This document shows positions 1 to 64,000 of a stretch of 64,000 nucleotides of DNA, one piece after another. Both the position numbers and the translations under genes were made by a program. The DNA is taken from assembly GCA_964435435.1 (NCBI GenBank), contig CAYSZJ010000002.1, positions 7,468 through 71,467 of the forward strand, written 5' to 3'. This stretch comes from an uncultured archaeon (lineage in GTDB: Archaea; Asgardarchaeota; Lokiarchaeia; Sigyniarchaeales; SOKP01). The notes beneath the pieces were generated by a model. That model saw only the letters and a program-made list of their open reading frames with translations, was not told the DNA's origin and made no database searches. Each line of letters starts with the position of its first letter. Positions within the stretch are counted from its first letter, which is position 1.

Positions 1-2722
1 ATACTCGATCTTTCAACTGATTTTTTATATATGGAATCAATTGCTTATTAGAAATTAAATCTTTATCATTTTTTATCTCGGACATTATAGCTTCAAAATC
101 ATCTCTCTTTGAAACAATCGTTTTCAAAACTCTATATTTCCATTTGGGGGCAGTATAGACAAATATCTTATCTGATTTTTGAATTTTAACGATTTTTCTT
201 ATGTTTAAAATATCTTCAATAACATTTGTAATATAATCAAATTCACGTTCAAGGTCATTATCAATGTATTTTCTGTTAAAATCTCCCCAGATTGAAGTAG
301 ATATGAAACGTGCATGACCTGCAATTTTCCACAACTCCTCACATAAATGTGGCATGGTTAAGGATAACATCTTTAACCAATTATCACAAACAATTTTAAA
401 CATAATAAGAGAATCTTGTATATCGTCAGTATCTCTAAAAAAGTCCTGTATTAAGTTAAAGATTTCATAAAATGAAATTTGTAGGTACCTTCTAATATTA
501 TATTCTTCTAATGCTTTTTCTGCTTCAAGGAATTTTATAATTATTTTGGATAAAATTACTTTTGAATACTTAGACTTAATATTTTCATATTTTGCTTCGA
601 TACCTTTTAACTGATTAATTTTATCAAACATAAATCCATAAAATTTAGAGATATGGTTTCTTACTGATTCTATTTCTTTCTTTCGAAAATCCATGTACAC
701 ACTAAAATCAGCTCCATGTGAAATATAAAATCTGAACAAATCAGCTCCATAAATCCTCTGAATATCTGCTAAAGAAATTACATTCCCCTTTGATTTACCC
801 ATTTTCTGTCCTTCAATAATTACAGGTTCTATTAATGATATTAATTTTGGCCAATTCTTCTTAGGAAAAATGGCTACATGGTGAAAAATATAAAAACTCA
901 GATGGTTAGAAATATGCATTATAGCAGTATGACGATGATCCACTGGATACCAATATAGAAATTCATTTTGTAATTCTTTAAGGATATTTTTATCAATATT
1001 TAGCTTTTTTGAAAGCTTTTTTACTTCACCTTTTTCTAAGTAGATATAATCGAAAAATTCTGGAATTATTTGTTCTGGGTTAATTTGATATTGTTTTAAT
1101 TTATGGATTATTGTATAAAAAGCCATGTATATTGTAGAATCACTTAAAGATTCTATTATCCATTCTCTATTAAAAGGTAATTTGGTCCCTAACCCTCTTT
1201 TACGAGCACAAGGTCTTTTTTCTAACCAATTAAAAATATTTTCAAAATTTAATCTATATTTTTTAGGTATTATTTTCAAATTATTAAGGCATTTAAAAGC
1301 ATTCTTTTTCCAATCTCCCGCATTAAAATTAAGAAACCATTGATCCTTAAGAATAGAAACTATAATATCCGTTCCACATTTACATTTAAGATTTTTAGTG
1401 ACAGGGATATACAATTTATCTGCTTTATTCTCCTCACTTAAATCTATAGAAACTTGTTTAGCAGCATCACTCACTTTCATTCCTTGGTATTTACCACATT
1501 TTTCATTAAGCATACCATTATAAAATTCATCTTTATAGTTCTCACTTGTAGCTAAATCTAATTTTTCAGTGTCAAATTGTGAAACAGCATTATATTTTTC
1601 ACAATAAACTTTAGCAGGAAAATCCTTAAACCCTTTTAAGTCAATAATTTCAATAGGATATATTAATTCAACTTCTCTCTCATCTAAACCGAATTCTTTA
1701 ATTAAATCTTTATTTTTTTGTAAATCTAAAAGAGCAACATAATCATACGGAGCATGAGCAGGAACAGAATATACTACTCCAGTTGCCGTAGATGTATCAA
1801 CAAAATCTCCAGGCAGAATCGGTATTTCTTTGATTCCAAAAACATCGGTGGCTTTCTTTCCAATTATTTCTTTTCCCTTAAAATTCTTCAAAGCTTTAAT
1901 ATCTTTATTCTGATTCTCCAATAAAAAAATTGCTTCCTCAGAAATATACCAAATCTCGTCATTTACAGAAGCTTTTATATATTTTCCATCAGGTTTTATC
2001 CAAATATTTGTAACTCCATATATTGTTTCCGGTCTTAATGTTGAAGTTACAAGAAAACCATCTTCAAAGGGAAATTTAATACATGTGAACTCATTAATAT
2101 TTAAATCTAATTCATCTCCACTTGAAATATCATCTTCGCCAACTGCATTTTTATCGCGAGGACAATATAAAATGGGGTATTCTCCTTTCTCAATATACCC
2201 TTTATCTTTCAAATGAAAATATTGCCATTCAATAAATTTATTATAGACTTTATCGCCCGTAGTAAATTCTCTTCTCCAGTCTAAACTCATCCCAATCGAT
2301 TTAAAATCAATTTTAATTGTTTTAGAAAAATACTTTACTATATTCCAAGGATCTACAAAACTTCCTATTATTTTTTGTATTCTTTTTTTATCGTTAGTGT
2401 GTAATGAAACATATTCTTTCATTCTAGCAATTGTTTCTGGTTCTTTTCTTTCTATAGAAGATGAGATTGCTAAAACAGGTGTTCCTGTAATATGAAACGC
2501 CATAGGATACAGTACATTATATCCTTTTGCTCTATAATAACGAGCGAAAACATCACCATTTATAAAACTCCTTCCGTGGCCTATATGTAAGGGACCAGAA
2601 GCATATGGATATGGAGATGTTATAAAAATTTTCTTCTTATTTGGATCTGGATTTACTTCAAATGTTTTAGCCTGTTCCCATTTATCTTGCCATTTCTTTT
2701 CTATTTCTTGAGGATTATACAT
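1..2722 (-). CDS. leuS: leucyl-tRNA synthetase, archaeal/eukaryal type; the 3' end runs off the left window edge
   Basis: Absent from the ORF track because no stop codon lies inside the window. My own minus-strand translation from ATG 2722 gives MYNPQEIEKKWQDKWEQAKTF..SPYPYASGPLHIGHGRSF (HIGH), TLRPETIYGVTNIWIKPDG (CP1 signature) and QKMGKSKGN (KMSKS). An in-frame ATG also lies 24 codons upstream at 2794. Confidence 0.85.
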   Translation of the reverse strand, partial: MYNPQEIEKKWQDKWEQAKTFEVNPDPNKKKIFITSPYPYASGPLHIGHGRSFINGDVFARYYRAKGYNVLYPMAFHITGTPVLAISSSIERKEPETIARMKEYVSLHTNDKKRIQKIIGSFVDPWNIVKYFSKTIKIDFKSIGMSLDWRREFTTGDKVYNKFIEWQYFHLKDKGYIEKGEYPILYCPRDKNAVGEDDISSGDELDLNINEFTCIKFPFEDGFLVTSTLRPETIYGVTNIWIKPDGKYIKASVNDEIWYISEEAIFLLENQNKDIKALKNFKGKEIIGKKATDVFGIKEIPILPGDFVDTSTATGVVYSVPAHAPYDYVALLDLQKNKDLIKEFGLDEREVELIYPIEIIDLKGFKDFPAKVYCEKYNAVSQFDTEKLDLATSENYKDEFYNGMLNEKCGKYQGMKVSDAAKQVSIDLSEENKADKLYIPVTKNLKCKCGTDIIVSILKDQWFLNFNAGDWKKNAFKCLNNLKIIPKKYRLNFENIFNWLEKRPCARKRGLGTKLPFNREWIIESLSDSTIYMAFYTIIHKLKQYQINPEQIIPEFFDYIYLEKGEVKKLSKKLNIDKNILKELQNEFLYWYPVDHRHTAIMHISNHLSFYIFHHVAIFPKKNWPKLISLIEPVIIEGQKMGKSKGNVISLADIQRIYGADLFRFYISHGADFSVYMDFRKKEIESVRNHISKFYGFMFDKINQLKGIEAKYENIKSKYSKVILSKIIIKFLEAEKALEEYNIRRYLQISFYEIFNLIQDFFRDTDDIQDSLIMFKIVCDNWLKMLSLTMPHLCEELWKIAGHARFISTSIWGDFNRKYIDNDLEREFDYITNVIEDILNIRKIVKIQKSDKIFVYTAPKWKYRVLKTIVSKRDDFEAIMSEIKNDKDLISNKQLIPYIKNQLKDRV

Positions 2723-3122
2723 TTTCTTTACCTCAAAATTTGCTTTTTTTCCTCTTTCAATGTATTTTCTTATATGAGTGAATAAACCGCTCATATTCTT
2801 TTTCAATTAAAACGACACACCAAGCGAACAAATCCGTGGAATGATTAAAAGAAAAAGAATATAAGGATTTGTTTTACTCATAATAATAAAACTGCGAGTA
2901 AGTCAACTAAGGATAATTTGTTCCTTAAGAATTCTCTTAAAACAGTTTTATTCGTAATCATTACTATATAATTTAAGTGTTTTTTAATATTAAAATATGT
3001 TAGGTTTTTCATTTCTATGGCTAGAGTCCTTTTTTTAATTCATAGTGCAAATTGTTAAATACAATTTCTTTTTTTTACAATTCACACCTTGATTAAATTA
3101 TAACTCTTATTATTTTTTAAGT

Positions 3123-3590
3123 AGGGATAAGGATATCTTGAAAGGTATTACCGAAAAAATTGAAGTGGAGTTAAAAAATAATACAAAACTATGACAAACA
3201 ACTCTTGATGCTATAAGGGTGTCTATTTTTCTCATCGATTTAGATCATAAAATTCTCCAATGCAATAGAGCAACTCTTGATATTTTGGGGAAATCTAGTT
3301 ATAGCAAAATCATTGGTCACTCTTGTTGGGAATTGGTACATGGTACTTCAGGACCGGTTGAATGGTGTCCTGTGAAACGTATGCTGCAATCTGGTCACAG
3401 AGAAGCTACCATTAGATAGCTTAATGGAAGATGGGTTGAAATTTCCGCGAGTCCTGTCCTTAATGATGAAAGTGAGATCACTGGAGCAGTTCATGTCATT
3501 ACGGATATTACAACATGAAAACAAGCAGAAGATGCACTACGAGAATCAGAACAACAATATCGTACAATTCTTAATTCTTTAAGCAATCCT
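3123..3590 (+). pseudogene. upstream in-frame continuation of the histidine kinase: a PAS-PAS linker plus one complete PAS domain, interrupted by three stop codons
   Basis: Same frame as the 3591 ORF. It reads DILKGITEKIEVELKNNTKL*QTTLDAIRVSIFLIDLDHKILQCNRATLDILG..CWELVHGTSGPVEWCP..REATIR*LNGRWVEISASPVLNDESEITGAVHVITDITT*KQAEDALRESEQQYRTILNSLSNP-M3591. Stops are TGA 3192-3194, TAG 3417-3419 and TGA 3516-3518. Confidence 0.6.
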
Positions 3591-5033
3591 ATGCACGTTA
3601 TAGATAAAGACTTAAGAATTGTATTTAAAAATCCAACTATAACTGAATGGCTTAATAAATTGAATATCAATTCAGACATAGTTGGTAAAACAGTTTTCGA
3701 GGCATTTCCTTTCTTAGTTTATGATAAAGTCTATAATGAATATGATAAAATCTTCAAAAACGGTGAGCTTCTAATCATCATAAAGGCTACAAAACAGTTT
3801 GATCGAAATGTATTTACTAAAACACTAAAAATTCCGATTAAAAGTGAGGGTGAAGTTAACCATATTATAACTACTTTAAGAGATATTACTGATCAGAAGG
3901 AAGCTGAAAAAAAATTAAAAGAATCTGAAGAAATGATTAGAACCATCACTGAACAAGCATTCATGGGGATTGTAATCATTCAAGATGATAAAATTGAATA
4001 TGTGAACAATGCTTTGCTCCATATGTTTGAATTTTCTAATCAAGAAATCGATAATTGGTTAAAAGATGATTTGCTAAGGATAATCCATCCTGAAGATTTA
4101 CAATTTCTAAGAGAATATCGAAAAAAATTACGAGTAGGTGATCCAAATATAAAACCATATTATTCCTATAGAGTATTCACAAAATCAGGCAAATTAAAAT
4201 TGATTGATCAATTCTCAAAGCCTATTATTTATAAAGGAAAACTGGCAGAATTAGTTACAATTATAGATATTACAGAAAAAAAGGAGGCTGAACAAGAGTT
4301 AATAAAATTAAATAGTCTAAAATCGGAGTTTCTCAGGAGAACTTCACATGAACTAAAAACATCGCTTGTTTCAATTAAAGGTTATTCTGACCTTTTATTA
4401 AATGTGCATAAAGAAAAACTTGATGATTATGTTCTTGCATCAATTGTTGAAATAAAACAAGGATGTGAACGGCTTGAAAGTTTTATACAGGATATATTAA
4501 ATACAGCTGAACTAGAATCAGGTGCTGTCCAATTGAAAAAAAAAGAAGAAGATTTATCTTTCTTAATAAAATTGAGTATAAGAGAGTTGCGGGGATTAAT
4601 AAATTTGAGGAACCAGAAGATTAATTTAAAAATACACGATAAATTAATTACAGCTTTTGAACCAGAACAAATTCATCGAGTTATAAGTAATTTAATAAGT
4701 AATGCTATAAAATACACACCTCCAGATGGAATTATTGAAATTAGGTCAGAAATTAAAGATAATATCATAATAATCTCTGTAAAAGATACAGGAATTGGGA
4801 TAACAAGAGAAGAAAAAGAAAGATTGTTTACTCAATTCGGGAAAATTGAACGGTATGGTCAAGGACTTGATATTATATCCGATGGATCTGGCCTTGGGTT
4901 ATATATCTCAAAAAAAGTAATAGAATTGCATGGTGGAAAGATATGGGTTGAATCTGAAGGAAGATTAAAAGGTTCAACATTTTATTTCAGTCTTCCATTA
5001 ATTATAGAAAATTCTGGTGGAACAATCCGTTAA
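3591..5033 (+). CDS. PAS-domain sensor histidine kinase (PAS, PAS, HisKA, HATPase_c)
   Basis: 480-aa ORF. H-box SEFLRRTSHELKTSL, N-box ISNLISNAIKYTP, G-boxes DTGIGI and GSGLGLYISKKVIELHGG. Two DIT(D/E)(Q/K)KEAE PAS-linker signatures. The first Met falls inside a PAS domain. Confidence 0.85.
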   Translation: MHVIDKDLRIVFKNPTITEWLNKLNINSDIVGKTVFEAFPFLVYDKVYNEYDKIFKNGELLIIIKATKQFDRNVFTKTLKIPIKSEGEVNHIITTLRDITDQKEAEKKLKESEEMIRTITEQAFMGIVIIQDDKIEYVNNALLHMFEFSNQEIDNWLKDDLLRIIHPEDLQFLREYRKKLRVGDPNIKPYYSYRVFTKSGKLKLIDQFSKPIIYKGKLAELVTIIDITEKKEAEQELIKLNSLKSEFLRRTSHELKTSLVSIKGYSDLLLNVHKEKLDDYVLASIVEIKQGCERLESFIQDILNTAELESGAVQLKKKEEDLSFLIKLSIRELRGLINLRNQKINLKIHDKLITAFEPEQIHRVISNLISNAIKYTPPDGIIEIRSEIKDNIIIISVKDTGIGITREEKERLFTQFGKIERYGQGLDIISDGSGLGLYISKKVIELHGGKIWVESEGRLKGSTFYFSLPLIIENSGGTIR

Positions 5034-5188
5034 ACTTAGGTTATATGTCCTATGGTATTTTTGACAATTTTGAGTAATTGTTAAATTACTTGTTATTTTA
5101 ATATAATTTATTGGTATTTATGGAATTCACTTACAACCATAAAAACCAATTAAATTTTAAAGAAGTTTAATAGAGGTGAAATGATAGT

Positions 5189-5503
5189 ATGTTATTTATT
5201 ACATATTGGGAATTAAATGAAGATTTTGATCCATCAGATTTAGCTGAAGTAGCTCAAAAAGTTTTAAGCAAAAAATTATATCCCACTGAAGGAGTTAATC
5301 AAATTGGATGGTATGCATCTACGGGAGATTTCTGGGGAATTACAATATCAGAAGCGGAAAATGAAGAACAATTGGTTAAAGACACTAATGTGTGGAGAAT
5401 GGCGAAACCAGGCTTATTTAAGTTTATTAAAACATCTCCTGCAATGGAACTCGCTAAAGCAATTCCTATTCTGATAAAGCTTAAAAAACAACTCGAAGGA
5501 TAA
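5189..5503 (+). CDS. small conserved hypothetical protein (DUF3303-like)
   Basis: 104-aa ORF preceded by GAGGTGA 10 nt upstream. The family call is from memory of the MLF..W.. pattern only. Confidence 0.55.
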   Translation: MLFITYWELNEDFDPSDLAEVAQKVLSKKLYPTEGVNQIGWYASTGDFWGITISEAENEEQLVKDTNVWRMAKPGLFKFIKTSPAMELAKAIPILIKLKKQLEG

Positions 5504-5691
5504 GAAAAAAAGTTAATATTAAAATCTAAAAATTTTTTTTTTTTTAAATTTAAAACCCTTAACTATTATTTAAACTGATAATTAATTATTTTTCAAGACA
5601 TCCTAATTTTTTTAACAAAATCTCTTAATATTGTTAATCCTTCTAAATATCATATAAAATTTAATCATGAGTATATTATGGTGAGATTTAT

Positions 5692-7146
5692 ATGGTCGAG
5701 TTTAATCCACAAATTGTGAGTAAAGAAGAATTACGTGCTATTTCTGCTGGTGTTAATGAAGAAGAATTACTCTTATTTGATAAACATTGTTTGAATGTCT
5801 ATTATGAACCAAAAGTATTGATTGAAGCAAAAGAACCTGGTTCTCCTTGGGTTGTTGTAAAAGATTTTAAAACAGGGGAACAATCAGAAATAATTGATTG
5901 TACTTCTCAGAATTGGACATTAGCATTGGGATTTGCTAACCCTGATGTAAATTATGCTGTCGCAGAACAAATGAAAAGATTGACTCATATAAAATCTGAT
6001 GTAGTATCTCCCGCACGTGCTAAATTTATAAATAAATTATCCGAATTATCCCCCGCTAGATTAAAAGGTGGAAGAGTTCATTTAAATAATGAAGGTGGTA
6101 GTCTAGCAATTGAAGCTGCAATAAAACTTGCATTAACAGCATCAAGAGGAGGAGAACAATTCTTAACCTTTCGAGGAGGATACCATGGAAACACATTAGC
6201 TATGTTAACAGCATCTCAACCTTTCCATTCTATAACGAGGTTTAGATCATTTGGTATAGGTTCTTTTACAAGAATCCCACAACCATACTGCTATCGATGT
6301 TTATGGAAATATAAAAATGGTTTAAATGGGAAAAAGGATCCTCACTGCAATTTGGAGTGTTTTGATTTAGCAAAAGAATACTTAATGGGTTTAACTACTA
6401 GAAAACTTGCAGGAGTTCTTTTGGAGCCTTGGCAAGCTGCAGGAGGGCATATTCCGTTTCCACCAGAATTTCTAATAAAACTGAGACAAATATGCGAGGA
6501 AGAAAACATTTTTATAATATATGATGAATCACAGACTGCTGTTTGGAGGACTGGTAAATATTTTACATTGACAGAAAAATATGAGAAAGAGTTAGGAATA
6601 GATGTTTCTCCGGATATGATGTGCTTTACTAAAGCTATTGGAGGAGGTTTCCCTTTAGGAGCAATGATAGCATCTACAAAGATTAAGAAAAGATTTACCC
6701 CATCAGAAGACCACACAACATTTTGTAATACACCAATCGGTTGTACAGCAGGGCTAGCTTCTATCATGGTCATAGAAAAGGCTAATATTGGAGAAAATTG
6801 TGAAGAAAGAGGAGAACAAATCACTAAAAGAATAAAAGAGATCCAAAGCGATTATGAAGTTATTGGTGATATTCGTGGTCCGGGTTTGTTTATAGGAATT
6901 GAGTTAGTAAAAGATCAGAAATCAAGAGAACCCTTTACTGAATTGATGGAAGAAATGCTTCATGAGGGTGTAAGGCAAAATATTTATTTTGGACCTAGTA
7001 TGCCGTATTTAAGCGGAACAGGAAAGCTGAAAATGCGAAATTTAATCAAAATAAAACCTCCACTTAATATTAGTGAAGATGATGCTGACTTTATCTGTGA
7101 TAAATTCGAAAGTGTGCTGAAAGTCTCGATTAACAATTTGAAATAA
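5692..7146 (+). CDS. class III (PLP-dependent) aminotransferase
   Basis: 484-aa ORF. Motifs NNEGGSLAIEAAIKLA, YHGNT, IIYDESQT and the Schiff-base region FTKAIGGGFPLGA. GGTGA Shine-Dalgarno motif upstream. Confidence 0.85.
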   Translation: MVEFNPQIVSKEELRAISAGVNEEELLLFDKHCLNVYYEPKVLIEAKEPGSPWVVVKDFKTGEQSEIIDCTSQNWTLALGFANPDVNYAVAEQMKRLTHIKSDVVSPARAKFINKLSELSPARLKGGRVHLNNEGGSLAIEAAIKLALTASRGGEQFLTFRGGYHGNTLAMLTASQPFHSITRFRSFGIGSFTRIPQPYCYRCLWKYKNGLNGKKDPHCNLECFDLAKEYLMGLTTRKLAGVLLEPWQAAGGHIPFPPEFLIKLRQICEEENIFIIYDESQTAVWRTGKYFTLTEKYEKELGIDVSPDMMCFTKAIGGGFPLGAMIASTKIKKRFTPSEDHTTFCNTPIGCTAGLASIMVIEKANIGENCEERGEQITKRIKEIQSDYEVIGDIRGPGLFIGIELVKDQKSREPFTELMEEMLHEGVRQNIYFGPSMPYLSGTGKLKMRNLIKIKPPLNISEDDADFICDKFESVLKVSINNLK

Positions 7147-7160
7147 ATATTAAAAGAACA

Positions 7161-8405
7161 ATGAATTCAAGAGAACGTGTAATAACGAGTATTAACCATA
7201 AAAAACCTGACAGAGTTCCAATTGACCTTGGTTCATTCCCAGTTACAGGTATTTCTGCTATAGCATATTCTAATTTGAAAAAATATTTAGGAATTAATTC
7301 TGGACATACAAGAGTCTATGATCTTATGCAGCAATTAGCACAACCAGAGAAGAATATAATAGATTTATTCAAAATCGATGTTTTAGACGTAGGAAGAACC
7401 TTTAATACTGAGGACGATGATTGGTATGATATCCATATAAATGGATATGATATGCAATATCCGTTATGGTTTCAACCAAGACATAATCCAGATGATTCTT
7501 TTGATGTTCTCCATCGTGATGGTATAATAATCGCAAGAATGACAAAGGATGCATTAGTTTTTGATCAAACTTTTTATCCTTGTATGGAAAGATATCCTGA
7601 AACTTACGTAGAATTTCAAAAAATACTTAGTAAAAATCCATGGGCAGCGCAGGTCACACCCCCATTTAGTAATATCGGTCAAAAAAAATTTTGGAAAATT
7701 TTGAGGCAGAATGCCCTAACTTTACGACAAAAATCAAAAAAGGCAATAGCACTTAATTTAGGAAGTACATCTTTTGAATTTGCTAGCTCTTTTAGAAGGT
7801 TGGATAAATTTTTAGTTGATTTAGTACGTAAAACTTCTAAAGTTGAAAAATTCCTTGATTTTTTAATGGAATTTTTTCTTAATTCATTCAAGTTAATTTG
7901 TGGTTATGTGGGAGATGTAATCGATATTGTAAAAATAGGGGATGATTTGGGAGAAAATAAAGGGCCTTTTATTAGTCCTAAAATCTTTCGAGAGATTTTT
8001 AAGCCAAGAATTACCGAGATATGTGATTTTATTAAGAAACACAGCACCATGAAAATTTTTTATCATAGTTGCGGCTCAATTGTACCATTATTACCAGATT
8101 TAATTGAGACAGGAATTGATATACTTAATCTAGTTCAAATAAACGCTCGGGACATGGATCCTAAATTTTTAAAAGAAAACTTTGGTGATGACATTACATT
8201 TTGGGGGGGCGGGGCCGATACGCGAAATGTTATCAATAGGAAATCTCCAGAAGAAGTCAAAAAACATGTTCTTGATTTACTCGAGATATTTTCTCCTGGC
8301 GGGGGCTATGTTTGGAATACTGTTCATAACATTTTACCTGATGTACCACCTCAAAATATAGTAGCCATGTTTGAAGCAATAAATGAATTTAATGATAATA
8401 TATGA
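7161..8405 (+). CDS. uroporphyrinogen decarboxylase (URO-D) family protein, MtaA/CmuA-like
   Basis: 414-aa ORF. The N-terminus RERVITSINHKKPDRVPIDLG and the C-terminus FWGGGADT..GGGYVWNTVHNI are typical of the URO-D-like methyltransferase family. Confidence 0.7.
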   Translation: MNSRERVITSINHKKPDRVPIDLGSFPVTGISAIAYSNLKKYLGINSGHTRVYDLMQQLAQPEKNIIDLFKIDVLDVGRTFNTEDDDWYDIHINGYDMQYPLWFQPRHNPDDSFDVLHRDGIIIARMTKDALVFDQTFYPCMERYPETYVEFQKILSKNPWAAQVTPPFSNIGQKKFWKILRQNALTLRQKSKKAIALNLGSTSFEFASSFRRLDKFLVDLVRKTSKVEKFLDFLMEFFLNSFKLICGYVGDVIDIVKIGDDLGENKGPFISPKIFREIFKPRITEICDFIKKHSTMKIFYHSCGSIVPLLPDLIETGIDILNLVQINARDMDPKFLKENFGDDITFWGGGADTRNVINRKSPEEVKKHVLDLLEIFSPGGGYVWNTVHNILPDVPPQNIVAMFEAINEFNDNI

Positions 8406-8414
8406 ATAAAAAAT

Positions 8415-9374
8415 TTACAGTCTATTATTCGATTTAATATCCAAGTACTGAATAGATTTTTTGCCAAATGAAAATTCTTTTTTTTCATATGGAATAATTT
8501 TAATTAATGGCAAAAAATTGGCTAAATAAAGAGAAATCCCTCTAATTTCCTTATTATTAAGAAAAAGTTTCATTGAATCAAATTTGAAAAAGCCAAATTG
8601 TCCAACTAGCTCATGCAAAGTCCCAATGTTATGAGTTCCTAGATATACTGAAGGATAAGTCTCAGATTTATATTCTTGTTGGAAAAGTATGGTTCCAATT
8701 TTATAGTGAGGAATTCCACCGTCTAATATGCAATTTAAATGATTTACTCTTACCTTAACTCCGCATATTGGAAAAATTTTATGATAGAAATGTTCTGGAA
8801 AATATGCAAGAATCATTTCTGGAAAAATAGAATGAATTTCGATTGGAATTTGGACTATTTCCAGTTTATCAATGGTTTCTGCTATGTTATCCCTATTTTC
8901 AATCGCTAAGGAGAAATTTCTACCACCTCTGGCGCGGATTGCATCGTTAAATGGTCTAAGTTCCAAGTGTAAGTGTGGACTGGACCAATAAGCAAAATAA
9001 CCATTGCGAATTGTTTTTCCAATTGGATCTCCTATTTCAAGTTTATCACCAACATTAATATGAGGTTTGACATGCATCATCTTCCATACAATATCAGAAT
9101 TTGAAAGATTACTAATTAAAATTAGATAATCAACATCAACTCCTTTCAAAAATTTCGGTTTTGGTGCTTTTAACTTTTTTATTTTTAATATTTTTCCAGC
9201 AACAGGACTTACTACGTCATAATTATCCAAAGTCAAATTATGATAAACATCAATAGCAAGACCATGTTGATGTGCATAATAAGGAGATGTTCCTATACTA
9301 AAATGGCTAGTTTTAGGTATTGATACTTGAATATCATCCATTTTTACAATATTATAAAATTCAGATTTAGGCAT
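8415..9374 (-). CDS. M23/LytM-like metallopeptidase-domain protein
   Basis: 319-aa ORF with HxxxD (HGLAID), SPVAGKI and HLHLE (HxH) motifs in canonical order. No obvious signal peptide. Confidence 0.55.
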   Translation of the reverse strand: MPKSEFYNIVKMDDIQVSIPKTSHFSIGTSPYYAHQHGLAIDVYHNLTLDNYDVVSPVAGKILKIKKLKAPKPKFLKGVDVDYLILISNLSNSDIVWKMMHVKPHINVGDKLEIGDPIGKTIRNGYFAYWSSPHLHLELRPFNDAIRARGGRNFSLAIENRDNIAETIDKLEIVQIPIEIHSIFPEMILAYFPEHFYHKIFPICGVKVRVNHLNCILDGGIPHYKIGTILFQQEYKSETYPSVYLGTHNIGTLHELVGQFGFFKFDSMKLFLNNKEIRGISLYLANFLPLIKIIPYEKKEFSFGKKSIQYLDIKSNNRL

Positions 9375-9847
9375 GAAGAATTCAAGAAATTATTGAGGAT
9401 CTGTTATATAAAGTTAATTAGTTATACTAAAAATACCTTAATTTCTCATTATGAATTTATTTCTATCTTTTACCATTTATTAAAATTATGATCAATTTTT
9501 CCTATTCCTTCTATGTTAATTTCTTCCCATCTATAATAAACCTTTAACATAAACCAGTAATTTTTGATAATCAATGTTTAGAATCGGCCAAGTTTTTATC
9601 CTCCTTAATTTAATAATTTAAATTAATTCTAAAAATATCTTAATGACTATAATAGCCCAGTATTTATTAGTAATAAATGAATAGGGAATACTTTCTGGAG
9701 GCTCCTAGTTGATATTATCAATACTATTTATCAATTAAAACAAATTTTTTTAAAAAAAATCCCAAAAAAGTCAAAATTTATTATCCATAGTTTCTTTCTA
9801 TAATTAGATATTTCAGAAATGTAATATCTTTTTCAAAAATTAAAAAA

Positions 9848-10117
9848 TTGGTTTTAAAATTGGTAAAAGGAACAGTAAAATGGTTTAATAGCCGGAAAGG
9901 CTTTGGATTTATAAACTCTGAAGAGGGAAACGACGTATTTGTGCATTATTCAGCATTAAGTGGAAAAGATGACGAATATAAAACTTTAAACGAAAATGAT
10001 AAAGTTGAGTTTGATATTGTTGAGGGTCAAAAAGGACCACAAGCGAGTAATGTTGTCGTTACAGAAAAAGCCCCTCCTAGTCCATACAATAAAGGCAGAA
10101 GAAATTATCGCTTTTAA
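9848..10117 (+). CDS. csp: cold-shock domain protein (CspA family) with a short basic C-terminal tail
   Basis: [15 protein letters not shown] (RNP1) and DVFVHYS (RNP2). The true start may be the TTG at 9860, giving M-V-K-G-T-V-K-W-F. Confidence 0.9.
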
Positions 10118-10159
10118 TGTTATGAATTTTTATAAATCTGCAAAAAGGAAAAATATAAT

Positions 10160-10227
10160 ATAAGAAGTAAATAATATTTTGTAAAAATCTCTTTTTACGA
10201 TTGTTATCGAACCTTATCTTTTTTTTT
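10160..10227 (+). terminator. conserved csp 3' element: GTAAAAA/TTTTTAC hairpin followed by an oligo-T tract
   Basis: Nearly identical block downstream of both csp copies (second copy 11633-11700): ATAAGAAGTAAATAATAT..GTAAAAA..TTTTTAC..TTGTTATCGAACCTTATCTTTTT. Confidence 0.5.
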
Positions 10228-10414
10228 AATTTTTTTTATAAAATTATTTATTCTTAATCAATCTATTGTCTGAATCTTTCAGCCTTATTGCATGAAATTA
10301 TATTATTGAGGAATATTAATATAATTTTTAAAAGAAATATTTTATATTTATAGTATTTACTCATTCTGTTATATAATTAAAAAAAATTAAATTTAGATGG
10401 TCAAAAGAAAAAGA

Positions 10415-10819
10415 TTAGATTAACATCTTATTTAAATCTAAATTTTCAGGGATTTTATTATTGCGATTTAACCAAGAAACTTCATGTTTTAAATATCTCC
10501 ATGAAATCTCACACTTTTCTTTTTGATCCTTAACAACTGTTTCAAACTCCCAAGGGTTGATTATGACTAAATCTCCTTTTCTTATCCAGACTCTCTTTTT
10601 TATTTTTCCTCGGATTCTTCCAATACGATGTTTTCCATCTTCGCAAAATACTCCCATTCTTTCCTGACCATGTATCTCAATAACTCGAGCAAACATCTCT
10701 CCATTTTTTCTAAATGGCATTTTAACACGAGTCACTTCTGGAGTCGAAGAAGGTGTATAGCTCCTCCTACCTCGTTTACTTTGTCTCTTTTTCATTTTTG
10801 GCATAAAAGATTTACACAT
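10415..10819 (-). CDS. eif1a: translation initiation factor aIF-1A
   Basis: S1/OB core EMFARVIEIHGQERMGVFCEDGKHRIGRIRGKIKKRVWIRKGDLVIINPWEF. The true start is probably an internal Met of the basic N-terminus. Confidence 0.85.
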   Translation of the reverse strand: MCKSFMPKMKKRQSKRGRRSYTPSSTPEVTRVKMPFRKNGEMFARVIEIHGQERMGVFCEDGKHRIGRIRGKIKKRVWIRKGDLVIINPWEFETVVKDQKEKCEISWRYLKHEVSWLNRNNKIPENLDLNKMLI

Positions 10820-11309
10820 ACTTTTATTTTATTAATTATAACATTCCGATTTCCCAATAATATCTAAAATTAAAGTTCAAATATTTAATGTTTAAAAATG
10901 TAAATCGGAGAAACGTTTCGAATAAGAAATCGTAATTTTTTGAATCTATAATATAAATCTGAAATCAAATTTGAAACTTTTGTTAATAATTTAATAAAAA
11001 AAAGATTATGTGCTTATTTAGTTTTTGTTTTTTAAGATTAATTAAAAAAAATTAAAAATTTAACTTAATTGATGTTCTTCTTTCAATTTTCCATAGAAAT
11101 CCAGTGGCTTAGGATTTCTTAGAGTAGTTATGGAGCAGTAATAATGGTGAATGCTTCTCTAAAAAAATAAGTTTAAATTATTCATTCAGATCTTTTTAAG
11201 ATTTAAAAAGAGAAAATCTTTTTCAAATAATTTCATTCTGGGAAAACTAAAAAACTAAAACTTTATTATTTCTAAATGGTTATTATTAAAATGTCTTTCT
11301 TAAAGAAAG

Positions 11310-11591
11310 ATGTATCTCAAAATCGAAAATTTGGTTTTAAAATTGGCAAAAGGAACAGTAAAATGGTTTAATAGCCGAAAAGGCTATGGATTTATAAATT
11401 CTGAAGAGGGAGCCGATATATTTGTGCATTACACTGCTCTAAGTGGGCGTGATGACGAATATGTAACTCTCCATGAAAATGATAAAGTTGAATTTGAAAT
11501 TGTTCAGGGTCAAAAAGGTCCTCAGGCTAGTGAAGTTGTGGTTATTGAAAAAGCACCAAGATCTGAATATAGCCGAGGTTACCGCATTTAG
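11310..11591 (+). CDS. csp: cold-shock domain protein (second copy)
   Basis: [15 protein letters not shown] and DIFVHYT. Nucleotide-level similarity to 9848-10117 includes the leader AAAATTGGTTTTAAAATTGG. The likely true start is the TTG giving MAKGTVKWF. Confidence 0.9.
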
Positions 11592-11632
11592 TCTAAACCA
11601 GGTTTATAAATCTTAAAAAAGAACAAATTAAA

Positions 11633-11700
11633 ATAAGAAGTAAATAATATCTAGTAAAAATATTTTTACATTTGTTATCGAACCTTATCTTTTTATTTTT
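11633..11700 (+). terminator. second copy of the conserved csp 3' hairpin and oligo-T element
   Basis: GTAAAAATATTTTTAC hairpin followed by TTGTTATCGAACCTTATCTTTTTATTTTT. Aligns with 10160-10227. Confidence 0.5.
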
Positions 11701-11779
11701 TTTATTGATATAGTTTACTTCAAGATATTTATTCCTTGAGAGTCTAAACGGTTGATGATTTTAAATATTATAATAAAGG

Positions 11780-11902
11780 ATAAATCTGGTGATTCTGGGT
11801 TTCTAAGAGCTCCACGGTTAGCCACTTCCGTTCCATGGATAATTTTTGTGACAGCAATTTCGACTTTCTTGTTGCTAAAGGTGTAAGGAACCCATCATTA
11901 TA
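11780..11902 (-). pseudogene. orphan 3'-terminal fragment of an acetoacetyl-CoA synthetase gene
   Basis: The minus strand reads VPYTFSNKKVEIAVTKIIHGTEVANRGALRNPES, against the intact neighbour's IPYTFSNKKVEIAVTKIFHGMAVANRGALRNPES (12752-12855). Most differences are synonymous. A 1-nt gap and a TGA lie at its 5' edge, and there is no start codon. Confidence 0.75.
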
Positions 11903-11952
11903 AAAATAGAATAAAAATTTTATAAGTATGAATTCTATTCATATTATAGGAA

Positions 11953-12192
11953 ATGGTAGAGAAAATAACAATTGAACTACCAGCTGACCTTCTTGAGTTA
12001 ACTGGTCTTAGTTCCATAAATCTTGAAGAAAAAAGTCTTTTAATTAGGATATTAGAAATATATGCGGAGGGTAAGATCACACTCTCCAAAGCGGCTAATC
12101 TTTTGAATATGAAGGTGGATGAATTTCTATTGGAATTTTATAAACGCCATTTTCGACATATTGGAGGCCCTGATTCCATAAAAGAAGCTTAA
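11953..12192 (+). CDS. UPF0175-family antitoxin-like protein
   Basis: 79-aa ORF. The pattern ..EEKSLLIRILEIYAEGKITLSKAANLLNMKVDEFLLEF is typical of UPF0175. It sits directly upstream of a PIN/DUF3368-type ORF. Confidence 0.65.
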   Translation: MVEKITIELPADLLELTGLSSINLEEKSLLIRILEIYAEGKITLSKAANLLNMKVDEFLLEFYKRHFRHIGGPDSIKEA

Positions 12193-12239
12193 AAGGAGCT
12201 TGATGTAGTTCAAAAATTAGCAGATGACAAGTAATATTT

Positions 12240-12692
12240 ATGATTATCCTTGATAATAGCGTATTAAGCTCATTTAAACGTCTTGAGCTCCTTTCTCATC
12301 TAAAAAAACTTATATCATCTGCAATGATCTCGAAAGAAGTTTTGAATGAATATACAGAGCAATGGCAGAAGACAATTCCAAATTGGATCAAGATTATGCA
12401 ACCAAGCGAGGATATAATATTGGAATCAACTCCTATCTCTTTAAGTCCTGCGGACTTAAGTCTTATAAGATTAAGTTTAGAATATAAAACCCTATCGCTT
12501 CAGATGATAAAAACTTACGTCAATTTGCTAAGAATTTAGGGATTTTATATTACGGGATCCCTTGGTTTATTAAAATCTCTCTATCAAAATAAAATTATTA
12601 AGACAAGAGAAGAATATGCATCTTTCTTGGATTCGCTTAAGAAAGATATTTACATATCTGATGAGCTCATGAAGTGGGCATTGGAAGAGTAA
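12240..12692 (+). pseudogene. PIN-like (COG2405/DUF3368) toxin gene with two compensating frameshifts
   Basis: Frame 0 gives MIILDNSVLSSFKRLELL..LEYK and later GSLGLLKSLYQNKII..MKWALEE. The most conserved family segment, PIASDDKNLRQFAKNLGILYYG, is encoded at 12488-12556 in another frame. Frame 0 hits a TAG at 12537-12539. Confidence 0.7.
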
Positions 12693-12706
12693 AAAAAATA
12701 AATATT

Positions 12707-14710
12707 TTACAATTTGTGTAGTTTATCTTTAAGGTTTTCATAAAAATCTAAAGATTCTGGATTTCTTAAAGCTCCTCTATTAGCAACAGCCATTCCGTGA
12801 AAAATCTTTGTTACTGCTATTTCTACCTTTTTATTGCTGAAGGTATAGGGAATCCCATCTGGAGGAGCTTGAAGAATCAATTTAGGAACATGTCTTGGAG
12901 ACGTTTTTTCACGCAGAGTTTTTCTAATTTTTACTTTCAATTCGTCACTTAATTCATATCCTTCATTCAATAAAATAAACATTACAATTCGGATATCACC
13001 ACTGATCTTTTGTCCAATCACCAATGAATCTGCTACCTCCGGTAGTTGTTCCACAATATTGTAAATTTCGGCAGTTCCTATACGTACTCCACTTGGTTTA
13101 AGTACAGCATCAGATCGACCCCAAAAAGTAATTCCGCCTGTATCACTATGAATTACAATATAATCTCCATGCCTCCATACATTCTTTCCTATGTCTTTGA
13201 AATGATCAAAATATGCTATTTTATATTTTGACATATTCTCATCATCTTCCCAAAAGTAAATGGGCATTGAGGGAGAGGGAGCCTCACATACAAGTTCAGC
13301 TTGTTCATCAAGGACTGGTTCGGCATTATCATTATACGATTGCACTTTCATCCCTAAAGATTTACCTTGGAGCTCTCCAGAATAAACAGGTTGTATTGGT
13401 AAAGCACATGCAAAACAGCCATTAATATCTGTTCCTCCACTTATTGAATTGAAATAGAGATCTTTTTTAATTTCTCTGTATACATATTCAAATCCTTCAG
13501 GTGAGAGTGTTGATGCTGTTTGAGAAATTTCTCGAAGTGAACTTAAATTATATTTTTCAGCAGGTTTAGCACCTATACCCATTAGATGATGGATATACGA
13601 CGCGCTTGTCCCAAATATTGAGATTTTATATTTTTCCATTAGTTCAAACATACGCAGGGGATCAGGATAAAGTGGGTTCCCATCATAAAGAAATATAGTT
13701 GCTCCAACAGCTAAAGAGCTGATTAACCAATTCCACATCATCCATGAGGGAGCAGTTATATAATTTATTACATCTGAACGTTTAAGATCGGTTGATAAAA
13801 CTAGTTCTTTTAAGTGATTTATTAAGACCCCACCTGCTCCTTGAACCATACACTTTGGCTTTCCTGTAGTACCTGATGAAAACATAATATAAACAGGATG
13901 ATCAAAAGGTAATTGCTCAAAGTGAAGTTCTATCTCTTCTTCTTTTGATAGAAAGTCATCCCAGTGAACAGCATTTGGAATGTTACTAATATCTGGTTTT
14001 CCATCAGAAACATATGAAACAACGATAACTTTTTCAATCGATGGAATTGCGTCAACAACTTCTTTAATATTACTAATAGTCTCAAAAATTTTATCTCTAT
14101 AATAATATCCATCAACAGTGAATAAAACTTTTGGTTCAATCTGCCCAAATCGATCTATTACTGCACTTGCTTGTAATTCTGCTCCGCAAGATGCCCAAAT
14201 AGCACCAATCGTTGTGGCGGCTAACATGGCTGTGGGTGTTTCGATCAAATTTGGGATGTATGATACAACTCTATCACCAACTTTAACTCCTATTTCACGA
14301 AGAGATTTAGCTAGTCGGGCAACTTCTTTATTTAAATTTGCATAAGAAATTAATTCTGTTTTTTTAGTTTCACCTTGGAATATAAATGCAAATTGGTCAT
14401 CCTTATATTTTAAAAGATTTTCGGCAAAGTTAAGTTTAGCTCCAGGGAACCATTTTATACCTGGAAATACATTTAAATCATCAACTACTTTATCATATTT
14501 CTTAGATGTTATTATCCCTCCAAAATCCCACATTGCAGCCCAGAAATTGGGAATATTTTCAACTGACCATCTATATAGTTCTTTACCTCCCTTAATATTT
14601 TGTCCGTATTCCTTATTAACAAAATCAATAAATTTAGTAACTTCCGCATTTTTTATCCATTTTTTCGAAGGTTCCCAGAGTTTTTTTCTAATAGTGCTCA
14701 TATTTTTCAC
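12707..14710 (-). CDS. acetoacetyl-CoA synthetase (acetoacetate-CoA ligase, AMP-forming)
   Basis: 667-aa ORF. N-terminus LWEPS..W..FW and AMP-binding motif IMFSSGTTGKPKCMV. Length and C-terminus are typical of the AACS family. Confidence 0.85.
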   Translation of the reverse strand: MKNMSTIRKKLWEPSKKWIKNAEVTKFIDFVNKEYGQNIKGGKELYRWSVENIPNFWAAMWDFGGIITSKKYDKVVDDLNVFPGIKWFPGAKLNFAENLLKYKDDQFAFIFQGETKKTELISYANLNKEVARLAKSLREIGVKVGDRVVSYIPNLIETPTAMLAATTIGAIWASCGAELQASAVIDRFGQIEPKVLFTVDGYYYRDKIFETISNIKEVVDAIPSIEKVIVVSYVSDGKPDISNIPNAVHWDDFLSKEEEIELHFEQLPFDHPVYIMFSSGTTGKPKCMVQGAGGVLINHLKELVLSTDLKRSDVINYITAPSWMMWNWLISSLAVGATIFLYDGNPLYPDPLRMFELMEKYKISIFGTSASYIHHLMGIGAKPAEKYNLSSLREISQTASTLSPEGFEYVYREIKKDLYFNSISGGTDINGCFACALPIQPVYSGELQGKSLGMKVQSYNDNAEPVLDEQAELVCEAPSPSMPIYFWEDDENMSKYKIAYFDHFKDIGKNVWRHGDYIVIHSDTGGITFWGRSDAVLKPSGVRIGTAEIYNIVEQLPEVADSLVIGQKISGDIRIVMFILLNEGYELSDELKVKIRKTLREKTSPRHVPKLILQAPPDGIPYTFSNKKVEIAVTKIFHGMAVANRGALRNPESLDFYENLKDKLHKL

Positions 14711-14874
14711 GAATTATAACTATTATACAATAATTTATAATTATATTGCTCTAAATATAATTTTAAGATGTACTAATGCAAGTACATAATAATCATTAAA
14801 ATAAGAATGGTTTGGTATAGGAAATTTAAATATTAAAAATATTTTATTACTGTTTTTTAAATCCTAAATTAATA

Positions 14875-16359
14875 TTATACTACAATTTTTTTCAGATATT
14901 CAACATATTCACATACTTTTGCAAGAGCATTTACCGGTCTATCCCATAATTTGAAGAGTATTGCTCCATTTTTTCTTAGTCTTTTAGACCAAGGACTTGT
15001 AAAACTCATTGGATTAATATATAATATTGGCATCGAATATTTTTTTGAATTTTCTATAATTGGTTTTAATAATGTATTTGCTAAACCATCCATAACCTCA
15101 TCTGGTTGATGTGTAAAGTTAGCATTTTCAGCAATTTTAGCATTTTGAAGATAATCATCCATAACATCCTGAAATCCAACAACACCGTATTGAATTATAG
15201 CATCAATCTCACCAGATTTCATTAAAATTTCAGGTAAGTTAATATAAAAATAGGGCAAATTTGTATCAAAAGCACAATCTACAGGGTTCTTAAAACTTGC
15301 ATTTGAAGGAAGGATTTCTTTTAATTGTTCTTGAAGCGTATCCGAGAATTCAGGCACCTTTAAACCTTTTCTTTCTGCATTATTAGCGACCATTGCTCCA
15401 GGACCTCCCGAATTTGTAATAATCCCTAATCTCTTCCCTTTTGGTAATATTCCTTTTGATAATATTAAAGCGATATCTAAAAACTCTTGGACATAATCTG
15501 TTTTAATAATTCCCGTTTCTTTAAAAACTGCTTCATAAATTTTAGCATCACCCGCCAATGATCCTGTGTGACTTTTAAGAGCACGATTTCCTGCTTCAGA
15601 ACCACCAACATATATTACTATGATAGGTTTTTTAGGAGTGATTTCTTTTGCTAATTCAAGAAACTTTTTACCACGTTTCAATTCTTCAATATACAAACCT
15701 ATAACTTTAGTATCATCATCATCTTTATAATATTCCAAACATTCTACCACATCGATATTTGCTTCATTTCCAACAGATATCGACTTACTTAAACCTAAAT
15801 CTAAATTTACAGGGTCAAACCAGATATGACTTGAAAGCGTTCCGCTTTGAGATGCAATAGAAAAGTTTCCCTTTTTTAAAAACTCCCATATCGCAATATT
15901 GAATGCTTTATTTTCTTCCCTTAAACCATACCAGTTATTGAAGACGCCCAAACAGTTTGGTCCTATGAATCGCATCCCATAATGATTAGCAATCTCTTTG
16001 ATTTCTTCAGTGAGGGTGTTTTTTCGATCCCCTACTAATTCTCTGAAACCTCCAGAAATTACAATTATCTTCTTTACGCCTTTTTCACCACATTCTCTAA
16101 AGATTTGAGGAATAACTTTAGCGGGGGGTACAATAATTACGAGATCAGGTATCTTAGGAATATCAGTGATGGATTTATATGCCTTAAACCCCATTACCGA
16201 TTCTAATTTTAAGTGTATTGGAAATATATCACCATCATATCCAGATTTAATTAAATTCATAATTTGAATAGCAGCTAATGAATTGCCTTTATTATTAGCA
16301 CCATAAAATACTACACTCTGTGGATTTAAGAATTCATGTAAAAAATGATGTTTACTCAT
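14875..16359 (-). CDS. CoA-binding / succinyl-CoA-synthetase-like protein (ADP-forming acyl-CoA synthetase alpha-type)
   Basis: 494-aa ORF. FLNPQSVVFYGAN..PDLVIIVPPAKVIPQIFRECGEKGVKKIIVISGGFRE and GPNCLGV match the ACD alpha architecture. Confidence 0.75.
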   Translation of the reverse strand: MSKHHFLHEFLNPQSVVFYGANNKGNSLAAIQIMNLIKSGYDGDIFPIHLKLESVMGFKAYKSITDIPKIPDLVIIVPPAKVIPQIFRECGEKGVKKIIVISGGFRELVGDRKNTLTEEIKEIANHYGMRFIGPNCLGVFNNWYGLREENKAFNIAIWEFLKKGNFSIASQSGTLSSHIWFDPVNLDLGLSKSISVGNEANIDVVECLEYYKDDDDTKVIGLYIEELKRGKKFLELAKEITPKKPIIVIYVGGSEAGNRALKSHTGSLAGDAKIYEAVFKETGIIKTDYVQEFLDIALILSKGILPKGKRLGIITNSGGPGAMVANNAERKGLKVPEFSDTLQEQLKEILPSNASFKNPVDCAFDTNLPYFYINLPEILMKSGEIDAIIQYGVVGFQDVMDDYLQNAKIAENANFTHQPDEVMDGLANTLLKPIIENSKKYSMPILYINPMSFTSPWSKRLRKNGAILFKLWDRPVNALAKVCEYVEYLKKIVV

Positions 16360-16466
16360 ATCCTCTCACTTGCTTTTAAGAATATTACATGATTTTAAAA
16401 TCTAAATTTTACTTTAAATCTAAAAGTTAAAATAAGATTAATAAAAAAAAAATAACTAATTCTTAA

Positions 16467-16784
16467 TTATTCTTCTTCTGCTTCCGCAGCTTTTCTGGCA
16501 ATTTTTAATTTAATTTTATCCCAAACTTTATCAATCGCCTTTTCAACAGCTTTATCTGCTAATTTCTTAACAATATCAGTATCTAATTGAGGTTCAATCT
16601 GTTCCATTACCTGCTCATGAATCTTTCCTTTAATCTCATCTTCAACCATTTCTCCAATAGATGTATCTTCACTCATAGCTTCTGATATTTTATCGACTAG
16701 CTCCTTGATTTTTTCAATAATTGCAGGATCTAACCCTTTAACTTTAGGGATTTTAGGTTTTTTAGGAATTTTTAAGGGCGACAC
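16467..16784 (-). CDS. Lys/Glu-rich hypothetical protein
   Basis: 105-aa ORF with a GTG start and a charged helical composition. No family recognised. Confidence 0.4.
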   Translation of the reverse strand: MSPLKIPKKPKIPKVKGLDPAIIEKIKELVDKISEAMSEDTSIGEMVEDEIKGKIHEQVMEQIEPQLDTDIVKKLADKAVEKAIDKVWDKIKLKIARKAAEAEEE

Positions 16785-16917
16785 ATAATTTCACCATTTA
16801 GATATTAATAATTTTTAGATTTAGATTAAAACAGAAAATATGTTTAGTAATATTACATAAAATATTGTTCCTATTTAAATTTAAAATATATAGAATAATT
16901 ACGAAACAATTAAAAAA

Positions 16918-18088
16918 ATGATCACAAATATCCTTAAAACAAATGATTTTGAACCAATTCTTCTCACAAAAGCTAAAGTTTCGTGGATTTATTTGGGATG
17001 TAAATGGGAAAAGATATCTAGACTGCGAATCAGGTATGTGGTGTGTAAATTTAGGTCATAATCATCCAAAAATAATACACGCTATAAAAAAACAATTAGA
17101 TAAATTGATGCATCGAAATAAGGGTTTTCTGACTCCTATTACTCTTGAAGCTGCTGAAAAATTGTTGAAGTTTTTTCCAAATGAATATGATAGACTTACA
17201 TTTTTGAATAGTGGAAGTGAAGCAATAGAATTTGGAATTTGCTTTGCTAAAAAAGTAACTGGTCGCAATAAAATACTTTCTCTTCAAGATTCTTATTTGG
17301 GAGCTTATGGTATAGCAAAAAATTCATCATATACATCCTCAGAAGATCAAAAATTTAAAGTTCCTTATCCAATATGCGATTCAGAAAAATGTGACTGCCT
17401 TGAGAAATATAAACCTATAATTGATGAAGTTTTTCATAATTTTTCATCTGATATTGCATGTTTTGCTCTAGAACCAATAATGGTAAGTGGAGGTGTGTTA
17501 AAGCCATGTAAAAATTACATCCAATATATTTGTAATAAAATACATAATATTAGTGGTTTAGTTGTAATAGATGAGATAACAACTCGTATGGAAAGAGCAG
17601 GTCTTAAATTTGGATAAGAACTTTATGATATTGCTCCAGATGATGTTGTTCTTGGCAAAGCTTTAGGCAATGGGTATCCTGTAAGTGCAATTATAACTAA
17701 TTCTTCTTTGGAATCGAAATTAACATCATCTGAATTATATTATGCTCAATCTCATCAATTAGATCCATTAGGTGCTGCTGTTGTCAAATCTGTAATTGAG
17801 GTATTTACTGAAGAACAAATTATTGAAAAAAGTCAGCAAAAAATCCATAAATTTAATGAGTTCTTACAAACGCTCAATTACCCATTTATTAGGGATATAA
17901 GATCATATGGAATGATTTTTAGCATTCAGATCAAACCCTACAATGAGATGTCGGCTGAGGAATTAATCTTAAAAATAAAAAATCAATTACTTGATGCAGG
18001 AATAATAATTGGATTTAATTTAAGTAGAGCATTCATACGTCTATTATTTCCATTAAATATCCAAAACGTTGAAATAGAATTTTTATAA
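16918..18088 (+). pseudogene. class III aminotransferase pseudogene (frameshift, in-frame TAA, degenerate motif)
   Basis: MITNILKTNDFEPILLTKAKV is encoded from ATG 16918 in one frame and continues as RGFIWDVNGKRYLD in the next frame, with an extra nt near 16983. A TAA at 17615-17617 splits ..DEITTRMERAGLKFG*ELYDIAPDDVVLGKALGNGYP. The canonical TGxGRTG motif reads TRMERAG. Confidence 0.75.
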
Positions 18089-18182
18089 TAAAAAATGATT
18101 AAAATATTTGATTTAATCTGAATCATATGAATTTTAATATTTAGAAAGATTATTAACAATAATTAATACTAAAAAAAGGTTT

Positions 18183-18485
18183 GTGAATATGGGTGAAGAA
18201 GGAGAAGAAAAAGAAAATATCATAGATAAAATGAATTCTGCGTTTGTTGACTTTGTTGGTTCTGTTTTTGGAGATTCTGGAAAAGAATTTGTTGAAGAAA
18301 CTCAAGAAAAAATCAAAGATTTTTCGTCTGAGGCAATAGGTAAATTCATGGAATTTTCTGATTCTGTTATTGAACAATTAAATCTTCAAGATAATGAACA
18401 AGTTGTAAAAACGCGTGATAGTGTAGAGGATTTTTTAAAGCAAGCAGGTCTTCTTAAAGAAGATGAGGAAGAAGAAGAATTTTAA
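18183..18485 (+). CDS. acidic hypothetical protein
   Basis: 100-aa ORF, strongly acidic, ending KEDEEEEEF. No family recognised. Confidence 0.45.
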   Translation: MNMGEEGEEKENIIDKMNSAFVDFVGSVFGDSGKEFVEETQEKIKDFSSEAIGKFMEFSDSVIEQLNLQDNEQVVKTRDSVEDFLKQAGLLKEDEEEEEF

Positions 18486-18553
18486 TCATAATATTAACAT
18501 CTAATCTATTCCTATTTTTATTTATTTTTATCTGTAAAAAGAATTAGGCTTCT

Positions 18554-18811
18554 CTAAAGATTTAAGAGACTTGCCCCAGCATTTCGAAGAAAAGATTCAA
18601 CTTCTTCCATGGTTGCATTAAATAATTCAGAGATGACGGTTATTGATATTTCATCTCCCATTCCCATTTTTTTATAATCCTGAAATAATTTTATCCATGT
18701 CTCTTTTTGGGAGTACTTTTCTGGATGCTCTGCTTGGACATGAGCCCAATATGGATGTTGTAATTCAACTCCACAGTAAGGGCAAAACCGAGATTCTTCT
18801 TCGTGAGTCAT
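18554..18811 (-). CDS. small C2H2-type zinc-finger protein
   Basis: CPYCGVELQHPYWAHVQAEH has CxxC..HxxxxH spacing. Confidence 0.55.
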   Translation of the reverse strand: MTHEEESRFCPYCGVELQHPYWAHVQAEHPEKYSQKETWIKLFQDYKKMGMGDEISITVISELFNATMEEVESFLRNAGASLLNL

Positions 18812-18962
18812 ACAATTACCAATTTTCTTATGAAAATAAAATTTATTCTATTGAATAATTGTAATATACTGTCCTTAGTATAAAAAATTTTTAATTTCGA
18901 AAGGTAAAATCAGTTCATATTTTACTTTAAGGTTTCTTAAAAAAATAAAAAATTCTTTTAAA

Positions 18963-19480
18963 TCATTCCCATTTTCTTTTTAAATCTTTAGTTGTCATTT
19001 TTCTTACTTTATTCACTCCCCATACAACGAATTTATAACATTTTTTTTCCAAGTGCCTGCTTCACGATATTCCTTGAATCCCTCTGGTGTGCTAAAATCA
19101 AATCCACAGAGTTCAGCACAAACTACACTACCAAACTCTTTCTCAAATTCTGAAGCATATTTCGCAGCTTTTAAATATGCCATAGCCATTGTTGGATCAT
19201 CCATTCTTTCCTTTCCTCCCATAATTGCACCTATTGCAGCACAACCACCTGCAACAGCTCCACATGCTCCCATCCATCCTTTCTTAGATTTATAGCCTCC
19301 AAATCCACCTGCTAAAGGCATAGCAATATTATGAAACAGATAATTATCGACTCCAAGCACATCTAAAATATTTGTTAATGTCAATTCAGCACAATTTACC
19401 ATTTCTCTCATATTAGGAAGATTTTTATTTAATTCTTCAATCTTTTGATCGAATCTTTCATTAATGTTTTGTTTTGCCAT
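18963..19480 (-). CDS. C_GCAxxG_C_C family putative redox-active protein, frame-shifted at an A8 (T8 on the plus strand) homopolymer
   Basis: GACGAVAGGCAAIG and VCAELCG are present. The listed ORF ends ..GTWKKNVINSLYGE*. Removing one A from the run at 19041-19048 gives ..WKKKCYKFVVWGVNKVRKM.., which restores the final conserved Cys and a length like the 170-aa paralogue. Confidence 0.7.
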
Positions 19481-19495
19481 ATTAAATCCTCTATT

Positions 19496-20008
19496 TTATA
19501 AAGGTGGTTTAAAATCGTTATTTAAAATAATCTTGGTTGCTAGTCTCGCAACGTGGCCTACAAGTTTTGAACAATGTTCCATCATTCCTGATGCAAATGC
19601 TTCTTTAAATTCATTCTCATCCCAAAGATTAAAAGTTCTGCCCATGAATGACTCTTGTACATTATAGCATCTACAAGAACCATATTTTTCAATATACTGG
19701 TCATGCAACTTCTTAACAAGTCCATAAGATTTCATAGGCTTATACATATCTTTAAAATCTTTATATTCTCTACCGAATAGATATCCTATTACCATTGACG
19801 CTCCTACTAGTGCTCCACAAGATCCATCTCCTGTTAACCCTAATCCGTCAGCTAACCCACTTGCTGCTTTAAAAACATCGTCATTCCAAATACCTAAAGC
19901 CTCGAATATAGCTGCTATAGAAGTTTGAGCACAGCCAGTACATCGTTTCTCATATTTCTGTCCCAATTCAAAGGCTTTATTTAATATTTGCTCTTCAGAG
20001 TCTGTCAT
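19496..20008 (-). CDS. C_GCAxxG_C_C family putative redox-active protein
   Basis: CTGCAQTS, GSCGALVGASMVIG, CRCYN and EHCSKLVGHV follow the family's pattern. Confidence 0.8.
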   Translation of the reverse strand: MTDSEEQILNKAFELGQKYEKRCTGCAQTSIAAIFEALGIWNDDVFKAASGLADGLGLTGDGSCGALVGASMVIGYLFGREYKDFKDMYKPMKSYGLVKKLHDQYIEKYGSCRCYNVQESFMGRTFNLWDENEFKEAFASGMMEHCSKLVGHVARLATKIILNNDFKPPL

Positions 20009-20090
20009 AATTATAGTTAATTTATTAGTAAATAATGAATTTTTGGTTTATATAATAAATCCGAATATGCGGATTGATTCGGATTAAGTT

Positions 20091-21317
20091 TTAAAACTCA
20101 ACTTCCCTTATAGGTAAAACATCCTTTCCTGTGAGATTTTCTCCACAATACATTGCGTACCTGTCAAAAAAACCCATTGGATCAATGAATGCTTCTTCAG
20201 GAGTAAGAACACCTTTTTCTGTAATTTCACCATTTATTACCATCTCTGTGGCAATTGCTAGTGGAACACCGGTTACTCCTGCCATCGCTCCAAATGGAAC
20301 TTTTTCATTTGCAATTGCTACTTTTTTTCTTTTACCATCTTTTATTCCTGTTGCGATAACACTTAATCCAGGAGGCATACCAATATATTCCTTTACTAAT
20401 TCAAGATCACTTCCTCGCTCTCTTAATTCGTCAAAAAACTTAATTGATGCCTCAGTAACGGTTAATTCTTTATTTATTATTTTTTGAGTATATTTACGCA
20501 CTATATCTGTTACTGTTTTACCCATATACATTAAATTTGAAACAGACTTTGCTTTTATTACTCTCGGTAATGTTACGGGCTCTGGATGACCTATATGACA
20601 TACATAAGTATCTTTAAATCCCGGAAACTGAAATGGTTCTGCATCTGTAAGAGACTTTATTTCTTTAAATTTTCCATCTTTATATGTTGGAATCTCTTCC
20701 AATGTTTCATAAAAAAGATGCATAGTCGCAGCATTAGCAATTACAGGCATATCCTTAAATTTTTTATAAAATCTTCTAGGAGATACATAGAATTTAGGTC
20801 TATCTCCTACTTTTGCGGTACTCCCAGTACCCCACGCAGTAATAAGGTCATCAACTTGATCTAGTTTTGAACAAGCAAGGACAGCCATTAAATTTGTAAT
20901 TCCTGGACTCGCGCCTATCCCTATTATAGCAGTAATTCCTGCTTTTTTTGCTTTTTCATCTCGATCTAGTAAATCCAATGTTGGTTTCCAATCATCACAT
21001 ATATCTACATAAGGTTTTTTAGCTTCGATAACTGTATCCAATATTATAGTAACAAATTCATAATATGGACCTACAGTATTCATAACTAAATCATGTGACG
21101 ATATCAGACCAAGCAATTTATCATGATCAGTTACGTCAATTTCAACTGCAATAACTCTTTCAGATTCTAGTAAGTTAACAAAATGATTTGCTCTCTCAAT
21201 ATTTTTATCTGCAACTGTTATTGATGAAATTCCAGGATATTCGAGGAGTATAGCTACTGCCATCCTTCCCATATCTCCACTTCCACCTAACGCTAATACT
21301 TTCATTTTATATATCAC
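20091..21317 (-). CDS. saccharopine dehydrogenase family NAD(P)-binding protein
   Basis: MKVLALGGSGDMGR Rossmann N-terminus. Size and layout are typical. The probable start is the MKV at 21305. Confidence 0.7.
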   Translation of the reverse strand: MIYKMKVLALGGSGDMGRMAVAILLEYPGISSITVADKNIERANHFVNLLESERVIAVEIDVTDHDKLLGLISSHDLVMNTVGPYYEFVTIILDTVIEAKKPYVDICDDWKPTLDLLDRDEKAKKAGITAIIGIGASPGITNLMAVLACSKLDQVDDLITAWGTGSTAKVGDRPKFYVSPRRFYKKFKDMPVIANAATMHLFYETLEEIPTYKDGKFKEIKSLTDAEPFQFPGFKDTYVCHIGHPEPVTLPRVIKAKSVSNLMYMGKTVTDIVRKYTQKIINKELTVTEASIKFFDELRERGSDLELVKEYIGMPPGLSVIATGIKDGKRKKVAIANEKVPFGAMAGVTGVPLAIATEMVINGEITEKGVLTPEEAFIDPMGFFDRYAMYCGENLTGKDVLPIREVEF

Positions 21318-21471
21318 TTTTTTTTATTGTTATCTTAATTCTATATTAAAATAAATTACTAATTTTCTCTTCTTAGCCTTTGCCGATAAATGCTTATATT
21401 AATTTAATTTATGTATTGGTCAAACTTGTATAAAAATTTATATTGATTAAAAGATGATGAATAATTACTAA

Positions 21472-22809
21472 TTGAATTTATTATATAGGGGAAAAATATC
21501 AATGTCTAGAAAAGAAATTGCATGGTATGAAAACGATCTTTTAAAAGATATGTATATCAAAGCTGGAAGTAATGCTTTTAGAGGTTATCATTCACCTATC
21601 GTCAGTCCTAAGACTACTTTCGTTGGTACAAACAGTTTAAATGATTTTATCAATCATATTGGCGCTTATTTGTTTGATGAAGAAAAGCGAGTTTTAATTG
21701 TTGTTGATAAAGAGTTGCGAAAATTTGGTGAAAGAGTTGCTGATAGGTTACATCGGCGAAATATCGACAGTAGATTTTTTGACAATGTACTCCCTGATGT
21801 ACCTAGATATACATTACTCGAAGGAGCTAAAATTTGTGAAGAATATGATCCGAAAGTAATTTTAGCTATTGGAGGAGGATCTGCTATGGATACGGCGAAA
21901 TTAATTCTACTATTTTATGAACAACCTGAGATTAATATCAATAACATGAGTGCTCCATACTATGCTGGTCTTCGTAAGAAAGTCAAAATTTTAGCAGCTA
22001 TACCCACTACTTCTGGAACTGGAGCAGAAACCACGTTTATTGCAGTTGTAACAGATACAGATAGAGATCCACCTAAAAAGACGGAGGTTGTATTATACGA
22101 GTTTTGCCCAGATTTTGTAGTTCTTCATCCTGATTTTGTAAAGACAATGCCCCCTAATTTAACCACAGGAACGGGTATGGATGCACTTGCTCATTCAATG
22201 GGTTCTTATATGCTTACAATGAGTACATTATTTACAGATATGCATAATTTGAAAGCAATTGAGTTAATCTTGAAGTATTTACCCCGCTCTGTTAAAAGAG
22301 GGAATGATATGGAAGCACGTGAGAAAATGCAAATCGCAGCATATATTGCAGGAATAGGTTTTGGAAATATTTCTGGAGGTATCGAACATTCCTTAGGTCA
22401 TTCATTTGGAGCTTTGTTCCACGTTCATCATGGAATATGTGTAGGATTATTTTTATGTGCTTCAATCGCTTTTCAAGCAAAAGTTACTAAACGTTTTTTA
22501 GATCTTGCAAAACTTTTTAACATTAAAGTTGAAAATCGGCACAGAGATGAGATTTTGAAGGATCTACTAGTTAGTTTAAAGAATTTCATGCGTGAAGTAA
22601 ATTGCCCTCTATCAATCCAAGAGCTTGACAAACCTAAAATCTCAAAGGAAGAATATTTAGCAAAACTGGATCAAATGGTTGAATTTGCTTTTAACGATTA
22701 CTGTACACTGTCTTCCACTCGAAGAATTAATCGTCCACAATATAGAAAAATCTTAGAAATTACATATGAGAATAAAATAGAAGATTTAATAGATTTATAC
22801 TACAAATAG
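21472..22809 (+). CDS. iron-containing alcohol dehydrogenase
   Basis: AIGGGSAMDTAK, the metal-site motifs GMDALAHS and HSLGHSFGALFHVHHG. The probable start is MSRKEI at 21502. Confidence 0.85.
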   Translation: MNLLYRGKISMSRKEIAWYENDLLKDMYIKAGSNAFRGYHSPIVSPKTTFVGTNSLNDFINHIGAYLFDEEKRVLIVVDKELRKFGERVADRLHRRNIDSRFFDNVLPDVPRYTLLEGAKICEEYDPKVILAIGGGSAMDTAKLILLFYEQPEININNMSAPYYAGLRKKVKILAAIPTTSGTGAETTFIAVVTDTDRDPPKKTEVVLYEFCPDFVVLHPDFVKTMPPNLTTGTGMDALAHSMGSYMLTMSTLFTDMHNLKAIELILKYLPRSVKRGNDMEAREKMQIAAYIAGIGFGNISGGIEHSLGHSFGALFHVHHGICVGLFLCASIAFQAKVTKRFLDLAKLFNIKVENRHRDEILKDLLVSLKNFMREVNCPLSIQELDKPKISKEEYLAKLDQMVEFAFNDYCTLSSTRRINRPQYRKILEITYENKIEDLIDLYYK

Positions 22810-22820
22810 GAGGGAAAAAA

Positions 22821-24689
22821 ATGGATAAATTATACGGATATAATAGTAAAGTAGCTTATATTAATTTAAGCGAATTAAGCGTAGAAGTAAAGGATCTTGA
22901 TCCTAAAATTGCTGAAGATTATATGGGTGGAGCAGGTCTTTCAGCTAAACTTACTTATGATTTGCTTACTGAAAATGATTATCAAACTTTGCAAAAAGAC
23001 CCATTAGCAACTATGAACCCATTAATTTTTGCGACAGGTCCATTAACAGGAACTATGACTCCTTCTAGCAGCAGATATTGTGTTACCGGCATTTCACCTC
23101 TCACAGGAATTTGGGGTGAGTCAACTTCAGGAGGATTTTTTCCTATTGCTTTAAAGAGGAGTGGCTATGATGCAATTATATTAACTGGTGAAGCTGATGA
23201 ACCTAAATTCATTTACATTAATAATGGAAAAATAGAAATCAAAAATGCTGGACAATTTTGGGGAAAAAATACACGGGACACAATAGGATCAATTAGAGAG
23301 CTTATGAATGATGAAAAACTTAGAGTTGCTTGTATTGGGAGAGCAGGTGAAAATTTAATAAAATATGCCGCAATAATTAACGATGAAGGAAGAGCTGCAG
23401 GAAGGTGTGGATTAGGAGCAGTAATGGGTAAAAAGAGATTAAAGGCTATAGCGATTAAAGGAAGTCAATCAATTGAATATTTTGATAAGGAAGAATTAAG
23501 AATTCAGGGAAAAGCTACATTAGAAAATGTAATGATCCCTTTTGCCACAAATTTATTTTCTCACTATGGAACCTTAATATATACTGACATGGGTATGGTT
23601 ATAGGAGATGTTCCAGCTAATTATTTTACTAATACTGAATTTATAGCAGAAGATCTAACAGGTAGAGCTTTAAAAGAACAATTCGTAGTTTTAAAATATG
23701 CCTGCGCTGGATGTGCTATCGGTTGTGGAAGAACGACTCTCATAGAAATCGATGGGAATGAGACAGAAGTTGATGGTCCCGAATATGAGACAACTGCTGC
23801 TTATGGTCCAATGTGTGGCATCTTTAATTTTAAACCAATAATCAAAGCAAATCATACATGTAATCTTGAGGGTATAGATACCATTTCAAGTGGAGTATCG
23901 ATCTCTTTTTTAATATATTTAGTAGAAAATGAAATTGCTCTAAAGGAGATTGAGAAATATTTAGGTGAAATTGAATTAGAAGAAATTCGCTGGGGAAATG
24001 AAGAATTAGTATTGAAATTATTAGATAAAATAATTAAGAGAGAAGGAATTGGAGATTTATTAGCTGAGGGTACACGAATAATGGCTGAAAAACTTGGAGT
24101 TGATTCTGGTTTAGCTGCACATGTAAAAGGTTTAGAAGTACCGATGCATGATCCTCGCGCATATCTTGGGCAGGCTCTTACCTATATGACTGCATGCACA
24201 GGAGCTAACCATAATAAAGGTGATTTCTATAACATTGATGGTGATGCAGCTTCTTATACTAAAATCAGGAAAAAGGATAGATTTACAATAGATAAAAGAG
24301 AGAGAGCGGTAATAGCATATCAAGATTTGACTAACATTTATGATTCATCGGTAATCTGTAACTTTACTCATATTAACGATATTGCTTTAGCAAGATTGCT
24401 AAAAGCATCTACTGGAATACAATCTTTTGGAAGCACGGGTAATTTATTTAAAGTTGGAGAACGTGCTTCAAATTTAAAAAGATTAATTTCTTGTAAACTC
24501 GGGTGTAAACGAGAAGATGATTATTTACCAGAGATCGTATCAAAAGCTTTAAAAACAGGAGGATCTGCGGGTATCCAAATTGATTTGGAAGAAAATTTGA
24601 AAACTTACTATGAAAAACGTGGTTGGGATTGGGAAACTGGTTATCCTACAAAAGAAACTCTTGAGAGACTCGAAATTTTAAAATCTTAA
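22821..24689 (+). CDS. aor: aldehyde:ferredoxin oxidoreductase (tungstopterin AOR family)
   Basis: 622-aa ORF. N-terminus GYNSKVAYINLS, then YMGGAGLSAKL, GRAAGRCGLGAVMG and the CAGCAIGCGR Fe-S motif. Confidence 0.9.
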   Translation: MDKLYGYNSKVAYINLSELSVEVKDLDPKIAEDYMGGAGLSAKLTYDLLTENDYQTLQKDPLATMNPLIFATGPLTGTMTPSSSRYCVTGISPLTGIWGESTSGGFFPIALKRSGYDAIILTGEADEPKFIYINNGKIEIKNAGQFWGKNTRDTIGSIRELMNDEKLRVACIGRAGENLIKYAAIINDEGRAAGRCGLGAVMGKKRLKAIAIKGSQSIEYFDKEELRIQGKATLENVMIPFATNLFSHYGTLIYTDMGMVIGDVPANYFTNTEFIAEDLTGRALKEQFVVLKYACAGCAIGCGRTTLIEIDGNETEVDGPEYETTAAYGPMCGIFNFKPIIKANHTCNLEGIDTISSGVSISFLIYLVENEIALKEIEKYLGEIELEEIRWGNEELVLKLLDKIIKREGIGDLLAEGTRIMAEKLGVDSGLAAHVKGLEVPMHDPRAYLGQALTYMTACTGANHNKGDFYNIDGDAASYTKIRKKDRFTIDKRERAVIAYQDLTNIYDSSVICNFTHINDIALARLLKASTGIQSFGSTGNLFKVGERASNLKRLISCKLGCKREDDYLPEIVSKALKTGGSAGIQIDLEENLKTYYEKRGWDWETGYPTKETLERLEILKS

Positions 24690-24817
24690 TATTTTTTTTC
24701 TTACTTTTTTTATAGTTTAAATTATAGTTTGTCTAAAATTAAATATGAAAATATTTTTTATTTTCGTAATAAAAATTTCTTAAATTATAAAAATATAAAT
24801 TCAATTCTGAATGCAAA

Positions 24818-25264
24818 TTGAAAGAACTCTATGAATTAGGTTTTGTATTTCGAGGATTTGTTCTTGTTAATCACAACTTTAAGGGTTTACCTATTCAAAA
24901 GGAGCATGGTGTCACAGAAGATCTTAGAGGCGCATTTATTTCTGCTATAAACGCTTTTGCTGATACTGCTTTTAATAAAAGCTCATTAGAATATTTAGAA
25001 TCTGGAAATATCTTATTCATTTTTAAAATAGCTGAAGTTCAATCAATAGATAATAATATTAAAGAATCTTTAATCTTATATGGCTTAGTAGATAAATCAA
25101 AAAAGAAATCAGATAAACTTGTAAGAAAATTTTTTGAAAGAGTCGAACCAATGCTTCAATTATTTATACAAAAGTTTAATACGGCAAATTTTTCAGAATT
25201 AAACCAATTTGAATCTTTTAAAGAAATAATGAAAGATTTTTTTGTAAAAAAAACACAAGAGTAA
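24818..25264 (+). CDS. longin/roadblock-like small protein (tentative)
   Basis: 148-aa ORF with a TTG start. The beta-beta-alpha-beta-beta-beta-alpha-like pattern (GFVFRGFVLVNHNF..AFISAINAFADTAF..GNILFIFKI..LILYGLVD..LVRKFFERVEPMLQLF) resembles longin domains and the ORF at 31353. Confidence 0.4.
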   Translation: MKELYELGFVFRGFVLVNHNFKGLPIQKEHGVTEDLRGAFISAINAFADTAFNKSSLEYLESGNILFIFKIAEVQSIDNNIKESLILYGLVDKSKKKSDKLVRKFFERVEPMLQLFIQKFNTANFSELNQFESFKEIMKDFFVKKTQE

Positions 25265-26956
25265 TTACTCAACAAGACTCCAACCTTTTGGTGCGGATCT
25301 AGAATAAATTAATCTGCCTTGTGCTTTTAGGTTATTAATTTCTTTTTCAATATCCTTAACTTCAAAACCTTTTGATTTTATGTCAATAACAAATTCAGCT
25401 TTAGTAGCAACAAGTTTATTCTTTTTTAAGTATTCGATAATTACTTCTAGTAAGGATTTATCTAAACTTACTCCTTCTTTTAAAGAGATATCTTTTGCTT
25501 CAGTGCTTAATACAGCACTCAATTTTTCTTTATCTGTTTTAATTGGTTCTTCAATTACCATATGTTTAACCGCAACTTTAGGTTTCTCAACTGGTGTTTT
25601 AACTATAACCTTTGGTTCTTTAACTCGTGCTTCCATTTCAACTTTTCCTCCTGTCTCTTCCTCTGGCAAGCTCCAGACGGAATATTCCATTTTTTCATAG
25701 GATACTGATTTTTGTGTTTTTAACACTGTGAACTCTTCTAATATCTCATCTTCTGAATAACCTAATTTTGTTAACTCTGATACTAGGTCTTTCATATAAC
25801 CTTTTTCAGTTAAATAGTTGAAAATATGTTCTCGAATGTTAGTCGGTACCTCTTTAACTTCAGCTATCTCTTCAATTTTCCTTTCTTTTTCAGTTGGTTC
25901 TACTTCGGGTATTTTTATTTGTTGAGGAATCTCAAGAGATTGTTTATCTCCCCATTCAAAATCCGTAACAATTCTAATTGCACGATCATACCCTCCAAAT
26001 ACAATATTTTTCTTGTTTTCTCTTCTATCTAATTGATAACATATATGCTTAATTGAGGTAGCTACTTTTGTCTTCCATTTTAACTCAATATCCGTAGAAC
26101 TAAGAGAAGGATTATGAAATACCTTTAATGACCCATCTGCGCACCCCGCAACAATTTCATTTGCATTATCACCATCTATATCTTCTATTAATAGTGCTAT
26201 AGGGCGACCTTCCTCGGTTTCAATCTCTTTTATAGGTTCTCCTTCCACATTAAGGATTTTAATCGTAGAGTCATCAGCACTTAAAACTATTTCATTGTAT
26301 CCATCATTTGTTACATCGCCAACTTTAATATCATTTATTTGAGTGTTAAAATTCTTTGACCAAATTATATCGGGGAACCCCTCTTTAAATTGAATTAATT
26401 GTATTACACCACTTTTCGTACCAACTAATAATCCATATATAGAGAATTCTTCATCTGGTAATTTTAAATATCCTAATGTACAAGTAGTTACCCAAGAATC
26501 ATAATATAATATAAATTTTGGCTCTTTTGCTTTGATACTATCAAATATTTTTAGAGTTTTATCTTCACTACCAAATAATAATTCTATATTTCCATCTCTA
26601 GTAAAGTCTCCAGCAATACAACAAGTAACTCTATTAGAGGCCTTGTACCGCATTAGACCTACAAGCTTCTTCTTTTCCTCATTTAATTTTAAAACCATAA
26701 AACTCCCTTCGCCAGCGCCTACTAACACTTCATCACAACCGTCACCATCAAGATCTATAGGATAACTACATCTACACCATCCATCAAAAGATCTACCATC
26801 AACAATATTCATCTCTTCGTCCAATAAATAAAGGGTTTTATCATGTCCTCCAAAAACTAAATAATTCTTTTCTTTGCATCTTAATACTGAGCAAGTTAAC
26901 ACAGCGTCAGGACATTCAAACATAAATTTTAGTTGATAGCGTTTTCTAATAGCCAT
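25265..26956 (-). CDS. seven-bladed FG-GAP/WD-like beta-propeller protein with two C-terminal winged-helix-like domains
   Basis: 563-aa ORF. Repeats include IDLDGDGCDEVLVGAGEGSF, GDFTRDGNIELLFGSEDKTLKIFD, GDVTNDGYNEIVLSADDSTIKILN, EDIDGDNANEIVAGCADGSLKVFH and VFGGYDRAIRIV. The C-terminus has IFNYLTEKGYMKDLVSELTKLGYSEDEI and IIEYLKKNKLVATKAEFV..LKAQGRLIY. No signal peptide. Confidence 0.6.
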   Translation of the reverse strand: MAIRKRYQLKFMFECPDAVLTCSVLRCKEKNYLVFGGHDKTLYLLDEEMNIVDGRSFDGWCRCSYPIDLDGDGCDEVLVGAGEGSFMVLKLNEEKKKLVGLMRYKASNRVTCCIAGDFTRDGNIELLFGSEDKTLKIFDSIKAKEPKFILYYDSWVTTCTLGYLKLPDEEFSIYGLLVGTKSGVIQLIQFKEGFPDIIWSKNFNTQINDIKVGDVTNDGYNEIVLSADDSTIKILNVEGEPIKEIETEEGRPIALLIEDIDGDNANEIVAGCADGSLKVFHNPSLSSTDIELKWKTKVATSIKHICYQLDRRENKKNIVFGGYDRAIRIVTDFEWGDKQSLEIPQQIKIPEVEPTEKERKIEEIAEVKEVPTNIREHIFNYLTEKGYMKDLVSELTKLGYSEDEILEEFTVLKTQKSVSYEKMEYSVWSLPEEETGGKVEMEARVKEPKVIVKTPVEKPKVAVKHMVIEEPIKTDKEKLSAVLSTEAKDISLKEGVSLDKSLLEVIIEYLKKNKLVATKAEFVIDIKSKGFEVKDIEKEINNLKAQGRLIYSRSAPKGWSLVE

Positions 26957-27173
26957 AATTCAATAATGTTACTTTTGATAATCCAATTTTTCTATGTTTA
27001 TTAAACTTAATTTTTTTGTTAATTCTTTTAACAATTATTCAAAAATTTATTAAGCTGTTATTGTAAATAAACTTAAACTTATTTTATGTATGTTGAACCT
27101 TAATAAAAAGGAATTCACAGATTTATTAATTCCATTTAAAAAATAAAAAAAATAAAAAAAAATATTTTTAGAT

Positions 27174-29327
27174 TTAAAACGCAAGTTGGGCATCTGATGG
27201 ACTGTATTTTCCTTTTCCAGTTATTTCATAAGAGATCTCTAATTTATCTTCTGGTTCCAACGTTTCAATTTCCCATTTTAAAGTATCTGCTCCAACTTCA
27301 TCAGTAATCTCTGGTGTCATAGAATATTCCGAATATTCGAACAAATCGGGTACTTTGTCTAAAAGAATTAGGTGAAATAGCTTAGATTCTCCAATATTTT
27401 CAACAGACAAGATAATTCTGTAATGTCCAAGATCTCCAATGGGTATAACTTCTTTTCCAATACGGAATTTTCTTCTAATATGTAGAGCTTCAATAACAGG
27501 GACTTCTGGTTTAAATTCTAACTCTTGACTAATTGGAAAGGTATTAGCAAGATACATTATTTCAGATTCAAATGTAGATTCTCGTGCAGGATTTATACAG
27601 TGAATGGGATATTCAAATTCTAAGGTAGATTCGGGCATAAACATGCCTGTGGAACTGTCTTTTAAATCTTTAAGGTCTATCTTAAATACATTATCTTCAA
27701 GACTTACTGCTCCTGAAGAAACTTCAACTTCTTCACCATCCCATAGCAATTTTATTTCATCTGCTTTTGGTGGTTGATATTCATCAGAGAAATATTGTTG
27801 GACCACAGAGACTTCATTTAATGGAGCTGAACCGTTATTAACTATTTTAAGAGATGCAGTTACATCTCTCTCTCGATAAGTAGGGACTTCAGTTAGATTA
27901 TATTCCATTACTCCTGTGATACTACCAATCTCTAATATGACATCTGAAAGAGAAACTGTCCCATTGACGATTGTTTGAAAATCGGGCATTACTCTAAATT
28001 CTAGTTTTTTCCTGAAGGTTGGATATTCGTCACTTTCAAATTCCCATTTTGTAGAATGCCATTGAGCGCCATTTGGTAATAGAGGCACATCATTAGGGTC
28101 AATATCTACGAATTTTTTAGATTCATCGTCTGGAGAATAAACATCAGCATTAAAAAGTTGAATTATGAATTCCGAGGCATTATCAAATACAAGTTTACAA
28201 TCAAAAAATCCAGGTTCCTCGTCTCTTTCAACTGTATCAACATAAAATTTATTTCTTGTATATGCATCGAATTTATCTATTGCCAATCCTTCAGCAAAAG
28301 AAGATGCTCCTTGATAAGTGATTTCTATTGTTCCTGTTTTTCTTTTGGTAATATCTGTAACCATTATATTACATGTAAATTTCAACATCACTGTATATTC
28401 AGGAGCTAATTTGTCAATTGTCCAAACGATTGTATTCCCTTCAATTTCAGCTCTTCCTTCACTAGTGTCTCTAATTGTAGGATTACTGAAATCGTCAGTT
28501 ATACTTTTTACTACTTTGATATTCGAAATAGGTTTATCAAACATACTTCTAAGTGCAATAGCAAAAGTAACAACATTTTCTTTATCAATTGAGATACCAA
28601 AAGATTCTAAACCACTTTCAACGCTAGTTCCACCATCTTCCCATGTTTCTCCTTCTTCATCTTCTTCCTCCTCTTCTTCCTCTTCTTCTTCCACTACAGC
28701 GGGTTTTACCGTGTTTGGAGATTTAGAAGAAGCTTCACCAGTTTTATCCTTTAATTTTAATAATTCCATCTCAATATCATTGATATTTAGAACTGAATCG
28801 GCGTCCGGAAGTGTACAAATGAATTCTTTTACAAGTAAAAGATTTTTTATATCTTTTGTTATTTTAAAATCTCTTGAATCAACATTTTCTGGTTCTTCAG
28901 TGCCTAATTCTTGTATTGAAATCTCTTTAGATTTTAAATTTGTACTTCCTATATTTTCAAGTGAAACATCAATGTCCCACAATCTATCAACTTTACTTGG
29001 ATTTTCTATGTTTAATTTTCCAGCATGGGTAAATGATTCTATATTACCATCATGATCCTGTGCTACGTCTACATCTTCAATAATTTTTACTAATGCTAAT
29101 AGGCCTTCTCTATTTCCATTTTTCAACATGATACTACCTTCGAGTTTCCCTGTATCCTCATCATATGTCTCAATAACTGGGGTGGCCGTATCTCTATCAA
29201 TCAATTCCACAAGACCAGTGTCTAAATCTTTTCTTTTCAATGCTTCAGCTATTAATTCTTCTTCAGCTTCTGTTGTATCCCAACCCACTCGCGATGGTGG
29301 CTTTTTCTTTTTATCTTTCTTTCCCAT
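27174..29327 (-). CDS. large cytoplasmic protein with about four CARDB/DUF11-like beta-sandwich repeats and a poly-Glu tract
   Basis: 717-aa ORF. Lys-rich N-terminus MGKKDKKKKPP and the tract VEEEEEEEEEEDEEGE. Repeats follow the pattern ..SVENIGESKLFHLILLDKVPDLFEY..LKWEIETLEPEDKLEISYEITG. No signal peptide or TM segment. Confidence 0.5.
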   Translation of the reverse strand: MGKKDKKKKPPSRVGWDTTEAEEELIAEALKRKDLDTGLVELIDRDTATPVIETYDEDTGKLEGSIMLKNGNREGLLALVKIIEDVDVAQDHDGNIESFTHAGKLNIENPSKVDRLWDIDVSLENIGSTNLKSKEISIQELGTEEPENVDSRDFKITKDIKNLLLVKEFICTLPDADSVLNINDIEMELLKLKDKTGEASSKSPNTVKPAVVEEEEEEEEEEDEEGETWEDGGTSVESGLESFGISIDKENVVTFAIALRSMFDKPISNIKVVKSITDDFSNPTIRDTSEGRAEIEGNTIVWTIDKLAPEYTVMLKFTCNIMVTDITKRKTGTIEITYQGASSFAEGLAIDKFDAYTRNKFYVDTVERDEEPGFFDCKLVFDNASEFIIQLFNADVYSPDDESKKFVDIDPNDVPLLPNGAQWHSTKWEFESDEYPTFRKKLEFRVMPDFQTIVNGTVSLSDVILEIGSITGVMEYNLTEVPTYRERDVTASLKIVNNGSAPLNEVSVVQQYFSDEYQPPKADEIKLLWDGEEVEVSSGAVSLEDNVFKIDLKDLKDSSTGMFMPESTLEFEYPIHCINPARESTFESEIMYLANTFPISQELEFKPEVPVIEALHIRRKFRIGKEVIPIGDLGHYRIILSVENIGESKLFHLILLDKVPDLFEYSEYSMTPEITDEVGADTLKWEIETLEPEDKLEISYEITGKGKYSPSDAQLAF

Positions 29328-29484
29328 TATTCATTCCCAAGTTTTTAATTATATTTTGCTAGATTGAAAATTATTTAAGGTTTAATAAAATTTAATGTAG
29401 ATAAAATAAATTCAACAAGATTCCTTAAAAAACTTTTTACTGGACAATAGTGTTATTGAAAAAAAACTATAGCTAATACTCCTT

Positions 29485-29688
29485 TTATATGAATTTATAA
29501 TCATTTTCGCTTGGTCTTTTAGGAATAACATCTGGGTCAATGAATTTATAACCACACATTGGACAGATTTTAACTTTCTTATTAGTTTTCGGATCAATAG
29601 ACCTAAAACTAAAACCACATCGGGGGCAAATTCTAACTGAATGGTTTAATATCCTTTTTATTTTAATTTTTTTCTGATTTTTTTTCAT
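29485..29688 (-). CDS. zinc-ribbon protein
   Basis: 67-aa ORF with CPRCG..17 aa..CPMCG. Preferred over the overlapping 29412-29618 ORF. Confidence 0.55.
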   Translation of the reverse strand: MKKNQKKIKIKRILNHSVRICPRCGFSFRSIDPKTNKKVKICPMCGYKFIDPDVIPKRPSENDYKFI

Positions 29689-29722
29689 AGCCCTTTATTT
29701 TCTAATAAAAAAGATTTTCATT

Positions 29723-31147
29723 TTATTTTAATATTAAAATTAAGATAAGATCATTTACATTACAACCCGTAGGACCTGTGATTATCTCATTATTTAATAA
29801 TTTGAAAAAGCTATTAGAATTATTTTTAGCTAAGTATTTCTTAGAATCTAATTTTTTAGAAATAATCTGATTAACTGTAAAATTATCTATTAATGCGCCC
29901 ATTGCTTTGCTATTACCCTCGATACCATCAAGATTAGCTCCAATAATTAAAAATTCATAATCAATTTCACTTTTTTCTATATGATCAAGAAAACTTAATA
30001 ACATCTCTTGATTTCTACCCCCAATTCCTTTTCCTTGTATTGTTACAGTTAATTCACCTGTGCCAATTAGAGCTAGTCTCAGTGTATTTACGTGTTCTTT
30101 AATTTTTTGAGGTAAAATTCTTCTTAGAGACTTTCCAAATTCTCTTGCTTCACCAGCAATCTCATTAGAAAAATTTTCAACTTGAAATCCTTGTTCTTTT
30201 AAATATAATGTTATCTCCTTAACTGCGGATTTTACACTCCCTATTAAGCAATTATACACATTTTTAAAGCAAGGATCATTAGGTTTAGGGTTTTCTAACA
30301 CCTTATTAGAAATTCCTTTTATTAGTATTTCTTTAACTGATTTGGGAATTTTTTCAAGAAGTTTATATTTTTTTAAAACATCTATTGCATTCTTGAAAGT
30401 TGTCGAATCTGGTATAGTTGGACCAGAAGCAATCGAATCTAAATTATCTCCTACAACGTCAGAAATTATTAAAGAAATTAAAGCAGCTGCACTTATATCA
30501 TAGATTTTTTTTGCAAGATTGCCCCCTTTAAAATCTGATAAATGTTTTCGAACAGTATTTATTTCATGGATGGATGCCCCACAATCTAAAAGAAGAGAAT
30601 TAGCAATTTGGAGATCTTCTAGAGTAATACCTTGCTTTGGTAAAGTTAGTAAAGCAGAACCTCCCCCAGAAATTAAACAGAAAATTAAATCTTTCTTACC
30701 TGATTTTTCTATAATTTCTATCATGGATTTAGTCCCGTTCAATCCAGTTTCATTAGGGATTGGGTGCGAAGCATAATTAATTGAAATATTGCTTTTTACC
30801 TGTATTTCGTGTTTTAAAGATTCTTTAGGAATATTAATAATCCCCTCATACTCAATATTTTCAATACGAGATAGGATCTTTTCAAGCGTAAATGCCATCT
30901 CAGCAGTAGCTTTGCCACCACCAATGATATAGATTTTATTAAAGCTTTCTAAATCATATTCTTTATCATTTATAATTAGAGTTTTTTCTAGAACTTTAAT
31001 TGACTTTTCCATTAAGATACTAGGTTTTACCGCTGAAATTGCTTTTTCAAGTGAGCTCAACCCTATTTTTCTCAGCGATATTTGATTTTGATCCAATTCA
31101 CGTAAAAGAAGTTGAGATGTATTTCTAATATACAATACACAGATCAC
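29723..31147 (-). CDS. glycerate 2-kinase / hydroxypyruvate reductase-like (DUF4147 + MOFRL)
   Basis: 474-aa ORF. IIGGGKATAEMA, LISGGGSALL, SGPT and the C-terminus GGRNQE..TDGIDG-like (GANLDGIEG), TGPTGCNVNDL. Confidence 0.8.
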   Translation of the reverse strand: MICVLYIRNTSQLLLRELDQNQISLRKIGLSSLEKAISAVKPSILMEKSIKVLEKTLIINDKEYDLESFNKIYIIGGGKATAEMAFTLEKILSRIENIEYEGIINIPKESLKHEIQVKSNISINYASHPIPNETGLNGTKSMIEIIEKSGKKDLIFCLISGGGSALLTLPKQGITLEDLQIANSLLLDCGASIHEINTVRKHLSDFKGGNLAKKIYDISAAALISLIISDVVGDNLDSIASGPTIPDSTTFKNAIDVLKKYKLLEKIPKSVKEILIKGISNKVLENPKPNDPCFKNVYNCLIGSVKSAVKEITLYLKEQGFQVENFSNEIAGEAREFGKSLRRILPQKIKEHVNTLRLALIGTGELTVTIQGKGIGGRNQEMLLSFLDHIEKSEIDYEFLIIGANLDGIEGNSKAMGALIDNFTVNQIISKKLDSKKYLAKNNSNSFFKLLNNEIITGPTGCNVNDLILILILK

Positions 31148-31352
31148 TATTGGAATGCTTTAAAATTATCTTTTAGTAATTAATCGTAATTCCAAAAAAA
31201 ATCATAACTTCATTATAAATTTGTTCGATACGCATTTAATAAATTATTGCTTTTAACGAATTTTTTAAATATCTTGTTTTACCAAATATTTGTTTGTTAC
31301 ATTTGTTGCGACTATAACAATTAATATTGATCAATAAAATATAATAAATTTT

Positions 31353-31699
31353 ATGCTCCGTCAAGTATTTGTGCTTAAAGGAAATGAGATTATTTATCAA
31401 AGAGTTTATAAAATGCCCTAAATGATTCTGAGATTGAGGATGTTAGTTTTAGAACAATAACAGAGGCAAAAAGAGCGCTTGGTAAAACAGCTAGTTATTT
31501 TGATTTTATAAAATATAGAATAACTTATGATGTTGACCTTGAATATAATTTAGCTTTTTTTTTTATTACTGGTTTGGTGGATGATTTTTATAGATCAATC
31601 AAAATACAGCTAATGACTTTTAAAGATCTATTCTTAAATCGATTTAGAGATAGATTAAAGGAAAGAAATATTGATGAGCTAGATTTAGTGCTTTTTTAA
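31353..31699 (+). pseudogene. longin/roadblock-like ORF with a -1 frame change near 31410-31413
   Basis: MLRQVFVLKGNEIIYQRVYK (frame 0, then a TAA) continues in the -1 frame as NALNDSEIEDVSFRTITEAKRALGKTASYFDFIKYRITYDVDLEYNLAFFFITGLVDDFYRSIKIQLMTFKDLFLNRF.. to a stop at 31697-31699. Neither part is in the ORF track. Confidence 0.5.
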
Positions 31700-31818
31700 G
31701 GCACTTCAAAAGGGATATATATCATCCTAAAGAAATTAATACTATTCGTAAATATTATTCACAAATTTTAAAAAAAATATAGGCTGATTAATTAAAAAAT
31801 TAATTCTCTAATAATTAT

Positions 31819-32826
31819 TTATCTGTAAATCCCTTCTGGCAATTCTTTTATAGCTTCCTTATAAGATTTTTTAGCTTTATCTGCTCCTTTTTTTATCTTT
31901 TCAATAGCTTTTTCAAAATCTTCATGAGAAATTTTAATTTTTGAATAGGAGTTATGATTTAATACATCAATATCATTTTGAAATACTCCTTTTCGAATTG
32001 CTAAAATTGTAGCTTCTTCACATACTGCTTTAATATCTGCACCAGTATAGCCTTCTAATTTTTCAGCTAATAATATAATATCAATATTTTCATTAATAGG
32101 GCGATCTTTTAGATGAATTTTTAATATTTCTAAACATGCATCTTTATCAGGAAGAGGTATTTCAACATGTCTGCCAAATCTGCCTGATCTTAGTAGAGCA
32201 GGATCAAGTAAATCAGGTCTATTCGTTGCTGCAACTAATATAACATCTCTTAATTCCTCTAAGCCATCCATTTCAGTTAGAAGCTGGGCAACAACCTGTT
32301 CTTCTACAGTTGAACCTGAAATACCTGAACGTCTAGAAGCAATTGCATCTATTTCGTCAAAAAAAATTATGCAAGGAGCAGCAGATCTTGCTTTACGGAA
32401 TGTTTCTCGAACAGCTTTAGCACTTTCCCCCACCCATTTAGATAAGAATTCTGGGCCTTTAATTGAAATAAAATTAACTTCTGTTTCGTGAGCAAGAGCT
32501 TTAGCTAGTAAAGTTTTGCCAGTGCCCGGAAGACCATATATTAAAATTCCATTTGGAGGACTAGATTTCATATATTGATAAAATCCAGGGTATTTTAAAG
32601 GCCATTCAATTATTTCTTTTAATTGTTGTTTAGCATCCTCCAATCCACCAATATCATCCCATGTTTCTGTGGGTTGAGTGATCAATACTTCCCTTAAAGC
32701 TGAAGGCTCGATACTATTTAAAGCTTCTATAAAATAACTCAATTTAATCTTTAATTGATTTAAGACTTCTTCTGGAATTGGCTTATCAAAATCGATTTCG
32801 GGAATTATTTCCCGAATTGCAAGCAT
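31819..32826 (-). CDS. AAA+ ATPase, CDC48/VCP D2-type, 5'-truncated
   Basis: Walker A GLPGTGKTLLAKA, Walker B IIFFDEID, second region of homology. The 24 codons upstream of the first ATG (32827-32898) still read LKLIAEKTHGFVGADIESLCKESA, which is the end of a D1 domain. They stop at a TAG 7 nt from the neighbouring gene's stop. Confidence 0.8.
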   Translation of the reverse strand: MLAIREIIPEIDFDKPIPEEVLNQLKIKLSYFIEALNSIEPSALREVLITQPTETWDDIGGLEDAKQQLKEIIEWPLKYPGFYQYMKSSPPNGILIYGLPGTGKTLLAKALAHETEVNFISIKGPEFLSKWVGESAKAVRETFRKARSAAPCIIFFDEIDAIASRRSGISGSTVEEQVVAQLLTEMDGLEELRDVILVAATNRPDLLDPALLRSGRFGRHVEIPLPDKDACLEILKIHLKDRPINENIDIILLAEKLEGYTGADIKAVCEEATILAIRKGVFQNDIDVLNHNSYSKIKISHEDFEKAIEKIKKGADKAKKSYKEAIKELPEGIYR

Positions 32827-32908
32827 TGCAGATTCTTTGCAGAGAGATTCGATATCTGCTCCTACAAATCCATGAGTTTTCTCAGCGATTAATTTTAACT
32901 AAAATATA

Positions 32909-35623
32909 TTAATTATGGGTTAGATATTCGTGAATGGCTTTAGAAGCTCTTTTTCCCGCACCCATGGCAGATATGACAGTAGCACTTCCAGTTACAATAT
33001 CTCCTCCAGCAAATACACCTTCTAAATTCGTTTTACCATTTTCATTAGTTTCGATATAACCCCATTTATTAAGCTTTAAATCTGGGATAGATTTTGTTAT
33101 AATCGGATTTGCTCTAGTACCAATCGCTATAATAATTGTATCTGTATCTATTAAATATTCTGAATTTTCAATTGGAATTGGTCTTCGTCGTCCTGAATTA
33201 TCGGGCTCTCCCAATCTCATTTTTATAACTTCCATTTGCTTAATATTATCATTTTCATCTCCTATAAACCTTACTGGATTAGTTAAAAATTGAAATTCAA
33301 TGCCTTCTTCTAATGCATGATGATATTCTTCTCTCCTTGCGGGCATCTCTACTTCTGATCTTCTATAAACAACAATTACTCTTTTTGCGCCTAATCTTAG
33401 GGCTACGCGAGCGGAATCCATTGTAACATTACCTCCTCCGAGAACTGTAACAATTTCACCTATTTTAATTGGAGTATCATATTCGGGAAATTTATAAGCT
33501 TTCATTAAATTTGACCTGGTGAGGAATTCATTTGCAGTTAAAACGCCATTCAAGGTTAATCCGGGTACTTTAATGAATATAGGAAGTCCCGCTCCAACTC
33601 CAATAAATATCGCTTTATATCCCATATCTTTCAAATCTTCTTTATTTAGCGTTTTCCCTATAATTGTATTATAGTTAATATCAACATTTATCATTTTTAA
33701 AGTCTCAATTTCGTCTTTTACGATTTCTTTTGGTAATCTAAATTCTGGTATACCATAAATTAATACACCTCCACCAGCATGGAATGCTTCAAATATGGAA
33801 ACCTCATAACCCTCTCTCGCAAGTTCCCCAGCACAAGTTAAACCTGATGGTCCTGAGCCAATAATTGCGACCTTAATATGATTTGGAGCTTTACATTCGG
33901 GACATTCTTTAAGCTTATTTTTTGTTTCCCAATCAGCAATAAATCTTTCTAAATAACCAATAGCTATGGGTTTTCCAACCGAGCCTAATAAACATTTACT
34001 CTCGCATTGAACTTCTTGTGGACACACTCTTCCGCAGATGGCGGGTAATAGATTATAATCTTTCATGAGATGAATGGCCTCTAAGAATTTCTCTGTTTTT
34101 AATAATTTTATAAATTGAGGGATATTCACATTTACGGGGCAACCTGTAACACAGAGAGGGTTTCCACATTGTAAACATCTTTGAGTTTCTAATTTTACCA
34201 TTTCTAATGATAGTCCTTTAGGAACCTCTTGAAAGTTGGTTATTCTTATTTTTGGCTCTTGCTCAATCATCTTTTGTCTAGGTATCTCTTTGTACAATTT
34301 TTCTTTAGACTTTGCTATTCTACTCAAAGATATAAAACTTTTACTGTCTTCTTTAATATCCTTAATCTCGATTAATTTTTGACTTAAAGTTTCTTGTAAT
34401 AAATTGGTTCCTTTCTTAGTTCTTACTATAACCGTGGACCACCCAGATTCAGAGCCAATTGAACCTACTGAAATATCAGATAATTCTGAGGTTAAATCAT
34501 CACATAAAAAACAACCAAATCGAGCATATTTTTTTACATTTTTTATTGGAATATTAAAAGAATCTCCCTTTTTATCGTGAATATAAAAGCGTCCTTTGTT
34601 AATATCCATTTTTTTAATCTGTTCTGGAGTTTTTTGGAACTCGCTCTTTAAAATACCAATAATATTTTCGTAATCAAAAGATTCCATACAAAATAATCCA
34701 ATTTTTAATGTTATATTGTCGTAAAAAGGTCTATTTAGAGGATAAAATGAAATTTTTTTCAGAGCATTGAGAGTACAAGGTGTTCCTACAATTGCAATTT
34801 TTTTATATTTTTTAGAGTTTTGGAGAATTTTTAGCACGTGAGCATTACTATATTTTGTTCCAGTGCTTTTTAGTAAATCTGCTTCATTTTCAACCAATGA
34901 AGGTAATGGTTCGAGTGGTTTCTCCGATTCTTCAACAACCAGAGCAGCATCAATTAATTTTTGATTGAATGCTGTTTTAAGAAGGGTTGTAATAATACCT
35001 CCATCTTGAGCCCTTTCTTTAATATGATCTTCTTTTGTTTGTGCTGTATAAATATTCTTAAAATAATTAAATTCTTTTATATATTTAGTATCAGCATCGA
35101 TTATTTGCTGATTCTTTTCTAATTCTTTCGGAAAAAACGACCTAGGGCAACACGCATAGCATAATCCACAGTTAAAACATGACTCTTCATTTATTGTTAA
35201 AATATCGTTTATAAAACTTATTGCATTTATTGGACAGATTGAAACACATAATCCACAACCAGAACAAATATTCTTATCACGGATTACAGAAACATCAGGA
35301 AATAATCCTTCTTTTTCATTTTTTTTTTGTATGCTTTGATAAAATTCTGATTTTTCTCGTATAACCTCTAATAAACCCAATTCTTTTAAGTATTCTATAT
35401 TTAAAATCAAATTTTCCTCTGAAATCTCAAATTCTTTTTTTAATTTCTCAATATTTAATTCTCCCATTTCCTTTATCTTGTTAAAAATAATTTGTCTTTG
35501 ATTTTCAGCATGCCTCAAAGAATCAATGAAATTTTCAAATTCTATTTCGTTGTATTTTTCAGCTTTTAGAATTTTATCTTTATTATTAAGTAAAACTTCA
35601 ATTAAAGGTGTTTGTTGTTCCAT
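32909..35623 (-). CDS. four-module fusion: wHTH-like domain, 2x[4Fe-4S] ferredoxin, FrhB-like domain, NfnB/GltD-like NADPH oxidoreductase
   Basis: 904-aa ORF. N-terminus EFEISEENLILNIEYLKELGLLEV. Fe-S motifs CSGCGLCVSICP and CFNCGLCYACCP. FrhB signatures AQDGGIITTLL, VGTPCTLNA and SDISVGSIGS. GltD part CLQCGNPLCVTGCPV, ICGRVCP and IIGSGPSGLTCAGELA. Confidence 0.8.
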   Translation of the reverse strand: MEQQTPLIEVLLNNKDKILKAEKYNEIEFENFIDSLRHAENQRQIIFNKIKEMGELNIEKLKKEFEISEENLILNIEYLKELGLLEVIREKSEFYQSIQKKNEKEGLFPDVSVIRDKNICSGCGLCVSICPINAISFINDILTINEESCFNCGLCYACCPRSFFPKELEKNQQIIDADTKYIKEFNYFKNIYTAQTKEDHIKERAQDGGIITTLLKTAFNQKLIDAALVVEESEKPLEPLPSLVENEADLLKSTGTKYSNAHVLKILQNSKKYKKIAIVGTPCTLNALKKISFYPLNRPFYDNITLKIGLFCMESFDYENIIGILKSEFQKTPEQIKKMDINKGRFYIHDKKGDSFNIPIKNVKKYARFGCFLCDDLTSELSDISVGSIGSESGWSTVIVRTKKGTNLLQETLSQKLIEIKDIKEDSKSFISLSRIAKSKEKLYKEIPRQKMIEQEPKIRITNFQEVPKGLSLEMVKLETQRCLQCGNPLCVTGCPVNVNIPQFIKLLKTEKFLEAIHLMKDYNLLPAICGRVCPQEVQCESKCLLGSVGKPIAIGYLERFIADWETKNKLKECPECKAPNHIKVAIIGSGPSGLTCAGELAREGYEVSIFEAFHAGGGVLIYGIPEFRLPKEIVKDEIETLKMINVDINYNTIIGKTLNKEDLKDMGYKAIFIGVGAGLPIFIKVPGLTLNGVLTANEFLTRSNLMKAYKFPEYDTPIKIGEIVTVLGGGNVTMDSARVALRLGAKRVIVVYRRSEVEMPARREEYHHALEEGIEFQFLTNPVRFIGDENDNIKQMEVIKMRLGEPDNSGRRRPIPIENSEYLIDTDTIIIAIGTRANPIITKSIPDLKLNKWGYIETNENGKTNLEGVFAGGDIVTGSATVISAMGAGKRASKAIHEYLTHN

Positions 35624-35624
35624 T

Positions 35625-36509
35625 TTAGGATGCCCCTCCTTGAGATTTTTTTAAGGCTTCACATTGACAATCATAATATTCTAAACTCTCTTTTTCTTGA
35701 TCTATAAATCTTTTAGCGCGTTTTAAAAGATTGTCAAAATCTACAATATGTCCATCAACATCAGGACCATCAACACAAGCAAAATTAATTTCGCCGTCAA
35801 TAGTCGAAAAACGACACCCTCCACACATTCCTGTTCCATCAATCATTATTGTATTTAAAGAAACATAAGTTTTTACTTTAGGTAAATCATTAGATCCGTT
35901 AGTTGTAAGACATACATATTTCATCATAATTAAAGGTCCAATAGCGATTACAATACTCAATTTCTTTCTTTCTAATAATTCCTTAAGTGGATCAGTAACT
36001 ACTCCTTTTATCCCCTCACTTCCATCATCGGCACATATAATTAATTCATCACTTACTGAACGCATTTTATCCCTCCAAAATAATAGTCCACTATTTCTAG
36101 CTCCTAAAATAGAAATAATTTTATTTCCCGCTGCTTTTAATTCCTTAGCTTGAGGATAACAGGGCGCTATACCAACACCGCCACCAATAATCACAACAGG
36201 ATATTCATACTTTTGAATATGAATTCTATTTCCTAAAGGACCAACAATATCAAGAATCGAATCTCCAACTTCTAAATTTGAAAGTAATTTTGTACTTTTC
36301 CCAACAACTTGAAAAACAATAGTTATTGTGCCCTTTTCTCTATCATAATCCGCAATTGTTAAAGGAATACGCTCTCCAGCTTCATTAATCCTAATTATTA
36401 TAAAATTTCCCGCATACGATTTTTTTGCAATTAAAGGGGTATCTAATAACATTTCAAATAGAATAGCATTTTTTCCTAGTTCCTTTTTTTCTAGAATTTG
36501 ATAGGGCAA
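35625..36509 (-). CDS. NfnA/PyrK/SudB-like FAD and [2Fe-2S] ferredoxin-NADP reductase subunit
   Basis: 294-aa ORF. RIPLTIADYD (FAD), GGGVGIAP (NAD) and the C-terminal MCGGCRFS..FACVDGP cluster motif. The stop is 1 nt from the start of the next gene. Confidence 0.8.
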   Translation of the reverse strand: MPYQILEKKELGKNAILFEMLLDTPLIAKKSYAGNFIIIRINEAGERIPLTIADYDREKGTITIVFQVVGKSTKLLSNLEVGDSILDIVGPLGNRIHIQKYEYPVVIIGGGVGIAPCYPQAKELKAAGNKIISILGARNSGLLFWRDKMRSVSDELIICADDGSEGIKGVVTDPLKELLERKKLSIVIAIGPLIMMKYVCLTTNGSNDLPKVKTYVSLNTIMIDGTGMCGGCRFSTIDGEINFACVDGPDVDGHIVDFDNLLKRAKRFIDQEKESLEYYDCQCEALKKSQGGAS

Positions 36510-36567
36510 ATTTCATCACGCCTTAATTTTTATCTAAAAATAAAAAAAAAATAAAGTTTACTATTCA

Positions 36568-37563
36568 TTAATTTGAAATTTTAATTTCCTTTCCAAATAG
36601 TATCTTGGTTGCGAGTTGAAATGCGATGTTATAGTCAAATATTTTTTTACCTTTACTTGTAGATGCTGTTTTAAAAATACTACTCTCAACCTTATATTTA
36701 AGTCTCCCTATATCTAAAGCACCAATTCCAAATATACCTGGATAAAATTCCTCGTTATTAAATTTAGGTTTTAAGCCTTCAATTCCATAAGGAGGAACCA
36801 AATTAATATCTACAACAATTTTATTTGGAGGAAGCTTAGACATCAATTCTTTTGATAACATTTGTATTCCCGCTTTACCTACAGACCAAATCACATCTGC
36901 ATCCTTTACAATTCCGAATTTTTGCTCATCTGTAATTGCTGCTACTCCTATAATTTCTGTAGCGCCTTCTCCCGCTTTTATCGTTAATTCCTTTGCAAGC
37001 TTTTTTACTGCTTGTTCTCGACGAGATGTTATAACCACTTTGGCATTTAATTTTGATGCAATTAACGCTGCAATTTGTCCAACAGGACCAGTACCCCCTA
37101 ATATAGTTATTTTTTTTCCAGATAAATCATTTATATTATGCAACCTCGCTATTTCTATACTTTTTGCAACTACAGCCGTTGCTGTAGTATGAGAACCGCG
37201 GGGATCTATAATCACAGGAGATTCAAAAGGCGGCACGAGAGTATTCAATACTTCTTCAGCGATTTTATTGGCTTCTTCTACATTTGAGCCACCAACAAAA
37301 TATACCGTCGGAGCACCTACTTTTCGCGAAAACATAGCATCTTGTACTAAACTGGTTACTTTATCTGCTTGCATTTTACAAAAGGGAATAACTACATCAA
37401 ATCCTGCATCGTAACCCATATTAATATCAAAAGGAGAAGCATTGTCATCAGTGTCAAAAAAATAGCAGATTTTATCAGATGTATCTTTCTTTTTAATTAT
37501 TATGGGTGTTAATTCTATAATTGATTTCTTCCCCAGAATACTTTCAATCTCTCTTTCAACCAT
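36568..37563 (-). CDS. mtdA: MtdA-like NAD(P)-dependent methylene-tetrahydromethanopterin/-folate dehydrogenase
   Basis: FFDTDDNASPFDINMGYDAGFD, VYFVGGSN, DPRGSHTTATAVVA, ILGGTGPVGQIAALI, PPYGIEG and GALDIGRLKYKVE match my recollection of Methylobacterium MtdA motif order. Confidence 0.7.
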   Translation of the reverse strand: MVEREIESILGKKSIIELTPIIIKKKDTSDKICYFFDTDDNASPFDINMGYDAGFDVVIPFCKMQADKVTSLVQDAMFSRKVGAPTVYFVGGSNVEEANKIAEEVLNTLVPPFESPVIIDPRGSHTTATAVVAKSIEIARLHNINDLSGKKITILGGTGPVGQIAALIASKLNAKVVITSRREQAVKKLAKELTIKAGEGATEIIGVAAITDEQKFGIVKDADVIWSVGKAGIQMLSKELMSKLPPNKIVVDINLVPPYGIEGLKPKFNNEEFYPGIFGIGALDIGRLKYKVESSIFKTASTSKGKKIFDYNIAFQLATKILFGKEIKISN

Positions 37564-37619
37564 TTATATCAACTCATTTTTTTAATTTTATAAGAAATAT
37601 AATAAAGAAATTTTATTTA

Positions 37620-38345
37620 TTAAAAATCAACTTTTAACTCATTTTCAAGCTCTTCTTCAACTTCTTCAGTTTTAATAGTCCTTTTGATTTTTATTTGTTC
37701 CGTTTCAATACCTAAATCTGTTGACAGTTTCTCAAGTCCATTAAAGTGTCGAGGATCACATATAAACATACACTTCAATTTCTTCCCTTCCAACTCTCTC
37801 GCAAGATTTAAAATATTCATCATCATCCATGCTTCTCGGATTTTATACCTTACTTCATCTTCTTGGGTATTATAATCCATTTGTAAATATTCTTTCCACA
37901 ATACTATCCGTTGGAAAAGTTCATCATTTTCAGAAACGCCTCTCCTATTATTCATAATATCATTGATCCTTTTTTCAAGATTTTTAATCATAGTCCTGTG
38001 TTCATCTAATGCCGCAGAAAGGTATAACTCAGCATTCTCTGAAATATCAGCATACTTGAACGGAATCCCTCTTTTTTCATATTGCGTTTTTAATGGATCA
38101 TCCGAATTGAGTGTCTTATCCCATGAGTTTGGTCTTTCTTCTAGTATAAAATCAGGTTTATACTTTTCTATCAATGTATCCACTAATTGAAGATATTCCC
38201 TTGAAATTAAATGAAGGTTCCAAAAAACATCTTCTTTTAAATTCTTCGGAACTTCAAACCACCAATCGATAGGAAACTCACGCTCTATCAATATCACTTT
38301 TAAAGATTTATTCTTTAAAGGTTTTAATTCTAATACTTCTGGCAT
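37620..38345 (-). CDS. hypothetical protein, distant TraB/Tiki-like layout (tentative)
   Basis: 241-aa ORF. KPDFILEER, GIPFKYADISE and IREAWMMMNIL..MFICDPRHFNGLEKL recall TraB-family blocks (PD.V.VEL..R / DR / ERD..M / GxGH..G), but the N-terminal GTAH motif is absent. Confidence 0.35.
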   Translation of the reverse strand: MPEVLELKPLKNKSLKVILIEREFPIDWWFEVPKNLKEDVFWNLHLISREYLQLVDTLIEKYKPDFILEERPNSWDKTLNSDDPLKTQYEKRGIPFKYADISENAELYLSAALDEHRTMIKNLEKRINDIMNNRRGVSENDELFQRIVLWKEYLQMDYNTQEDEVRYKIREAWMMMNILNLARELEGKKLKCMFICDPRHFNGLEKLSTDLGIETEQIKIKRTIKTEEVEEELENELKVDF

Positions 38346-38374
38346 TTATTATCCCTCTTTTTATTTTTTTTTTT

Positions 38375-38998
38375 TTAAAATATTATTTTTTGTATAGTAT
38401 GTTTTTTATTATAAGATATGACCTTTATGCCTAATTCTCTTAAATTCTCAACTATTTGTGGACATATATCTTCACATATATCTTCTTGAACAAAATGTAC
38501 ATAAACAACTTTATCCTTTTTAAAAGACAATGCTAAATCTATCATTTTTTTGACAATCCATTGAGGTCTCAACTTTAAACTTAGAAATATTTCCTTTTCC
38601 TGAATTTCTTCTCCTAACATATCAATCCAATTTTTTAGACTAAGTCCCTTATAAGAGTCTTTATCTTCCATACTTTCATATTCTTCGAATAATTCATTTT
38701 GGAGTTGTTGCTTATCAATAATCTCCTCGTATAAGTATCCCATTGCATAATCAGGAATATCTACTTGAAAATATGGAATCTTCAATTCATTCAATGTCTG
38801 AGCAAATGGTGTTTTGCTGAATTCTCTCATATCAACCTGAAAATCAACTGTAACAAAGTCAATATTATTCTTATTCAAAAAATCTACTAATTTGGAATTA
38901 TCTGTTTTTTGGAAATATTTAGCATTCTCTTTTGAAGACATATACACAATAATTTTTTTATTTTTTATTTTCTTAAATTCCAAAACTTCCATCTTCAA
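38375..38998 (-). CDS. hypothetical protein, paralogue of 37620-38345
   Basis: 207-aa ORF. It shares VLE(F/L)K..KNK, (K/G)IP(Y/F)..(V/A)DI and RPQWIVKKMIDL block order with the neighbouring ORF. Confidence 0.35.
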   Translation of the reverse strand: MKMEVLEFKKIKNKKIIVYMSSKENAKYFQKTDNSKLVDFLNKNNIDFVTVDFQVDMREFSKTPFAQTLNELKIPYFQVDIPDYAMGYLYEEIIDKQQLQNELFEEYESMEDKDSYKGLSLKNWIDMLGEEIQEKEIFLSLKLRPQWIVKKMIDLALSFKKDKVVYVHFVQEDICEDICPQIVENLRELGIKVISYNKKHTIQKIIF

Positions 38999-39807
38999 TA
39001 TCCACCTATATATCTAATTGTCTATATAAATTTTTTATTAAATTGTTCGAATATCTTAATTACTCTTCCTAACAACTCTATGAGTTGTTGATTTTATTCC
39101 AATTAAATTATAATCTAAATAATATTTAAATAATTTGATAAGAATAATTTTAATCAGTTTGACAATTCTTCTTTTCGATTTCTATTTTTAACTATTCAGT
39201 TTTTCATTAGTAAGATTTGTTCTTTTACATTTTTTCGTATCAATTTATATTCAAAAGATTTCAATTTGAAAATTATTTTTATCAAAATTAATGACAAAAA
39301 AATAAAATGAAAAAGTTTGATTACTTTTTATACTAAATTAGTATGAATTTAATAAGTAATCTAACATTTTAAAGCAATTTTTTATTGATAGAGTATTTTG
39401 AAATCAAACGCCTTATTAACGAATATGACAAATCTATTAGTTATTAATTAGCAAATTCTTTAATTCTTATAGAAATTTTAAGTATTTCAAAAATATCGTT
39501 AAATAAGATTTGTAAATTGTAAATAAAGTTATTCATTTCCGTCATTATTTTATGAGAAATTGTAATTTATTATCATTTTATTGTTTAGAAATTTTAGTTT
39601 TCTATGATTTTAGTATTAGATTAGATCAGATGAATCATGAGAAAGTTATATTTGGAGTAAGGATTTTTAAGTTTAAATTACTTTTTATATCATAGAGATA
39701 GATATTTTTGAAAAAATATTTTGAAAAAAAACACACATTAATGTAAAAATTATGTAATTAATTGCTAAAAATATATAGTTTTGGTTTAAAAAATTGGTGA
39801 TTTATAC

Positions 39808-39954
39808 ATGTTAATAGAAGAAAAAGAAAATAAAGAAATTTGCCCTAAATGTGGGTCGAAACTAGAAGATAATAGCTATATATACAGACATAAAGCACCT
39901 AGTGGTTTTGAGTGTTATAAATGTGGGTATGTCGAATTTTATCACGAGGAATAA
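39808..39954 (+). CDS. 48-aa zinc-ribbon ORF (below the ORF-track cut-off)
   Basis: MLIEEKENKEICPKCGSKLEDNSYIYRHKAPSGFECYKCGYVEFYHEE. A GGTGAT motif lies 8 nt upstream of the ATG, and the stop is 6 nt before the hdrD-like start. Confidence 0.5.
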   Translation: MLIEEKENKEICPKCGSKLEDNSYIYRHKAPSGFECYKCGYVEFYHEE

Positions 39955-39960
39955 TTACCT

Positions 39961-41211
39961 ATGAATTCTTCTATTGGTAATAAAATTAAATTTAGTAAGT
40001 CTAACCTTCACATTTCAGAGGAACTTATTAAAAATGTAAGAGGAATGGTAAATTATTGCTATAATTGTAATCGATGTGTAAATGTTTGTCCGCTTTCGCA
40101 TTTAAACGTTTTTAATCCAAGAAAGTTGATTGAAGATTTAATATTTATTTCATTAGAAGAAGCATTAAATAATAATAATATATGGAATTGTCTCACATGT
40201 AGTCAATGTAATATATATTGTCCAATGTGTCAAGAGGATCGAGGATTAAGAATACCTGAATTAATTTTAGAATTGAGAAAGACGCTAAGAAATAATAAAA
40301 CACAAATTAAGAGAATTTCTCAATGTGAAACACATAATGATATTTTCCCATTAATTTCGAAAATAATGGCAAATAATTCTATTAATCCAAACAAATTAGA
40401 ATTTTTAGAGGAAAAACTATTAAAAACGACAGACTCGGGCGAAATTGCATACTTTATTGGATGTTTACCTTTAATGGACGAAATTTTTTATAATTTCGAT
40501 TTCAAATATATCGATATAGCTATTACAATAATAAGTTTACTTAATAAAGTTAACATAGCACCAGTAGTTTTAAACGAAAAATGTTGTGGACATGATATTT
40601 TATGGGGAAGAGGTGAAATTAAAACTTTTAAAAAATTTGCTGAATACAATACTCAGCTTTACAGAGATGCTGGGGTAAAAACAATTATTGTTGGATGTGC
40701 TGAAGGATATAGAACATGGAAATTTGATTATCCAAAAATAATAGAAGATTTTGATTTTAAAGTCTTGCATTTTTCTGAATTTTTTCTAAAAGAAAAAATT
40801 CTTGAAAATGTTAGATTTCCTCATAATTTTGAGGTTAAAGTAACATATCATGATTCTTGTCGAATGGGGCGTTTAGGTGGAAAATTATATAATGCCCCAA
40901 GAGAATTAATTAATCAAATTCCAGGAGTACAATTGATTGAAATGGAGAATATTAAAGATGATGCTGATTGTTGTGGTGTTTCAACATTTACAAATTGTAA
41001 TGAATTTACCCATGTTTTAAGGAAAAATCGTATCAATGAAGCTGTTAATACTGGTGCAGATTATTTGATTGTTCCTTGCCCAAAATGCCTAACACATTTT
41101 AATTGCTATATTAATGAATTTTCTTCAAATAAAGAACATAATGAACTAAGAAATAAAATAAAGGTGGTAGATTTAGCAAGTTTTATTGGAAAATTGTTAA
41201 TGCTTGTTTAA
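39961..41211 (+). CDS. hdrD: HdrD/GlcF-like Fe-S protein (2x[4Fe-4S] plus two CCG domains)
   Basis: CYNCNRCVNVCP and CLTCSQCNIYCP. CCG-domain motifs YFIGCLP..CCGHD and YHDSCRMGR..CCGVS. Confidence 0.8.
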   Translation: MNSSIGNKIKFSKSNLHISEELIKNVRGMVNYCYNCNRCVNVCPLSHLNVFNPRKLIEDLIFISLEEALNNNNIWNCLTCSQCNIYCPMCQEDRGLRIPELILELRKTLRNNKTQIKRISQCETHNDIFPLISKIMANNSINPNKLEFLEEKLLKTTDSGEIAYFIGCLPLMDEIFYNFDFKYIDIAITIISLLNKVNIAPVVLNEKCCGHDILWGRGEIKTFKKFAEYNTQLYRDAGVKTIIVGCAEGYRTWKFDYPKIIEDFDFKVLHFSEFFLKEKILENVRFPHNFEVKVTYHDSCRMGRLGGKLYNAPRELINQIPGVQLIEMENIKDDADCCGVSTFTNCNEFTHVLRKNRINEAVNTGADYLIVPCPKCLTHFNCYINEFSSNKEHNELRNKIKVVDLASFIGKLLMLV

Positions 41212-41266
41212 ATTATTCTTACAAGCTGGAATTTATAGTTTACAAATTTTTTAGGAGCTATGATAA

Positions 41267-44200
41267 ATGTCGAATTTGCAGAGTAGTGTTTTAGTTATCG
41301 GAGGTGGAATTGCTGGTATACAGACATCATTAGATCTCACTAAATTAGGTTTTAAAGTATATTTAGTCGAAATTAAGCCAACGATAGGAGGAACCATGGC
41401 TCAATTAGATAAAATATTTCCTACACTTGATTGTAGTTTGTGCATTTTAGCTCCAAAAATGGTTGATGTGTATAGAAATCCAAATATAGAATTATTTTCT
41501 TATTCTTACGTCAAAAAAATTCAAGGATCAGTTGGAAATTATACTATTACTGTTGTAAAAAAGCCAAGATATATTAAAGAAGATGTTTGTAAAGGCTGCG
41601 GAGAATGCGAAAAATTTTGTCCAGTTAAAGGGATTCCTAGCGAATTTAATACCCATCTAAAAACTCGAGGTGCTATATATATTCCTTTTCCATCATCAGT
41701 ACCTCCAGTTTATCTTATTGATAATACAAGATGTTTATATTTAAATTATAGAATATGTGGACTTTGTGCTAAAGTTTGTGATGCAAATGCGATAGATTTT
41801 TTACAAAAACCAGAAGAAATAAATTTAAATGTAGGAGCTATTGTTATTGCTACAGGAAATAACCAAGAAATGCCAGAGGTATATGATTCTTTTGCTGGTT
41901 CCTCCCCCAATGTTTTATCTAGTATGCAATTTGAACGTCTTTTATCTGCAAATGGACCTACTAGCGGTCAAATCATAAGATTAGATGATAAAAAACATCC
42001 TCATTCAATTGCTTTTATACAATGTGTGGGTTCTCGAGATGTTCATCATCCTGAATGTAAAAAATATTGTTCTGCAATATGTTGTATGAATTCGGCTAAA
42101 GAAGCAATTGTTGTTAAAGAACATGATCCAGATATTGAATGTTATATTTTTAATACAGAAATCAGAGCTAAAGGTAAGAATTTTTATGAATTTATTGAAA
42201 AAGGTAAAATTGAATATAACGTTAAATATATTAATGGTCATGTTTCATATATCAAAGAAAATTTAGATAACGGGAAATTAAAATTATATTACGAAGATAT
42301 TGATAAAGGAAAAGTTAGAACTTTTGAAGTAGATATGGCCATATTAGCTAGTGCATTATCTCCAACTCCCTCTTACTATAAACTTTTGGAACAACTTAAT
42401 GTGGGTTGTAACGATTTAGGTTATATTCGTGAAGAAGATATAATCTTACTTGAAGAAAAGAATATATTTGTAACTGGTTATTCTAGAAAACCAAATGATA
42501 TTCAAATGGCTGTTGCTGAAGGTTCTGCATGCGCTGCCAAAATTAGTGAAAAATTATATCCTGTTAGATTTCAAAATATAAAAAAATTTAAATATCCTCC
42601 AGAAATACCGGTAAAACCAGAGGATGAACCTCGTGTAGGTATTTTAGTTTGTCAATGTGGTATTAATATCGGAGGTATTGTTAATGTTGCCGAAGTAGTA
42701 GATTATGCTTCGAAATTACCATATGTTGTTCATGTTGAAGAAAATATGTATTCCTGTAGTTCTGATTCCCAAGAACGAATTAAAGAATTAATAAAAAAAT
42801 ATAATCTTAATAGATTTATAGTTGCTTCTTGTACTCCTCGAACTCATGATCAACTTTTTAAGAATACTCTAAGAGAGGTTGGATTAAATCCATTTTTATT
42901 TGAACTAGTAAATATAAGAAACCAAGATTCTTGGGTCCATCAAAATGAACCTAAAAAGGCTACTAAAAAAGCATGTGATTTAATCAGAATGTATTTGGCA
43001 AAGGTAATTAATTTAAAACCATTAGAAAATATTAAAGTTAAAGTTGAAAAATCAACTCTAATAATTGGTGGTGGAATAGCAGGAATAAGTGCTGCACATA
43101 ATTTAGCAAACCAAGGATTTGAAATTTATCTTGTAGATAAGAAACCTTTTCTTGGTGGCGTCGCACTCGAATTTATTGATTTATATTATATACCTATTAC
43201 AAAAAATGAAATTTTACGGGAAATTAATGATTTGAAAAACAAATCTAATGTTCATATTTTATTTAATTCAAAAATAGTTGATATTCAAGGTTATGTTGGA
43301 AATTATCAGGTTAAAGTTAAGAATATTCAAGATAAATCAAAAGATCAAATTTTCAAAGTGGGTACAATAATAGTAGCCACGGGAACTAAACAAATTAAGA
43401 CTAGTAGATGGCTAGATTTATCAGAAAGATATCCTAAACGTGTACTTACCCAAACAGAATTAACAGCGATTAAGGATGTAGATATTCCTGGGTTTAAAGA
43501 TGCTACAATAATATTATGCGTAGATCAAAGAAGAAACGAATTTAATGACGGAGATAATATAAAAACCTATTGTTCAAATATTTGTTGTGGAGTAGCATTA
43601 AAAAATATTGAAAAATTATTAAACATCAACCCTAATGCGCATATTCATATTTTATATAGAGAATTTCAATTCTCAGATTTAAATGCTGAAAATCTATGGC
43701 GAAGGCTTCGAAAAAAAGTTATTTATGAAAAATATCGTTCAATTGATGATATCAAAATCAGTGATGAAAATGGTAATTTCCATATTTTATATAAAAACAT
43801 AGGCGCTCAAACAGATATAGAATATAATACTGATTTATTAATATTGGCTACCCCTAAAGTTCCTGCTAATGATACTGACCAATTAGCAAAGTTTTTAAAA
43901 GTATCAACAAATAAAGATGGATTTTTCTTAGAAGCTGATGCAAAGCTTAGACCAATAGATTTTGCAACAGAAGGTATTTTCCTATGTGGAGGGGCTCATT
44001 GGCCAAAATGGATTGGCGAAAGTATTATTCAAGCTTATGGAGCTGCTGGTAGAGCGGCAATAATAATGGTTAAAGGGGAAATAGAAACTGAATGTATAAC
44101 TTCTTATATAGATGAAGAAAAATGCATAGGATGCGGTGCATGTATTGAGATCTGCCCTTATAACGCTATTGAATTAGTTGAAACTAATAAACAAATGGGT

Positions 44201-44380
44201 TTATATACTACTACTTTAAGAAAAGCTCATATAATTGAAGTTGTTTGTAAAGGCTGTGGAGCTTGTGTTGTAGAATGCTCAAATGGAGCGATTAATCAAA
44301 ATCATTTTAGTAAATTTCAGATTAATAAAATGATTGATTTATTACCCAGTATAGATTTAATCAGTTATAAAGTTACTTAA
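41267..44380 (+). CDS. hdrA: tandem HdrA-HdrA fusion (Cys-type heterodisulfide reductase subunit A)
   Basis: 1037-aa ORF. Module 1: VLVIGGGIAGIQ, FPTLDCSLCILAPKMV, inserted ferredoxin CKGCGECEKFCP. Module 2: VGILVCQCGINIGG, IVASCTPRTH, NIRNQDSWVH, LIIGGGIAGISAA and a C-terminal 2x[4Fe-4S] (CIGCGACIEICP, CKGCGACVVEC). Confidence 0.85.
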   Translation: MSNLQSSVLVIGGGIAGIQTSLDLTKLGFKVYLVEIKPTIGGTMAQLDKIFPTLDCSLCILAPKMVDVYRNPNIELFSYSYVKKIQGSVGNYTITVVKKPRYIKEDVCKGCGECEKFCPVKGIPSEFNTHLKTRGAIYIPFPSSVPPVYLIDNTRCLYLNYRICGLCAKVCDANAIDFLQKPEEINLNVGAIVIATGNNQEMPEVYDSFAGSSPNVLSSMQFERLLSANGPTSGQIIRLDDKKHPHSIAFIQCVGSRDVHHPECKKYCSAICCMNSAKEAIVVKEHDPDIECYIFNTEIRAKGKNFYEFIEKGKIEYNVKYINGHVSYIKENLDNGKLKLYYEDIDKGKVRTFEVDMAILASALSPTPSYYKLLEQLNVGCNDLGYIREEDIILLEEKNIFVTGYSRKPNDIQMAVAEGSACAAKISEKLYPVRFQNIKKFKYPPEIPVKPEDEPRVGILVCQCGINIGGIVNVAEVVDYASKLPYVVHVEENMYSCSSDSQERIKELIKKYNLNRFIVASCTPRTHDQLFKNTLREVGLNPFLFELVNIRNQDSWVHQNEPKKATKKACDLIRMYLAKVINLKPLENIKVKVEKSTLIIGGGIAGISAAHNLANQGFEIYLVDKKPFLGGVALEFIDLYYIPITKNEILREINDLKNKSNVHILFNSKIVDIQGYVGNYQVKVKNIQDKSKDQIFKVGTIIVATGTKQIKTSRWLDLSERYPKRVLTQTELTAIKDVDIPGFKDATIILCVDQRRNEFNDGDNIKTYCSNICCGVALKNIEKLLNINPNAHIHILYREFQFSDLNAENLWRRLRKKVIYEKYRSIDDIKISDENGNFHILYKNIGAQTDIEYNTDLLILATPKVPANDTDQLAKFLKVSTNKDGFFLEADAKLRPIDFATEGIFLCGGAHWPKWIGESIIQAYGAAGRAAIIMVKGEIETECITSYIDEEKCIGCGACIEICPYNAIELVETNKQMGLYTTTLRKAHIIEVVCKGCGACVVECSNGAINQNHFSKFQINKMIDLLPSIDLISYKVT

Positions 44381-44396
44381 TTTGGGGAGAATTTTA

Positions 44397-44861
44397 ATGT
44401 TAAAAATTAAAAAAAAAGTAATAAAAGAATTTGAACCAAATATTTTAGTTTTTTGTTGTAATTGGTGTAGTTACGCGGGTGCAGACTTAGCAGGAGTCTC
44501 TAGATTCCAATATCCCCCGAATATTAGAATTATTAGGGTAATGTGTTCTAGCCGCGTTGAACCAGCATTTGCTTTAAGAGCTTTTAATAATGGAATAGAT
44601 GGAGTATTAATTATTGGATGCCATAAGGGAGATTGTCATTATATGAAAGGATTCGAATATACTGAAGTTAGAATGTATCATTTAAAGAAATTAATAAAAT
44701 ATATTGGAATTGAGGCAAATAGATTTCAATTACACTCAATTTCAGCAAGTGAGGGAAAACAATTTTCAGAGTTAATTAAAGATTTTACAAAGACAATTAT
44801 AGAATTAGGAGAATTAAAAATCCCTAAAAAATCTGGATTAATTGAATTAGAATATAATTAA
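44397..44861 (+). CDS. mvhD: MvhD-type [2Fe-2S] electron-transfer subunit
   Basis: ILVFCCNWCSYAGADLAG..VMCSSRV..GVLIIGCHKGDCHY. I prefer ATG 44397 (GGGGAG 8 nt upstream) over the track's TTG 44382. Confidence 0.85.
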   Translation: MLKIKKKVIKEFEPNILVFCCNWCSYAGADLAGVSRFQYPPNIRIIRVMCSSRVEPAFALRAFNNGIDGVLIIGCHKGDCHYMKGFEYTEVRMYHLKKLIKYIGIEANRFQLHSISASEGKQFSELIKDFTKTIIELGELKIPKKSGLIELEYN

Positions 44862-44881
44862 AAAAAAAAGAGAAAATTATA

Positions 44882-46000
44882 ATGACTGAATCAGAATCTC
44901 AGAAACTTTTGGACAATGAGGTAAAAACATTTGAAGATCTTGAAAATGAAGTAATTAAAAATAATAAGTGCTGTGCATGTGGAGCCTGTGTAGCATATTG
45001 TGAGAGTCAGGGTTTTAATGTTATTGAGATGAATGGATATATTCCTGGGTTTATATCAGAAAAGAGTGTTAGTAACTGTACTAAATGTGGTGTTTGTTAT
45101 TATATTTGTCCTCAAACTTCAACAATAATAGAAGAATTAAATGCTGCATATTCTATTGAAGATAATATTGGACATATTATAAAAATTTTAGCAGCTAAAA
45201 CAACAGACTCAGCAATAGAAAAAGTTGGACAAGATGGAGGAATAGTTTCAACAATCCTAAATTATTTATTTGAAAAAAATAAAATTGACGCAGCTATAGT
45301 TTCAGAATTTGATTATAAATTTAAACCAGTTCCAAAAATTATATTTAATAAAGAAGACTTGTTAAAATCAGCAGGCACACGTTATTCCATTTCTCCTCAA
45401 ATATTTCCTTTAAAGGATTTATATCATATTTCACAAGAAATAATTAAGAAAAAAAGGATTTTTGACATCGACCAATTACGCGTGGCATTTATTGGTACAC
45501 CTTGTCAATGTAGAGCAATAAGTAAAATGCGTTTCTTACATGTTAAACCAGCTCATGTTATTAAATATATATTAAGTCTTTTTTGTTTCGAAAATTTTGA
45601 TTATAGTAAATTATATGATATTTTGAGAAAAGAAACGAATGTAGATCCAATTAACATAAGAAAAACCTGGATAAAGAGAAATTTTTTTATAGCTACTAGA
45701 AATAATGAACAATTCGAAGTAAACATCAAAATACTAGACCCTGCTGTTAGAAAACATTGCCATGAATGTAATGAATTTACTGGTCGATTTTCGGATATTA
45801 GTATTGGATCATCTGGAGCACCAAAAGAATATTCAATGATAATAATTCGAACAGAAATTGGTTATAAAATAATAAAATCTATTCTTTCTTATGGATTAAT
45901 TGAACAATTTGTTGTACCAGCTAGCCAAAATGCAGATTGGATAAATAAGAAACTTAATTGGTATAATAAATTAATTTCTTTCAAAGCAAATCATAATTAA
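44882..46000 (+). CDS. FrhB/FdhB-family protein with N-terminal 2x[4Fe-4S]
   Basis: CCACGACVAYC and CTKCGVCYYICP. Also GQDGGIVSTIL, IGTPCQCRA and SDISIGSSGAP. Confidence 0.8.
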   Translation: MTESESQKLLDNEVKTFEDLENEVIKNNKCCACGACVAYCESQGFNVIEMNGYIPGFISEKSVSNCTKCGVCYYICPQTSTIIEELNAAYSIEDNIGHIIKILAAKTTDSAIEKVGQDGGIVSTILNYLFEKNKIDAAIVSEFDYKFKPVPKIIFNKEDLLKSAGTRYSISPQIFPLKDLYHISQEIIKKKRIFDIDQLRVAFIGTPCQCRAISKMRFLHVKPAHVIKYILSLFCFENFDYSKLYDILRKETNVDPINIRKTWIKRNFFIATRNNEQFEVNIKILDPAVRKHCHECNEFTGRFSDISIGSSGAPKEYSMIIIRTEIGYKIIKSILSYGLIEQFVVPASQNADWINKKLNWYNKLISFKANHN

Positions 46001-46040
46001 ATTTCTTTATTCTAAAAGATAATATAATCTTTAAAAAAAG

Positions 46041-46124
46041 AGTAATTGGTGTTCATATGCTGGTACAGATCTTGCAGATGTTAGTAGAATTCAATATACT
46101 CCTCATCTTAGAGTAATAAGAAAT
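46041..46124 (+). pseudogene. orphan fragment of an mvhD-like gene
   Basis: It reads SNWCSYAGTDLADVSRIQYTPHLRVIRN, against intact CNWCSYAGADLAGVSRFQYPPNIRIIRV. A stop lies immediately upstream, there is no start, and no homology downstream. Many differences are synonymous. Confidence 0.6.
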
Positions 46125-46190
46125 AAAAAAATAAGTTTGAAAAAAATAAATGCTTATTTATATTCATTTCTTATATTGATAGTATTGAAC

Positions 46191-47303
46191 TCAATTTACT
46201 GATTTGCCCTTAATAAAATTTTCAAATCGTTCTAGTTTGGATTGAGAAAATTGAATAAGTATATTTTTCATTTCATTTTTTTTTGTAACATCTAATTCTC
46301 CACAATTAATTATTCCTGCTTCGATTGCTTTTGAAAATACCTTTTTTCCTTTATCAGTTCGAGTAATAACTGTCGTAAATTTTTCTTGCGATCCTAACCC
46401 ACCAAAAGATATATCTGCATAGATATTAGTAAAATCCTTACATGCATTACATGCCGAACGCATGCAATCATTTAGTTTACTGAATGGGATATGTACGGTT
46501 TTTTCTCCTGATCTCCTATTTCTTAATCTAAGTATTAAATCTTTTTTAATATTTATCTTCTTGATATTCTCGAATTTTATTTTAAAATCCTTTTCAAATT
46601 TGTCAACTTTTATATTATCAAAAAAGAAATTTTCGTAACAAAACAATCCTAAGCAAATTTCTATATTCTCAGAGGGAACTATGCCTAAATCTTGCATACA
46701 TCTTATTGTATAAATTTGGCATGGCGTTCCAACTATTGCTAATTTTTTAAATTTAAATCTTTTTAATAATGGAAAGGAACTAGTGTAGGTATGAAATTTT
46801 TGAATTTCATCTAATTGCATCGAAATATCTAATTTAATACCTGAAGCATTAATTAAATCTTCTTTTGTTTTGGCGATGATAGCTTCTCTTGCAAAGGGAG
46901 TTTTTGTCTTAGCGACAATTGCTCCATCAATTAATTTTTGTTGTAACATAAAATGAATTAGTGAGTTTACAACACCTCCATCCGTTCCATAATTCAAAAA
47001 ATCTCTTTCTTTCGCCTGACAGGAATAAATATTATCTATATAACCTATAGGCTTTGAAGAAAAACCTGAAAATTTAAAGGTATCATTAAGCTCATCATCT
47101 AAAATATGCGTTTGTGGACAAATAACAAAACATATTCCACACTCAAGACATTTTTCCTCGTTTAAATATTCTGGGGGTGAATTAGGTTGCTTATAACCTA
47201 TTACATCTTGCTCAAGAGAATTACAAAAACTTACACACCCACCACATTGTTGACAAATACCTCTTTCATGTACTTCCTTTATCAAATCTTTAAATGTTTT
47301 CAT
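46191..47303 (-). CDS. FrhB/FdhB-family protein with N-terminal 2x[4Fe-4S]
   Basis: CQQCGGCVSFC and CLECGICFVICP. Also GTDGGVVNSLI, VGTPCQIYT and ADISFGGLGS. Confidence 0.8.
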   Translation of the reverse strand: MKTFKDLIKEVHERGICQQCGGCVSFCNSLEQDVIGYKQPNSPPEYLNEEKCLECGICFVICPQTHILDDELNDTFKFSGFSSKPIGYIDNIYSCQAKERDFLNYGTDGGVVNSLIHFMLQQKLIDGAIVAKTKTPFAREAIIAKTKEDLINASGIKLDISMQLDEIQKFHTYTSSFPLLKRFKFKKLAIVGTPCQIYTIRCMQDLGIVPSENIEICLGLFCYENFFFDNIKVDKFEKDFKIKFENIKKINIKKDLILRLRNRRSGEKTVHIPFSKLNDCMRSACNACKDFTNIYADISFGGLGSQEKFTTVITRTDKGKKVFSKAIEAGIINCGELDVTKKNEMKNILIQFSQSKLERFENFIKGKSVN

Positions 47304-47517
47304 ATTAATACCACTTCTTTTCTAATTCCATATTTTTTATTTTACATTTCGAAAATTTTTATGACTAATTAGATAAATCTTATGATCACTATGATAAATA
47401 TGGTTGTCATAACATTTTAATCTATTCGATATTGATAATTAGCTATAATTTGTAATTTAATATTTTTAAAATAAAAAATATTCTTATAAGAGAAAATAAG
47501 TAATAATTTAAAATAAT

Positions 47518-47587
47518 TCCAAAACCTCGTGCTACGAGTTAGTCTTCTCTCAACTATCATTTTCTTGAGAGTATCATTCGTTTTGGA
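47518..47587 (-). promoter_or_regulatory. candidate SECIS element (eukaryote-like, kink-turn type) in the hdrA 3' UTR
   Basis: mRNA sense, directly after the UAA: UCCAAAAC-GAAUGAUA-CUCUCAA-GAAAAUGAUAG-UUGAGAG-AAGACUAA-CUCGU-AGC-ACGAG-GUUUUGGA. It has an 8-bp basal helix and a 7-bp upper helix. AUGA on the 5' strand faces GA on the 3' strand (potential tandem G.A pairs), and the apical loop is A-rich. Confidence 0.55.
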
Positions 47588-49627
47588 TTAAGGTTTTATA
47601 GATGAGGAGGGAGTTGGAACACGTTTTATTTCTTCTTCAACAAGTTCATGAACAACTAAAACAGGTTCAACCTCATAACTACAGATTCCTTTGATTTCTT
47701 CAATGAGTTGTTTATTTCTATAATATTTTAATTCGATTGCTCTAGCAGGACAAGAAGAAATACATACTCCGCAACCTTTACATTTCAAATCGTCAACAAT
47801 AGCTACAGCTTCAGAATTAACTTTTATCGCTTTATAATTACAAAGTTTCTCACATCTATGACAGCCCATACAAAGATCTTCATTTACTTCTGCAATTATT
47901 AATTCTTGGCTTATATTATCATCAGAAAATAGAGTTGCTACTTTGCTTGCTGCTGCTAAAGCTGTCGATACTGAATATGGTATATTTTTCGGACCAGAAG
48001 CACATCCACATATATAAATTCCTGTATTCATTGTTTCTTGAGGCTTTAGGCATCCATGAACCTCGTTTAAAAATCCACTTGGCCCCTTTTTAAGACCTAT
48101 ATTCTTAATGATTTCTTCTGTTCCTTTAGACACAACCATACCTGTTGACAATACGACTAAATCGGCATTAACATCTAATATATCACCAGTTAAAGATGAA
48201 CAAGCGTGTACTCTTAAGTTTTTAGTTATAGAATCTTCGGTGATTTTACCTACTTTTCCGCGAATCATAAGAACACCCGATTCTCGTACTTTTCGATAAT
48301 ATTCCTCACTTCTTTTGTCTGTTGTTCGAATATCGATATAGAAAATAACAACATTAGTGTTTGGATACTCTTGTTTTAATAATTGAGCATTCTTTAGAGC
48401 AACACTACAACAAACACCTGAGCAATAAGTATTAGCTCTTAAAGATCTTGATCCGACACATTGGATCATTACAATCGTCTTAGGCGTCTTACCATCAGTA
48501 ATTCTACATAAGTGTCCCTCAGTTGGTCCAATTGGACTAAGCATTCTTTCCAATTCTATTTGAGTGATTATATTAGGATAATATCCATAATTATATTCAT
48601 TAGTTTCCCAAATCGGATATTCATCCCATCCAGTAGCTATAATTACTGCTCCAACTTTAATATCGATATATTCTGTTTCTTGCTCAAAATCAATAGCTTC
48701 AGCAGGACAAATTCTCTGACATGATTTACAATTAATACAGACATTTTTATCTATAACAGCAAGTTTAGGGACCGCTTGAGGGAAAGGAACATATATTGCA
48801 CTCCTTTCTCCTATACATCGGTTGAATTCATTAGGAATTTTTATAGGACATTTAGTAGTACATAACTCACATCCTGCACATTTATTTTCATCAATATAAC
48901 GAGGATTTTTACGAATTTTGACACTAAAATTTCCAGGAATTCCACTAAATTCAACAACTTCACTATAAGTCAGCAATGTTATATTTGGGTGTTTTGATGT
49001 ATTCACCATAATTGGGGCTAATACTCATATACCACAATCGTCTGTAGGAAAAATTCTATCTAGTTGTGCCATTTTTCCTCCAATAGTTGGTTCTTTTTCA
49101 ACTAAGTAAATTTTAAATCCTTGATGGGCTAAATCTAACGCTGCATTCATTCCAGCAATTCCAGCGCCAATTATTAACACATTCTTTTCTATTGGGATTT
49201 TTTTATAGTGTATCATTTCTAATTCTCGTGCACGATTTATACCTGCTTGAACTAATCTTTTTGCTTTTTCTGTAGCTCTTTTTTTATCCTTTGCATGAAC
49301 GAATGAACATTGTTCACGCAAATTAACCATTTGGAAGTAATATGGACTTAATCCTGCTTCAACTAGAACAGCTCTATATGTTGATTCATGTATTTTTGGT
49401 GTGCAAGCTGCAACTACAATTCTATTTAAATCTTGCTCTAAGATGTCATCTTTAATAATCTTTTGCCCAGGATCGCTGCATGTAAAATTATTACATTTAG
49501 CAATCATTACATTTGGTAATGTTTCTACAAAATCTCTTACTGCGTCGCAATCAATAGTAGCTCCAATATTGACTCCTCATCTACATATATAAACTCCGAT
49601 TCGAATTTTGGTCTGTTTTTCAGACAT
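47588..49627 (-). CDS. hdrA: heterodisulfide reductase subunit A with two in-frame UGA (selenocysteine) codons
   Basis: ATG 49627, with AAGGGTG upstream. MSEKQTKIRIGVYICR-TGA(49577-49579)-GVNIGATIDCD.. runs into the 160-aa ORF. ..DRIFPTDDCGI-TGA(49025-49027)-VLAPIMV runs into the 473-aa ORF. All three parts share one frame, and both UGAs align with Cys in the two paralogues. Confidence 0.85.
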
Positions 49628-50009
49628 ATAATACACCCTTGTTAAACGTCACCAAATTTTTATTATTTCAATATATAATTTTTTTATTTTTGATGCATAA
49701 CCAATAATTATTACAAGCGCTTTTACCCCATGTAAATGGCAATATAATTAAAATTTAAAGAATCTGATAAGAAAAATAATAGTAAATTTGATAATTTTTA
49801 TTGTCAAAATGTTTTTTTTAAAACAAGTTTTTTATTCATTTCAAAAATCAGGTGATCAATTCTAATACATAACTTTATATGATCTGACAATAATATTTAT
49901 CATGAAGATCATAAAATTTGTTAATTTAGTCATTTAATTTTTATTTTTGATTAAAGCTAAGATTTATTAAAATTATAAATTTTTAAAGAAAGATGAGGTT
50001 AGCTAAAAG

Positions 50010-52559
50010 TTGGACGTATATTCTATTTTGTCTCACCCCTTTAGAAGGAAGATTTTGTTGCTTTTAGAAAAAGCAGGCTATATTCCGTATACAGAATTAA
50101 TGGAAAAACTTGGTTTAGAAACAACTGGACAATTAAATTTTCATCTCAAAAAAATTGGTTCCCTTATTGATAAAGACAAAAAATCTTATTTTCTTACGGA
50201 AGATGGAAAACGTATACTTAAAATACTCAACCTTAATAAAAGAATTCTTTCTGGAGAAGATATTGATGACTATTTAGAATCGAAGGGGAGCGAAATAAGC
50301 AGAATAGGAGTTATAATTTGCAATTGCAATACAGAAATTTCGAGAGTAATTAATATTATATCTCTCGAAAATTATGTAAAAAAATTAAAAAATGTTGTTT
50401 CAATTAGAGTTTTCGAAAATTTATGTCAACAAAAAAATTTTACTAAAATTACAAATTGGGTTAAAGATAATTTTTTGAATAAAATTGTGATAGCAGGATG
50501 TTCTCCTAGAACGCATCAACTTCTGTTTGAACGAATTTTTGATGAGGTTATTGATCGACCAAATATAGAAATAGCAAATATTAGAGAACAATGTTGTTGG
50601 GTACATGAATTTAAAGAAAAAAATATTGAGCCCTTAATTTCTTTAGAAAAAGCTAAACTATTGATTGAAGCTGCTGTTGAGCGGGTAAACCTACAAAAGA
50701 AAGTAAAAATTAAGAGAGTTGAAGTAGAAAAGAGCTGTGCTATCTTAGGTGGGGGAATCTCAGGTATGACACTTGCTTTAAATTTGGCTCGAGCAGATAT
50801 TAAAGTGTATCTCATCGAAAAATCACCCACATTAGGAGGTAAGGTTGCTAGATGGCATCGTGTCCATCAAATGGGTGATTGTTCTATTTGTTTTATTTCG
50901 GAATTAATAAGTGAATTAGTGAAAGAAAAAAATATTGAAATCCTTACAAGCACCGAAGTTGAAAATGTATCAGGAGAGGTTGGTGAATTTAGTATTGATT
51001 TGATAAAGAAACCTCGGTTTGTAGATACTAAAAAATGTACTGGGTGTAAACAATGTATAGATGTATGTAGCATTGAAAAGTCAAATGAGTATGAGTGTGG
51101 GTTAACAAGTAGAAAAGTTATATATATTCCATTTATTCATTGCTATCCTTATGTCCCTTTAATTGATGAAGAAGATATAAAAAATTGTCTTAATTGTAGA
51201 ATTTGCGAACGGGCATGTGTCAATAAGGCAATAGATTTAACTCAAAAACATGAAAAAATTAAAGTTAAAGTCGGTGCAAAAGTTATTGCTATTGGTTCTG
51301 ATTTATATGATCATTTAGAGTCTTATCATTATAATCCATACAAAAATATTATAACTTCAGCTGAGTTTGAGCGGATATTATCTTCTGATGGGATTACTGA
51401 AGGAAAACTTCTTAGATTGTCTGATAAAAAGCCCATAAATTCGGTTTCTATTCTCCAAGAGATTGGTCCATCAAAATATCTTGCTGATTACTCTGAAATT
51501 TTGGCTGAAAAATATATTGAAGATATTAAAATAAAAAACCCTGATTGCGAAGTCAATATTTTTTACGATTTAGGTAAATTAAAAGAAAGGGATAAAGTTT
51601 TATTAAGATCAACTAACCCTGCATTTATATACGCAGATAAAATTACTATTGAATCTAATAAAGATGTGAATTATGTCATCGCTGATAGTATCGAATTTCC
51701 AAGTGATTTAATCGTATTAAATCTAAAATTTATCCCAAATAAAGATTTGAAAAGACTTCGAAAAGTTATGGATTTTACATTAGATGATAATGGATTTATG
51801 AGTGAAGAAACTCTAGCGTCTGGTATTTATGGTGTTGGAACGATTTTCGGTCCATTGGATTATAATTCCACTATTTCAACCGTTAATAATGTTGCATTAA
51901 AAATCATCTCATTACTCTTCCAAGATTATCTAATTGCAGAATTTACTGGCATAGAACTTGATGAAAGTAAATGTGGTCTATGCGGATTATGCTCACAAAT
52001 CTGCCCTTATAATGCTATTACACTAGAGTCTGAAAAAGTATGTATCGATAAATTTAAATGCAAGGGATGTGGGACTTGTGTTAGTATCTGTCCAACAAAT
52101 GCCATAGATCTCAATTTAGATACATCAGAAAAGATTCTTAAAACAATTGAAGTTTTTTCAAAATTTAATAGAAATCCAAAAATAATTGCTTTTTGTTGTC
52201 GTTCTTGTGGTTATGCTGCTGCTGATAATGCTGGTTTAAAAAAGATTTCATATTATCCTAATATTTTTATCATTCGAGTTCCTTGTACAGGAAGGATTGA
52301 CACTAATTTCATTATTAAATCATTTGAAATGGGATTTGATGGAGTAATGATAATTGGTTGCAGAAAAGAAGCATGCAGATATATTGATGGAATAGAAAAA
52401 ATCGAAAATAAAATTAAAATATTAAAAAATTTATTAGGAGTAAATTTTAGCAAACGAATTATTCTTGAACATATGAATGCTGTGGAGGGTAATAAGTTTG
52501 CTGAAATCGTAAATAGTTTTTATTTAGAATTATCAGAGGAGATTAAATTTGAAGTCTAA
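50010..52559 (+). CDS. ArsR-type wHTH - HdrA - MvhD triple fusion
   Basis: 849-aa ORF. N-terminus ILSHPFRRKILLLLEKAGYIPYTELMEKLGLETTGQLNFHLKKI. HdrA part IGVIICNCNTE, IAGCSPRTH, NIREQCCWVH, ILGGGISGMTLA, GDCSICF, CTGCKQCIDVC. C-terminus IIAFCCRSCGYAAADNAG..VPCTGRI..GVMIIGCRKEACRY (MvhD). Confidence 0.8.
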   Translation: MDVYSILSHPFRRKILLLLEKAGYIPYTELMEKLGLETTGQLNFHLKKIGSLIDKDKKSYFLTEDGKRILKILNLNKRILSGEDIDDYLESKGSEISRIGVIICNCNTEISRVINIISLENYVKKLKNVVSIRVFENLCQQKNFTKITNWVKDNFLNKIVIAGCSPRTHQLLFERIFDEVIDRPNIEIANIREQCCWVHEFKEKNIEPLISLEKAKLLIEAAVERVNLQKKVKIKRVEVEKSCAILGGGISGMTLALNLARADIKVYLIEKSPTLGGKVARWHRVHQMGDCSICFISELISELVKEKNIEILTSTEVENVSGEVGEFSIDLIKKPRFVDTKKCTGCKQCIDVCSIEKSNEYECGLTSRKVIYIPFIHCYPYVPLIDEEDIKNCLNCRICERACVNKAIDLTQKHEKIKVKVGAKVIAIGSDLYDHLESYHYNPYKNIITSAEFERILSSDGITEGKLLRLSDKKPINSVSILQEIGPSKYLADYSEILAEKYIEDIKIKNPDCEVNIFYDLGKLKERDKVLLRSTNPAFIYADKITIESNKDVNYVIADSIEFPSDLIVLNLKFIPNKDLKRLRKVMDFTLDDNGFMSEETLASGIYGVGTIFGPLDYNSTISTVNNVALKIISLLFQDYLIAEFTGIELDESKCGLCGLCSQICPYNAITLESEKVCIDKFKCKGCGTCVSICPTNAIDLNLDTSEKILKTIEVFSKFNRNPKIIAFCCRSCGYAAADNAGLKKISYYPNIFIIRVPCTGRIDTNFIIKSFEMGFDGVMIIGCRKEACRYIDGIEKIENKIKILKNLLGVNFSKRIILEHMNAVEGNKFAEIVNSFYLELSEEIKFEV

Positions 52560-53307
52560 AATTATTATAACCTCTCTAACATCATGCAGTGGTTGCATCT
52601 CAACTTTAATTTCATTAGACATATTTCCTCAATTCCTTGAACGAACAAGGATAATACATTTTCCATTTATTTCGGATGCTGAAAAAATCGAAGATTGTGA
52701 TATTGCATTGGTAGAAGGATGTATTTCTAATGAAAAAGAAATTCCACTTCTTAAAAGTATCCGAAAAAATGCTAAAAAGGTTTATGCAATAGGTTCTTGT
52801 GCAGCATTCGGAGGGATTCTAAGCCTTTCAAATTCAATTATCGCAGAACCAATCTCTAATTATATTGAAATCGAGGGAATAATTCCTGGATGTGCTCCAC
52901 CAACAAAACTATTTGGAAATTTTCTAATTAGATTAATTGAAAACAAAGAATTTAAATTGTCTGAAAAAAATATGTGTGCTGGTTGCCCATTAAGAGAAGA
53001 TATTGAAATTAATTTTACTAATGAAATAAATAAAATTAACCCAAATTTTGAGGAAATTAATCTTGATGATGAGAACTCCAAATGCTTTTTAAAAAGAGGA
53101 ATCTTATGTTTAGGCCCAATAACTCGTGATGGATGTGAATATAAATGTATAGAATATGGAATTCCATGTGAAGGTTGTATGGGACCTGTTTCAAAAGGTT
53201 TTACGTCGAATATTATTAATCTTTTAAGTTTAATTAATTTTTCTGAGGATTTAAAAAATTATGGAGGTTTATTTTATCGTTTTTCAAGACCAAAGATAAA
53301 ATGGTGA
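52549..53307 (+). CDS. mvhG: [NiFe]-hydrogenase small subunit, MvhG-like (group 3)
   Basis: SLTSCSGCIST, GSCAAFGGI, PGCAPP and the distal cluster region CAGCPL..CLGPITRDGCEYKCIEYGIPCEGCMGP. TTG start 6 nt after GAGGAG, overlapping the upstream gene by 11 nt. Confidence 0.85.
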   Translation: MKSKIIITSLTSCSGCISTLISLDIFPQFLERTRIIHFPFISDAEKIEDCDIALVEGCISNEKEIPLLKSIRKNAKKVYAIGSCAAFGGILSLSNSIIAEPISNYIEIEGIIPGCAPPTKLFGNFLIRLIENKEFKLSEKNMCAGCPLREDIEINFTNEINKINPNFEEINLDDENSKCFLKRGILCLGPITRDGCEYKCIEYGIPCEGCMGPVSKGFTSNIINLLSLINFSEDLKNYGGLFYRFSRPKIKW

Positions 53308-53314
53308 TGCTTTA

Positions 53315-54616
53315 TTGTTGAAAACTGTTGATGTTTGTACCCGTGTTGAGGGACATGGAAATGTAAACATATTAATTCAGGATGACAATGTTTCAAATGT
53401 TGACTTTGAAATTTCAGCATATCGCGGATTTGAAAAATTTTTAATTAGTAAAAGATTAGGCGATATGCCTAAATTAATTTCTCGAATATGTGGTTTATGT
53501 TATGCATCGCAAGCAATCGCTAGTTGTAAAGCAATCGAAAACTTATACGATGTAGAAATTATAGAACAATCAATTCTTTTAAGACGACTATTGCTATGTG
53601 GAGAATTAATTAAATCGCATTGTATGCATTTTTTCTTCCAGTCATTACCAGATCTCTTAACAATTTTTAATATAAGCCAAAAACCACTTTCTCTATATGA
53701 ATTAATTAATTTCAATCCACAGTTAACAACAAACCTGTATGAACTAATTAAATTTGGAAATGAGATTGAAATTTTATTTGGTGGGAGATCTGCACATTTG
53801 ATTTCTCCGATTCCAGGTGGATTAATTTATTCACCTTCTCGAAAGAATATTACTATAGCTCAAAAATATATGCAAAAAGCTTCAAATAATTTAGAAATGA
53901 TTATTGAAACTTTTATTGAGTATTTTTCTAATAAAATTCCACCAGAAGAATTTTCACTTCCAAATCCAATTTATATTGGAATAAATAATCTGGGAAATTA
54001 TGATAGATATTCGGGTATTTTTAAGATCATAGAATCGGAAAGAAAAGCAATTGATTTCCAAGAAAAATCTTATTCTCTTTATTTTGATAAGGATATTGAT
54101 TTACGTGGAATAGATTTTCATTTTGATAAAAATAATGTATTAACTGGTCCAATAGCTAGGTTTAAAATCATTGAAACCTATGGAAATGATAAAGTTTCCA
54201 CATATCTTGAAAATTTTGATAAATCTTGGACTAATAATATTCTATTTTCTGAGTTTCTTAAGTTATTAGAAATGTTCGTTGAAACTGAACAAGCGTTAAA
54301 CATTTTAGATACTCCTTCTTTATCCATAAAGCAGAAACTTCCTACTCTAAGATCCATAAAAAATTCAGAAGGTATTGGATTTGTTGAGGCTCCAAGAGGA
54401 ATACTTATGCATCATTATTATATTGATAAGAACGACTTAATTATTAAATTGAAGCTTTTTATTGCGACTGAAATAAATATTCCGCTTATTAATGAAATGA
54501 TTACGAAATATGCCCAAAAATTATATGAAAAAACAGGCGATTTAAATTTAATTAAAAAACAAGTTCAAATGATTATCAGAGCTTTTGATCCTTGTATATC
54601 ATGTGCTACACATTAA
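53315..54616 (+). CDS. mvhA: [NiFe]-hydrogenase large subunit, MvhA-like (group 3)
   Basis: TRVEGHG, RICGLCYASQ (N-terminal Ni-binding motif) and C-terminal DPCISCATH, followed directly by a stop. Confidence 0.85.
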   Translation: MLKTVDVCTRVEGHGNVNILIQDDNVSNVDFEISAYRGFEKFLISKRLGDMPKLISRICGLCYASQAIASCKAIENLYDVEIIEQSILLRRLLLCGELIKSHCMHFFFQSLPDLLTIFNISQKPLSLYELINFNPQLTTNLYELIKFGNEIEILFGGRSAHLISPIPGGLIYSPSRKNITIAQKYMQKASNNLEMIIETFIEYFSNKIPPEEFSLPNPIYIGINNLGNYDRYSGIFKIIESERKAIDFQEKSYSLYFDKDIDLRGIDFHFDKNNVLTGPIARFKIIETYGNDKVSTYLENFDKSWTNNILFSEFLKLLEMFVETEQALNILDTPSLSIKQKLPTLRSIKNSEGIGFVEAPRGILMHHYYIDKNDLIIKLKLFIATEINIPLINEMITKYAQKLYEKTGDLNLIKKQVQMIIRAFDPCISCATH

Positions 54617-54705
54617 TATAGGTGATATATTGGATCAAATAACATAAAATTTTAGAATGTTTCTAATTCAAATTGAATATTGAATTTGTTGCTATTCAAA
54701 TATAA

Positions 54706-54730
54706 ATATATGCAAAAAGATCATTTATAT
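54706..54730. repeat. 25-nt motif ATATATGCAAAAAGATCATTTATAT, inverted partner at 56647-56671
   Basis: Its reverse complement matches 56647-56671 at 24 of 25 positions. It lies 91 nt upstream of ATG 54821. A 15-nt direct repeat AAATTGAATATTGAA also occurs at 54670-54684 and 56703-56717. Confidence 0.7.
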
Positions 54731-54820
54731 GTTTTTATTTATATATTATATATGTAATTTTAAATGTATTTTAATTAAAACATATAATATTATAAAAATT
54801 CTAAATACAAGATTTGAAAA

Positions 54821-56257
54821 ATGACAACTAGAAAGATATTAAGTGATTATTTTCAATGTGATATTTCAGAATTTGGATTCCAAGACTTATATGATTTAGT
54901 CATAAGTAAAAATATTTGCGTTCTTTGTGGAACTTGTATGTTAATTTGTCCCCGCATTGGTATGACTAAGAATCAACCTTCACTTTTGGATTATGATCCA
55001 GAATGTTCCTTATGTTTCAAATACTGTGCAAAAACATACTTTCCAGAGAAATTCTTTGAGAAGGAAATTTTTAATAATCAAATCCCAAAAGATCCCTTAA
55101 TAGGATATTATCAAAAAACTACTGTGGCTAAAAGTACTGATGATATTATTTTAAAACAAGCTCAAAATGGTGGAATAGTTACTACTTTACTTATTCACGC
55201 TCTGAATAATAAATTAATTGATGGAGTTCTACTTACAGGTAGAGATGAAAATTGGATTCCAAAACCGATTATTGCTAGAACTCCAAAAGAAATTTTAGAT
55301 GCAACAGGATCGATATATGCTTTATCTCCTAGTCTAATAACTTATAAAGATGCTGTGTATAAATATAAATTAAAACGGCTTGCATTTGTTGGTATGCCAT
55401 GCCAAATTCAAGCAGTAAGAAAACTTCAGTTTTTTCCTCCCCTCTCAGATAAATTTGGAAAATTTACACTTATAATTGGTCTTTTTTGTACTTCAAATTA
55501 TTCTTATGATTCAATGAAAGAAATTATTCAGAAAGAAATAAAAGTGCCTATAACTAAGGTAAAGAAACTTGATATAGCACAGGGTAAATTTATTGTTTAC
55601 ACAAAAGATGGACTGGTTAAAGAAATTCCCTTAAAAAAAGTTAAAAAATATAATTGGCCTAGTTGCCAATTCTGTAAAGATTATACTGCTGAATTTTCAG
55701 ACATATCTGTAGGAAGTGTTGGCGCTCCTGAAAATGGCTGGAATAGTGTAATTATTCGTTCTGATGTTGGTAGGAAAATATTTAATGATACTTTAGCTTC
55801 TAAGAAAATTAAAGTTGACGATCAAATAGATCTTGAAAAAATTAAGAATGATTCTTTAAGGAAGAAATCAAAAGTAATACAGATTGATGAAAAAATCTTA
55901 TCAGCAATGCGTTTATTTAATGTTTCTAAACTTGAGGGAAAAACTTTTACAACTCTTCTTTCTTTGGAGCATGCTGATTTGTCTATGTTGAGTGCAGTGA
56001 TGAACAGAGAACAACATGAGATTGTTAATGCTCTTGAAATGTTACAAAAGAGAAATTGGATATTTTCAACTAATGAATTTTATAAGCCATATAATCCAGT
56101 CAAGATATTTAAAGAAGAAATATACCAGTTAAAGAAAAGGCTTTATAATGACATAGATAATTTTAAATCAGAGGCATTAAAAGAGTTAAAAACAATTTAT
56201 TTCCAAAATAATCTCAAAGATGTAAAAGATATGGAATTTATTGATATTTTATTCTAA
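54821..56257 (+). CDS. FrhB/FdhB-family protein with a C-terminal TrmB-like wHTH and coiled-coil extension
   Basis: CVLCGTCMLICP, AQNGGIVTTLL, VGMPCQIQA and SDISVGSVGAP. The C-terminal roughly 130 aa include MRLFNVSKLEGKTFTTLLSLEHADLSMLSAVMNREQHEIVNALEMLQKRNWI. Confidence 0.75.
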   Translation: MTTRKILSDYFQCDISEFGFQDLYDLVISKNICVLCGTCMLICPRIGMTKNQPSLLDYDPECSLCFKYCAKTYFPEKFFEKEIFNNQIPKDPLIGYYQKTTVAKSTDDIILKQAQNGGIVTTLLIHALNNKLIDGVLLTGRDENWIPKPIIARTPKEILDATGSIYALSPSLITYKDAVYKYKLKRLAFVGMPCQIQAVRKLQFFPPLSDKFGKFTLIIGLFCTSNYSYDSMKEIIQKEIKVPITKVKKLDIAQGKFIVYTKDGLVKEIPLKKVKKYNWPSCQFCKDYTAEFSDISVGSVGAPENGWNSVIIRSDVGRKIFNDTLASKKIKVDDQIDLEKIKNDSLRKKSKVIQIDEKILSAMRLFNVSKLEGKTFTTLLSLEHADLSMLSAVMNREQHEIVNALEMLQKRNWIFSTNEFYKPYNPVKIFKEEIYQLKKRLYNDIDNFKSEALKELKTIYFQNNLKDVKDMEFIDILF

Positions 56258-56369
56258 ACGATGAAAATAATTCAAATAAATTATGAGTGAGACTCCGAAT
56301 AACTAAATAATTATAAAAATTAACCTATTAACTTCTTTTTAACATCAATAATTTTTATTAATCAACTAA

Positions 56370-56555
56370 AAAAGAGAATAAATCCTCAATTAATTATTCC
56401 ATCCATTAAAAAAAACATTACCTATTTCAAGAAGGGACATTTGTAAAGAATATTTCCAATTAATCTCCTTAGTTATTAAAAATATTGTTATAAAAATGAG
56501 ATAAAAAGTATTGTTAATAAACTAAAAACAATCATTAGTGTCTTTCATTGTCATT
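56370..56555 (-). pseudogene. orphan, decayed 3'-terminal fragment of a feoB gene
   Basis: Roughly three-quarters nucleotide identity by eye to the 3' end of intact feoB (59013-59196). The minus strand reads ..LMIVFSLLTILFISFL* and, after a frame change, ITIFLITKEINWKYSLQMSLLEIGNVFFNGWNN*. Intact feoB reads QMIVFSLVTMLYIPCFATIVLIAKETNWKYALQIAILEIGMALLIGGIINW. Confidence 0.7.
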
Positions 56556-56646
56556 TTTTAACATTCATTTGTCTTATTCTTTATAGTCTTATCAGTTTTA
56601 ATCATAATATTATTGAATATAGTATAAAATATATACGAATATAAAT

Positions 56647-56671
56647 ATATAAATGATCTATTTGCATATAT
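56647..56671. repeat. 25-nt motif ATATAAATGATCTATTTGCATATAT, inverted partner of 54706-54730
   Basis: It lies 84 nt upstream of ATG 56755. See 54706-54730. Confidence 0.7.
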
Positions 56672-56754
56672 TATCATAGGGAAAACAACATATAAAATAT
56701 TAAAATTGAATATTGAAACCTAAAACTTGGTGATTTATAATAAAATATAATTTT

Positions 56755-58638
56755 ATGATAATTTCGAGTGCAGGATGTAAATATGATGAATCACATCTCA
56801 TAAATACAAAGAAATTCAAAGAAGATGATTCCGTCAAAATTAGTAAGTTGGAAAATTTAGGAACACTTGATATAACACAGTTATTAGAGGCAATTTATAT
56901 GGGTTTTGATGGTATTTTTGTTATAATTAAAGGGATATTAAAAGGAGATAAGTTTATATCAGAATACAATTCATTTAATAGGCCAATAATTGAGGCTAAT
57001 CGAATATTAAATAAGAGAGGTTTAGGTAATCAAAGAATTAGGTTATTTAAGTTAAATAGAATAAATAATAAGGATTTAATTGAATCCTTTAGGGCTTTTT
57101 TTAAAGAAATAGTTCGATCTGGACCAAATCCAATTAATACAGATAATCAAAAAATATATAGAGATACAAAGGATGGTTATAACTTTAAAGATATTTCTAT
57201 AAAAAAACTGTTATATGCAACATATAAGGCTTCATACAATTTTCAATACAGATCACTGTTTAAAGCAAAGGAAAATATTTTAAATTCAGGAAAATATAAT
57301 GAAAATGAATTTATAGGTTTTCTGGATTCGATTTTCGAAGCTGAAACTGCTAGGAAATACATTTTTGAAGAATTAAAAAGATATAAACCATTTACATTAG
57401 AAGAAATAATAAATCTTTTTGATTTTTCAGAAGAGAATATAATTCGAGACATTTTTTACTTAAAAGAACAAGGATATATTGAAGAAATTTTTGAGGAATT
57501 ACCAGATATTGAATTAAATCATAATAATTCATTAGAATTTAAAAAATATTGTTATAAATATAGAATTAAAGAAATTAGGGAAAGTTATGGAGAGAATTAC
57601 TTCAAATCAGTTTTTATCATTCATGACAATAAAGTTTGTTGTCATTGCGGCTTATGTACATCAATATGTCCAGTAGATTGCATCGAACTTACGACAGATT
57701 ATGTATATATTGATGATGGAAAATGCATTAACTGTGGTCTTTGTTATAGTATATGTCCACAATCTTTTTCAATCGATAATCTACAAAACCTCATTAAAAA
57801 GTCTGATAGTTCTTTAAAATATTCTCAAGGATTAGGTTATTATAAAGATATTTTTTCGGCAAGAACATTAAAATATTCAATTAAAAAAGTAGGGCAAGAT
57901 GGAGGTATAGTAACTTCATTACTTCATTATTTATTTGACAAAAATTTAATAGATGCTGTAGTAACAATTAAACATTCAAAAAAATATTGGAAACCTAAAG
58001 TTAGCATAATAGAAAAAGTAGAAGACCTCTATAAAACAGCAGGTTCTACATATGTTCACGCTCCAATTTTATCAGTTTTAGATAAGATAAAAAAATATAA
58101 AAGAGTAGCTATAGTTGCACTTCCATGTAAAATAAAAGCACTATTTAAAGGAGAACTATTTCCTGTAAAAATACCTTTATTAAACAATATAAAATATAAA
58201 ATAGGTCTTTTTTGTAAACAATCCTTTACTTATGAGAAAATCCTTAAACTTTTTAGTGATAAATTCAGTGTAAATATTGACGAAATAGCTAAGATGGATA
58301 TAAACAGAGGAAAATTTGTTATAACTCTTGAATCTGGTGATATATTTTCACATCCATTAAAGGAATGCGATTTATATGGTTCTGATTTTTGTAATTATTG
58401 CAATGATTTTACAGCAGAATTAGCAGATATTTCAGTAGGGTCGATTGGTTCAAAAATAGGATGGTCTTCTGTTATTATCAGGACAAAAAAAGGGGAGGTA
58501 ATTTTTAATGATGCTATCAAACATGGCATAATTAAAACTAAAAGTTTGATAGATAAAAAACCTCTTCAGTTAAATATAGAAAAGCTAGCAGAGATAAAAA
58601 GAGATACTTCTAGACCTATTCAATTAAATATTATTTAA
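56755..58638 (+). CDS. fusion: Cys-depleted MvhD-like domain, wHTH-like domain, 2x[4Fe-4S] ferredoxin, FrhB-like domain
   Basis: 627-aa ORF. N-terminus MIISSAGCKYDES..MGFDGIFVIIKGILKGDKF aligns to MvhD with the Cys ligands lost. Then LFDFSEENIIRDIFYLKEQGYIEEI, CCHCGLCTSICP and CINCGLCYSICP. FrhB signatures GQDGGIVTSLL, ALPCKIKA and ADISVGSIGS. Confidence 0.75.
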   Translation: MIISSAGCKYDESHLINTKKFKEDDSVKISKLENLGTLDITQLLEAIYMGFDGIFVIIKGILKGDKFISEYNSFNRPIIEANRILNKRGLGNQRIRLFKLNRINNKDLIESFRAFFKEIVRSGPNPINTDNQKIYRDTKDGYNFKDISIKKLLYATYKASYNFQYRSLFKAKENILNSGKYNENEFIGFLDSIFEAETARKYIFEELKRYKPFTLEEIINLFDFSEENIIRDIFYLKEQGYIEEIFEELPDIELNHNNSLEFKKYCYKYRIKEIRESYGENYFKSVFIIHDNKVCCHCGLCTSICPVDCIELTTDYVYIDDGKCINCGLCYSICPQSFSIDNLQNLIKKSDSSLKYSQGLGYYKDIFSARTLKYSIKKVGQDGGIVTSLLHYLFDKNLIDAVVTIKHSKKYWKPKVSIIEKVEDLYKTAGSTYVHAPILSVLDKIKKYKRVAIVALPCKIKALFKGELFPVKIPLLNNIKYKIGLFCKQSFTYEKILKLFSDKFSVNIDEIAKMDINRGKFVITLESGDIFSHPLKECDLYGSDFCNYCNDFTAELADISVGSIGSKIGWSSVIIRTKKGEVIFNDAIKHGIIKTKSLIDKKPLQLNIEKLAEIKRDTSRPIQLNII

Positions 58639-58658
58639 AAATAATTGTTGAATAACTA

Positions 58659-58910
58659 ATGACAAATGAGAACATAAAAAATAAGATAAAATATAAAAGG
58701 CAAATTAAAAACCGTAATGGGCAATATGATGTAAATCCGGATATATTAAAGATGGAAATAGCTCCACCTGATTTTATTGATCTGCAGGAAAGTCTAAATA
58801 ATCATTCAAACAATTCTAAAATCGATTCTACATCTGTATCTAAAAGCATTTATAAAAACATTAATTTGGAAGCAAAAATAAAACGTAGAAAAAAAAGAGA
58901 AGGAGACTAA
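58659..58910 (+). CDS. low-complexity Lys/Asn-rich hypothetical ORF
   Basis: 83-aa ORF with no recognisable family. Its coding status is uncertain. Confidence 0.3.
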   Translation: MTNENIKNKIKYKRQIKNRNGQYDVNPDILKMEIAPPDFIDLQESLNNHSNNSKIDSTSVSKSIYKNINLEAKIKRRKKREGD

Positions 58911-58999
58911 AAATTTTTATTTAAAAAAACCGAATAAATTAACCTCTCATCAGTGATTTTATTAATTACTTATTTTTAACTTGTTTTAATATTTGAAAA

Positions 59000-61141
59000 T
59001 TAAGAACTCACAAAAAGCAAAAAACCCCAGTTAATTATTCCACCTATTAGGAGGGCCATTCCTATTTCAAGAATAGCTATTTGTAGAGCATATTTCCAAT
59101 TAGTTTCCTTAGCTATTAAAACTATTGTAGCAAAGCATGGGATATAAAGCATTGTTACTAAACTAAAAACAATCATTTGGATTGGAGTCATTAATTCTAA
59201 GAGAGTTAAGCCTATAGAATTTGCTAATAAAGCTAAAAGAACTAACGTCAATTCTTTCCTTAGGATTCCGTATATTAGAAAGATACCAGTTATGAGTGGT
59301 AATCCTAACCAGTAGACTGTTAGTGGTGATAAAAGGAGATTGATAGGATCTAATATTCGAAACATATACAAAATTTCTAATAAAATTCCAGCTACTATTA
59401 TAATGGGCATTGCTTTATAAATGAATTCTTTGGTTCTTATCCATGTTTGTTTGAAAATTACGGAATAATTAGGGATTCGATATTCGTGCATTTCCATAAT
59501 TAATTCAGTGCATTGACCAGGCATTATCTTATTCAGAATTTTGCCAATTATTATTATTACAATGAAATTTATCGCAAACAGTATTAAAACCCAAGTTAAT
59601 CCTACATATCTTCCTACTAATCCTAAAACTACAGTCATTACAGCAGCACATGGAATTAAAGATGTTAAAGCAATTGAAATTTTCTTTTCTCGTTCTGTTT
59701 CCATAATTCTACATCCTGTACAAGCAGGAACATTACATCCAAATCCTAGTATCATAGGAATGATTGTTTTTCCATGCACCCCTAAGAAATGCATGAATCT
59801 ATCCATAAGAAACGCGGCTCGAGGCAGATATCCAGAATCCTGTAATAACTCGATAATTAAAAAGAAAGGAATCACATATACTAATACACCTCCTATTGCC
59901 CCAAAAATACCTCCTAAAGCACCTTCCCAAAATATTTTTACTCCTAAATCATCTTCACCATAAATCTTATAAATATTATCACTTAGAAACCCATATAATT
60001 CTTCTATGAGTCCGCCAAAGAAATCTCCAACAATAAAAGTAAAAAGATAAATTGCTATAAGAATTAGAACTAATATAATATAACCCCAAAAAGAATGAGT
60101 AGTTAAATGATCCAGTTTTTCTGCCCAAATAACCTTTTTTTCTTTAGGACCTTTAACAGTAAGAACTTTTTCAATAATTTGATGAATATTAGTATAAATT
60201 TCAGAAGAGATTATTGTACTGATATCTTCTCCGTGATATTCTTCTAATTCTTTTCGGTATTTATCCGCTAGGTTAAGAATATAGGAAGTTTTTTCGTTAG
60301 CGTGAAAAAGCTTTATAATTTCTTCATCTTTTTCCAAGATCTTTATAGCTAAGAATCTTGAAGGGTAATTATAATTTGAAAAATAATCTGAAAAAGCATC
60401 AATCTTATCTACTAGATCGTCTATTTTAATTTCAACTTCTTTTCCATAAGTTAAAATAGAAGATAAATCAGGAAATTGAAAATTTTGTTTAATTGAAATA
60501 TTTTTTTCAATTTTTTTTTCCCCATGAGAAAATTCTTCATGAATTTTTTTACCATCTTGAATATAATGCGCGCTGGATCTATGATAAATATTTAATTCTA
60601 TTACTTCTTCAAGTAGTTGGTGTACTCCGATACCATGAACAGCTACAACAGGAATAACAGGTAATTTAAAAATTTCTTCTAGTTTTTTAAAGTCAAGTAT
60701 TTGATTTCTTTTTCGTAATATATCCATCTGATTAATAGCTAAAATAATCGGAACTTTTAATTCTAATAATTGGAATGTGAAGAATAAATTACGCTCAAGA
60801 TTGGTAGCATCAATTACATTAATAATAACATCTACTTCTTCTGAAACTATATATTCTCTGCTGATTATCTCTTCTAATGAATAAGTTGATAGTGAATAAA
60901 TTCCAGGTAAATCTACAATATTAAATCGATATCCTAAAAAGTTCAAATAACCTTCCATTTTTTCTACTGTTTTTCCTGGCCAATTTCCAATTGTTTGAGA
61001 AAGTCCTGTAAGTTGATTAAATATAACTGATTTGCCAACATTAGCATTACCTGCTAACGCGATATTAATTGGACTCCTATACTTTTCTTTCTTTTTATTC
61101 TGTTTTTTTACAGATTTATGACTCCACATATCTCTTTCCAA
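59000..61141 (-). CDS. feoB: ferrous iron transport protein B
   Basis: G-domain ALAGNANVGKSVIFNQLTG, DLPGIYSL and NQMD. A polytopic C-terminal membrane domain follows. Confidence 0.9.
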   Translation of the reverse strand: MERDMWSHKSVKKQNKKKEKYRSPINIALAGNANVGKSVIFNQLTGLSQTIGNWPGKTVEKMEGYLNFLGYRFNIVDLPGIYSLSTYSLEEIISREYIVSEEVDVIINVIDATNLERNLFFTFQLLELKVPIILAINQMDILRKRNQILDFKKLEEIFKLPVIPVVAVHGIGVHQLLEEVIELNIYHRSSAHYIQDGKKIHEEFSHGEKKIEKNISIKQNFQFPDLSSILTYGKEVEIKIDDLVDKIDAFSDYFSNYNYPSRFLAIKILEKDEEIIKLFHANEKTSYILNLADKYRKELEEYHGEDISTIISSEIYTNIHQIIEKVLTVKGPKEKKVIWAEKLDHLTTHSFWGYIILVLILIAIYLFTFIVGDFFGGLIEELYGFLSDNIYKIYGEDDLGVKIFWEGALGGIFGAIGGVLVYVIPFFLIIELLQDSGYLPRAAFLMDRFMHFLGVHGKTIIPMILGFGCNVPACTGCRIMETEREKKISIALTSLIPCAAVMTVVLGLVGRYVGLTWVLILFAINFIVIIIIGKILNKIMPGQCTELIMEMHEYRIPNYSVIFKQTWIRTKEFIYKAMPIIIVAGILLEILYMFRILDPINLLLSPLTVYWLGLPLITGIFLIYGILRKELTLVLLALLANSIGLTLLELMTPIQMIVFSLVTMLYIPCFATIVLIAKETNWKYALQIAILEIGMALLIGGIINWGFLLFVSS

Positions 61142-61185
61142 AAAATAAAGTTTTTTCTAAAAAAAATTATAAAATCCAAATTATG

Positions 61186-61201
61186 AAAAAAAAAAAAAAA
61201 A
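61186..61201 (-). terminator. T16 tract (A16 on the plus strand) immediately after the feoA stop codon
   Basis: A homopolymer of 16 directly abuts the feoA stop (61202-61204), and a second T8 lies further on before the feoB start. Oligo-T tracts are archaeal intrinsic termination signals. Confidence 0.4.
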
Positions 61202-61453
61202 TTATTGAGTATAGTCTGTTGTTACCAATATTCTAGCAGCTAATCCTCTGCCGATAACTAATTTAGAACCTTTCACAAATACCTCAATAGGACCTCGAAA
61301 TGGAGCAGAATTCTTTTTAACAATTTTAACTCCAGGAATAATTCCTAAATGAGCAAGTCTTCTCTTAGCATGATAACCAGCATTAACTCTTAATACTTTA
61401 AGTGTTACTCCTATTGGACATTCAATTAACCTTTTGATAGGATGGGTAAGCAT
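61202..61453 (-). CDS. feoA: FeoA-family protein
   Basis: 83-aa ORF. SH3-like FeoA pattern LKVLRV..RRLAHLGIIPGVKIVKK..GPIEVFVKGSKLVIGRGLAARILV. Confidence 0.85.
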   Translation of the reverse strand: MLTHPIKRLIECPIGVTLKVLRVNAGYHAKRRLAHLGIIPGVKIVKKNSAPFRGPIEVFVKGSKLVIGRGLAARILVTTDYTQ

Positions 61454-61745
61454 ATTTTTACTGCTATTTGAAAGAATTTTCTTGTTTATGATCTCAAACT
61501 ATTCTTTTTATTATAAAAAAAACATTAATCTTTATTATTATGAATTATTCATTATATTTAAAGTTATTAGTTATACCTAAAATAAAAAGTTTTTTCTCTA
61601 AATTTTTATAATTATTTATGGATTAAATATAGTTTTAAGCCCAGAAATAATAATTGAAATTTTAAATAGATGAAAATCTAATATACACCAATTTCTTCTG
61701 TACATTATTATAAATAAGTTATAATTTAATTTTACAATAATGGGA

Positions 61746-61761
61746 ATGAATAATTATTCAT
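61746..61761. promoter_or_regulatory. perfect palindrome ATGAATAATTATTCAT, a candidate metal-regulator operator
   Basis: The 14-bp core TGAATAATTATTCA recurs exactly at 61807-61820. A related TGAATTATTCA sits at 61541-61551 on the feoA side. It is Fur-box-like, AT-rich dyad symmetry in the feoA / DUF5320-dtxR divergent region. Confidence 0.5.
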
Positions 61762-61806
61762 AATACACAAGCCCCTAAATGCATTCTAATAGGATTAAGA
61801 GAGTTT

Positions 61807-61820
61807 TGAATAATTATTCA
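61807..61820. promoter_or_regulatory. second exact copy of the palindrome TGAATAATTATTCA
   Basis: It lies 60 bp from the first copy and 76 bp upstream of ATG 61896, followed by a TATA-like TATATATAT. Confidence 0.5.
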
Positions 61821-61895
61821 GTAAAGCTTAAATAATTAAAATTCTATATATATCATAAGAAAAAAAAATTAAAAAATAAAAGGTGAAAAAAAAGA

Positions 61896-62288
61896 ATGCC
61901 AAGAGGAGATGGTACTGGACCTGGAGGATTAGGTCCAATGACCGGTAGAGCTTTAGGATATTGCGCGGGTTATAGTACACCAGGATACACAAAAGGTCCT
62001 GGAATGGGACTTGGTAGAGGTTGGGGAGGTGGTCGAGGTTGGGGACGTGGTCGAGGGCTTGGATATGGTAGGGGTTGGGGCTATGGATATCCCGTTTATG
62101 GTGCTCCTATGACATATACTCCTACTTATGCTCCATATGCGCCAGGAGTTGCACCACAAATCAGTTCAGAGAATCAATTAACCATGCTAAAACGAGAAAA
62201 AGACTATCTAGATTCAGAAATGAAGGGTGTGAAAAGCGCATTAGACGACATCTCTAAAAGAATTGCTGAATTAGAAAAAGAAGAATAA
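61896..62288 (+). CDS. DUF5320-family protein (Gly/Arg-rich N-terminus, coiled-coil C-terminus)
   Basis: The N-terminal signature MPRGDGTGPGGLGPMTGRALGYCAG is typical of DUF5320. The C-terminus has a heptad-like LKREKDYLDSEMKGVKSALDDISKRIAELEK. Confidence 0.7.
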   Translation: MPRGDGTGPGGLGPMTGRALGYCAGYSTPGYTKGPGMGLGRGWGGGRGWGRGRGLGYGRGWGYGYPVYGAPMTYTPTYAPYAPGVAPQISSENQLTMLKREKDYLDSEMKGVKSALDDISKRIAELEKEE

Positions 62289-62334
62289 TTTTTTTTTTTA
62301 ATTTTATTATTTTTAACAGGTTAATATCAAAATA

Positions 62335-62712
62335 ATGAAGGTTAATGAAAGCTATGAAGATTATTTAAAAGCAATATATCTAATTTCAAGAAGCAATAAA
62401 GGTGGATGGGTCTCCAATTCAGAGATTTCAAGTTTCTTAAATGTTAAACCACCTTCAGTAACTAACATGTTATATAATTTGAAAGCGAAAAAATTAATAA
62501 CCTGGAAGCCAAGAAAATCTTTAAGATTAACTAAAGAGGGAAAAAAAATAGCTCAAAACATAATAAAATCTTATCAGAATTTATGTGATTTTTTTAGTAA
62601 TGTTTTAAAATTGGAAAATAGCGAATTAATAAAAAAATTATCATGTGAAATCGAGCATCACCTAACTCCTGAAGTATCTAATGCACTAGAAGATCTCATT
62701 CTCGAAAATTAG
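62335..62712 (+). CDS. DtxR/MntR-family metal-dependent transcriptional repressor (short form)
   Basis: SYEDYLKAIYLIS..VSNSEISSFLNVKPPSVTNMLYNLKAKKLI..LRLTKEGKKIA is the DtxR-type wHTH plus the start of the dimerisation helix. Confidence 0.8.
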   Translation: MKVNESYEDYLKAIYLISRSNKGGWVSNSEISSFLNVKPPSVTNMLYNLKAKKLITWKPRKSLRLTKEGKKIAQNIIKSYQNLCDFFSNVLKLENSELIKKLSCEIEHHLTPEVSNALEDLILEN

Positions 62713-62744
62713 TAAAATTAAATATTTTATTTTGAATTGAATAT

Positions 62745-63680
62745 CTAATCTGTATTTAATTTCCAAAATACTATATTATTATAGAGAATATCTTTAATTT
62801 TTTTATGGGATTTTAGCTTTTTTAACTGTTCTTTAATCTTATCGTTATTGAAATTTGGGGATAAAAATGTTTCGATTATTTGACTCTGCCTCATAGGATG
62901 TCTCTCAAGTATCGAAAGAACTTCTTTTTCAAAATCAGATGAATAAATACTGAATTTACCCTGCTCAGGAAAATTAATATTTGAATAATCACCGAAGATT
63001 TCATTTAGAATCGGAATTATGCTCTTACTAGGAATTTTTAACCAATTTTCTACGGGAGGTCTTATTGGAACATTGATATCAATTCTATCAGGCTTTATCA
63101 AATCTAATTTTTCTTTAATTTTTAGTAATTCATCTTTCGAATCATTAATCCCCTTCATTAACATTACTTCTACCCAAAATTTACCGCGGTAATTTTTCTT
63201 AAAGTCTAGAAATCCTTGTAGTATAGCATCAAATTCAAGTGAAGGATGAGGTCTATTTATTTTTATAAATGATTTTTCATCTCCAGCATCTAAACTGGGT
63301 AATACAACATTAGCCAACATTAAAGTATTTCTGACATCATTATTATACAACAAACTGCCATTTGTAATTACACAAATAGGTTTTTTCGAGCATTCTTTAG
63401 CCTTTAAAATCAAATCTTTTAAATCTTTATATAATGTAGGTTCACCACTACCTACAAATGTTATATAATCAAATTTGTTTTGATTTAATTTGATTGCATT
63501 TTCTATTTCATTTATGATTTCTTCTTTGGGATAATAATTTTTCCTAGTATTAGTGAAATTAGTTGTCTTTCCTAACTGACAATATATACATTGATAATTG
63601 CAAGTTTTAGAAGGGATTGGATCAATACCTAATGAGTTACCTAATCTCCTGCTAGGCACAGGTCCATATATATATTTCAT
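62745..63680 (-). CDS. radical SAM protein
   Basis: YGPVPSRRLGNSLGIDPIPSKTCNYQCIYCQLG (CxxxCxxC) and GSGEPTLY. Confidence 0.8.
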   Translation of the reverse strand: MKYIYGPVPSRRLGNSLGIDPIPSKTCNYQCIYCQLGKTTNFTNTRKNYYPKEEIINEIENAIKLNQNKFDYITFVGSGEPTLYKDLKDLILKAKECSKKPICVITNGSLLYNNDVRNTLMLANVVLPSLDAGDEKSFIKINRPHPSLEFDAILQGFLDFKKNYRGKFWVEVMLMKGINDSKDELLKIKEKLDLIKPDRIDINVPIRPPVENWLKIPSKSIIPILNEIFGDYSNINFPEQGKFSIYSSDFEKEVLSILERHPMRQSQIIETFLSPNFNNDKIKEQLKKLKSHKKIKDILYNNIVFWKLNTD

Positions 63681-63703
63681 TTTTTTTATTAAGAATCTTT
63701 ATC

Positions 63704-64000
63704 TTAGCCTTGAACCTTGTATTTTTCAATGGCTCTTTCTAATGTTCTCACTGCTAATTCGGCACAATGTTTATGATCATCTGGTAAACCACCTAGAGCC
63801 TTGTTAATGTCTATTGGTTTTAATTTTTCAATAAATTTTAATGATTTTCCTTCTATCATCATTGTAGTTTGGCTGCCTGCGGCAACTGTGGCCCCACAAC
63901 CATCAGTTATAAAGTAAGCTTTTTTAATTATATCATTCTCAATTTTTAAAAAAAATTGCATCGTATCACCACATGATCCCTCATATGCATGCCACACACT
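63704..64000 (-). CDS. NifU/IscU-like Fe-S scaffold N-terminal-domain protein; the 5' end runs off the right window edge
   Basis: GSCGDTMQFFLKI, FITDGCGATVAAGS and HCAELAV provide the three scaffold Cys. The frame stays open to position 64000. Confidence 0.75.
   Translation of the reverse strand, partial: SVWHAYEGSCGDTMQFFLKIENDIIKKAYFITDGCGATVAAGSQTTMMIEGKSLKFIEKLKPIDINKALGGLPDDHKHCAELAVRTLERAIEKYKVQG

What the first reader, a model, noticed from the sequence alone, without database searches (positions are those of the whole stretch)
24818..29688. Uncharacterised cytoplasmic locus: Zn-ribbon, multi-beta-sandwich/poly-Glu protein, FG-GAP propeller with two wHTH domains, convergent longin-like ORF
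None of the four products has a recognisable enzymatic domain, signal peptide or TM segment.

The 563-aa protein has seven blades that mix FG-GAP-type DxDxDG..E(I/L)(L/V).G loops with WD-like D(K/S)T(L/I)KI(F/L) strands, followed by two winged-helix-like domains. From memory, the blade motif GDFTRDGNIELLFGSEDKTLKIF closely resembles BBS2/BBS7-type propellers (DFDGDGK.ELLVGSED..IRVF). This comparison is unverified.

A propeller, stacked beta-sandwiches and a longin-like protein recall eukaryotic coat or adaptor parts lists. This is the most system-like block of unknown function in the window.
Basis: inference. Interest (0 to 1): 0.65.

Follow-up and report, generated by a model that had tools for sequence, protein, structure and literature searches.

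The report
Conserved Asgard adaptor-like three-gene module
An Asgard (Lokiarchaeia-type) archaeon keeps three cytoplasmic genes strictly together, and their products resemble building blocks of eukaryotic vesicle-adaptor, BBSome and KICSTOR complexes, so this is a testable candidate for a pre-eukaryotic adaptor-like complex whose function is still unproven.

Summary
All four ORFs are real and intact, and none has a signal peptide or TM segment. B (563 aa) is a 7-bladed FG-GAP/WD-hybrid propeller. It scores above Pfam cut-offs for BBS7 propeller, BBS2_Mid and Itfg2. In PDB its profile hits only ITFG2, BBS7 and BBS2. Two winged-helix-like modules follow the propeller.

C (717 aa) is a beta-sandwich array containing a mu-homology-domain (MHD)-like unit. 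This rests on a near-cut-off Pfam hit, Foldseek TM 0.6-0.75 to AP mu2/mu1/mu3A, and a family profile that hits only AP-3 mu in PDB (E 3e-8). Eme et al. 2023 already list C's family as an Adap_comp_sub candidate.

A (148 aa) has longin strand/helix order, but only in a low-confidence model with weak fold hits. D is a Zn ribbon that one subclade has lost.

The order glycerate kinase-(D)-C-B-A holds in all 62 species-level Promethearchaeota loci retrieved, while the downstream flank falls into 17 families.

I read this as a cytosolic adaptor/scaffold-like complex. Domain identities and linkage are shown. Complex formation and function are inferred. I found no paper describing the propeller or the linkage.

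The parts
24818..25264 (+). Gene A: 148-aa small alpha/beta protein, convergent with B and abutting it. Predicted order is beta-beta-alpha-beta-beta-beta-alpha-alpha (longin order).
   Evidence: ORF. Listed homologues are 76-100% identical. AF2 model has pLDDT 52.7 with this topology. The Foldseek top hits are almost all longin/roadblock proteins, but at E 0.009-0.16. No Pfam or PDB sequence match. Adjacent to B in every locus whose contig reaches.
25937..26956 (-). Gene B, residues 1-340: 7-bladed FG-GAP/WD-hybrid beta-propeller of the ITFG2/BBS2/BBS7 type.
   Evidence: Pfam Beta-prop_BBS7 67.4 bits, FG-GAP_3 45, BBS2_Mid 44, Itfg2 35.6, WD40 30.5. PDB profile hits are only ITFG2 (1.4e-8), BBS7 (0.011) and BBS2 (0.035). 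Blade motifs.
25667..25852 (-). Gene B, residues about 369-430: first winged-helix-like module (VPTNIREHIF...YEK..Y.VWSL).
   Evidence: Alignment A4. Weak DUF5333 and LisH hits. Helix-helix-helix-wing pattern read from the sequence.
25265..25456 (-). Gene B, residues about 501-563 plus stop: second winged-helix-like module ending in the conserved YSRxxPKGWSL (Y, S, P, G, W, L invariant).
   Evidence: Alignment A4. MCM5_C winged-helix hits in 10 of 23 orthologues, best E 2.4e-5 and below cut-off; the stretch they cover is not given. The module occurs in one to several copies in distant homologues P0377 and P0398.
29103..29327 (-). Gene C, residues 1-75: polybasic start (KKDKKKK) followed by a conserved acidic segment, not confidently modelled.
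   Evidence: pLDDT about 30, yet mean column conservation is 0.80.
28728..29099 (-). Gene C, residues 77-200: N-terminal beta-sandwich. Residues about 162-176 align to the first strand of the AP-3 mu MHD.
   Evidence: AF2 pLDDT mostly 63-82. The family alignment shares the G.L.I.N.S...R.W motif with Jord-, Hel- and Hermod-archaeial proteins. hmmsearch alignment to 4ikn_A.
28590..28727 (-). Gene C, residues 201-246: acidic poly-Glu linker. It is an insertion seen only in the four close C orthologues of alignment A5.
   Evidence: pLDDT below 50. Least conserved region, 0.64. Absent from the nine Eme-table sequences placed in alignment A5.
28254..28580 (-). Gene C, residues 250-358: core of the mu-homology-like unit. 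It also matches DUF11.
   Evidence: Pfam Adap_comp_sub 29.5 bits (cut-off 31.6) and DUF11 27.2 bits (cut-off 24.6). pLDDT mostly 84-91. Foldseek to AP mu MHDs at E about 1e-8, TM(target) 0.6-0.75. The family profile hits only AP-3 mu in PDB, E 3.2e-8.
27996..28253 (-). Gene C, residues 359-444: the most conserved stretch (AYTRNKF, W/FDCK..F.N.SEF, DIDPNDVP, GAQWHS), poorly modelled.
   Evidence: Conservation 0.89, the highest in C. pLDDT below 50. The W.C...F.N.SEF motif is shared across most of the Asgard family.
27174..27995 (-). Gene C, residues 445-717 plus stop: further beta-sandwich domains.
   Evidence: AF2 pLDDT mostly 65-90, all-beta. Weak NCBIfam DUF11-type repeat hit at residues 640-671. 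Low-TM Foldseek hits to integrin-alpha legs and Streptococcus AgI/II.
29485..29688 (-). Gene D: 67-aa Zn ribbon (CPRCGFSF...CPMCGYKF). A facultative neighbour upstream of C.
   Evidence: Pfam UPF0547 36.8 bits. A CxxC...CxxC ORF sits at this position in 41 of 56 loci. It is absent or degenerate in 15, including a subclade.
29723..31147 (-). Glycerate-kinase-type gene (DUF4147 + MOFRL), an invariant upstream neighbour 34 nt from D. Membership in the module is uncertain.
   Evidence: Pfam. Present upstream of D/C in every locus whose contig reaches, 47-72% identity.

Best explanation
The locus encodes a cytosolic, non-enzymatic protein module specific to Lokiarchaeia-type Asgard archaea. Its three constant members probably assemble into one soluble adaptor/scaffold-like complex.

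**Proposed roles.**
- C is the recognition subunit. It has a mu-homology-like beta-sandwich unit, the fold that binds short peptide motifs in AP mu, delta-COP and the muniscins. Extra beta-sandwiches flank this unit. It also has a polybasic N-terminus, a poly-Glu linker, and two highly conserved but unmodelled segments that look like docking sites.
- B is the scaffold. It has a 7-bladed ITFG2/BBS2/BBS7-type propeller and two winged-helix modules that would dock partners or drive oligomerisation.
- A is a small longin/roadblock-like subunit. Proteins of this type dimerise and couple such complexes to small GTPases in eukaryotes.
- D, the Zn ribbon, is an accessory that some lineages have lost.

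**Shown:** gene integrity, domain identities for B and C, cytosolic character, strong purifying selection, and strict gene linkage.

**Inferred:** physical association, motif or membrane binding, and any link to GTPases or membrane remodelling.
For: - B: Pfam BBS7 propeller, BBS2_Mid and Itfg2 are all above cut-off. PDB-wide profile hits are restricted to ITFG2, BBS7 and BBS2. A distant family member gives the same top hits, ITFG2 then BBS2.
- C: Adap_comp_sub scores 29.5 bits, E 5.9e-7. Many of the 50 listed Foldseek hits are AP-1/2/3 mu MHDs with TM(target) up to 0.75. A profile of the wider Asgard family hits only AP-3 mu in PDB, at E 3.2e-8.
- A: the model has longin strand/helix order, and the weak fold hits are almost exclusively longin/roadblock proteins.
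- None of the proteins has a TM segment or signal peptide.
- Linkage: GK-(D)-C-B-A is kept in all 62 species-level loci whose contig reaches, down to 43% identity for B. The gene downstream of A falls into 17 unrelated families and the gene upstream of GK into 6.
- Constraint: C orthologues are 61-87% identical and A 53-85%. The best-conserved part of C is a segment the model cannot place, as expected for an interface.
- Independent literature proposes that Asgard archaea hold AP building blocks, including this C family.
Against: - No experiment or complex prediction shows that A, B and C touch each other.
- The genes have 157-217-nt AT-rich spacers with T-runs, and A is convergent, so they need not be one operon.
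- The metabolic glycerate kinase is just as constant a neighbour, so part of the linkage could be frozen synteny within one class.
- C also matches the prokaryotic DUF11 repeat in 60 of 60 orthologues but Adap_comp_sub in only 8 of 60. The window protein is 2 bits below Pfam's MHD cut-off.
- In the weak alignment, the Asp that binds the Tyr of YxxPhi in mu2 appears not to be conserved (my reading).
- A has no significant sequence or structure match at all.
- No small GTPase or membrane protein lies in the neighbourhood.
Confidence: 0.45

Rival explanations
1. The genes are functionally independent. Their adjacency is inherited synteny within one archaeal class, and the eukaryote-like domain matches reflect promiscuous repeat folds (FG-GAP/WD propeller, Ig-like or DUF11 sandwich).
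For: - Glycerate kinase is equally conserved next to them.
- The upstream flank has only two major families in 46 of 50 loci, so that side of the region is generally stable.
- Each gene has its own long AT-rich spacer with T-runs.
- All loci retrieved come from the Promethearchaeota lineage and were found with very specific peptide patterns.
- B-like propellers are a large family, with 2415 representatives at E<=1e-3.
Against: - A stays glued to B at zero or negative spacing while the gene beyond it changes 17 times.
- Order holds down to 43% identity for B.
- All three proteins are under unusually strong constraint for 'hypothetical' proteins.
- PDB hits for B and for the C family are highly specific, not generic.
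Confidence: 0.25
2. The module acts on nucleic acid or chromatin rather than in trafficking. B would be a propeller scaffold with DNA- or RNA-binding winged helices, D a nucleic-acid-binding Zn ribbon, and C an acidic chaperone-like partner with its poly-Glu tract.
For: - B's C-terminal region gives weak hits to the MCM5 C-terminal winged helix (10 of 23 orthologues), HTH_Crp_2 and HTH_68. Distant homologues hit PaaX, Mnd1 HTH and DUF5817_CT.
- Paralogues give sub-threshold hits to the RSE1/DDB1/CPSF1 propeller.
- D resembles transcription-type Zn ribbons such as TFIIB, Elf1 and TFS4, all weakly.
- C is very acidic, with 150 D+E.
Against: - All these hits are below family cut-offs.
- Winged helices are also common protein-protein modules. 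From general knowledge, examples are ESCRT-II, cullins and DEP domains.
- The WH module varies from one to several copies on flexible linkers, which looks like docking beads rather than a DNA-reading head.
- D is dispensable in a subclade.
- The significant matches, to the MHD and to BBS/ITFG2, point to cytoplasmic scaffolds.
Confidence: 0.15
3. C and B are cell-surface or adhesin-type proteins (DUF11 repeats, integrin-like FG-GAP propeller) whose secretion signals were missed.
For: - DUF11 hits in 60 of 60 C orthologues.
- Foldseek hits to integrin-alpha legs and streptococcal AgI/II adhesin.
- FG-GAP Ca-binding-type loops in B.
Against: - No hydrophobic N-terminus or TM segment in any of the proteins, and the N-termini are charged and conserved.
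- The adhesin and integrin matches have TM of only 0.11-0.30, against 0.6-0.75 for the MHD.
- B has 11 Cys including invariant positions, plus winged-helix modules.
- The closest sequence relatives of B in PDB are the cytoplasmic ITFG2, BBS7 and BBS2, not integrins.
Confidence: 0.03

Closest known systems
Mu-homology domain of adaptor-complex medium subunits (Pfam PF00928; AP-2 mu2, AP-1 mu1, AP-3 mu3A; also delta-COP, stonins and muniscins)
   Same: - All-beta fold, matched by Foldseek at E about 1e-8 with TM(target) 0.6-0.75.
- Sequence-profile similarity: Pfam 29.5 bits for C, and the Asgard-family profile against AP-3 mu at E 3.2e-8 over C residues about 162-359 and mu3A 178-397.
- The shared motif G.A......N.IVW.I is my reading of the alignment and of the mu2 sequence as I remember it.
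   Different: - No N-terminal longin (Clat_adaptor_s) domain is fused.
- Mu carries about 80 residues that the Asgard proteins lack.
- C adds an N-terminal sandwich, a poly-Glu insertion and further C-terminal sandwiches.
- The window protein is below Pfam's cut-off.
- The YxxPhi-binding Asp appears not to be conserved (tentative).
- No large adaptin subunits are encoded nearby.
BBSome propeller subunits BBS2, BBS7 (and BBS1, BBS9), and ITFG2 of the KICSTOR complex
   Same: - 7-bladed FG-GAP-type propeller with WD-like strands.
- Pfam BBS7, BBS2_Mid and Itfg2 are above cut-off.
- These are the only significant PDB sequence hits.
- Family members also reach the BBS1 and PHTB1_N (BBS9) cut-offs.
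- Like them, B is cytoplasmic and non-enzymatic.
   Different: - B has no coiled-coil, GAE or platform domains as BBS2/7/9 have. It carries two winged-helix modules instead.
- It is longer than the propeller-only ITFG2 (447 aa).
- Similarity is at repeat level, 16-37 bits against PDB chains. Orthology to any one eukaryotic protein is not established.
- No KPTN-, SZT2- or ARL6-like partner was identified.
Longin/roadblock superfamily small subunits (sigma-adaptin, Sec22b/Ykt6 longin, LAMTOR, NPRL2; Asgard Roadblock-Longin proteins such as PDB 8yqg)
   Same: Size is about 150 aa. Predicted order is beta-beta-alpha-beta-beta-beta-alpha-alpha. The weak Foldseek hits are almost all from this superfamily.
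   Different: No hit reaches E<=1e-3. There is no Pfam or PDB sequence match. The model's pLDDT is only 52.7.
Asgard ESP gene clusters, e.g. the LAMTOR1-like / Rab-like GTPase / DENN operon (Liu et al., bioRxiv 10.1101/2020.10.19.343400), and the Asgard AP-domain candidates of Eme et al. 2023 (PMC10307638)
   Same: This is a conserved neighbourhood of proteins whose domains are otherwise typical of eukaryotic trafficking or signalling complexes. C's family is itself in Eme et al.'s Table S3.
   Different: The combination of MHD-like protein, BBS/ITFG2-type propeller and longin-like protein, and its strict linkage, are not described in any paper I could search. No GTPase is in the cluster.
DUF11 (PF01345) conserved repeat domain of prokaryotic surface proteins
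   Same: C residues 250-331 score 27.2 bits (cut-off 24.6), and all 60 orthologues match.
   Different: There is no signal peptide or anchor. The DUF11-like sandwich is embedded in a unit that superposes on the whole two-subdomain MHD, and a family profile that reaches AP-3 mu.

Membership tests
Adaptor-complex mu subunit / Adap_comp_sub (PF00928) | Pfam PF00928 score at or above the gathering cut-off (31.6 bits) | tested here: not met
   The window protein scores 29.5 bits, E 5.9e-7. Only 8 of 60 orthologues match at E<=0.01, best 1.8e-8.
Adaptor-complex mu subunit / Adap_comp_sub (PF00928) | Two-subdomain all-beta mu-homology fold | tested here: met
   Foldseek against PDB: mu2, mu1 and mu3A C-terminal domains at E 7e-9 to 1e-7, TM(target) 0.58-0.75, rmsd 3.4-9 A. 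The model is confident (pLDDT mostly 84-91) over residues 250-358 but below 50 over 359-444.
Adaptor-complex mu subunit / Adap_comp_sub (PF00928) | Significant sequence-profile relationship to solved mu subunits | tested here: met
   A profile of C plus Jord-, Hel-, Hermod- and Loki-archaeial relatives (A5) hits only AP-3 mu in PDB, E 3.2e-8, 36 bits.
Adaptor-complex mu subunit / Adap_comp_sub (PF00928) | N-terminal longin (Clat_adaptor_s) domain fused to the MHD | tested here: not met
   No such Pfam hit. The N-terminus is an unmodelled segment followed by a beta-sandwich. Eme et al. likewise found no protein with both domains.
Adaptor-complex mu subunit / Adap_comp_sub (PF00928) | YxxPhi-pocket residues; assembly with large adaptin subunits | tested here: inconclusive
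   In the weak alignments the position of the Tyr-binding Asp is Leu in C (my reading). Assembly cannot be tested with these tools.
BBS2/BBS7 (BBSome propeller subunits) | BBS-type beta-propeller (PF23743, PF14783) above cut-off | tested here: met
   Beta-prop_BBS7 scores 67.4 bits and BBS2_Mid 44 bits, both against cut-off 27. PDB BBS7 E 0.011 and BBS2 E 0.035.
BBS2/BBS7 (BBSome propeller subunits) | C-terminal coiled-coil, GAE and platform domains | tested here: not met
   No Pfam hit to BBS C-terminal families in B or in 17 distant homologues scanned. The C-terminus is two winged-helix-like modules.
ITFG2 (KICSTOR) | Pfam Itfg2 (PF15907) above cut-off and best PDB relative | tested here: inconclusive
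   B scores 35.6 bits (cut-off 27), but the best stretch covers only residues 254-282. ITFG2 is the top PDB hit, at E 6e-6 for the single sequence and 1.4e-8 for the profile. Similarity is at repeat level.
ITFG2 (KICSTOR) | Propeller-only architecture (about 447 aa) with KPTN and SZT2 partners | tested here: not met
   B is 563 aa with two extra modules. No KPTN- or SZT2-like gene lies in the locus. Partnership is not testable here.
Longin domain | beta-beta-alpha-beta-beta-beta-alpha-alpha sandwich with a significant match to known longins | tested here: inconclusive
   The topology is present in an AF2 model of pLDDT 52.7. Best Foldseek E is 0.009, TM 0.35-0.55, and hits are nearly all longin/roadblock. 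No sequence match.
Zn ribbon UPF0547 (PF10571) | Two CxxC knuckles and a Pfam score above cut-off | tested here: met
   36.8 bits against cut-off 29. CPxCGFSF...CPMCG is conserved in 41 of 56 loci.
DUF11 (PF01345) | Pfam score above cut-off | tested here: met
   27.2 bits against cut-off 24.6 at residues 250-331. 60 of 60 orthologues match, best E 3.3e-12.

The most novel reading that the evidence does not exclude
A, B and C form a prokaryotic heteromeric adaptor/coat-like complex. It would be related by descent to the stock from which eukaryotes drew AP-mu/delta-COP MHDs, the BBSome and KICSTOR (ITFG2) propellers, and longin subunits. It would work with an Asgard small GTPase in cargo or membrane recognition or in nutrient signalling. 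That would make it a living 'proto-adaptor'.
Probability: 0.15. Interest if true: 0.9.

Novelty: new variant of a known kind. Interest (0 to 1): 0.6.

Why it matters
How eukaryotic coat, adaptor and GTPase-regulator complexes arose is a central open question in eukaryogenesis. Work so far reports Asgard homologues of AP domains as scattered and unlinked (Eme et al. 2023). A 2025 study found only Sec23-like and epsilon-COP-like coat precursors among COPI and COPII.

Here an MHD-like protein is locked in a conserved neighbourhood with a BBSome/KICSTOR-type propeller and a possible longin subunit, in every Lokiarchaeia-type genome retrieved. That gives a concrete, small set of soluble proteins to co-express, model as a complex and localise.

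It also adds the BBS/ITFG2 propeller type to the list of eukaryote-like parts in Asgard archaea. The DUF11-MHD overlap hints that the MHD may derive from a prokaryotic sandwich repeat.

If the proteins turn out not to interact, the finding reduces to three well-conserved domain homologues.

Tried and rejected
- **A, sequence identification.** Sequence and profile searches of A against PDB found nothing significant. Pfam on 54 A orthologues gave no longin family, only a sub-threshold ABC-3C MC4 hit.
- **C, direct PDB searches.** The single sequence and the close-orthologue profile found nothing. Only the widened family profile worked.
- **B, C-terminal region.** The profile search against PDB gave only low-complexity matches.
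- **More distant gene neighbourhoods.**
  - Alignments A5 and A6 were too divergent for the pattern scan.
  - So co-occurrence beyond the lineage sampled is untested.
- **Rosetta-stone fusion.** P0371 (1021 aa, B fused to a 488-aa N-terminal extension) shows no similarity to C and no Pfam hit in the extension.
- **Defence system.** PADLOC gives no hits except a trivial Zn-ribbon match.
- **RNA genes.** Rfam and tRNA scans of the window are empty.
- **Paralogues.** None of A, B or C elsewhere in the window.
- **KICSTOR architecture.** The searchable library did not yield its structural description.

Full report
**1. Observation**

The four ORFs are present exactly as described:
- A: 24818-25264 (+), 148 aa
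- B: 25265-26956 (-), 563 aa
- C: 27174-29327 (-), 717 aa
- D: 29485-29688 (-), 67 aa

The window is about 30% G+C. The closest proteins and loci all come from Promethearchaeota, that is Asgard MAGs of Lokiarchaeia type.

Pfam and NCBIfam find no enzymatic domain in any of the four. The maximum 19-residue hydropathy is 0.39-1.28 and all N-termini are charged, so no TM segment or signal peptide is apparent.

Each protein has hundreds of homologues. The listed ones are highly similar:
- B: 63-100% identical
- C: 68-100% identical
- A: 76-100% identical

That is unusually tight for 'hypothetical' proteins.

**2. Protein B**

Residues 1-340 contain about seven blades. FG-GAP-type loops (a strict DxDxDG at residue 68, others read by eye at about 116, 213 and 259) alternate with WD-like strands at 39, 132, 229 and 324.

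Pfam scores, each above its cut-off of about 27 bits:

| Family | Bits |
|---|---|
| Beta-prop_BBS7 | 67.4 (E 1.8e-18) |
| FG-GAP_3 | 45 |
| BBS2_Mid | 44 |
| Itfg2 | 35.6 |
| WD40 | 30.5 |

A profile of 58 orthologues was searched against all PDB sequences. It hits only these:
- ITFG2 of KICSTOR, E 1.4e-8
- BBS7, E 0.011
- BBS2, E 0.035

No integrin or bacterial FG-GAP protein appears.

The wider family is large. There are 2415 representatives at E<=1e-3 and 408 at E<=1e-10. The 17 distant members I scanned give a similar Pfam signature. Some also reach the BBS1 or BBS9 (PHTB1_N) cut-offs. None has BBS-type C-terminal domains. Only three of those I looked up carry a taxonomic name, and all three are Asgard.

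The C-terminal 200 residues of B form two helix-helix-helix-wing modules joined by a variable K/E/P/V-rich linker. The second ends in the conserved YSRxxPKGWSL.

Support for 'winged helix' is weak. MCM5_C matches in 10 of 23 orthologues and DUF5333 in 12 of 23, all below cut-off. In distant full-length homologues at 23-27% identity, this module occurs in one to several copies.

**3. Protein C**

The AF2 model has mean pLDDT 65.
- Confident beta-sandwich domains: residues 77-200, 250-358 and 445-714.
- Low-confidence segments: 1-75, 201-246 (the poly-Glu linker) and 359-444.

Pfam gives two overlapping hits:
- Adap_comp_sub (the mu-homology domain): 29.5 bits, E 5.9e-7, cut-off 31.6, at residues 249-360.
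- DUF11: 27.2 bits, cut-off 24.6, over the same stretch.

Foldseek against PDB returns many AP-2 mu2, AP-1 mu1 and AP-3 mu3A C-terminal domains. These score E about 1e-8 with TM normalised to the target of 0.58-0.75. Integrin-alpha legs and streptococcal AgI/II reach TM of only 0.11-0.30.

Eme et al. 2023 (PMC10307638) list 44 Asgard 'Adap_comp_sub' candidates in their Table S3. These include a clear orthologue of C (Lokiarchaeales_Bin_204) and relatives in Jord-, Hel- and Hermod-archaeia.

I aligned C residues 77-480 with nine of those sequences and four orthologues. The resulting profile hits only AP-3 mu in PDB, at E 3.2e-8. It aligns C residues about 162-359 with mu3A residues 178-397. Mu carries an extra 80 residues or so.

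C is therefore an MHD-like protein. It fails two defining features of true mu subunits: the Pfam cut-off, narrowly, and the fused N-terminal longin domain. All 60 orthologues match DUF11 and only 8 match Adap_comp_sub at E<=0.01. The family therefore sits between a prokaryotic sandwich repeat and the eukaryotic MHD.

The best-conserved part of C is residues 359-444 (0.89 mean column conservation), and residues 1-75 are also conserved (0.80). These are the parts the model cannot place. That would fit interaction surfaces, though a shallow MSA could also explain it.

**4. Protein A**

The AF2 model is poor (pLDDT 52.7). Its order of elements, beta-beta-alpha-beta-beta-beta-alpha-alpha, is that of a longin domain.

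No Foldseek hit reaches E<=1e-3. However, most of the 50 listed hits (E 0.009-0.16) are longin or roadblock proteins:
- SEAC-EGOC
- LAMTOR
- a Lokiarchaeota Roadblock-Longin protein
- Sec22b and Ykt6
- KICSTOR-GATOR1 chains
- C9orf72/SMCR8

Sequence methods find nothing. 'Longin-like' is therefore a reasonable but unproven label.

**5. Protein D**

D is a Zn ribbon: UPF0547 at 36.8 bits, with CPRCGFSF...CPMCGYKF. An ORF with this pattern lies between glycerate kinase and C in 41 of 56 loci. It is missing or degenerate in 15, including a whole subclade. It is a facultative neighbour, not a fixed component.

**6. Linkage**

A scan of one genome per GTDB species found 62 loci. In every locus whose contig reaches, the order is glycerate kinase-(D)-C-B-A, with A convergent and abutting or overlapping B.

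| Protein | Identity to window protein across loci |
|---|---|
| C | 61-87% |
| B | 43-83% |
| A | 53-85% |

As a control I clustered the flanking genes:
- Downstream of A: 17 unrelated families in 54 loci.
- Upstream of the kinase: 6 families in 50 loci, two of them dominant.

So the block is kept through many rearrangements, most clearly at the A-side boundary.

Caveats:
- All loci come from the Promethearchaeota lineage.
- The kinase is as constant as the rest.
- The genes have 157-217-nt AT-rich spacers with T-runs.
- Attempts to reach more distant neighbourhoods failed.

**7. Mechanism**

My best reading, at about 0.45, is a soluble hetero-oligomeric adaptor/scaffold:
- C recognises a peptide motif or surface through its MHD-like unit. 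Its polybasic N-terminus and acidic linker may be regulatory.
- B is a propeller scaffold whose WH modules dock partners.
- A is a small longin/roadblock-type subunit.

Domain identities, cytosolic character, constraint and linkage are shown. Association and activity are inferred.

Rivals:
- Independent genes held by synteny: 0.25.
- A nucleic-acid or chromatin role, suggested by the WH modules, the Zn ribbon and the acidic tract: 0.15.
- Surface or adhesin proteins: 0.03, contradicted by the lack of signals and by the low-TM adhesin matches.

Defence-system and RNA-gene explanations were excluded.

**8. Novelty**

C's MHD similarity is already in the literature as a table entry. The text there says the AP-like domains are sparsely distributed and not fused to each other.

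Searches pairing Asgard with BBSome, Bardet-Biedl, ITFG2 or FG-GAP returned nothing relevant. The 2026 structure-based ESP survey does not mention BBS, ITFG2 or propellers in its main text, and its supplements were not available. I found no description of the three-gene linkage.

I rate it a new variant of a known kind, namely an Asgard eukaryote-like trafficking or signalling gene cluster, with interest 0.6.

Noticed in passing
window 16943-18088 (+): A class-III aminotransferase is split into two same-frame ORFs (16943-17617 and 17708-18088) by one in-frame TAA at 17615-17617. Read by eye from the DNA, the frame continues straight into the PLP-lysine motif ...PDDVVLGKALGNGYPVSA. This could be a pseudogene, a sequencing error or read-through.
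   Followed up: partly
window 29723-31147 (-): A glycerate-kinase-type gene (DUF4147 + MOFRL) lies only 34 nt upstream of D. It is as invariant a neighbour of the module as its own members, at 47-72% identity in every locus whose contig reaches. Whether that is functional or frozen synteny is unknown.
   Followed up: partly
window 25265-25456 (B residues 501-563); proteins P0377, P0398: The C-terminal winged-helix-like module, with signature YSR(S/T)xPRG(W/Y), occurs in one to several copies on long linkers in distant B homologues. This suggests a distinct, mobile WH family with no Pfam model.
   Followed up: partly
window 28254-28580 (C residues 250-358): The same stretch matches both prokaryotic DUF11 and the eukaryotic mu-homology domain. 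By my reading it shares the motif G.A...N.IVW.I with mu2 and mu3. This hints that the MHD may descend from a DUF11-like sandwich via Asgard intermediates.
   Followed up: partly
window 27996-28253 and 29103-29327 (C residues 359-444 and 1-75): Residues 359-444 are the best-conserved part of C (0.89) and residues 1-75 are also conserved (0.80). These are the segments AlphaFold cannot place (pLDDT below 50). They may be interfaces that fold on binding, or the shallow MSA may be to blame.
   Followed up: no
rep-search hits P0400, P0402, P0407 and others (about 1500-1700 aa); P0401 (4740 aa, 32 matched stretches): The B-type blade recurs in very large proteins with many matched stretches, of unknown taxonomy. 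One JGI source names P0400 'BamB / AlkC'.
   Followed up: no
window 31819-32826 (-): A 335-aa protein has a single AAA+ module and lid (Pfam AAA 160 bits). Its sequence looks to me like a lone Cdc48/VCP D2 domain with no N-domain. It neighbours the kinase only here and in the closest relative, L003.
   Followed up: no
Eme et al. 2023 Table S3, entry Lokiarchaeales_AMARA_7: One C-like sequence carries a much longer acidic insertion. It contains a stretch that resembles a SAP/HeH motif to my eye (...WTVDELKEHCRELGITLPPKAKKADIINLI...). The linker is evidently a hot spot for insertions.
   Followed up: no
window 26957-27173 and 29328-29484: The spacers after C and after D begin with long T-runs, such as TTTTTTTTTATTTTTTTTATTTTTT directly downstream of C's stop. 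These look like archaeal terminators, so C and B may be separate transcription units.
   Followed up: no

Follow-up and report, generated by a model that had tools for sequence, protein, structure and literature searches.

Why would FrhB-type redox enzymes carry a segment that resembles the DNA-binding domain of a transcription factor? The question arises twice within the window, a stretch of 64,000 nucleotides from an uncultured Lokiarchaeon, one of the Asgard archaea, which are the closest known relatives of eukaryotes. EFEISEENLILNIEYLKELGLLEV forms residues 64-87 of P0002, a 904-aa ORF on the minus strand (32909-35623; motif at 35363-35434), and LFDFSEENIIRDIFYLKEQGYIEEI forms residues 221-245 of P0001, a 627-aa ORF on the plus strand (56755-58638; motif at 57415-57489 by translation). 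A sequence-only reading of the window took these to be one helix-turn-helix-like module placed just before the ferredoxin-FrhB unit of both proteins, and on both points it was right. The two segments are identical at 13 of 24 positions, and their match is not due to chance, because BLASTP pairs residues 168-615 of P0001 with residues 11-440 of P0002 at 39% identity over 448 aa (E 1e-103), a paralogous stretch comprising the module, a 2x[4Fe-4S] domain and FrhB. Some 50 residues separate the segment, in either protein, from the first CxxCxxCxxxCP of the 2x[4Fe-4S] domain downstream of it, and FrhB_FdhB_N and FrhB_FdhB_C come next (Pfam).

The 24 residues first noted underestimate the extent of the module, which measures approximately 110-130 aa and in which an ArsR-like winged helix (wHTH) comes after three short helices. 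Its AF2 model (pLDDT 83.9 overall, above 90 in the HTH part) has the order H1-b-H2-H3-b-b, with DSSP elements H34-58, b64, H66-70, H77-89, E93-99 and E116-122, and the wHTH elements recur when P0001 is modeled at full length. In the AF2 register, the P0002 motif covers the end of H2, the recognition helix H3 and strand beta2; both motifs thus hold the recognition helix and the first strand of the wing. Almost all of the best 50 Foldseek matches in the PDB are winged helices; TFE-alpha, Phr, MarR, ArsR, PadR and AspA are matched with probabilities of 0.94-1.0, yet with E values of at least 0.02, and Phr (2p4w) superposes with an rmsd of 1.9 A over 73 columns. A module profile matches PH1932 (2e-4), AspA (5e-4), Lrs14 and Lrp in the PDB, at E values from 2e-4 to 1e-2. 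Matches to Pfam HTH families all stayed below the gathering scores, apart from HTH_DeoR, whose threshold the isolated P0001 piece just passed (21.2 vs 21 bits); sub-threshold matches comprise HTH_DeoR in 19/51 and HTH_11 in 17/51 module sequences, and HTH_5 in the stand-alone forms described below. Model, Foldseek and profile matches all agree, and the fold prediction that had been proposed as a check thus returns winged helices in these segments.

This fold brings transcription factors to mind. Like ArsR/SmtB-type (HTH_5) and DeoR/HTH_11-type regulators, the module features an H1 'E..R' and an H3 'h..L+..G', and its structural neighbors are all transcription factors. FrhB, MvhD and Hdr subunits bearing such an ArsR-like domain might therefore be 'trigger enzymes', which would relay the redox state of F420, NADPH or ferredoxin to the expression of hdr, frh and nfn genes. 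The regulators nevertheless differ from the module in lacking its three-helix preamble, and the module, unlike them, sits in redox enzymes and hdr operons; when fused to FrhB it also possesses an acidic recognition helix without the ArsR His.

In P0002 the module is N-terminal (residues 1-112; 35288-35623, minus strand, as are all features of this protein), with the helical preamble preceding the winged helix. It aligns with residues 168-247 of P0001, supplies the second row of alignment A1, which AF2 models as a wHTH, and is 52-98% identical among orthologues. Residues 113-165 (35129-35287) are a 2x[4Fe-4S] ferredoxin (Fd) domain by Pfam Fer4 families, with CxxCxxCxxxCP from residue 120. Residues 191-425 (34349-35053) match FrhB_FdhB_N and FrhB_FdhB_C (E 4.5e-20 and 5.1e-43), match the PDB sequences 8riu_B and 6qii_B (E about 1e-50), and are predicted on this homology to be an F420-type flavin/FeS oxidoreductase unit. 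The remainder, residues 450-904 with the stop codon (32909-34276), is an NfnB/GltD-like C-terminal half, in which Pfam Fer4_20 and Pyr_redox_2 are both present and which closely matches solved NfnB chains (4ylf_B, E 8.4e-171; 5jca_L, E 5e-154). An NfnA/PyrK-like small subunit gene lies directly upstream (35625-36509, minus strand; Pfam DHODB_Fe-S_bind, FAD_binding_6 and NAD_binding_1) and completes the NfnB assignment. The same pairing is found at a second P0002-type copy in this genome (L002) and at L042/L043; P0002 has NfnA beside it and no Hdr genes alongside. Residues 450-904 and the upstream gene together resemble NfnAB, the NADH-dependent ferredoxin:NADP+ oxidoreductase (4ylf, 5jca), but only P0002 has a module, Fd and FrhB fused to the N-terminus of NfnB. 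No FrhB-NfnB fusion was found described in the literature searched.

The assignment of P0001, P0002 and P0003, a third protein of the window, to FrhB/FdhB rests on both domains exceeding the curated cut-off and on the preceding 2x[4Fe-4S]. The same 2x[4Fe-4S]-FrhB unit occurs in the F420-reductase subunits of the CODH and formylmethanofuran dehydrogenase of Ca. Ethanoperedens thermophilum (8riu_B, 8rja_E), which the FrhB units of the window match at sequence E values of about 1e-51 to 1e-45. These Fd-FrhB subunits plug F420 into another enzyme (PMC11493965); they are 350-370 aa long, without an N-terminal wHTH module, MvhD-like domain or NfnB fusion. The source genome encodes CofH (462.8 bits), CofD (306.5 bits) and CofE (273.4 bits) of F420 biosynthesis, all above their NCBIfam cut-offs, and by this gene content F420 is predicted to be available in the organism. 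The architecture of the P0002-type fusion suggests that F420 may replace or supplement ferredoxin as a partner.

P0001 (all features on the plus strand) has a further domain before its module; P0002 and the 498-aa type of FrhB considered below begin with the module, with no FlpD domain ahead of it. Residues 1-122 (56755-57120) match Pfam FlpD (E 3.6e-7), the degenerate FlpD spanning residues 6-119, and Foldseek matches them to the MvhD chains 5odh_D and 7bkb_F (probability 1.0, TM 0.6). Their fold is that of classical MvhD (PF02662 FlpD; 5odc_D, 7bkb_F, 8rvu_F), which in solved complexes links HdrA to a hydrogenase module or to one of the FdhB/FrhB type. However, solved MvhDs end at GPSPIK (approximately 140 aa) with no winged-helix tail, whereas in P0001 the module follows on the same chain. 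Moreover, genuine MvhDs have all the cysteine motifs (CNWCSY, MCSGR and GCHxGDCHY), which presumably bind the [2Fe-2S] cluster, and these are kept by the 159-aa MvhD of the window and by a longer MvhD, P0250; in an alignment of P0001 and 14 orthologues none is intact, with zero or one Cys left, while GFDGIFV and GPNPI are retained. As no conserved Cys motif survives in these 15 orthologues, the 'pseudo-MvhD' domain is structural and no electron carrier. No cysteine-less pseudo-MvhD fused to FrhB was found described in the literature searched.

The P0001 module (residues 149-271; 57199-57567) is supported by AF2 models, by Foldseek matches that are all winged helices and by profile matches to PH1932, AspA and Lrs14. 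Its AF2 elements are helices 149-159, 163-170 and 172-178, followed by wHTH helices 183-207, 215-219 and 226-238 and strands 242-248 and 265-271. Behind it lie a 2x[4Fe-4S] ferredoxin domain (residues 288-340; 57616-57774; Pfam, with invariant Cys from C295 to C334 in alignment A3) and the FrhB unit (residues 355-618; 57817-58608; Pfam FrhB_FdhB_N and FrhB_FdhB_C). By Foldseek the model matches 8riu_B with a TM of 0.81 over 355 columns, the Fd domain included, and its body also matches FrhB and Fsr. The full-length AF2 model is one compact body (pTM 0.85, pLDDT 83.6). Since Fd-FrhB makes up only about 54% of the chain, a pTM this high implies that the pseudo-MvhD domain and the module are also confidently placed.

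Residues 8-250 of P0001 are collinear with residues 31-264 of P0250 (BLASTP E 2e-7). Given that the MvhD part has already decayed, with all its Cys ligands gone, the module could be a leftover of a long-MvhD::FrhB gene fusion that now acts only as a spacer. Its conservation speaks for strong purifying selection instead: Y235, G240 and D232 never vary among 54 sequences whose overall identity goes as low as 45%, and conservation is 90% or more at R231, L236, K237, E238, Q239, Y241, E243 and E244. The module is also retained in 113 of the 134 genomes of the window's family, and its HTH is modeled with confidence. A present role as a mere leftover spacer is already disfavored by these data, and we consider it very improbable.

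The high pTM can also be read as tight packing of the module on its own chain. It might then stabilize or shield the Fd clusters, gate F420 or promote homodimerization, without touching any other type of subunit. Its position always about 50 residues ahead of the first cluster motif would suit such a role, as would the pairing of P0002 with NfnA in a neighborhood free of Hdr genes. The relatives of the module bear on this directly. Far from being a generic linker of this genome, the module is conserved well outside it, in a family restricted to Asgard archaea. Fused to FrhB it has three architectures: module-Fd-FrhB alone, the same with NfnB, and module-Fd-FrhB behind the cysteine-less pseudo-MvhD. 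It further aligns with the tails of long MvhDs (hhalign 94.8%, E 5e-8, 91 columns; A1 against P0250, 81%, E 1.2e-5) and with a stand-alone protein of about 114 aa (hhalign 98.9%, E 2e-17, 104 columns), two groups of relatives that the earlier reading had missed. Long MvhDs make up at least 141 clusters, and all the named ones are Asgard; of ten search matches of approximately 250-270 aa considered as additional long MvhDs, only two were such, the others being generic RecG-C/wHTH regulators. In Jordarchaeia a stand-alone module gene lies between hdrB and hdrC, within an operon of long-MvhD/HdrA-HdrA/MvhD/HdrC/HdrB/[module]/HdrC/HdrB that was seen at two loci, the proteins of which are 72% identical.

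In a tree of the module each architecture or context forms its own clade, with the pseudo-MvhD type nested among short 'plain' forms, although with 70 columns and no root the order and direction of the fusions cannot be claimed from it. With the whole module-Fd-FrhB block paralogous and one clade per architecture, the presence of the module in the two fusion proteins does not reflect separate recurrences; its co-divergence with the FrhB body would also fit a role confined to the chain. Against that role, the domain also occurs free in hdr operons and as a tail of MvhD, with no Fd-FrhB on the chain, and many FrhB paralogues of the same operons lack the module (393 aa, 372 aa and P0003), so it is not needed for Fd-FrhB folding. 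We therefore think it improbable that the module serves its own chain alone.

Other redox proteins of the window carry wHTH-like segments as well. P0003 (54821-56257, plus strand), with FrhB_FdhB_N and FrhB_FdhB_C above cut-off and a preceding 2x[4Fe-4S] (Pfam), does show the TrmB-like C-terminus ascribed to it (residues 366-428; 55916-56104), but the match falls under the Pfam cut-off (E 1.6e-4, 21.9 vs 25.6 bits). The same weak match is found in its 478-aa orthologues, and the best PDB support is likewise weak (TrmBL2, E 0.1). P0003 and P0001-type genes remain next to each other across three distinct arrangements. An HdrA-MvhD fusion gene (50010-52559) encodes an N-terminal ArsR/DUF7347-type wHTH at residues 2-71 (50013-50222, plus strand; Pfam DUF7347, 40.4 bits, above cut-off). 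A common origin with the module was rejected at the sensitivity of hhalign for both the P0003 C-terminus (probability 0.07% with A1) and the HdrA N-terminus (0.6%). The four helix-turn-helix-bearing redox enzymes that had been counted here do carry wHTH-like segments, but these belong to three unrelated kinds.

Whether the module binds DNA can be approached through its surface charge. Each of the three FrhB-fused types has an H3 of net charge -2.5 to -2.9; the corresponding values are +0.3 for MvhD tails and +0.5 for stand-alone proteins. From H1 to beta2 the net charge is -2.9 to -7.9 in FrhB-fused forms vs +2.4 in MvhD tails, and the HTH of the P0001 type reaches about -8, whereas generic wHTH proteins found with the same profile average about +3. 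A basic or polar recognition helix with a net positive HTH surface is thus absent from all three FrhB-fused types. In these the ArsR-type H3 His is also replaced, by RD in the 498-aa and 625-aa types and by LN in P0002. The MvhD tails, which are basic like ordinary wHTH regulators, and the stand-alone proteins retain the ArsR-type 'xHLxxLRxxG(L)V' helix. DNA binding by these two forms is plausible because their HTH is basic, this helix is kept and the stand-alone proteins carry an ArsR-regulator annotation.

Upstream sequences were compared as well. In the source genome the 498-aa paralogue heads an operon of module-FrhB/FrhB/HdrD-like/HdrA-HdrA/MvhD/HdrA-HdrA; over 20 genomes of the family have an MvhD gene 6-7 kb downstream, on the same strand. 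When 13 diverged regions ahead of the 498-aa gene were scanned for k-mers and inverted repeats, two elements emerged, TTATAA-N11-TTATAA and a AATGTCAAT block. The first lies at -86 to -116, is conserved in 12/28 loci, above shuffled controls, and could be an operator, as regulation by the module would predict; TTATAA may, however, be simply a TATA box. Moreover, neither element was found upstream of P0001 or P0002, despite near-identical H3 helices in P0001 and the 498-aa protein. Taken alone, the upstream scan favors neither answer on DNA binding. With the acidic HTH, the lost His and the position of the module mid-chain in a compact four-domain P0001 model, the evidence leans towards partner or structural binding over DNA binding for P0001 and P0002, and we regard a trigger-enzyme role as unlikely.

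The only solved homologous situation also has the wHTH as a protein interface. BamF of the class II benzoyl-CoA reductase from Geobacter metallireducens belongs to the MvhD family of adaptors and exceeds classical MvhD in length by more than 100 aa. It works alongside BamE, a fused HdrA dimer, and an HdrD-like subunit, and in the cryo-EM structure its wHTH contacts BamI of the electron-input module BamGHI (bioRxiv 10.64898/2026.04.10.717634). Asgard operons hold the same set, namely a long MvhD, an HdrD-like CCG protein and HdrA-HdrA proteins of around 1000 aa (1003-1037 aa) that resemble BamE; the BamF wHTH itself is likened to the Asgard module by its description. The systems differ in that BamF reportedly has two Rossmann-fold domains, whereas an Asgard long MvhD has one FlpD domain and a tail. 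The BamF system takes its input from NuoEFG/HydBC-like subunits and the window proteins from F420-type FrhB, and in the latter the wHTH sits on the input module itself rather than on a functional MvhD.

From the fold, homologies, distribution, operon contexts, acidic recognition helix and compact model, we infer a protein-protein interface and the partners it may touch. On balance we favor, by a modest degree of belief, a docking or structural domain of electron-bifurcating enzyme complexes. The shared segment would be the central part of an adaptor domain that is specific to Asgard archaea and belongs to flavin-based electron-bifurcating systems of the HdrA/MvhD and Nfn types. The domain occurs in four forms: free (about 114 aa) in hdr operons, as the tail of long MvhD, at the N-terminus of Fd-FrhB (alone or with NfnB), and within pseudo-MvhD-module-Fd-FrhB. 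In P0001 and P0002 it most likely binds no DNA. Packed onto the enzyme body, as the full-length model of P0001 predicts, it would present conserved residues (RD..YLKEQGYIEE; in the NfnB type, NIEYLKELGLLE) as a face that keeps the F420-reactive FrhB in position on a partner subunit or on a second protomer, by analogy with the BamF wHTH towards BamI. Candidate partners are HdrA-HdrA/MvhD, the neighboring FrhB paralogue and NfnA. Pairing of tails within an operon, the wHTH of MvhD on that of FrhB, is not general; the MvhD of the 498-aa operon is mostly short and tail-bearing in only 4 of approximately 24 genomes.

A bolder and rather doubtful extension is that the module is a portable Asgard connector, through which F420-FrhB, FrhB-NfnB and MvhD-hydrogenase inputs reach HdrA-type cores, its free, MvhD-borne and FrhB-borne versions competing for one site. 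In the most radical version, the basic forms (stand-alone and MvhD tail) could bind DNA once released from the complex; if true, assembly of the bifurcating enzymes would directly control transcription of their own genes. For the docking role favored here, the BamF wHTH, the one structural precedent, would gain a large archaeal counterpart, and the FrhB-NfnB fusion would link F420 to NADPH/NADH bifurcation. Genes bearing a wHTH of this kind should not be annotated by default as ArsR-type regulators. Asgard energy metabolism has been inferred almost wholly from lists of Hdr, Mvh, FrhB and Nfn genes; a domain that an MvhD adaptor shares with FrhB input modules and with a small hdr-operon protein provides a handle on how these subunits assemble, and a testable clue to which of them sit together.

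The 904-aa protein P0002 (32909-35623, minus strand) opens with a region of ~112 aa that matches no Pfam family above cut-off. Pfam and PDB sequence searches assign what follows to a 2x[4Fe-4S] ferredoxin domain (residues 113-165) and to FrhB_FdhB_N and FrhB_FdhB_C (residues 191-425), while the C-terminal half is an NfnB/GltD-type flavoprotein (4ylf_B, E 8.4e-171 in the PDB sequence search). An NfnA/PyrK-like gene lies directly upstream (35625-36509), with an MtdA-like gene next. Pfam divides the 627-aa protein P0001 (56755-58638) into a weak FlpD/MvhD match (residues 6-119), a middle part without an assigned family, a 2x[4Fe-4S] domain (residues 288-337) and FrhB (residues 367-599). The sequence-only reading had noted a 24-residue winged-helix-like (wHTH) motif in both proteins; both peptides lie exactly where it placed them, with 13 of 24 residues in common, and the recurrence is beyond chance. 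The two occurrences are not independent, however: P0001 168-615 aligns with P0002 11-440 at 39% identity (BLASTP, E 1e-103), and therefore the entire block of N-terminal module, ferredoxin (Fd) and FrhB is paralogous. The motif is simply the best-conserved stretch of that block.

To characterize the module we aligned 51 non-redundant pieces taken from homologues. The profile of this alignment retrieves only winged-helix proteins from the PDB, led by PH1932/ArsR (2e-4) and AspA (5e-4), then Lrs14, Lrp and MarR; scanned singly, 19 of the 51 sequences touch HTH_DeoR and 17 touch HTH_11. The AF2 model built on the alignment (pLDDT 83.9, pTM 0.73) comprises three short helices followed by H1 (34-58), a bridge, H2 (66-70), H3 (77-89) and two wing strands, and the 24-residue motif corresponds to H3 and strand β2. 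Foldseek neighbors of the model are TFE-α, Phr (rmsd 1.9 Å over 73 columns), MarR, ArsR, PadR and AspA, with probabilities of ~1 but E-values of at least 0.02. Profile matches, model and structural neighbors thus agree with the sequence-only assignment, and the module is a genuine winged helix preceded by a preamble.

The module is likewise conserved outside this genome. Wherever source names are given, its homologues are all Asgard (Promethearchaeota, Loki-, Hod-, Hermod- and Thorarchaeota), and of the 1.84 billion cluster representatives searched only ~30 proteins matched with E <1e-10. The full-length matches among these representatives are FrhB proteins or short proteins, the latter probably fragments; the remaining strong matches are tandem wHTH-repeat proteins, and the weaker tail consists of generic wHTH proteins. 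Five proteins of 490-730 aa with seven to nine tandem wHTH/HTH_11-like repeats (P0113, P0116, P0117, P0121 and P0126) are the strongest profile matches outside the FrhB and MvhD families. Under a cut-off of E 1e-10 the module occurs in 130 of 400 genomes of the phylum, including 113 of 134 in the window's own family, with weaker matches in a few other families. Three FrhB architectures were found: module-Fd-FrhB of ~498 aa, the most frequent of the three, whose wing hairpin is long and charged; the P0001 type of ~625 aa, in which an MvhD-like domain precedes the module; and the P0002 type of ~905 aa, module-Fd-FrhB-NfnB. The window's genome (G000) carries four copies, namely P0001, P0002, a 498-aa gene (contig C4) and a 915-aa FrhB-NfnB with its own NfnA (contig C36).

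The 498-aa gene stands first in a G000 operon encoding module-FrhB, FrhB (393 aa), an HdrD-like CCG protein, HdrA-HdrA (1016 aa), MvhD and HdrA-HdrA. Across the family, more than 20 genomes place an MvhD gene 6-7 kb downstream of it on the same strand. The MvhD of the G000 operon (P0250) has a true length of 263 aa, comprising a complete FlpD domain and a tail of ~120 aa, unlike the solved MvhDs, which end at GPSPIK without such a tail; only four of the downstream MvhDs of the family carry it. By profile comparison, the module alignment matches P0250 (81% probability, E 1.2e-5) and, over 91 columns including preamble and wHTH, an alignment of 27 MvhD tails (94.8%, E 5e-8); the long-MvhD tail is homologous to the module. 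Moreover, P0001 8-250 aligns collinearly with P0250 31-264 (E 2e-7); given this collinearity and the tail homology, P0001 resembles a long MvhD joined to Fd-FrhB. The MvhD part of this type has lost all of the conserved cysteine motifs (CNWCSY, MCSGR and GCHxGDCHY) in all 15 orthologues and retains GFDGIFV and GPNPI; an MvhD-like fold is predicted (Foldseek 5odh_D and 7bkb_F, probability 1.0), and this part is a pseudo-MvhD without cofactor. At least 141 clusters of long MvhDs exist, and every named one is Asgard. In relatives, several of the long-MvhD matches contain a single in-frame TGA/TAG or lie in open frames of >1200 aa (e.g. G168:C152:9310-10116, G179:C10:6272-7069, G267:C41:12113-12910); selenocysteine-containing MvhDs or HdrA-MvhD fusions are possible explanations.

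Among the weaker matches, proteins of ~114 aa match the module over its whole length (hhalign 98.9%, E 2e-17, 104 columns) and are annotated at source as ArsR regulators of Jordarchaeia/Freyarchaeota. In two Jordarchaeial loci a stand-alone module gene (~114-122 aa; L034 5977-6345, L038 5980-6345; proteins 72% identical) sits between hdrB and hdrC, within a tightly packed, single-strand operon of long-MvhD, HdrA-HdrA, MvhD, HdrC, HdrB, module, HdrC and HdrB. The module is thus found free in hdr operons, on MvhD or on FrhB, a gene-fusion pattern that classically indicates a shared complex. A tree of the module core separates the contexts into clades of their own (MvhD tail 98/91, NfnB type 97/92, stand-alone 99/90), with plain and pseudo-MvhD types forming one (99/97); the tree is short in columns and unrooted, and so gives no order of events.

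The sequence-only reading had also counted four redox enzymes with helix-turn-helix domains within 26 kb. At the domain level this count is right, but it covers three different winged helices, and the TrmB-like C-terminal segment of P0003, the 478-aa Fd-FrhB protein (54821-56257), falls below the Pfam cut-off and matches the PDB weakly. Both this segment and the DUF7347/ArsR domain of HdrA were considered as kin of the module and rejected, as neither shows a specific relation to it; three different winged helices are therefore attached to redox subunits here. Of the three kinds, MvhD and hdr-operon relatives were found for the module only.

Does the module bind a protein partner or DNA? A protein or structural role is supported by its net charge, which in all three FrhB-fused types is -2.5 to -2.9 on H3 and -2.9 to -7.9 from H1 to β2, against +2.4 in the MvhD tails and ~+3 in generic wHTH proteins from the same profile; the same role is supported by the H3 histidine typical of ArsR, which is present in MvhD tails and stand-alone proteins and replaced in FrhB-fused forms. 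The basic MvhD tails and stand-alone forms are, together with the ArsR-like ancestry, what speaks for DNA binding, as does a conserved element, (C)TTATAA-N11-TTATAA(G), which precedes the 498-aa gene by 86-116 nt at 12 of 28 orthologous loci (L004-L029; on contig C4 in G000, ahead of 44413), above shuffled controls. That element is not upstream of P0001 or P0002, however, and may be TATA-like. We consider DNA binding the less likely but still a serious alternative. A second conserved block, ATGAATGTCAATTTAA, is present farther upstream of this gene (~340-400 nt) in 11 of 28 promoters; an operator, a double TATA box or a small RNA are all possible identities for these upstream elements. The module most likely serves bifurcating complexes as a docking or structural element, a reading that we favor moderately. 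Full-length P0001 is predicted as a single compact body (pTM 0.85, pLDDT 83.6), and since Fd-FrhB makes up just ~54% of the chain, this pTM needs confident placement of the pseudo-MvhD and module too. The conserved residues (R231, D232, Y235, L236, K237, E238, Q239, G240, Y241, E243 and E244 in P0001) create a patch of mixed aromatic and charged character on β2 and the C-terminal end of H3, which, we infer, resembles a protein interface. In the class II benzoyl-CoA reductase cryo-EM preprint (bioRxiv 10.64898/2026.04.10.717634), BamF is reported to be an MvhD homologue >100 aa longer than usual whose wHTH contacts the input module through BamI, and BamE to be a dimer of HdrA fused into one chain. 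This set of components is matched by that of the Asgard operons.

P0001-type and P0003-type genes are adjacent in three arrangements, in tandem in the window (54821-58638), divergent in L039 (8365-11872) and in reverse-order tandem in L040 (10001-13972) and L041 (515-4486), which suggests cooperation between the two FrhB paralogues, in a hetero-complex. Directly downstream of P0001 lies a Lys-rich 83-aa ORF (58659-58910, plus strand), kept downstream of the 625-aa genes in L039, L040 and L041 at 36-43% identity, with its C-terminal AKIK.RKKREGD unchanged in L040; the ORF is probably a genuine small gene that lacks annotation and is linked to P0001-type FrhB. An NfnA-like gene precedes P0002-type genes in every case examined (the window, the second G000 copy and L042/L043); the second G000 pair encodes proteins of 288 and 915 aa (contig C36, L002 7566-11190). 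A glutamate dehydrogenase (ELFV_dehydrog) gene adjoins nfnA/frhB-nfnB in L042 (4539-5828) and L043 (4117-5406) and lies near the P0001-type gene in L039 (15144-16472) and L040 (4308-5657). This recurring neighbor in other Asgard genomes hints that F420/NADPH modules are linked to amino-acid catabolism. G000 encodes CofH, CofD and CofE above NCBIfam cut-offs (C98 6906-9021, C66 14187-16516, C23 29416-30114), the set comprising cofH with a cofG-like neighbor, cofD and two cofE genes, which makes F420 a plausible substrate.

Our literature search found no paper on a wHTH attached to FrhB or MvhD in Asgard archaea, the sole MvhD-wHTH link being the benzoyl-CoA reductase preprint (bioRxiv 10.64898/2026.04.10.717634). 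Overall, the observation made in the sequence-only reading is confirmed, and its interpretation is supported in part. This conserved module is an adaptor domain specific to Asgard archaea and of the ArsR-like winged-helix type, and it is shared by the FrhB input modules, the MvhD adaptors and a small protein of hdr operons.

Follow-up and report, generated by a model that had tools for sequence, protein, structure and literature searches.

The 70 nucleotides that immediately follow the stop codon of an hdrA gene in the analyzed stretch of DNA (64,000 nucleotides; hereinafter, the window) represent, with a probability that we put at about 0.88, a SECIS element of the Loki type (type I eSECIS-like), located in the 3' UTR of an hdrA mRNA with two selenocysteine (Sec) codons in a low-GC Asgard archaeon. 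The RNA folds into three helices that are specifically conserved, with covariation, in orthologous loci, and elements of this type are tied exclusively to UGA-containing genes of two unrelated families; by analogy with described SECIS elements, it is predicted to function in Sec insertion. This kind of element was already described in Asgard archaea in 2016 and, thus, the assignment is right, not new; only the three-way-junction architecture, which is conserved, might extend what is known. The source organism is a Promethearchaeota/Lokiarchaeia-like Asgard archaeon: the G+C content of the window is 29%, and the closest loci come from uncultured Promethearchaeota-like MAGs.

Layout and fold of the 70-nucleotide element

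Read on the minus strand from position 47587 to position 47518, the element has the order UCCAAAAC-GA-AUGA-UACUCUCAA-GAAAAUGAUAG-UUGAGAGAA-GA-CUAA-CUCGU-AGC-ACGAG-GUUUUGGA. The parts of the element and the adjoining region are as follows:

47518..47587, minus strand: complete SECIS element, a three-way junction that starts at the first base past the hdrA UAA
47580..47587, minus strand: 5' strand of the basal helix, UCCAAAAC, paired with 47525-47518 in the RNAfold structure
47574..47577, minus strand: SECIS core on the 5' side, AUGA, which would supply one half of a U.C/G.A/A.G/U-A quartet, from the sequence
47565..47573, minus strand: 5' strand of the upper stem (helix II), UACUCUCAA, from the fold and covariation
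47554..47564, minus strand: apical loop GAAAAUGAUAG, 11 nt, A-rich at the start and with AG at the end, from the fold
47545..47553, minus strand: 3' strand of the upper stem (helix II), UUGAGAGAA, from the fold and covariation
47543..47544, minus strand: SECIS core on the 3' side, GA, which would supply the other half of the quartet, from the sequence
47539..47542, minus strand: linker CUAA, in which the C right behind GA is invariant in the family, from the alignments
47526..47538, minus strand: side hairpin CUCGU-AGC-ACGAG, from the fold and the pairs in orthologues
47518..47525, minus strand: 3' strand of the basal helix, GUUUUGGA, from the fold and the pairs in orthologues
47430..47517, minus strand: A/U-rich tail with several U runs, read from the sequence

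Judged by its composition, the A/U-rich tail probably contains the 3' terminus or the terminator of the hdrA transcript. The gene downstream of hdrA seems to be equipped with a promoter-like repeat of its own (47352-47425). The sole terminator-like match in this region was rejected: it lies on the opposite strand, complementary to the side hairpin, and no gene reads into it.

Folding of the 70 nt with RNAfold yields a basal helix of 8 bp, an upper helix of 7 bp and a side hairpin of 5 bp (loop AGC), which is exactly the structure that an earlier note on this DNA had drawn by inspection; the identical fold is retained in a 181-nt context. The minimum free energy (MFE) of this structure is -19.6 kcal/mol, compared to -10.1 +/- 2.3 kcal/mol for 200 dinucleotide shuffles, none of which is as stable (z = -4.09), and thus, the fold has thermodynamic support. 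The 7-bp helix CUCUCAA/UUGAGAG with an 11-nt A-rich loop that figured in the same drawing is recovered and can be refined to a stem that is best read as 9 positions, namely, a U-A pair, an A.A mismatch and then seven Watson-Crick pairs.

This arrangement matches the definition of lokiSECIS (Mariotti et al. 2016, Mol Biol Evol, PMC4989117), in which AUGA is located ahead of a 9-bp stem, the loop consists of 11 nt with A preferred at the first five positions and an ultraconserved last G that usually follows an A, GA (AA in some genes) stands right behind the stem, and the entire element lies near the stop codon. In the window, AUGA, of which this class demands at least the GA, is found directly 5' of the upper stem (47577-47574); the 9 positions of UACUCUCAA/UUGAGAGAA comprise 8 standard pairs and the single A.A; the 11-nt loop has A at four of the first five positions and AG at the end; GA (47544-47543) lies directly 3' of the stem and is followed by the family-invariant C; and the neighboring stop codon belongs to a gene with in-frame UGA at Cys/Sec-homologous sites. 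The type I eSECIS-like model (Huang, Xiao & Zhang 2024, ISME J, PMC11227280) generalizes lokiSECIS, allowing stems of 7-15 bp with at most two mismatches and loops of 8-20 nt, ranges within which the element of the window falls. According to the same work, eSECIS-like structures are present in 85% of the 1,400-odd Asgard selenoprotein genes, and an AUGA_AA variant occurs in hdrA/frhD of Lokiarchaeia (PMC11227280). With lokiSECIS, the element of the window also shares the putative service of one element to several UGAs across about 2 kb; it differs by having GA where most of the hdrA/vhuD elements have AA, and by the one A.A mismatch in the stem.

In DNA with so low a G+C content (29%), a scan for AUGA-stem-loop-[G/A]A in its loose form is uninformative, with dozens of chance matches in the window, and it was replaced by a strict sequence pattern and a covariance model. 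For the strict core pattern, ATGA-N9-RAAAA-N4-AG-N9-RAC, 0.04 occurrences would be expected in the window, and a single one is observed.

Conservation and gene association in Asgard archaea

A profile search with one genome per species yielded 80 hdrA loci from MAGs of Promethearchaeota, Hod-, Hermod-, Thor- and Odinarchaeota. The combination of AUGA, 9-bp stem, 11-nt loop and [G/A]A was detected by a pattern scan in 74 of these loci, and the element was identified by covariance model in 76, just past the stop codon of hdrA (solo loci) or vhuD (tandem loci); at least three of the four loci without a match are cut off by the contig end. The covariance model (R1) was derived from an unbiased MAFFT alignment of 74 orthologous hdrA/vhuD elements, with the window left out, and matches the window at 47512-47590 with a score of 77.3 bits (E = 1.1e-16), whereas no other match in the 64 kb is better than 17.7 bits (E = 0.16). 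The candidate put forward in the earlier note, a eukaryote-like AUGA/GA SECIS after the hdrA stop, is thereby borne out, with no better SECIS elsewhere in the window and with the AUGA/[G/A]A core conserved in the orthologous 3' regions.

All three helices show covariation. Across the 74 aligned elements, 90.6% of the cells in the three helices are paired, and 18 of the 21 pairs contain compensatory changes; when the partners are slid by 1-3 columns, the paired fraction is at most 61%, and none of 500 column shuffles reaches the observed pairing values. The upper stem contains compensatory changes in 9 of 9 pairs (94.7% of the cells paired), the basal helix in 5 of 7 (91%) and the side hairpin in 4 of 5 (82%), with the outer three pairs of the hairpin well kept and the inner two weaker. 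De novo prediction with RNAalifold (75 sequences) found the upper stem alone and recovered neither the basal helix nor the side hairpin; the support for these two helices consists of pair counts for a pre-specified structure and of the single-sequence MFE folds of the 74 elements, of which 62 contain the basal helix, 61 the side hairpin and 46 the complete set of three helices. The sequences themselves illustrate the pattern: the consensus of the basal helix is UCCGAAA/UUUCGGA, the solo class described below has UCUGAAA/UUUCAGA and the window has UCCAAAAC/GUUUUGGA, all compensatory changes, and the side hairpin has the consensus CCCAU-AGC-AUGGG compared to CUCGU-AGC-ACGAG in the window. Thus, the basal helix and the side hairpin, both of which the earlier note had drawn from the single sequence, are real and are kept in orthologues. 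The core itself is nearly constant: among 75 aligned hdrA/vhuD elements, the A, U and G of AUGA, the AAA and the terminal G of the loop, and the C after [G/A]A are invariant, and the last A of AUGA is nearly so.

The hdrA loci fall into two classes. In the tandem class, hdrA is followed at once by mvhD/vhuD (56 of the 80 loci, with a downstream MvhD match), and in the solo class (21 loci), there is no downstream mvhD and most of the genes encode a longer C-terminal tail; the remaining three loci end too early for the class to be called. The hdrA gene of the window belongs to the solo class, with no MvhD match downstream and with the longer C-terminal tail that is common to 20 other loci. The element is located behind vhuD in the tandem class, where the vhuD stop codon UAG is usually 1 nt ahead of AUGA; in most solo loci, it lies 11 nt past the hdrA stop, and in the window, 0 nt past it. 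The UGA within AUGA is the stop codon itself in 9 hdrA/vhuD cases and 10 cases of the Prx-like family considered below. In the 2016 account, the Loki hdrA is always paired with vhuD and uses the SECIS downstream of vhuD, its own one having degenerated (PMC4989117); in contrast, the hdrA of the window stands alone with its own SECIS. Proteins of the solo class are already included in the 2024 data set (PMC11227280), which does not contain the window's own protein; the present case documents an hdrA gene without a vhuD-shared SECIS.

The same architecture is found next to an unrelated gene family. Prx-like selenoprotein sequences from the supplement of the 2024 study (PMC11227280) were used to collect 80 metagenomic loci, 73 of which contain a lokiSECIS with the three-way layout, that is, a basal helix (for example, AUCCCAA/UUGGGAU), the core, GA-C and a hairpin (for example, ACCUU-GCU-AAGGU). 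The GAC is invariant in 65 Prx-like elements, and the hdrA-derived R1 model produces 87 matches on the Prx-like loci, all full-length, with scores of 25-52 bits. The three Prx-like helices show abundant covariation, in an alignment that was fitted to the model and is biased in favor of the structure assumed there.

In about 850 kb of Asgard sequence, all significant R1 matches are located just downstream of hdrA/vhuD or of a Prx-like match, with one match at each hdrA locus and one, or two in ten loci, at the Prx-like loci. No further SECIS-like elements were found in the flanks of the 80 hdrA loci. Within the window, R1 detected no such element at the Cys-containing HdrA-like/MvhD paralogues (41267-44861), the HdrA-MvhD fusion gene (50010-52559) or the gene for MvhA (Cys). 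This distribution, together with the conserved TGA of hdrA, argues against an alternative that we consider unlikely, namely, that the element is a conserved 3'-end RNA with another job, such as termination, stabilization or regulation as an L7Ae-binding kink-turn, and is located behind selenoprotein genes by coincidence. Such a role would fit the position of the element directly ahead of the U-rich tail, a possible archaeal terminator, and kink-turns in many archaeal RNAs bind L7Ae; however, a plain terminator or stability hairpin needs no invariant AUGA...[G/A]AC core, 9-bp stem, 11-nt loop, or AAA and terminal G within that loop, and the other genes of the window, including the Cys paralogues hdrA-like, mvhD and mvhA, lack the element. 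Also in favor of another function, a lokiarchaeal SECIS failed to work in a heterologous methanogen, Methanococcus maripaludis (PMC11881835), an outcome that would be expected if the binding factor is lineage-specific. We retain the SECIS as the preferred reading of the element.

The two in-frame UGA codons of hdrA

The gene to which this putative SECIS belongs is transcribed from the minus strand and contains two in-frame UGA codons:

47588..49627, minus strand: hdrA, heterodisulfide reductase subunit A-like, 679 codons and the UAA stop (47590-47588), by translation
49627, minus strand: ATG start of hdrA, by translation of the ORF
49577..49579, minus strand: UGA no. 1, codon 17 (...VYICR-U-GVNIG...), about 2.0 kb upstream of the SECIS core
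49025..49027, minus strand: UGA no. 2, codon 201 (...DDCGI-U-VLAP...), about 1.45 kb upstream of the SECIS core

The product contains FAD/NAD-binding and several 4Fe-4S domains (Pfam). With E <= 1e-30 as the cutoff, it has 4,440 homologues, among which the top-ranking ones come from Asgard MAGs. By its place in the sequence, codon 201 corresponds to the 'canonical' HdrA Sec position, at about 200 (PMC4989117). At the position aligned with codon 17, 74 of the 80 orthologous loci have TGA, and at that aligned with codon 201, 79 do; both codons are TGA together in 74 loci, and neither is ever TAA or TAG. Gene callers split hdrA into fragments of 160 and 473 aa and leave the first 16 codons uncalled; many of the close homologues of the C-terminal fragment in databases are about 460-475 aa long, having been cut short at the second UGA by gene callers. 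For annotation, the preferred reading means that hdrA is a single 679-residue selenoprotein rather than two fragments, and that the 70-nt element is its SECIS.

The possibility that the UGAs are decoded otherwise, by reassignment to Trp or Gly, be it local or throughout the genome, or by near-cognate read-through, or that hdrA is a pseudogene, with the hairpin being unrelated in either case, is in our judgment very improbable. Its apparent support comes from homologues from several public pipelines, which show W at both sites; all ten full-length database homologues that we examined (651-678 aa) follow this pattern. These residues are UGA codons translated as Trp by the pipelines rather than real controls, and none of the ten proteins is a close HdrA orthologue with Cys for Sec that could serve as a negative control. 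Apart from the UGAs, hdrA is an intact ORF with a high degree of conservation (about 70-77% amino-acid identity), and the UGAs occupy exactly two conserved codons, one of them the canonical site. Elsewhere in the window, TGA acts as an ordinary stop, terminating at least three more long ORFs, and a scan of the 64 kb for ORFs joined by in-frame TGA revealed no second credible case; therefore, the two UGAs of hdrA are site-specific and do not reflect a change of the code. A large subunit of [NiFe]-hydrogenase encoded nearby contains Cys (DPCISCATH). The 64-kb window encodes none of the Sec machinery (tRNASec, EFSec, PSTK, SepSecS, SelD) and no tRNA genes were found in it; Lokiarchaeota and further lineages of Asgard archaea are known to possess the complete Sec machinery (PMC4989117; PMC11227280), which argues against alternative decoding.

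Finally, the origin of the fold by chance in A/T-rich intergenic DNA, to which the 29% G+C and the dozens of loose pattern matches might point, is excluded by the covariation in all three helices and the match (E of about 1e-16) to a covariance model trained on other genomes, in addition to the z-score and the single occurrence of the strict pattern reported above. Two other candidate structures were set aside. A bacterial-style hairpin just past the first UGA (49580-49545) is kept only inconsistently among the orthologues and probably arises as a side effect of the V-N-I...I-D-C codons. As for a C/D-box sRNA, no RUGAUGA/CUGA box pair was seen by eye, and there was no Rfam match.

Proposed mechanism and comparison with known systems

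Under the mechanism that we propose for the SECIS, which past the fold is modelled on the eukaryotic paradigm and the papers cited above, the RNA forms a three-way junction of the basal helix, the 9-position upper stem with its 11-nt A-rich loop and the 3' side hairpin. AUGA facing GA at the foot of the upper stem would provide tandem sheared G.A pairs within a kink-turn-like core. A putative SECIS-binding factor, for which the candidates are a protein of the L7Ae/L30 family or the elongation factor itself, would recognize this core and recruit or activate the Sec-specific elongation factor with Sec-tRNA(Sec), so that ribosomes paused at the UGAs 1.45 and 2.0 kb upstream could incorporate selenocysteine. 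The adjacent UAA would be too near the element for recoding, and termination there is predicted to be normal.

The likeness of the element to eukaryotic SECIS lies in its core: the sequence of the AUGA_GA quartet is compatible with U.C, G.A, A.G and U-A pairs, and the loop (GAAAA...) agrees with the eukaryotic criterion. The architecture is different. Eukaryotic SECIS form 1 (Rfam RF00031 SECIS_1) has a longer upper stem and only two helices, I and II, on either side of an internal loop. In the element of the window, the 3' strand of this loop carries an additional, conserved hairpin, which converts the structure into a three-way junction and removes it from the unbranched RF00031 architecture. 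A search of Rfam over the whole window returned nothing at the gathering threshold, and the Rfam SECIS families had no match in 47300-47700 at E <= 10, with a spurious miRNA match alone. This result agrees with the finding that existing SECIS models miss the Loki elements (PMC4989117). Thus, the label 'eukaryote-like' that the earlier note had attached to the element is apt for resemblance and fails for family membership, the eukaryotic SECIS model of Rfam showing no match. SBP2, the partner of eukaryotic SECIS, has been found in no archaeon (PMC4989117).

With the euryarchaeal SECIS elements of Methanococcales and Methanopyrus, the element shares its archaeal setting, location in the 3' UTR, presumptive action at a distance and what would be a kink-turn-like, purine-rich internal loop. 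Furthermore, euryarchaeal vhuD/hdrA SECIS also carry AUGA and the GAC/AAC motif (PMC4989117; PMC11227280). The stem and loop dimensions differ, and the 287-nt 3' intergenic region of hdrA contains no GAA_A bulge with G-C clamps, the asymmetric loop that in the euryarchaeal type separates a lower stem from a short upper stem rich in G-C (0.13 expected by chance), in line with the earlier proposal that the element is not of the methanogen GAA_A type.

Neither the 2016 nor the 2024 study (PMC4989117; PMC11227280) mentions the basal helix and the 3' branch in its main text, and the main texts of an Asgard paper of 2021 and of a review of 2026 are likewise silent on them; in the parts of the literature covered, we found no link between archaeal SECIS and a three-way junction. 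Tentatively, then, and within the compass of these texts, the three-way-junction architecture appears to be undescribed. A further proposal, which we regard as possible but doubtful, is that the working unit of Asgard SECIS is not the mere hairpin of AUGA, 9-bp stem, A-rich loop and GA but an obligate three-way junction, with the basal helix, the invariant C and the 3' side hairpin in k-junction topology. The third helix could then be the determinant for the archaeal SECIS-binding factor, and eukaryotic SECIS would have lost it as SBP2 arose. The junction shared by about 75 hdrA/vhuD elements and about 87 Prx-like matches offers a testable handle on the archaeal SECIS-binding protein. More generally, the window adds a new case to the class of Asgard eukaryote-like SECIS, which is central to the arguments on the origin of the eukaryotic selenocysteine system.

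The k-junction is a three-way junction found in TPP riboswitches (Wang, Daldrop, Huang & Lilley 2014, NAR, PMC4005666). When the two are compared at the level of secondary-structure topology, the basal helix of the Asgard element would correspond to the C helix, the upper stem to NC and the side hairpin to T, an analogy drawn from secondary structure only, in which the topologies agree; the k-junction motif itself is defined by coaxial stacking and cross-strand hydrogen bonds. The Asgard element differs from the k-junction in its longer linkers, with at least 4 nt (GA and AU in the window) 5' of the G.A pairs and CUAA on the 3' side. The functions differ as well: the k-junction of the TPP riboswitch serves in ligand sensing, whereas the Asgard junction putatively serves in translational recoding.

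Stop codons and paired elements in selenoprotein loci

The position of the stop codon relative to the AUGA core of the SECIS element differs among the orthologous Asgard hdrA/vhuD loci. In nine of them, the stop codon is the UGA within the core itself, and these nine include the solo hdrA genes (those without vhuD) of loci L007, L017 and L038 (about 4931-4934). It was argued in 2016 that UGA never serves as the hdrA stop (PMC4989117), a premise that fails in the solo class. In 37 loci, the upstream ORF extends across the basal helix's 5' strand before ending at a UAG located 1 nt ahead of AUGA, as in L005 (about 5325-5335); these apparently represent the tandem class, with hdrA followed by vhuD.

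Two separate matches to the covariance model of the element, 700-720 bases apart and on the same strand, were detected in 10 metagenomic loci encoding Prx-like selenoproteins (L116, L123, L126, L137, L139, L140, L144, L149, L159 and L161), which suggests tandem Prx-like selenoprotein genes with one element each.

Database translations and a probable mis-binning

All 10 'full-length' HdrA database entries examined (P0006, P0008, P0016, P0018, P0043, P0045, P0062, P0083, P0106 and P0114) contain W at both Sec positions (...CRWGVN... and ...GIWVLAP...). The assembly pipelines read UGA as Trp when they translated the Asgard contigs concerned, so that the selenoproteins are masked in the protein database. 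Two contigs carrying an Asgard-type Sec-hdrA with a lokiSECIS, the published Asgard eukaryote-like element (L050, DATKTW010000119.1; L069, DATKTW010000173.1), are assigned to a MAG named 'Candidatus Nanopelagicaceae bacterium', probably through mis-binning or contamination of that MAG.

Paralogous genes and an inverted repeat around hdrA

In the window, hdrA is surrounded by closely packed paralogous genes of electron bifurcation (41267-46000 and 50010-56257), all of which have Cys in place of Sec, as at the DPCISCATH end of MvhA. The hdrA gene and its SECIS are also enclosed by an inverted repeat. The features are:

41267-46000: gene for a 1,037-aa double-FAD HdrA-like protein, followed by mvhD and an FrhB-like gene
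47303 (start), minus strand: FrhB-like gene, outward-reading, with a repeat arm upstream
47352-47425 and 49869-49942: arms of the 74-nt inverted repeat, 74% complementary, with hdrA and the SECIS between them
50010-52559, plus strand (start 50010): outward-reading gene for an 849-aa fusion of a winged-helix (HTH) domain (DUF7347), HdrA and MvhD, with a repeat arm upstream
within 50010-56257: mvhG and mvhA
54821-56257: FrhB-like protein whose C-terminus carries a TrmB-type DNA-binding domain

The core of the repeat, TTATGATCNNNATGATAAATATNNTTGTCA, occurs exactly twice in the whole window, against 0 occurrences expected. Each arm is located about 50-140 nt upstream of an outward-reading gene, and the repeat probably represents duplication of a promoter or operator, possibly left over from a rearrangement, given that most related loci place the FrhB-like gene between the fusion gene and hdrA.

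Other candidate elements in the window

Two further candidates were considered:

16929-17003, plus strand: second-best covariance-model match in the window (17.7 bits, E 0.16)
49545-49580, minus strand: stem of 10 positions (9 pairs) with a 10-nt loop, beginning at the first in-frame UGA of hdrA

The first lies at the start of an ORF (16943-17617) and is most likely a chance match, because several stem pairs are broken and no credible gene with an in-frame UGA was found upstream of it. The second, which reads UGA GGAGUCAAUA ... UAUUGAUUGC, differs from the minimum free energy structure of the local 63-nt slice, is found in only a minority of the orthologues, and probably arises incidentally from conservation of the V-N-I...I-D-C codons. 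In its placement next to the UGA, this hairpin is reminiscent of a bacterial-type SECIS or a Sec redefinition element.

Follow-up and report, generated by a model that had tools for sequence, protein, structure and literature searches.

The analysed window, a stretch of 64,000 nucleotides from a contig of an uncultured Lokiarchaeia archaeon, carries an hdrA-type gene followed by a SECIS-like element and accompanied by genes of hydrogenase subunits and of other HdrA-related proteins (Table 1). Translation of the minus strand from 49627 to 47588 gave a frame of 679 codons in which the only internal stops were the TGA codons 17 and 201; neither TAA or TAG codons nor frameshifts were found. In the list of open reading frames, the gene appears as a 473-aa piece (47588..49009) and a 160-aa piece (49025..49507), which open with ATG codons at 49009 and 49507, respectively. 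The public gene calls of the source contig split it likewise, into 160 and 473 aa. An earlier note on this DNA had joined these pieces and a short N-terminal one into a single frame separated by TGA codons and had warned that the ORF track would present the gene as fragments; the translation agreed exactly with its coordinates, and the public calls contain the very error it predicted. Since TAA and TAG made up 5.3% of all-frame codons in the window (GC content 29.4%), a run of 206 codons without either, such as the one that precedes the 473-aa ORF, would arise by chance with a probability of only approximately 1.3e-5, and no such case was obtained in 100000 shuffles. The orthologous hdrA genes all ended with TAA or TAG and none with TGA.

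Table 1. Positions of hdrA, its recoding signals, and neighbouring genes in the window.
Feature	Position	Strand	Description
hdrA CDS	47588..49627	minus	679 sense codons + TAA; ATG start 49627-49625
UGA 1, predicted Sec17	49577..49579	minus	codon 17, ICR-U-GVNIGA, conserved N-terminal-domain Cys column
UGA 2, predicted Sec201	49025..49027	minus	codon 201, FPTDDCGI-U-VLAPIMV, canonical HdrA Sec/Cys197 position
True hdrA stop TAA	47588..47590	minus	last base coincides with position 1 of the SECIS match
lokiSECIS-type (eukaryote-like, type I) SECIS	47515..47588	minus	match of covariance model R1 abutting the hdrA stop
SECIS lower stem	47587-47580 paired with 47525-47518	minus
SECIS AUGA core	47577-47574	minus
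SECIS upper stem	47573-47565 paired with 47553-47545	minus	9 positions
SECIS apical loop	47564-47554	minus	11 nt, A-rich
SECIS 3' GA	47544-47543	minus
SECIS side hairpin	47538-47526	minus
FrhB/FdhB-like F420-binding Fe-S protein gene	46191..47303	minus	211 nt downstream of SECIS; no in-frame UGA
HdrC/B-like fusion (Fer4 + 2x CCG)	39961-41211		neighbouring convergent operon
Divergent operon beside hdrA	50010..54616	plus
wHTH-HdrA-MvhD fusion	50010-52559	plus
MvhG	52549-53307	plus	252 aa as in orthologues; genuine TGA stop at 53305-53307
[NiFe] hydrogenase large subunit, Cys-type	53315-54616	plus	ends DPCISCATH

The identification of the product as HdrA in the earlier note was borne out by end-to-end homology to structurally characterised proteins. 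Residues 9–649 aligned with residues 5–650 of HdrA 9sfi_A (E 4.5e-217, about 725 bits), and further matches were obtained with 5odc_A (E 1.1e-209), 8rvu_a (6e-197), and 7bkb_A (2e-163). The protein consists of an N-terminal Fe-S domain, a FAD/thioredoxin-reductase-like domain, an inserted ferredoxin domain, and a C-terminal ferredoxin domain, which is followed by a poorly conserved tail of roughly 29 aa. The Pfam/NCBIfam profile search placed Pyr_redox_2, NAD_binding_8, and FAD_binding_2 at residues 149–333 and Fer4 families at residues 235–318 and 579–641; the translation also shows an IIGAGIAG motif and several of the CxxCxxCxxxCP type. Because the NCBIfam equivalog cut-offs were missed (811 vs. 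1100 bits for HdrA2, 609 vs. 1300, and 606 vs. 1400), the protein, as judged from its sequence, is a member of the HdrA family and not a demonstrated subunit of a CoM-S-S-CoB reductase.

In the gene neighbourhood, no hdrBC genes were found adjacent to hdrA; an HdrC/B-like fusion is encoded in the neighbouring convergent operon. The protein encoded at 41267–44380 is a 1037-aa fusion and an HdrA paralogue. The divergent operon beside hdrA was found in the same neighbourhood in the related loci L021–L025. Sec-type VhuU/VhuA were sought in the window, and the hydrogenase large subunit proved to be of the Cys type by its C-terminal motif; the two MvhD copies encoded there are Cys forms as well. When TGA was read as sense, no other convincing TGA-interrupted gene was revealed in the window. 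A class-III aminotransferase gene (16943-18088) is truly broken by an in-frame TAA. A scan for sigma-70 promoters and terminators was uninformative, the DNA being archaeal. Genes for tRNA-Sec, EFSec, PSTK, SepSecS, and SelD were absent from the window and from the remaining ~18 kb of the 82-kb contig, and ARAGORN detected no tRNAs, including tRNA-Sec, in the window. The Sec trait has been reported for 55.5% of the surveyed Asgard genomes and for 85.9% of Lokiarchaeia/Helarchaeales (PMC11227280).

Both UGA codons fall on cysteine columns of HdrA. The surroundings of residue 17 read IGVYICR-U-GVNIGATIDCDAVR, and those of residue 201 read IFPTDDCGI-U-VLAPIMVNTSK. In the alignment with HdrA proteins of solved structure, the column of codon 17 is Cys in 9sfi, 5odc, and 8rvu and corresponds to Cys13 in the numbering of 5ODC; the column of codon 201 is X (Sec) in 9sfi_A and Cys (FPTNDCSICILAP) in 5odc_A. 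Residues C15, U17, C50, C75, and U201 all align with conserved cysteines of 5odc/9sfi and of the paralogues in the window; U201 takes the place of the Cys197-type residue in the FPTxDC-x-x-C motif. The placement of the two UGAs on Cys residues, which the earlier note had derived from these paralogues, was thus confirmed by the structure alignments and by the paralogues themselves. The motifs that it had listed, VCQCGINIGG (residue 461) and FPTLDCSLCILAPKMV (residue 51) in the 41267–44380 protein and ICNCNTEIS (residue 103) and GDCSICFISE (residue 289) in the 50010–52559 protein, are present and align as claimed.

A comparison with related loci demonstrated that TGA occupies both columns in 19 of the 19 loci covering both sites, namely 16 full-length orthologues in different MAGs of Promethearchaeota, Hodarchaeota, and Hermodarchaeota and the sequence types L020, L021, and L024, which lack vhuD. 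The partial locus L017 has TGA at the single site it covers. Codons beside the TGA vary synonymously between loci, and TGA itself is invariant. Stops in non-Cys columns of orthologues, the pattern that the earlier note had named as contrary to its reading, were not observed; TGA was on Cys columns throughout. The dN/dS values were well below 1 on either side of each TGA: they were about 0.05–0.35 in segments 1–16, 18–40, and 41–200, and the five residues of segment 202–206 were invariant. Purifying selection therefore extends over codons 1–16, 18–40, and 202–206, that is, the stretches skipped by the ORF callers.

Downstream of the gene, an Rfam search gave no match to a SECIS family, either at the gathering threshold in the whole window or at E<=10 in the region 46000–50200. 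Since none of the Rfam models seems to recognise the Loki type, we built our own covariance model (R1) from an alignment (A1) of 16 SECIS elements of other species, from which the window was excluded. Covariation was detected in this alignment at eight pairs, a number exceeded in 0 of 500 shuffles. The model gave a single match in the window (47588..47515, 65.1 bits, E 1.6e-14; next best E 0.72), and it matched the homologous position in L020–L025 with 70–84 bits. The element has the core order AUGA-UACUCUCAA-GAAAAUGAUAG-UUGAGAGAA-GA, in agreement with the lokiSECIS definition of an AUGA ... [G/A]A kink-turn core around a 9-position stem whose 11-nt apical loop opens with several A in a row. 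Its upper stem is made up of seven Watson-Crick pairs, one A.A mismatch, and then one U-A pair. The minimum free energy fold is identical to the model structure (-20.4 kcal/mol, z -4.23). Compensatory changes were found in all three helices, with G-C to A-U changes in the lower stem and the side hairpin. Directly 3' of either UGA, no bacterial-type hairpin was detected, and the folds there did not differ from those of shuffled sequences. The lokiSECIS-type element 3' of the stop is absent from the earlier note.

The Cys columns, the retention of TGA in relatives, the purifying selection, and the SECIS support the selenoprotein interpretation given in the earlier note. Both UGAs almost certainly encode selenocysteine, and we infer actual Sec insertion at these codons from the sequence features described above. 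The locus is, with high probability, a single Lokiarchaeia-type (Promethearchaeota) hdrA gene for a 679-residue flavin/iron-sulfur HdrA with two selenocysteines, U17 and U201.

The UGA codons might instead be read through with insertion of Cys or a near-cognate residue, at least in part, for example under selenium limitation. Such decoding would agree with the presence of Cys at the UGA columns in most HdrA proteins and with the lack of Sec machinery genes on the 82-kb contig, the window included. However, the gene is abutted by a conserved SECIS that is homologous to those of established Loki selenoproteins, and the solved structure 9sfi_A has Sec in the column of codon 201. In addition, TGA rather than TGT or TGC is strictly kept across species, which points to selection for Sec specifically. 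Cys read-through is therefore considered very unlikely.

Two in-frame stop codons would equally be expected if nonsense mutations had inactivated this copy of hdrA, and the aminotransferase gene mentioned above is an example of another gene in the window that is really broken. A pseudogene would not, however, be expected to have both of its stops as TGA exactly on Cys columns in all 19 loci covering both sites, or dN/dS well below 1 upstream of, between, and downstream of the TGAs. The 679 codons also contain neither TAA/TAG nor frameshifts, and a SECIS is present. The pseudogene reading is thus effectively refuted, and we assign it only a minute probability. No more credible is the separate translation of polypeptides of 16, about 160, and 473 aa that assemble into an HdrA-like complex. 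The ATGs at 49507 and 49009 could indeed start the two longer pieces, and HdrA often occurs in split or fused forms (PMC9012536), the 1037-aa fusion in the window being one of them. Nevertheless, residues 18–40 and 202–206, which lie between each TGA and the next ATG, are conserved with synonymous variation, which indicates that they are translated. In every species, each break consists of one TGA codon in a Cys column, and the SECIS 3' of the gene is conserved. For the homologues, several gene callers assumed that UGA encodes a standard amino acid throughout the genome (Trp or Gly, in a code of the 4/25 type), and homologues P0001–P0024 are deposited with W exactly at both UGA columns, but such a reassignment can be dismissed almost outright because TGA is still a stop codon elsewhere in the window, where it ends mvhG and several other well-delimited genes, because reading it as sense joins no other homologous ORFs, and because the in-frame TGAs are on Cys columns only and never on Trp or Gly columns.

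With respect to annotation, the gene should be entered as one 679-residue selenoprotein rather than as the 160-aa and 473-aa fragments of the source contig, and the Trp that several database homologues show at the UGA positions should be avoided.

We propose that Sec-tRNA(Sec) and the archaeal elongation factor specific for Sec would insert Sec at both UGAs during translation, and that this recoding would be directed by the eukaryote-like kink-turn SECIS in the 3' UTR. This one element presumably serves both codons and would then act over 1.45 kb (UGA2) and 2.0 kb (UGA1). In the HdrA of Methanothermococcus thermolithotrophicus (5odc), the column of codon 201 is occupied by Cys197, a ligand of the [4Fe-4S] cluster in the N-terminal domain of the partner protomer (PMC9012536), and Sec197 forms a Se-S bridge in M. 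maripaludis HdrA (PMC13518236). As the Cys197 equivalent, U201 may likewise be a ligand of that cluster or form a Se-S bridge as in M. maripaludis. Since U17 belongs to the N-terminal domain that contains this cluster, the two Sec residues probably act at one and the same site, where they would tune low-potential electron transfer in a module for flavin-based electron bifurcation. The partners of this module would be the Mvh-type hydrogenase and the FrhB-like proteins encoded nearby. Two Sec residues located in, or contributed to, the Fe-S site of the N-terminal domain would also bear on the role of Sec197 in electron-bifurcating HdrA.

The arrangement of the genes differs from the published one. 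According to the literature, hdrA and vhuD/frhD are always adjacent and have one common SECIS downstream of vhuD (PMC4989117; PMC11227280). In the window, no vhuD was found between 47588 and 47303 in any of the three frames downstream of hdrA, and an hdrA gene that lacks vhuD and has its own SECIS departs from this rule. Loci L020–L025, which represent at least three related sequence types, likewise have no vhuD downstream, and their SECIS directly follows hdrA. The tandem hdrA-vhuD is present in all 17 other related loci; at L006, the contig ends 27 nt past hdrA, and the downstream view is limited to the first few bases after the gene. In a distance-method phylogeny, the stand-alone hdrA genes branched outside the clade of the tandem hdrA-vhuD. 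As the vhuD-less arrangement demonstrates, the Loki SECIS need not accompany vhuD. The arrangement also offers a compact single-gene construct, with two distant UGAs and one SECIS, for testing long-range recoding by eukaryote-like SECIS elements in archaea.

These observations allow a more far-reaching reading, which we advance tentatively and regard as possible rather than probable: an old, vhuD-uncoupled Sec-HdrA lineage, or two, with its own SECIS, combined with a possible selenolate-ligated cluster or Se relay. The first part would be a conserved paralogous Asgard Sec-HdrA, in one or two lineages, with the lokiSECIS fused to the stop codon. As for the second, the Sec columns of Loki HdrAs (17 and 201 here, 50 and 75 in sister proteins) correspond to conserved Cys that belong to, or are contributed to, the N-terminal domain with its [4Fe-4S] cluster; therefore, the low-potential branch of the bifurcating flavin may include an Fe-S cluster whose ligands are in part or entirely selenolates, or else a Se-Se/Se-S relay. 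If this is true, the stand-alone lineage contradicts the rule of hdrA-vhuD adjacency with a common SECIS, and it isolates, in a single cistron, a natural case of one SECIS decoding two UGAs located 1.45 and 2.0 kb upstream.

The statement of the earlier note that Sec-containing HdrA is known in Methanococcales and has been reported for Lokiarchaeota is correct (PMC4989117). Multi-Sec HdrA and the lokiSECIS in Lokiarchaeota were published in 2016 by Mariotti et al. (PMC4989117). This type of gene has thus been described since 2016, and its recognition here is a correct but largely ordinary finding, which enlarges by one the well-documented class of multi-Sec HdrA proteins in Asgard archaea. In the HdrA set of Huang 2024 (PMC11227280 supplement), which includes members of the C-terminally extended subfamily, Sec is found at the first column in 353 sequences and at the second in at least 360. 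The present protein belongs to the same family as these and has the same two Sec columns, the N-terminal C-x-U-G and the position near 200. It also has in common with them a eukaryote-like SECIS with an AUGA core, a 9-position stem, and an 11-nt A-rich loop, as well as an HdrA stop that is never UGA. Unlike in the published multi-Sec Asgard HdrA, no vhuD lies downstream, and the first base of the SECIS is the final base of the hdrA stop.

HdrAu of Methanococcales (Sec197; 9sfi, M. maripaludis Hdr-Vhu-Fwd super-assembly, PMC13518236) is a full-length homologue with the common Sec column FPTDDC-x-x-U-(I/V)LAP, and a Vhu/Mvh-type hydrogenase is encoded nearby in both cases. However, the methanococcal protein has a single Sec, whereas here a second one is predicted in the N-terminal domain; the SECIS of methanogens is of the archaeal GAA_A type, whereas the element found here is eukaryote-like; and the host is not a methanogen. 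HdrA of Methanothermococcus thermolithotrophicus (5odc; HdrABC-MvhAGD) consists of the same domains, but it has Cys, not Sec, at both UGA columns and is encoded with the hdrBC/mvh partners of the methanogenic pathway.

Translation of the minus strand showed that hdrA occupies a single frame of 679 sense codons closed by TAA, with exactly two internal stops, both TGA, at codons 17 and 201. The earlier note had read three ORF pieces as one frame split by these TGA codons, and its coordinates proved exact. The mechanical ORF list contained only the 160-aa and 473-aa pieces, and the gene is fragmented likewise in the public gene calls for the source contig (ENA ERZ23499107, scaffold_57, 82,146 bp). 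The window has a G+C content of 29.4%, and TAA and TAG together form 5.3% of all-frame codons; from this share, the chance that the 206 codons 5' of the 473-aa ORF lack both is ~1.3e-5, and none of 100,000 shuffles of this stretch was free of them.

Coordinates of the hdrA gene, its SECIS element and other genes of the window
Feature	Position	Strand	Remark
hdrA	49627..47588	-	
UGA1 (codon 17)	49577-49579	-	
UGA2 (codon 201)	49025-49027	-	
hdrA TAA	47590-47588	-	
SECIS (R1 match)	47588..47515	-	
SECIS AUGA	47577-47574	-	canonical core
SECIS GA	47544-47543	-	canonical core
HdrA-HdrA fusion	41267-44380	+	1037 aa, complementary halves
HdrA-MvhD fusion	50010-52559	+	849 aa; wHTH/DUF7347 N-terminus, HdrA core, C-terminal MvhD (FlpD)
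FrhB/FdhB-like	44882-46000		F420-binding
FrhB/FdhB-like	46191-47303	-	F420-binding; TGA end at 46191-46193
FrhB/FdhB-like	54821-56257		F420-binding
FrhB/FdhB-like	56755-58638		F420-binding; weak MvhD-like N-terminal part
FrhB/FdhB-like	32909-35623		F420-binding; fused to GltD-like NAD(P)H flavoprotein
Class-III aminotransferase	16943-18088	+	in-frame TAA 17615-17617; ORFs of 224 and 126 aa
BBS2/BBS7-type beta-propeller protein	25265-26956	-	
Weak adaptor-complex mu-homology protein	27174-29327	-	
Class-I aminoacyl-tRNA synthetase	1-2794	-	986 aa; runs off window start
Arf/Ras-family small GTPase	L026 5212-6231		just outside window

With Cys put in at both UGA positions for the structure comparisons, the protein aligned end to end with 9sfi_A (residues 9-649 vs 5-650, E 4.5e-217), 5odc_A (E 1.1e-209), 8rvu_a (E 6e-197), and 7bkb_A (E 2e-163). 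Pfam detected a FAD/NAD Rossmann domain and two ferredoxin domains. Three HdrA models ranked top in NCBIfam, all under their equivalog cut-offs; therefore, the sequence is assigned to the HdrA family, not to a proven CoM-S-S-CoB reductase subunit. Codon 201 aligned with the selenocysteine of 9sfi_A (written X in FPTDDCAM-X-ILAP) and with Cys of 5odc_A (motif FPTNDCSICILAP), which is the Cys197 position of the structural literature. Codon 17 is matched, in each of the three top structures (9sfi_A, 5odc_A, and 8rvu_a), by the second Cys of an N-terminal motif, V-C-x-C-G-x-N-I. The motifs quoted earlier from both window paralogues also align, with Cys at columns 17 and 201; however, the second half of the 1037-aa fusion lacks the Cys197-type motif.

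A scan of species-representative genomes yielded 18 loci from Promethearchaeota, Hodarchaeota, and Hermodarchaeota MAGs. TGA was present at both homologous columns in all 16 loci covering the whole gene, and hdrA ended in TAA or TAG throughout. In codon alignments, the TGA codons were invariant, while adjacent codons differed at synonymous sites, including the five VLAPI codons between UGA2 and the ATG chosen by ORF finders; the residues of this segment (202-206) were the same in every comparison. Among the segments of sufficient size for dN/dS estimation, dN was far below dS against seven relatives in 1-16, 18-40, 41-200, and 207-650, and only the C-terminal tail (651-679) evolved freely. A split gene, with the pieces expressed separately, would leave segment 18-40 untranslated, yet this segment and 202-206 are conserved as amino acids, and this reading was rejected. 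Decay into a pseudogene was rejected because the TGAs are conserved at Cys columns and dN is far below dS. Reassignment of UGA fails, since TGA still terminates mvhG and other genes of this genome. With these alternatives rejected, the observation stands and we consider the Sec-HdrA interpretation very well supported. Sec-machinery genes and tRNA-Sec were not found in the window or the remainder of the contig; we infer Sec insertion from the cis evidence and from how widespread the trait is in this lineage.

At precisely the two UGA columns, the "full-length" database homologues (P0001-P0024) have W, a product of gene calling with a TGA=Trp code. Some have additional W at other Cys columns, namely CKN-W-ER within the ferredoxin CxxCxxCxxxCP motif (a third W; P0014, P0015, and P0018) and VVAS-W-TPK (P0024). 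These are further Sec columns for which the database annotation is wrong.

In other-species loci, a conserved element lies at the vhuD stop codon. Its lower stem opens onto an AUGA core and a 9-position stem capped by an 11-nt A-rich loop; next come [G/A]A, CUAAC, and a small side hairpin, before the lower stem closes. In the alignment of 16 such elements (A1), 92% of cells were paired under the proposed structure and eight pairs had changes on both sides; the structure outperformed 500 of 500 shuffles and all slid controls. The covariance model built from A1 with the window excluded (R1), run unfiltered on both strands of the window, gave one match (65.1 bits, E 1.6e-14; runner-up E 0.72), whose first base is the final A of the hdrA TAA. 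Its MFE fold equals the R1 structure (-20.4 kcal/mol, z -4.23, 0/200 shuffles equally stable). Compared with the elements linked to vhuD, G-C pairs of the lower stem and side hairpin have been replaced by A-U in a compensatory manner. AUGA lies 2000 nt 3' of UGA1 and 1448 nt 3' of UGA2. A bacterial-type local SECIS is unlikely, since no significant hairpin immediately follows either UGA. The same-strand FrhB-like gene 3' of the SECIS terminates in TGA, with a second in-frame TGA 9 codons further and TAA/TAG shortly after; recoding is not expected there because the gene is downstream of the element.

In tandem loci, vhuD, with two in-frame TGAs, follows hdrA after ~10-25 nt (17/17 other-species loci with downstream sequence). 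No vhuD was found in any frame between the window hdrA stop and the FrhB-like gene, nor downstream of hdrA in the related loci L020-L025. L020 (a 93%-identical relative), L021-L023, and L024/L025, which represent a second C-terminally extended type, have both TGAs and a SECIS that begins on the final base of the hdrA stop (R1 scores of 70-84 bits). The absence of vhuD beside the window hdrA is thus no accident of one contig. Where flanks were available, stand-alone loci shared the window neighbourhood: a divergent HdrA-MvhD fusion then mvhG, and a convergent frhB/mvhD/1037-aa hdrA-fusion cluster. L025 and the tandem locus L002 come from one MAG assembly (contig prefix CAZBNW01), so both types coexist as paralogues. 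The stand-alone arrangement appears to be old, not a recent deletion, since on the neighbour-joining tree such genes (window with L020; L021 with L024) fall outside the tandem clade; they are not monophyletic (monophyly in only 7/200 bootstraps). The hdrA start (locus position 4001 of L002-L019) is apparently TTG (LSEKQT…) in most tandem-type orthologues versus ATG (MSEKQT…) in the window.

The surrounding redox island comprises an HdrC/B-like fusion, the HdrA-HdrA fusion, MvhD, five FrhB-like genes within 26 kb, the HdrA-MvhD fusion, MvhG, and Cys-type MvhA. Its gene content would fit an electron-bifurcating complex linked to hydrogenase or F420 in a non-methanogenic Asgard archaeon. Such FrhB paralogue density near Hdr/Mvh genes is unusual. 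The 849-aa fusion gene is followed by mvhG and the Cys-type [NiFe] hydrogenase large subunit, and also adjoins stand-alone Sec-hdrA in L021-L025. The first half of the 1037-aa fusion has the Cys197-type motif FPTLDCSLCILAP at residue 51 and no N-terminal Fe-S domain; the second has this domain (VCQCGINIGG, residue 461), with PITKNEILRE in place of the Cys motif. Apart from the reversed order of its halves, this protein matches the built-in heterodimer idea put forward by Chadwick et al. (2022).

Elsewhere in the window, the aminotransferase gene forms one frame with a single in-frame TAA (…AGLKFG-stop-ELYDIAPDD…). Sec or Pyl was rejected there, the codon being neither TGA nor TAG; the probable explanation is a pseudogene or an error of assembly. 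The beta-propeller and mu-homology proteins and the nearby small GTPase are eukaryote-signature-like and consistent with Asgard origin. The first 3.5 kb seemingly lack ORFs >=100 aa because the synthetase gene extends past the start of the window and is unlisted.

Cys197, in the thioredoxin-reductase domain, ligates the [4Fe-4S] cluster that the partner HdrA protomer holds in its N-terminal domain (PMC9012536). In a 2026 cryo-EM study of M. maripaludis, density between cluster A3 and FAD was read as a Sec197-Cys selenosulfide, the role of which that study calls unresolved (PMC13518236). Codon 17 lies in the domain whose cluster is ligated by the partner Cys197, and sister Loki proteins have further Sec at columns 50 and 75, where the domain has its remaining conserved Cys. 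All Sec substitutions may therefore plausibly concern a single site on the bifurcating flavin's low-potential branch.

The two-Sec HdrA claimed by the earlier note is correct and already known (PMC4989117, PMC11227280). Mariotti et al. (2016) reported multi-Sec Loki HdrA with all Sec positions at conserved Cys columns, a eukaryote-like lokiSECIS, and UGA never as the HdrA terminator (PMC4989117). Huang et al. (2024) catalogued 1439 Asgard selenoproteins (PMC11227280); their supplementary HdrA FASTA has Sec at the C-x-U-G column in 353 sequences (XGV 149, XGI 204), at the canonical column in at least 360 (XVL 111, XIL 249), and at the AAC-TP column in 130, and includes the C-terminally extended subfamily. 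Both papers describe hdrA as invariably next to vhuD/frhD, with one SECIS 3' of vhuD serving the two genes (PMC4989117, PMC11227280), whereas the window hdrA has its own SECIS and no vhuD. This stand-alone arrangement is an exception absent from the main texts of both papers, a minor and previously unreported variation in how gene and SECIS are arranged.
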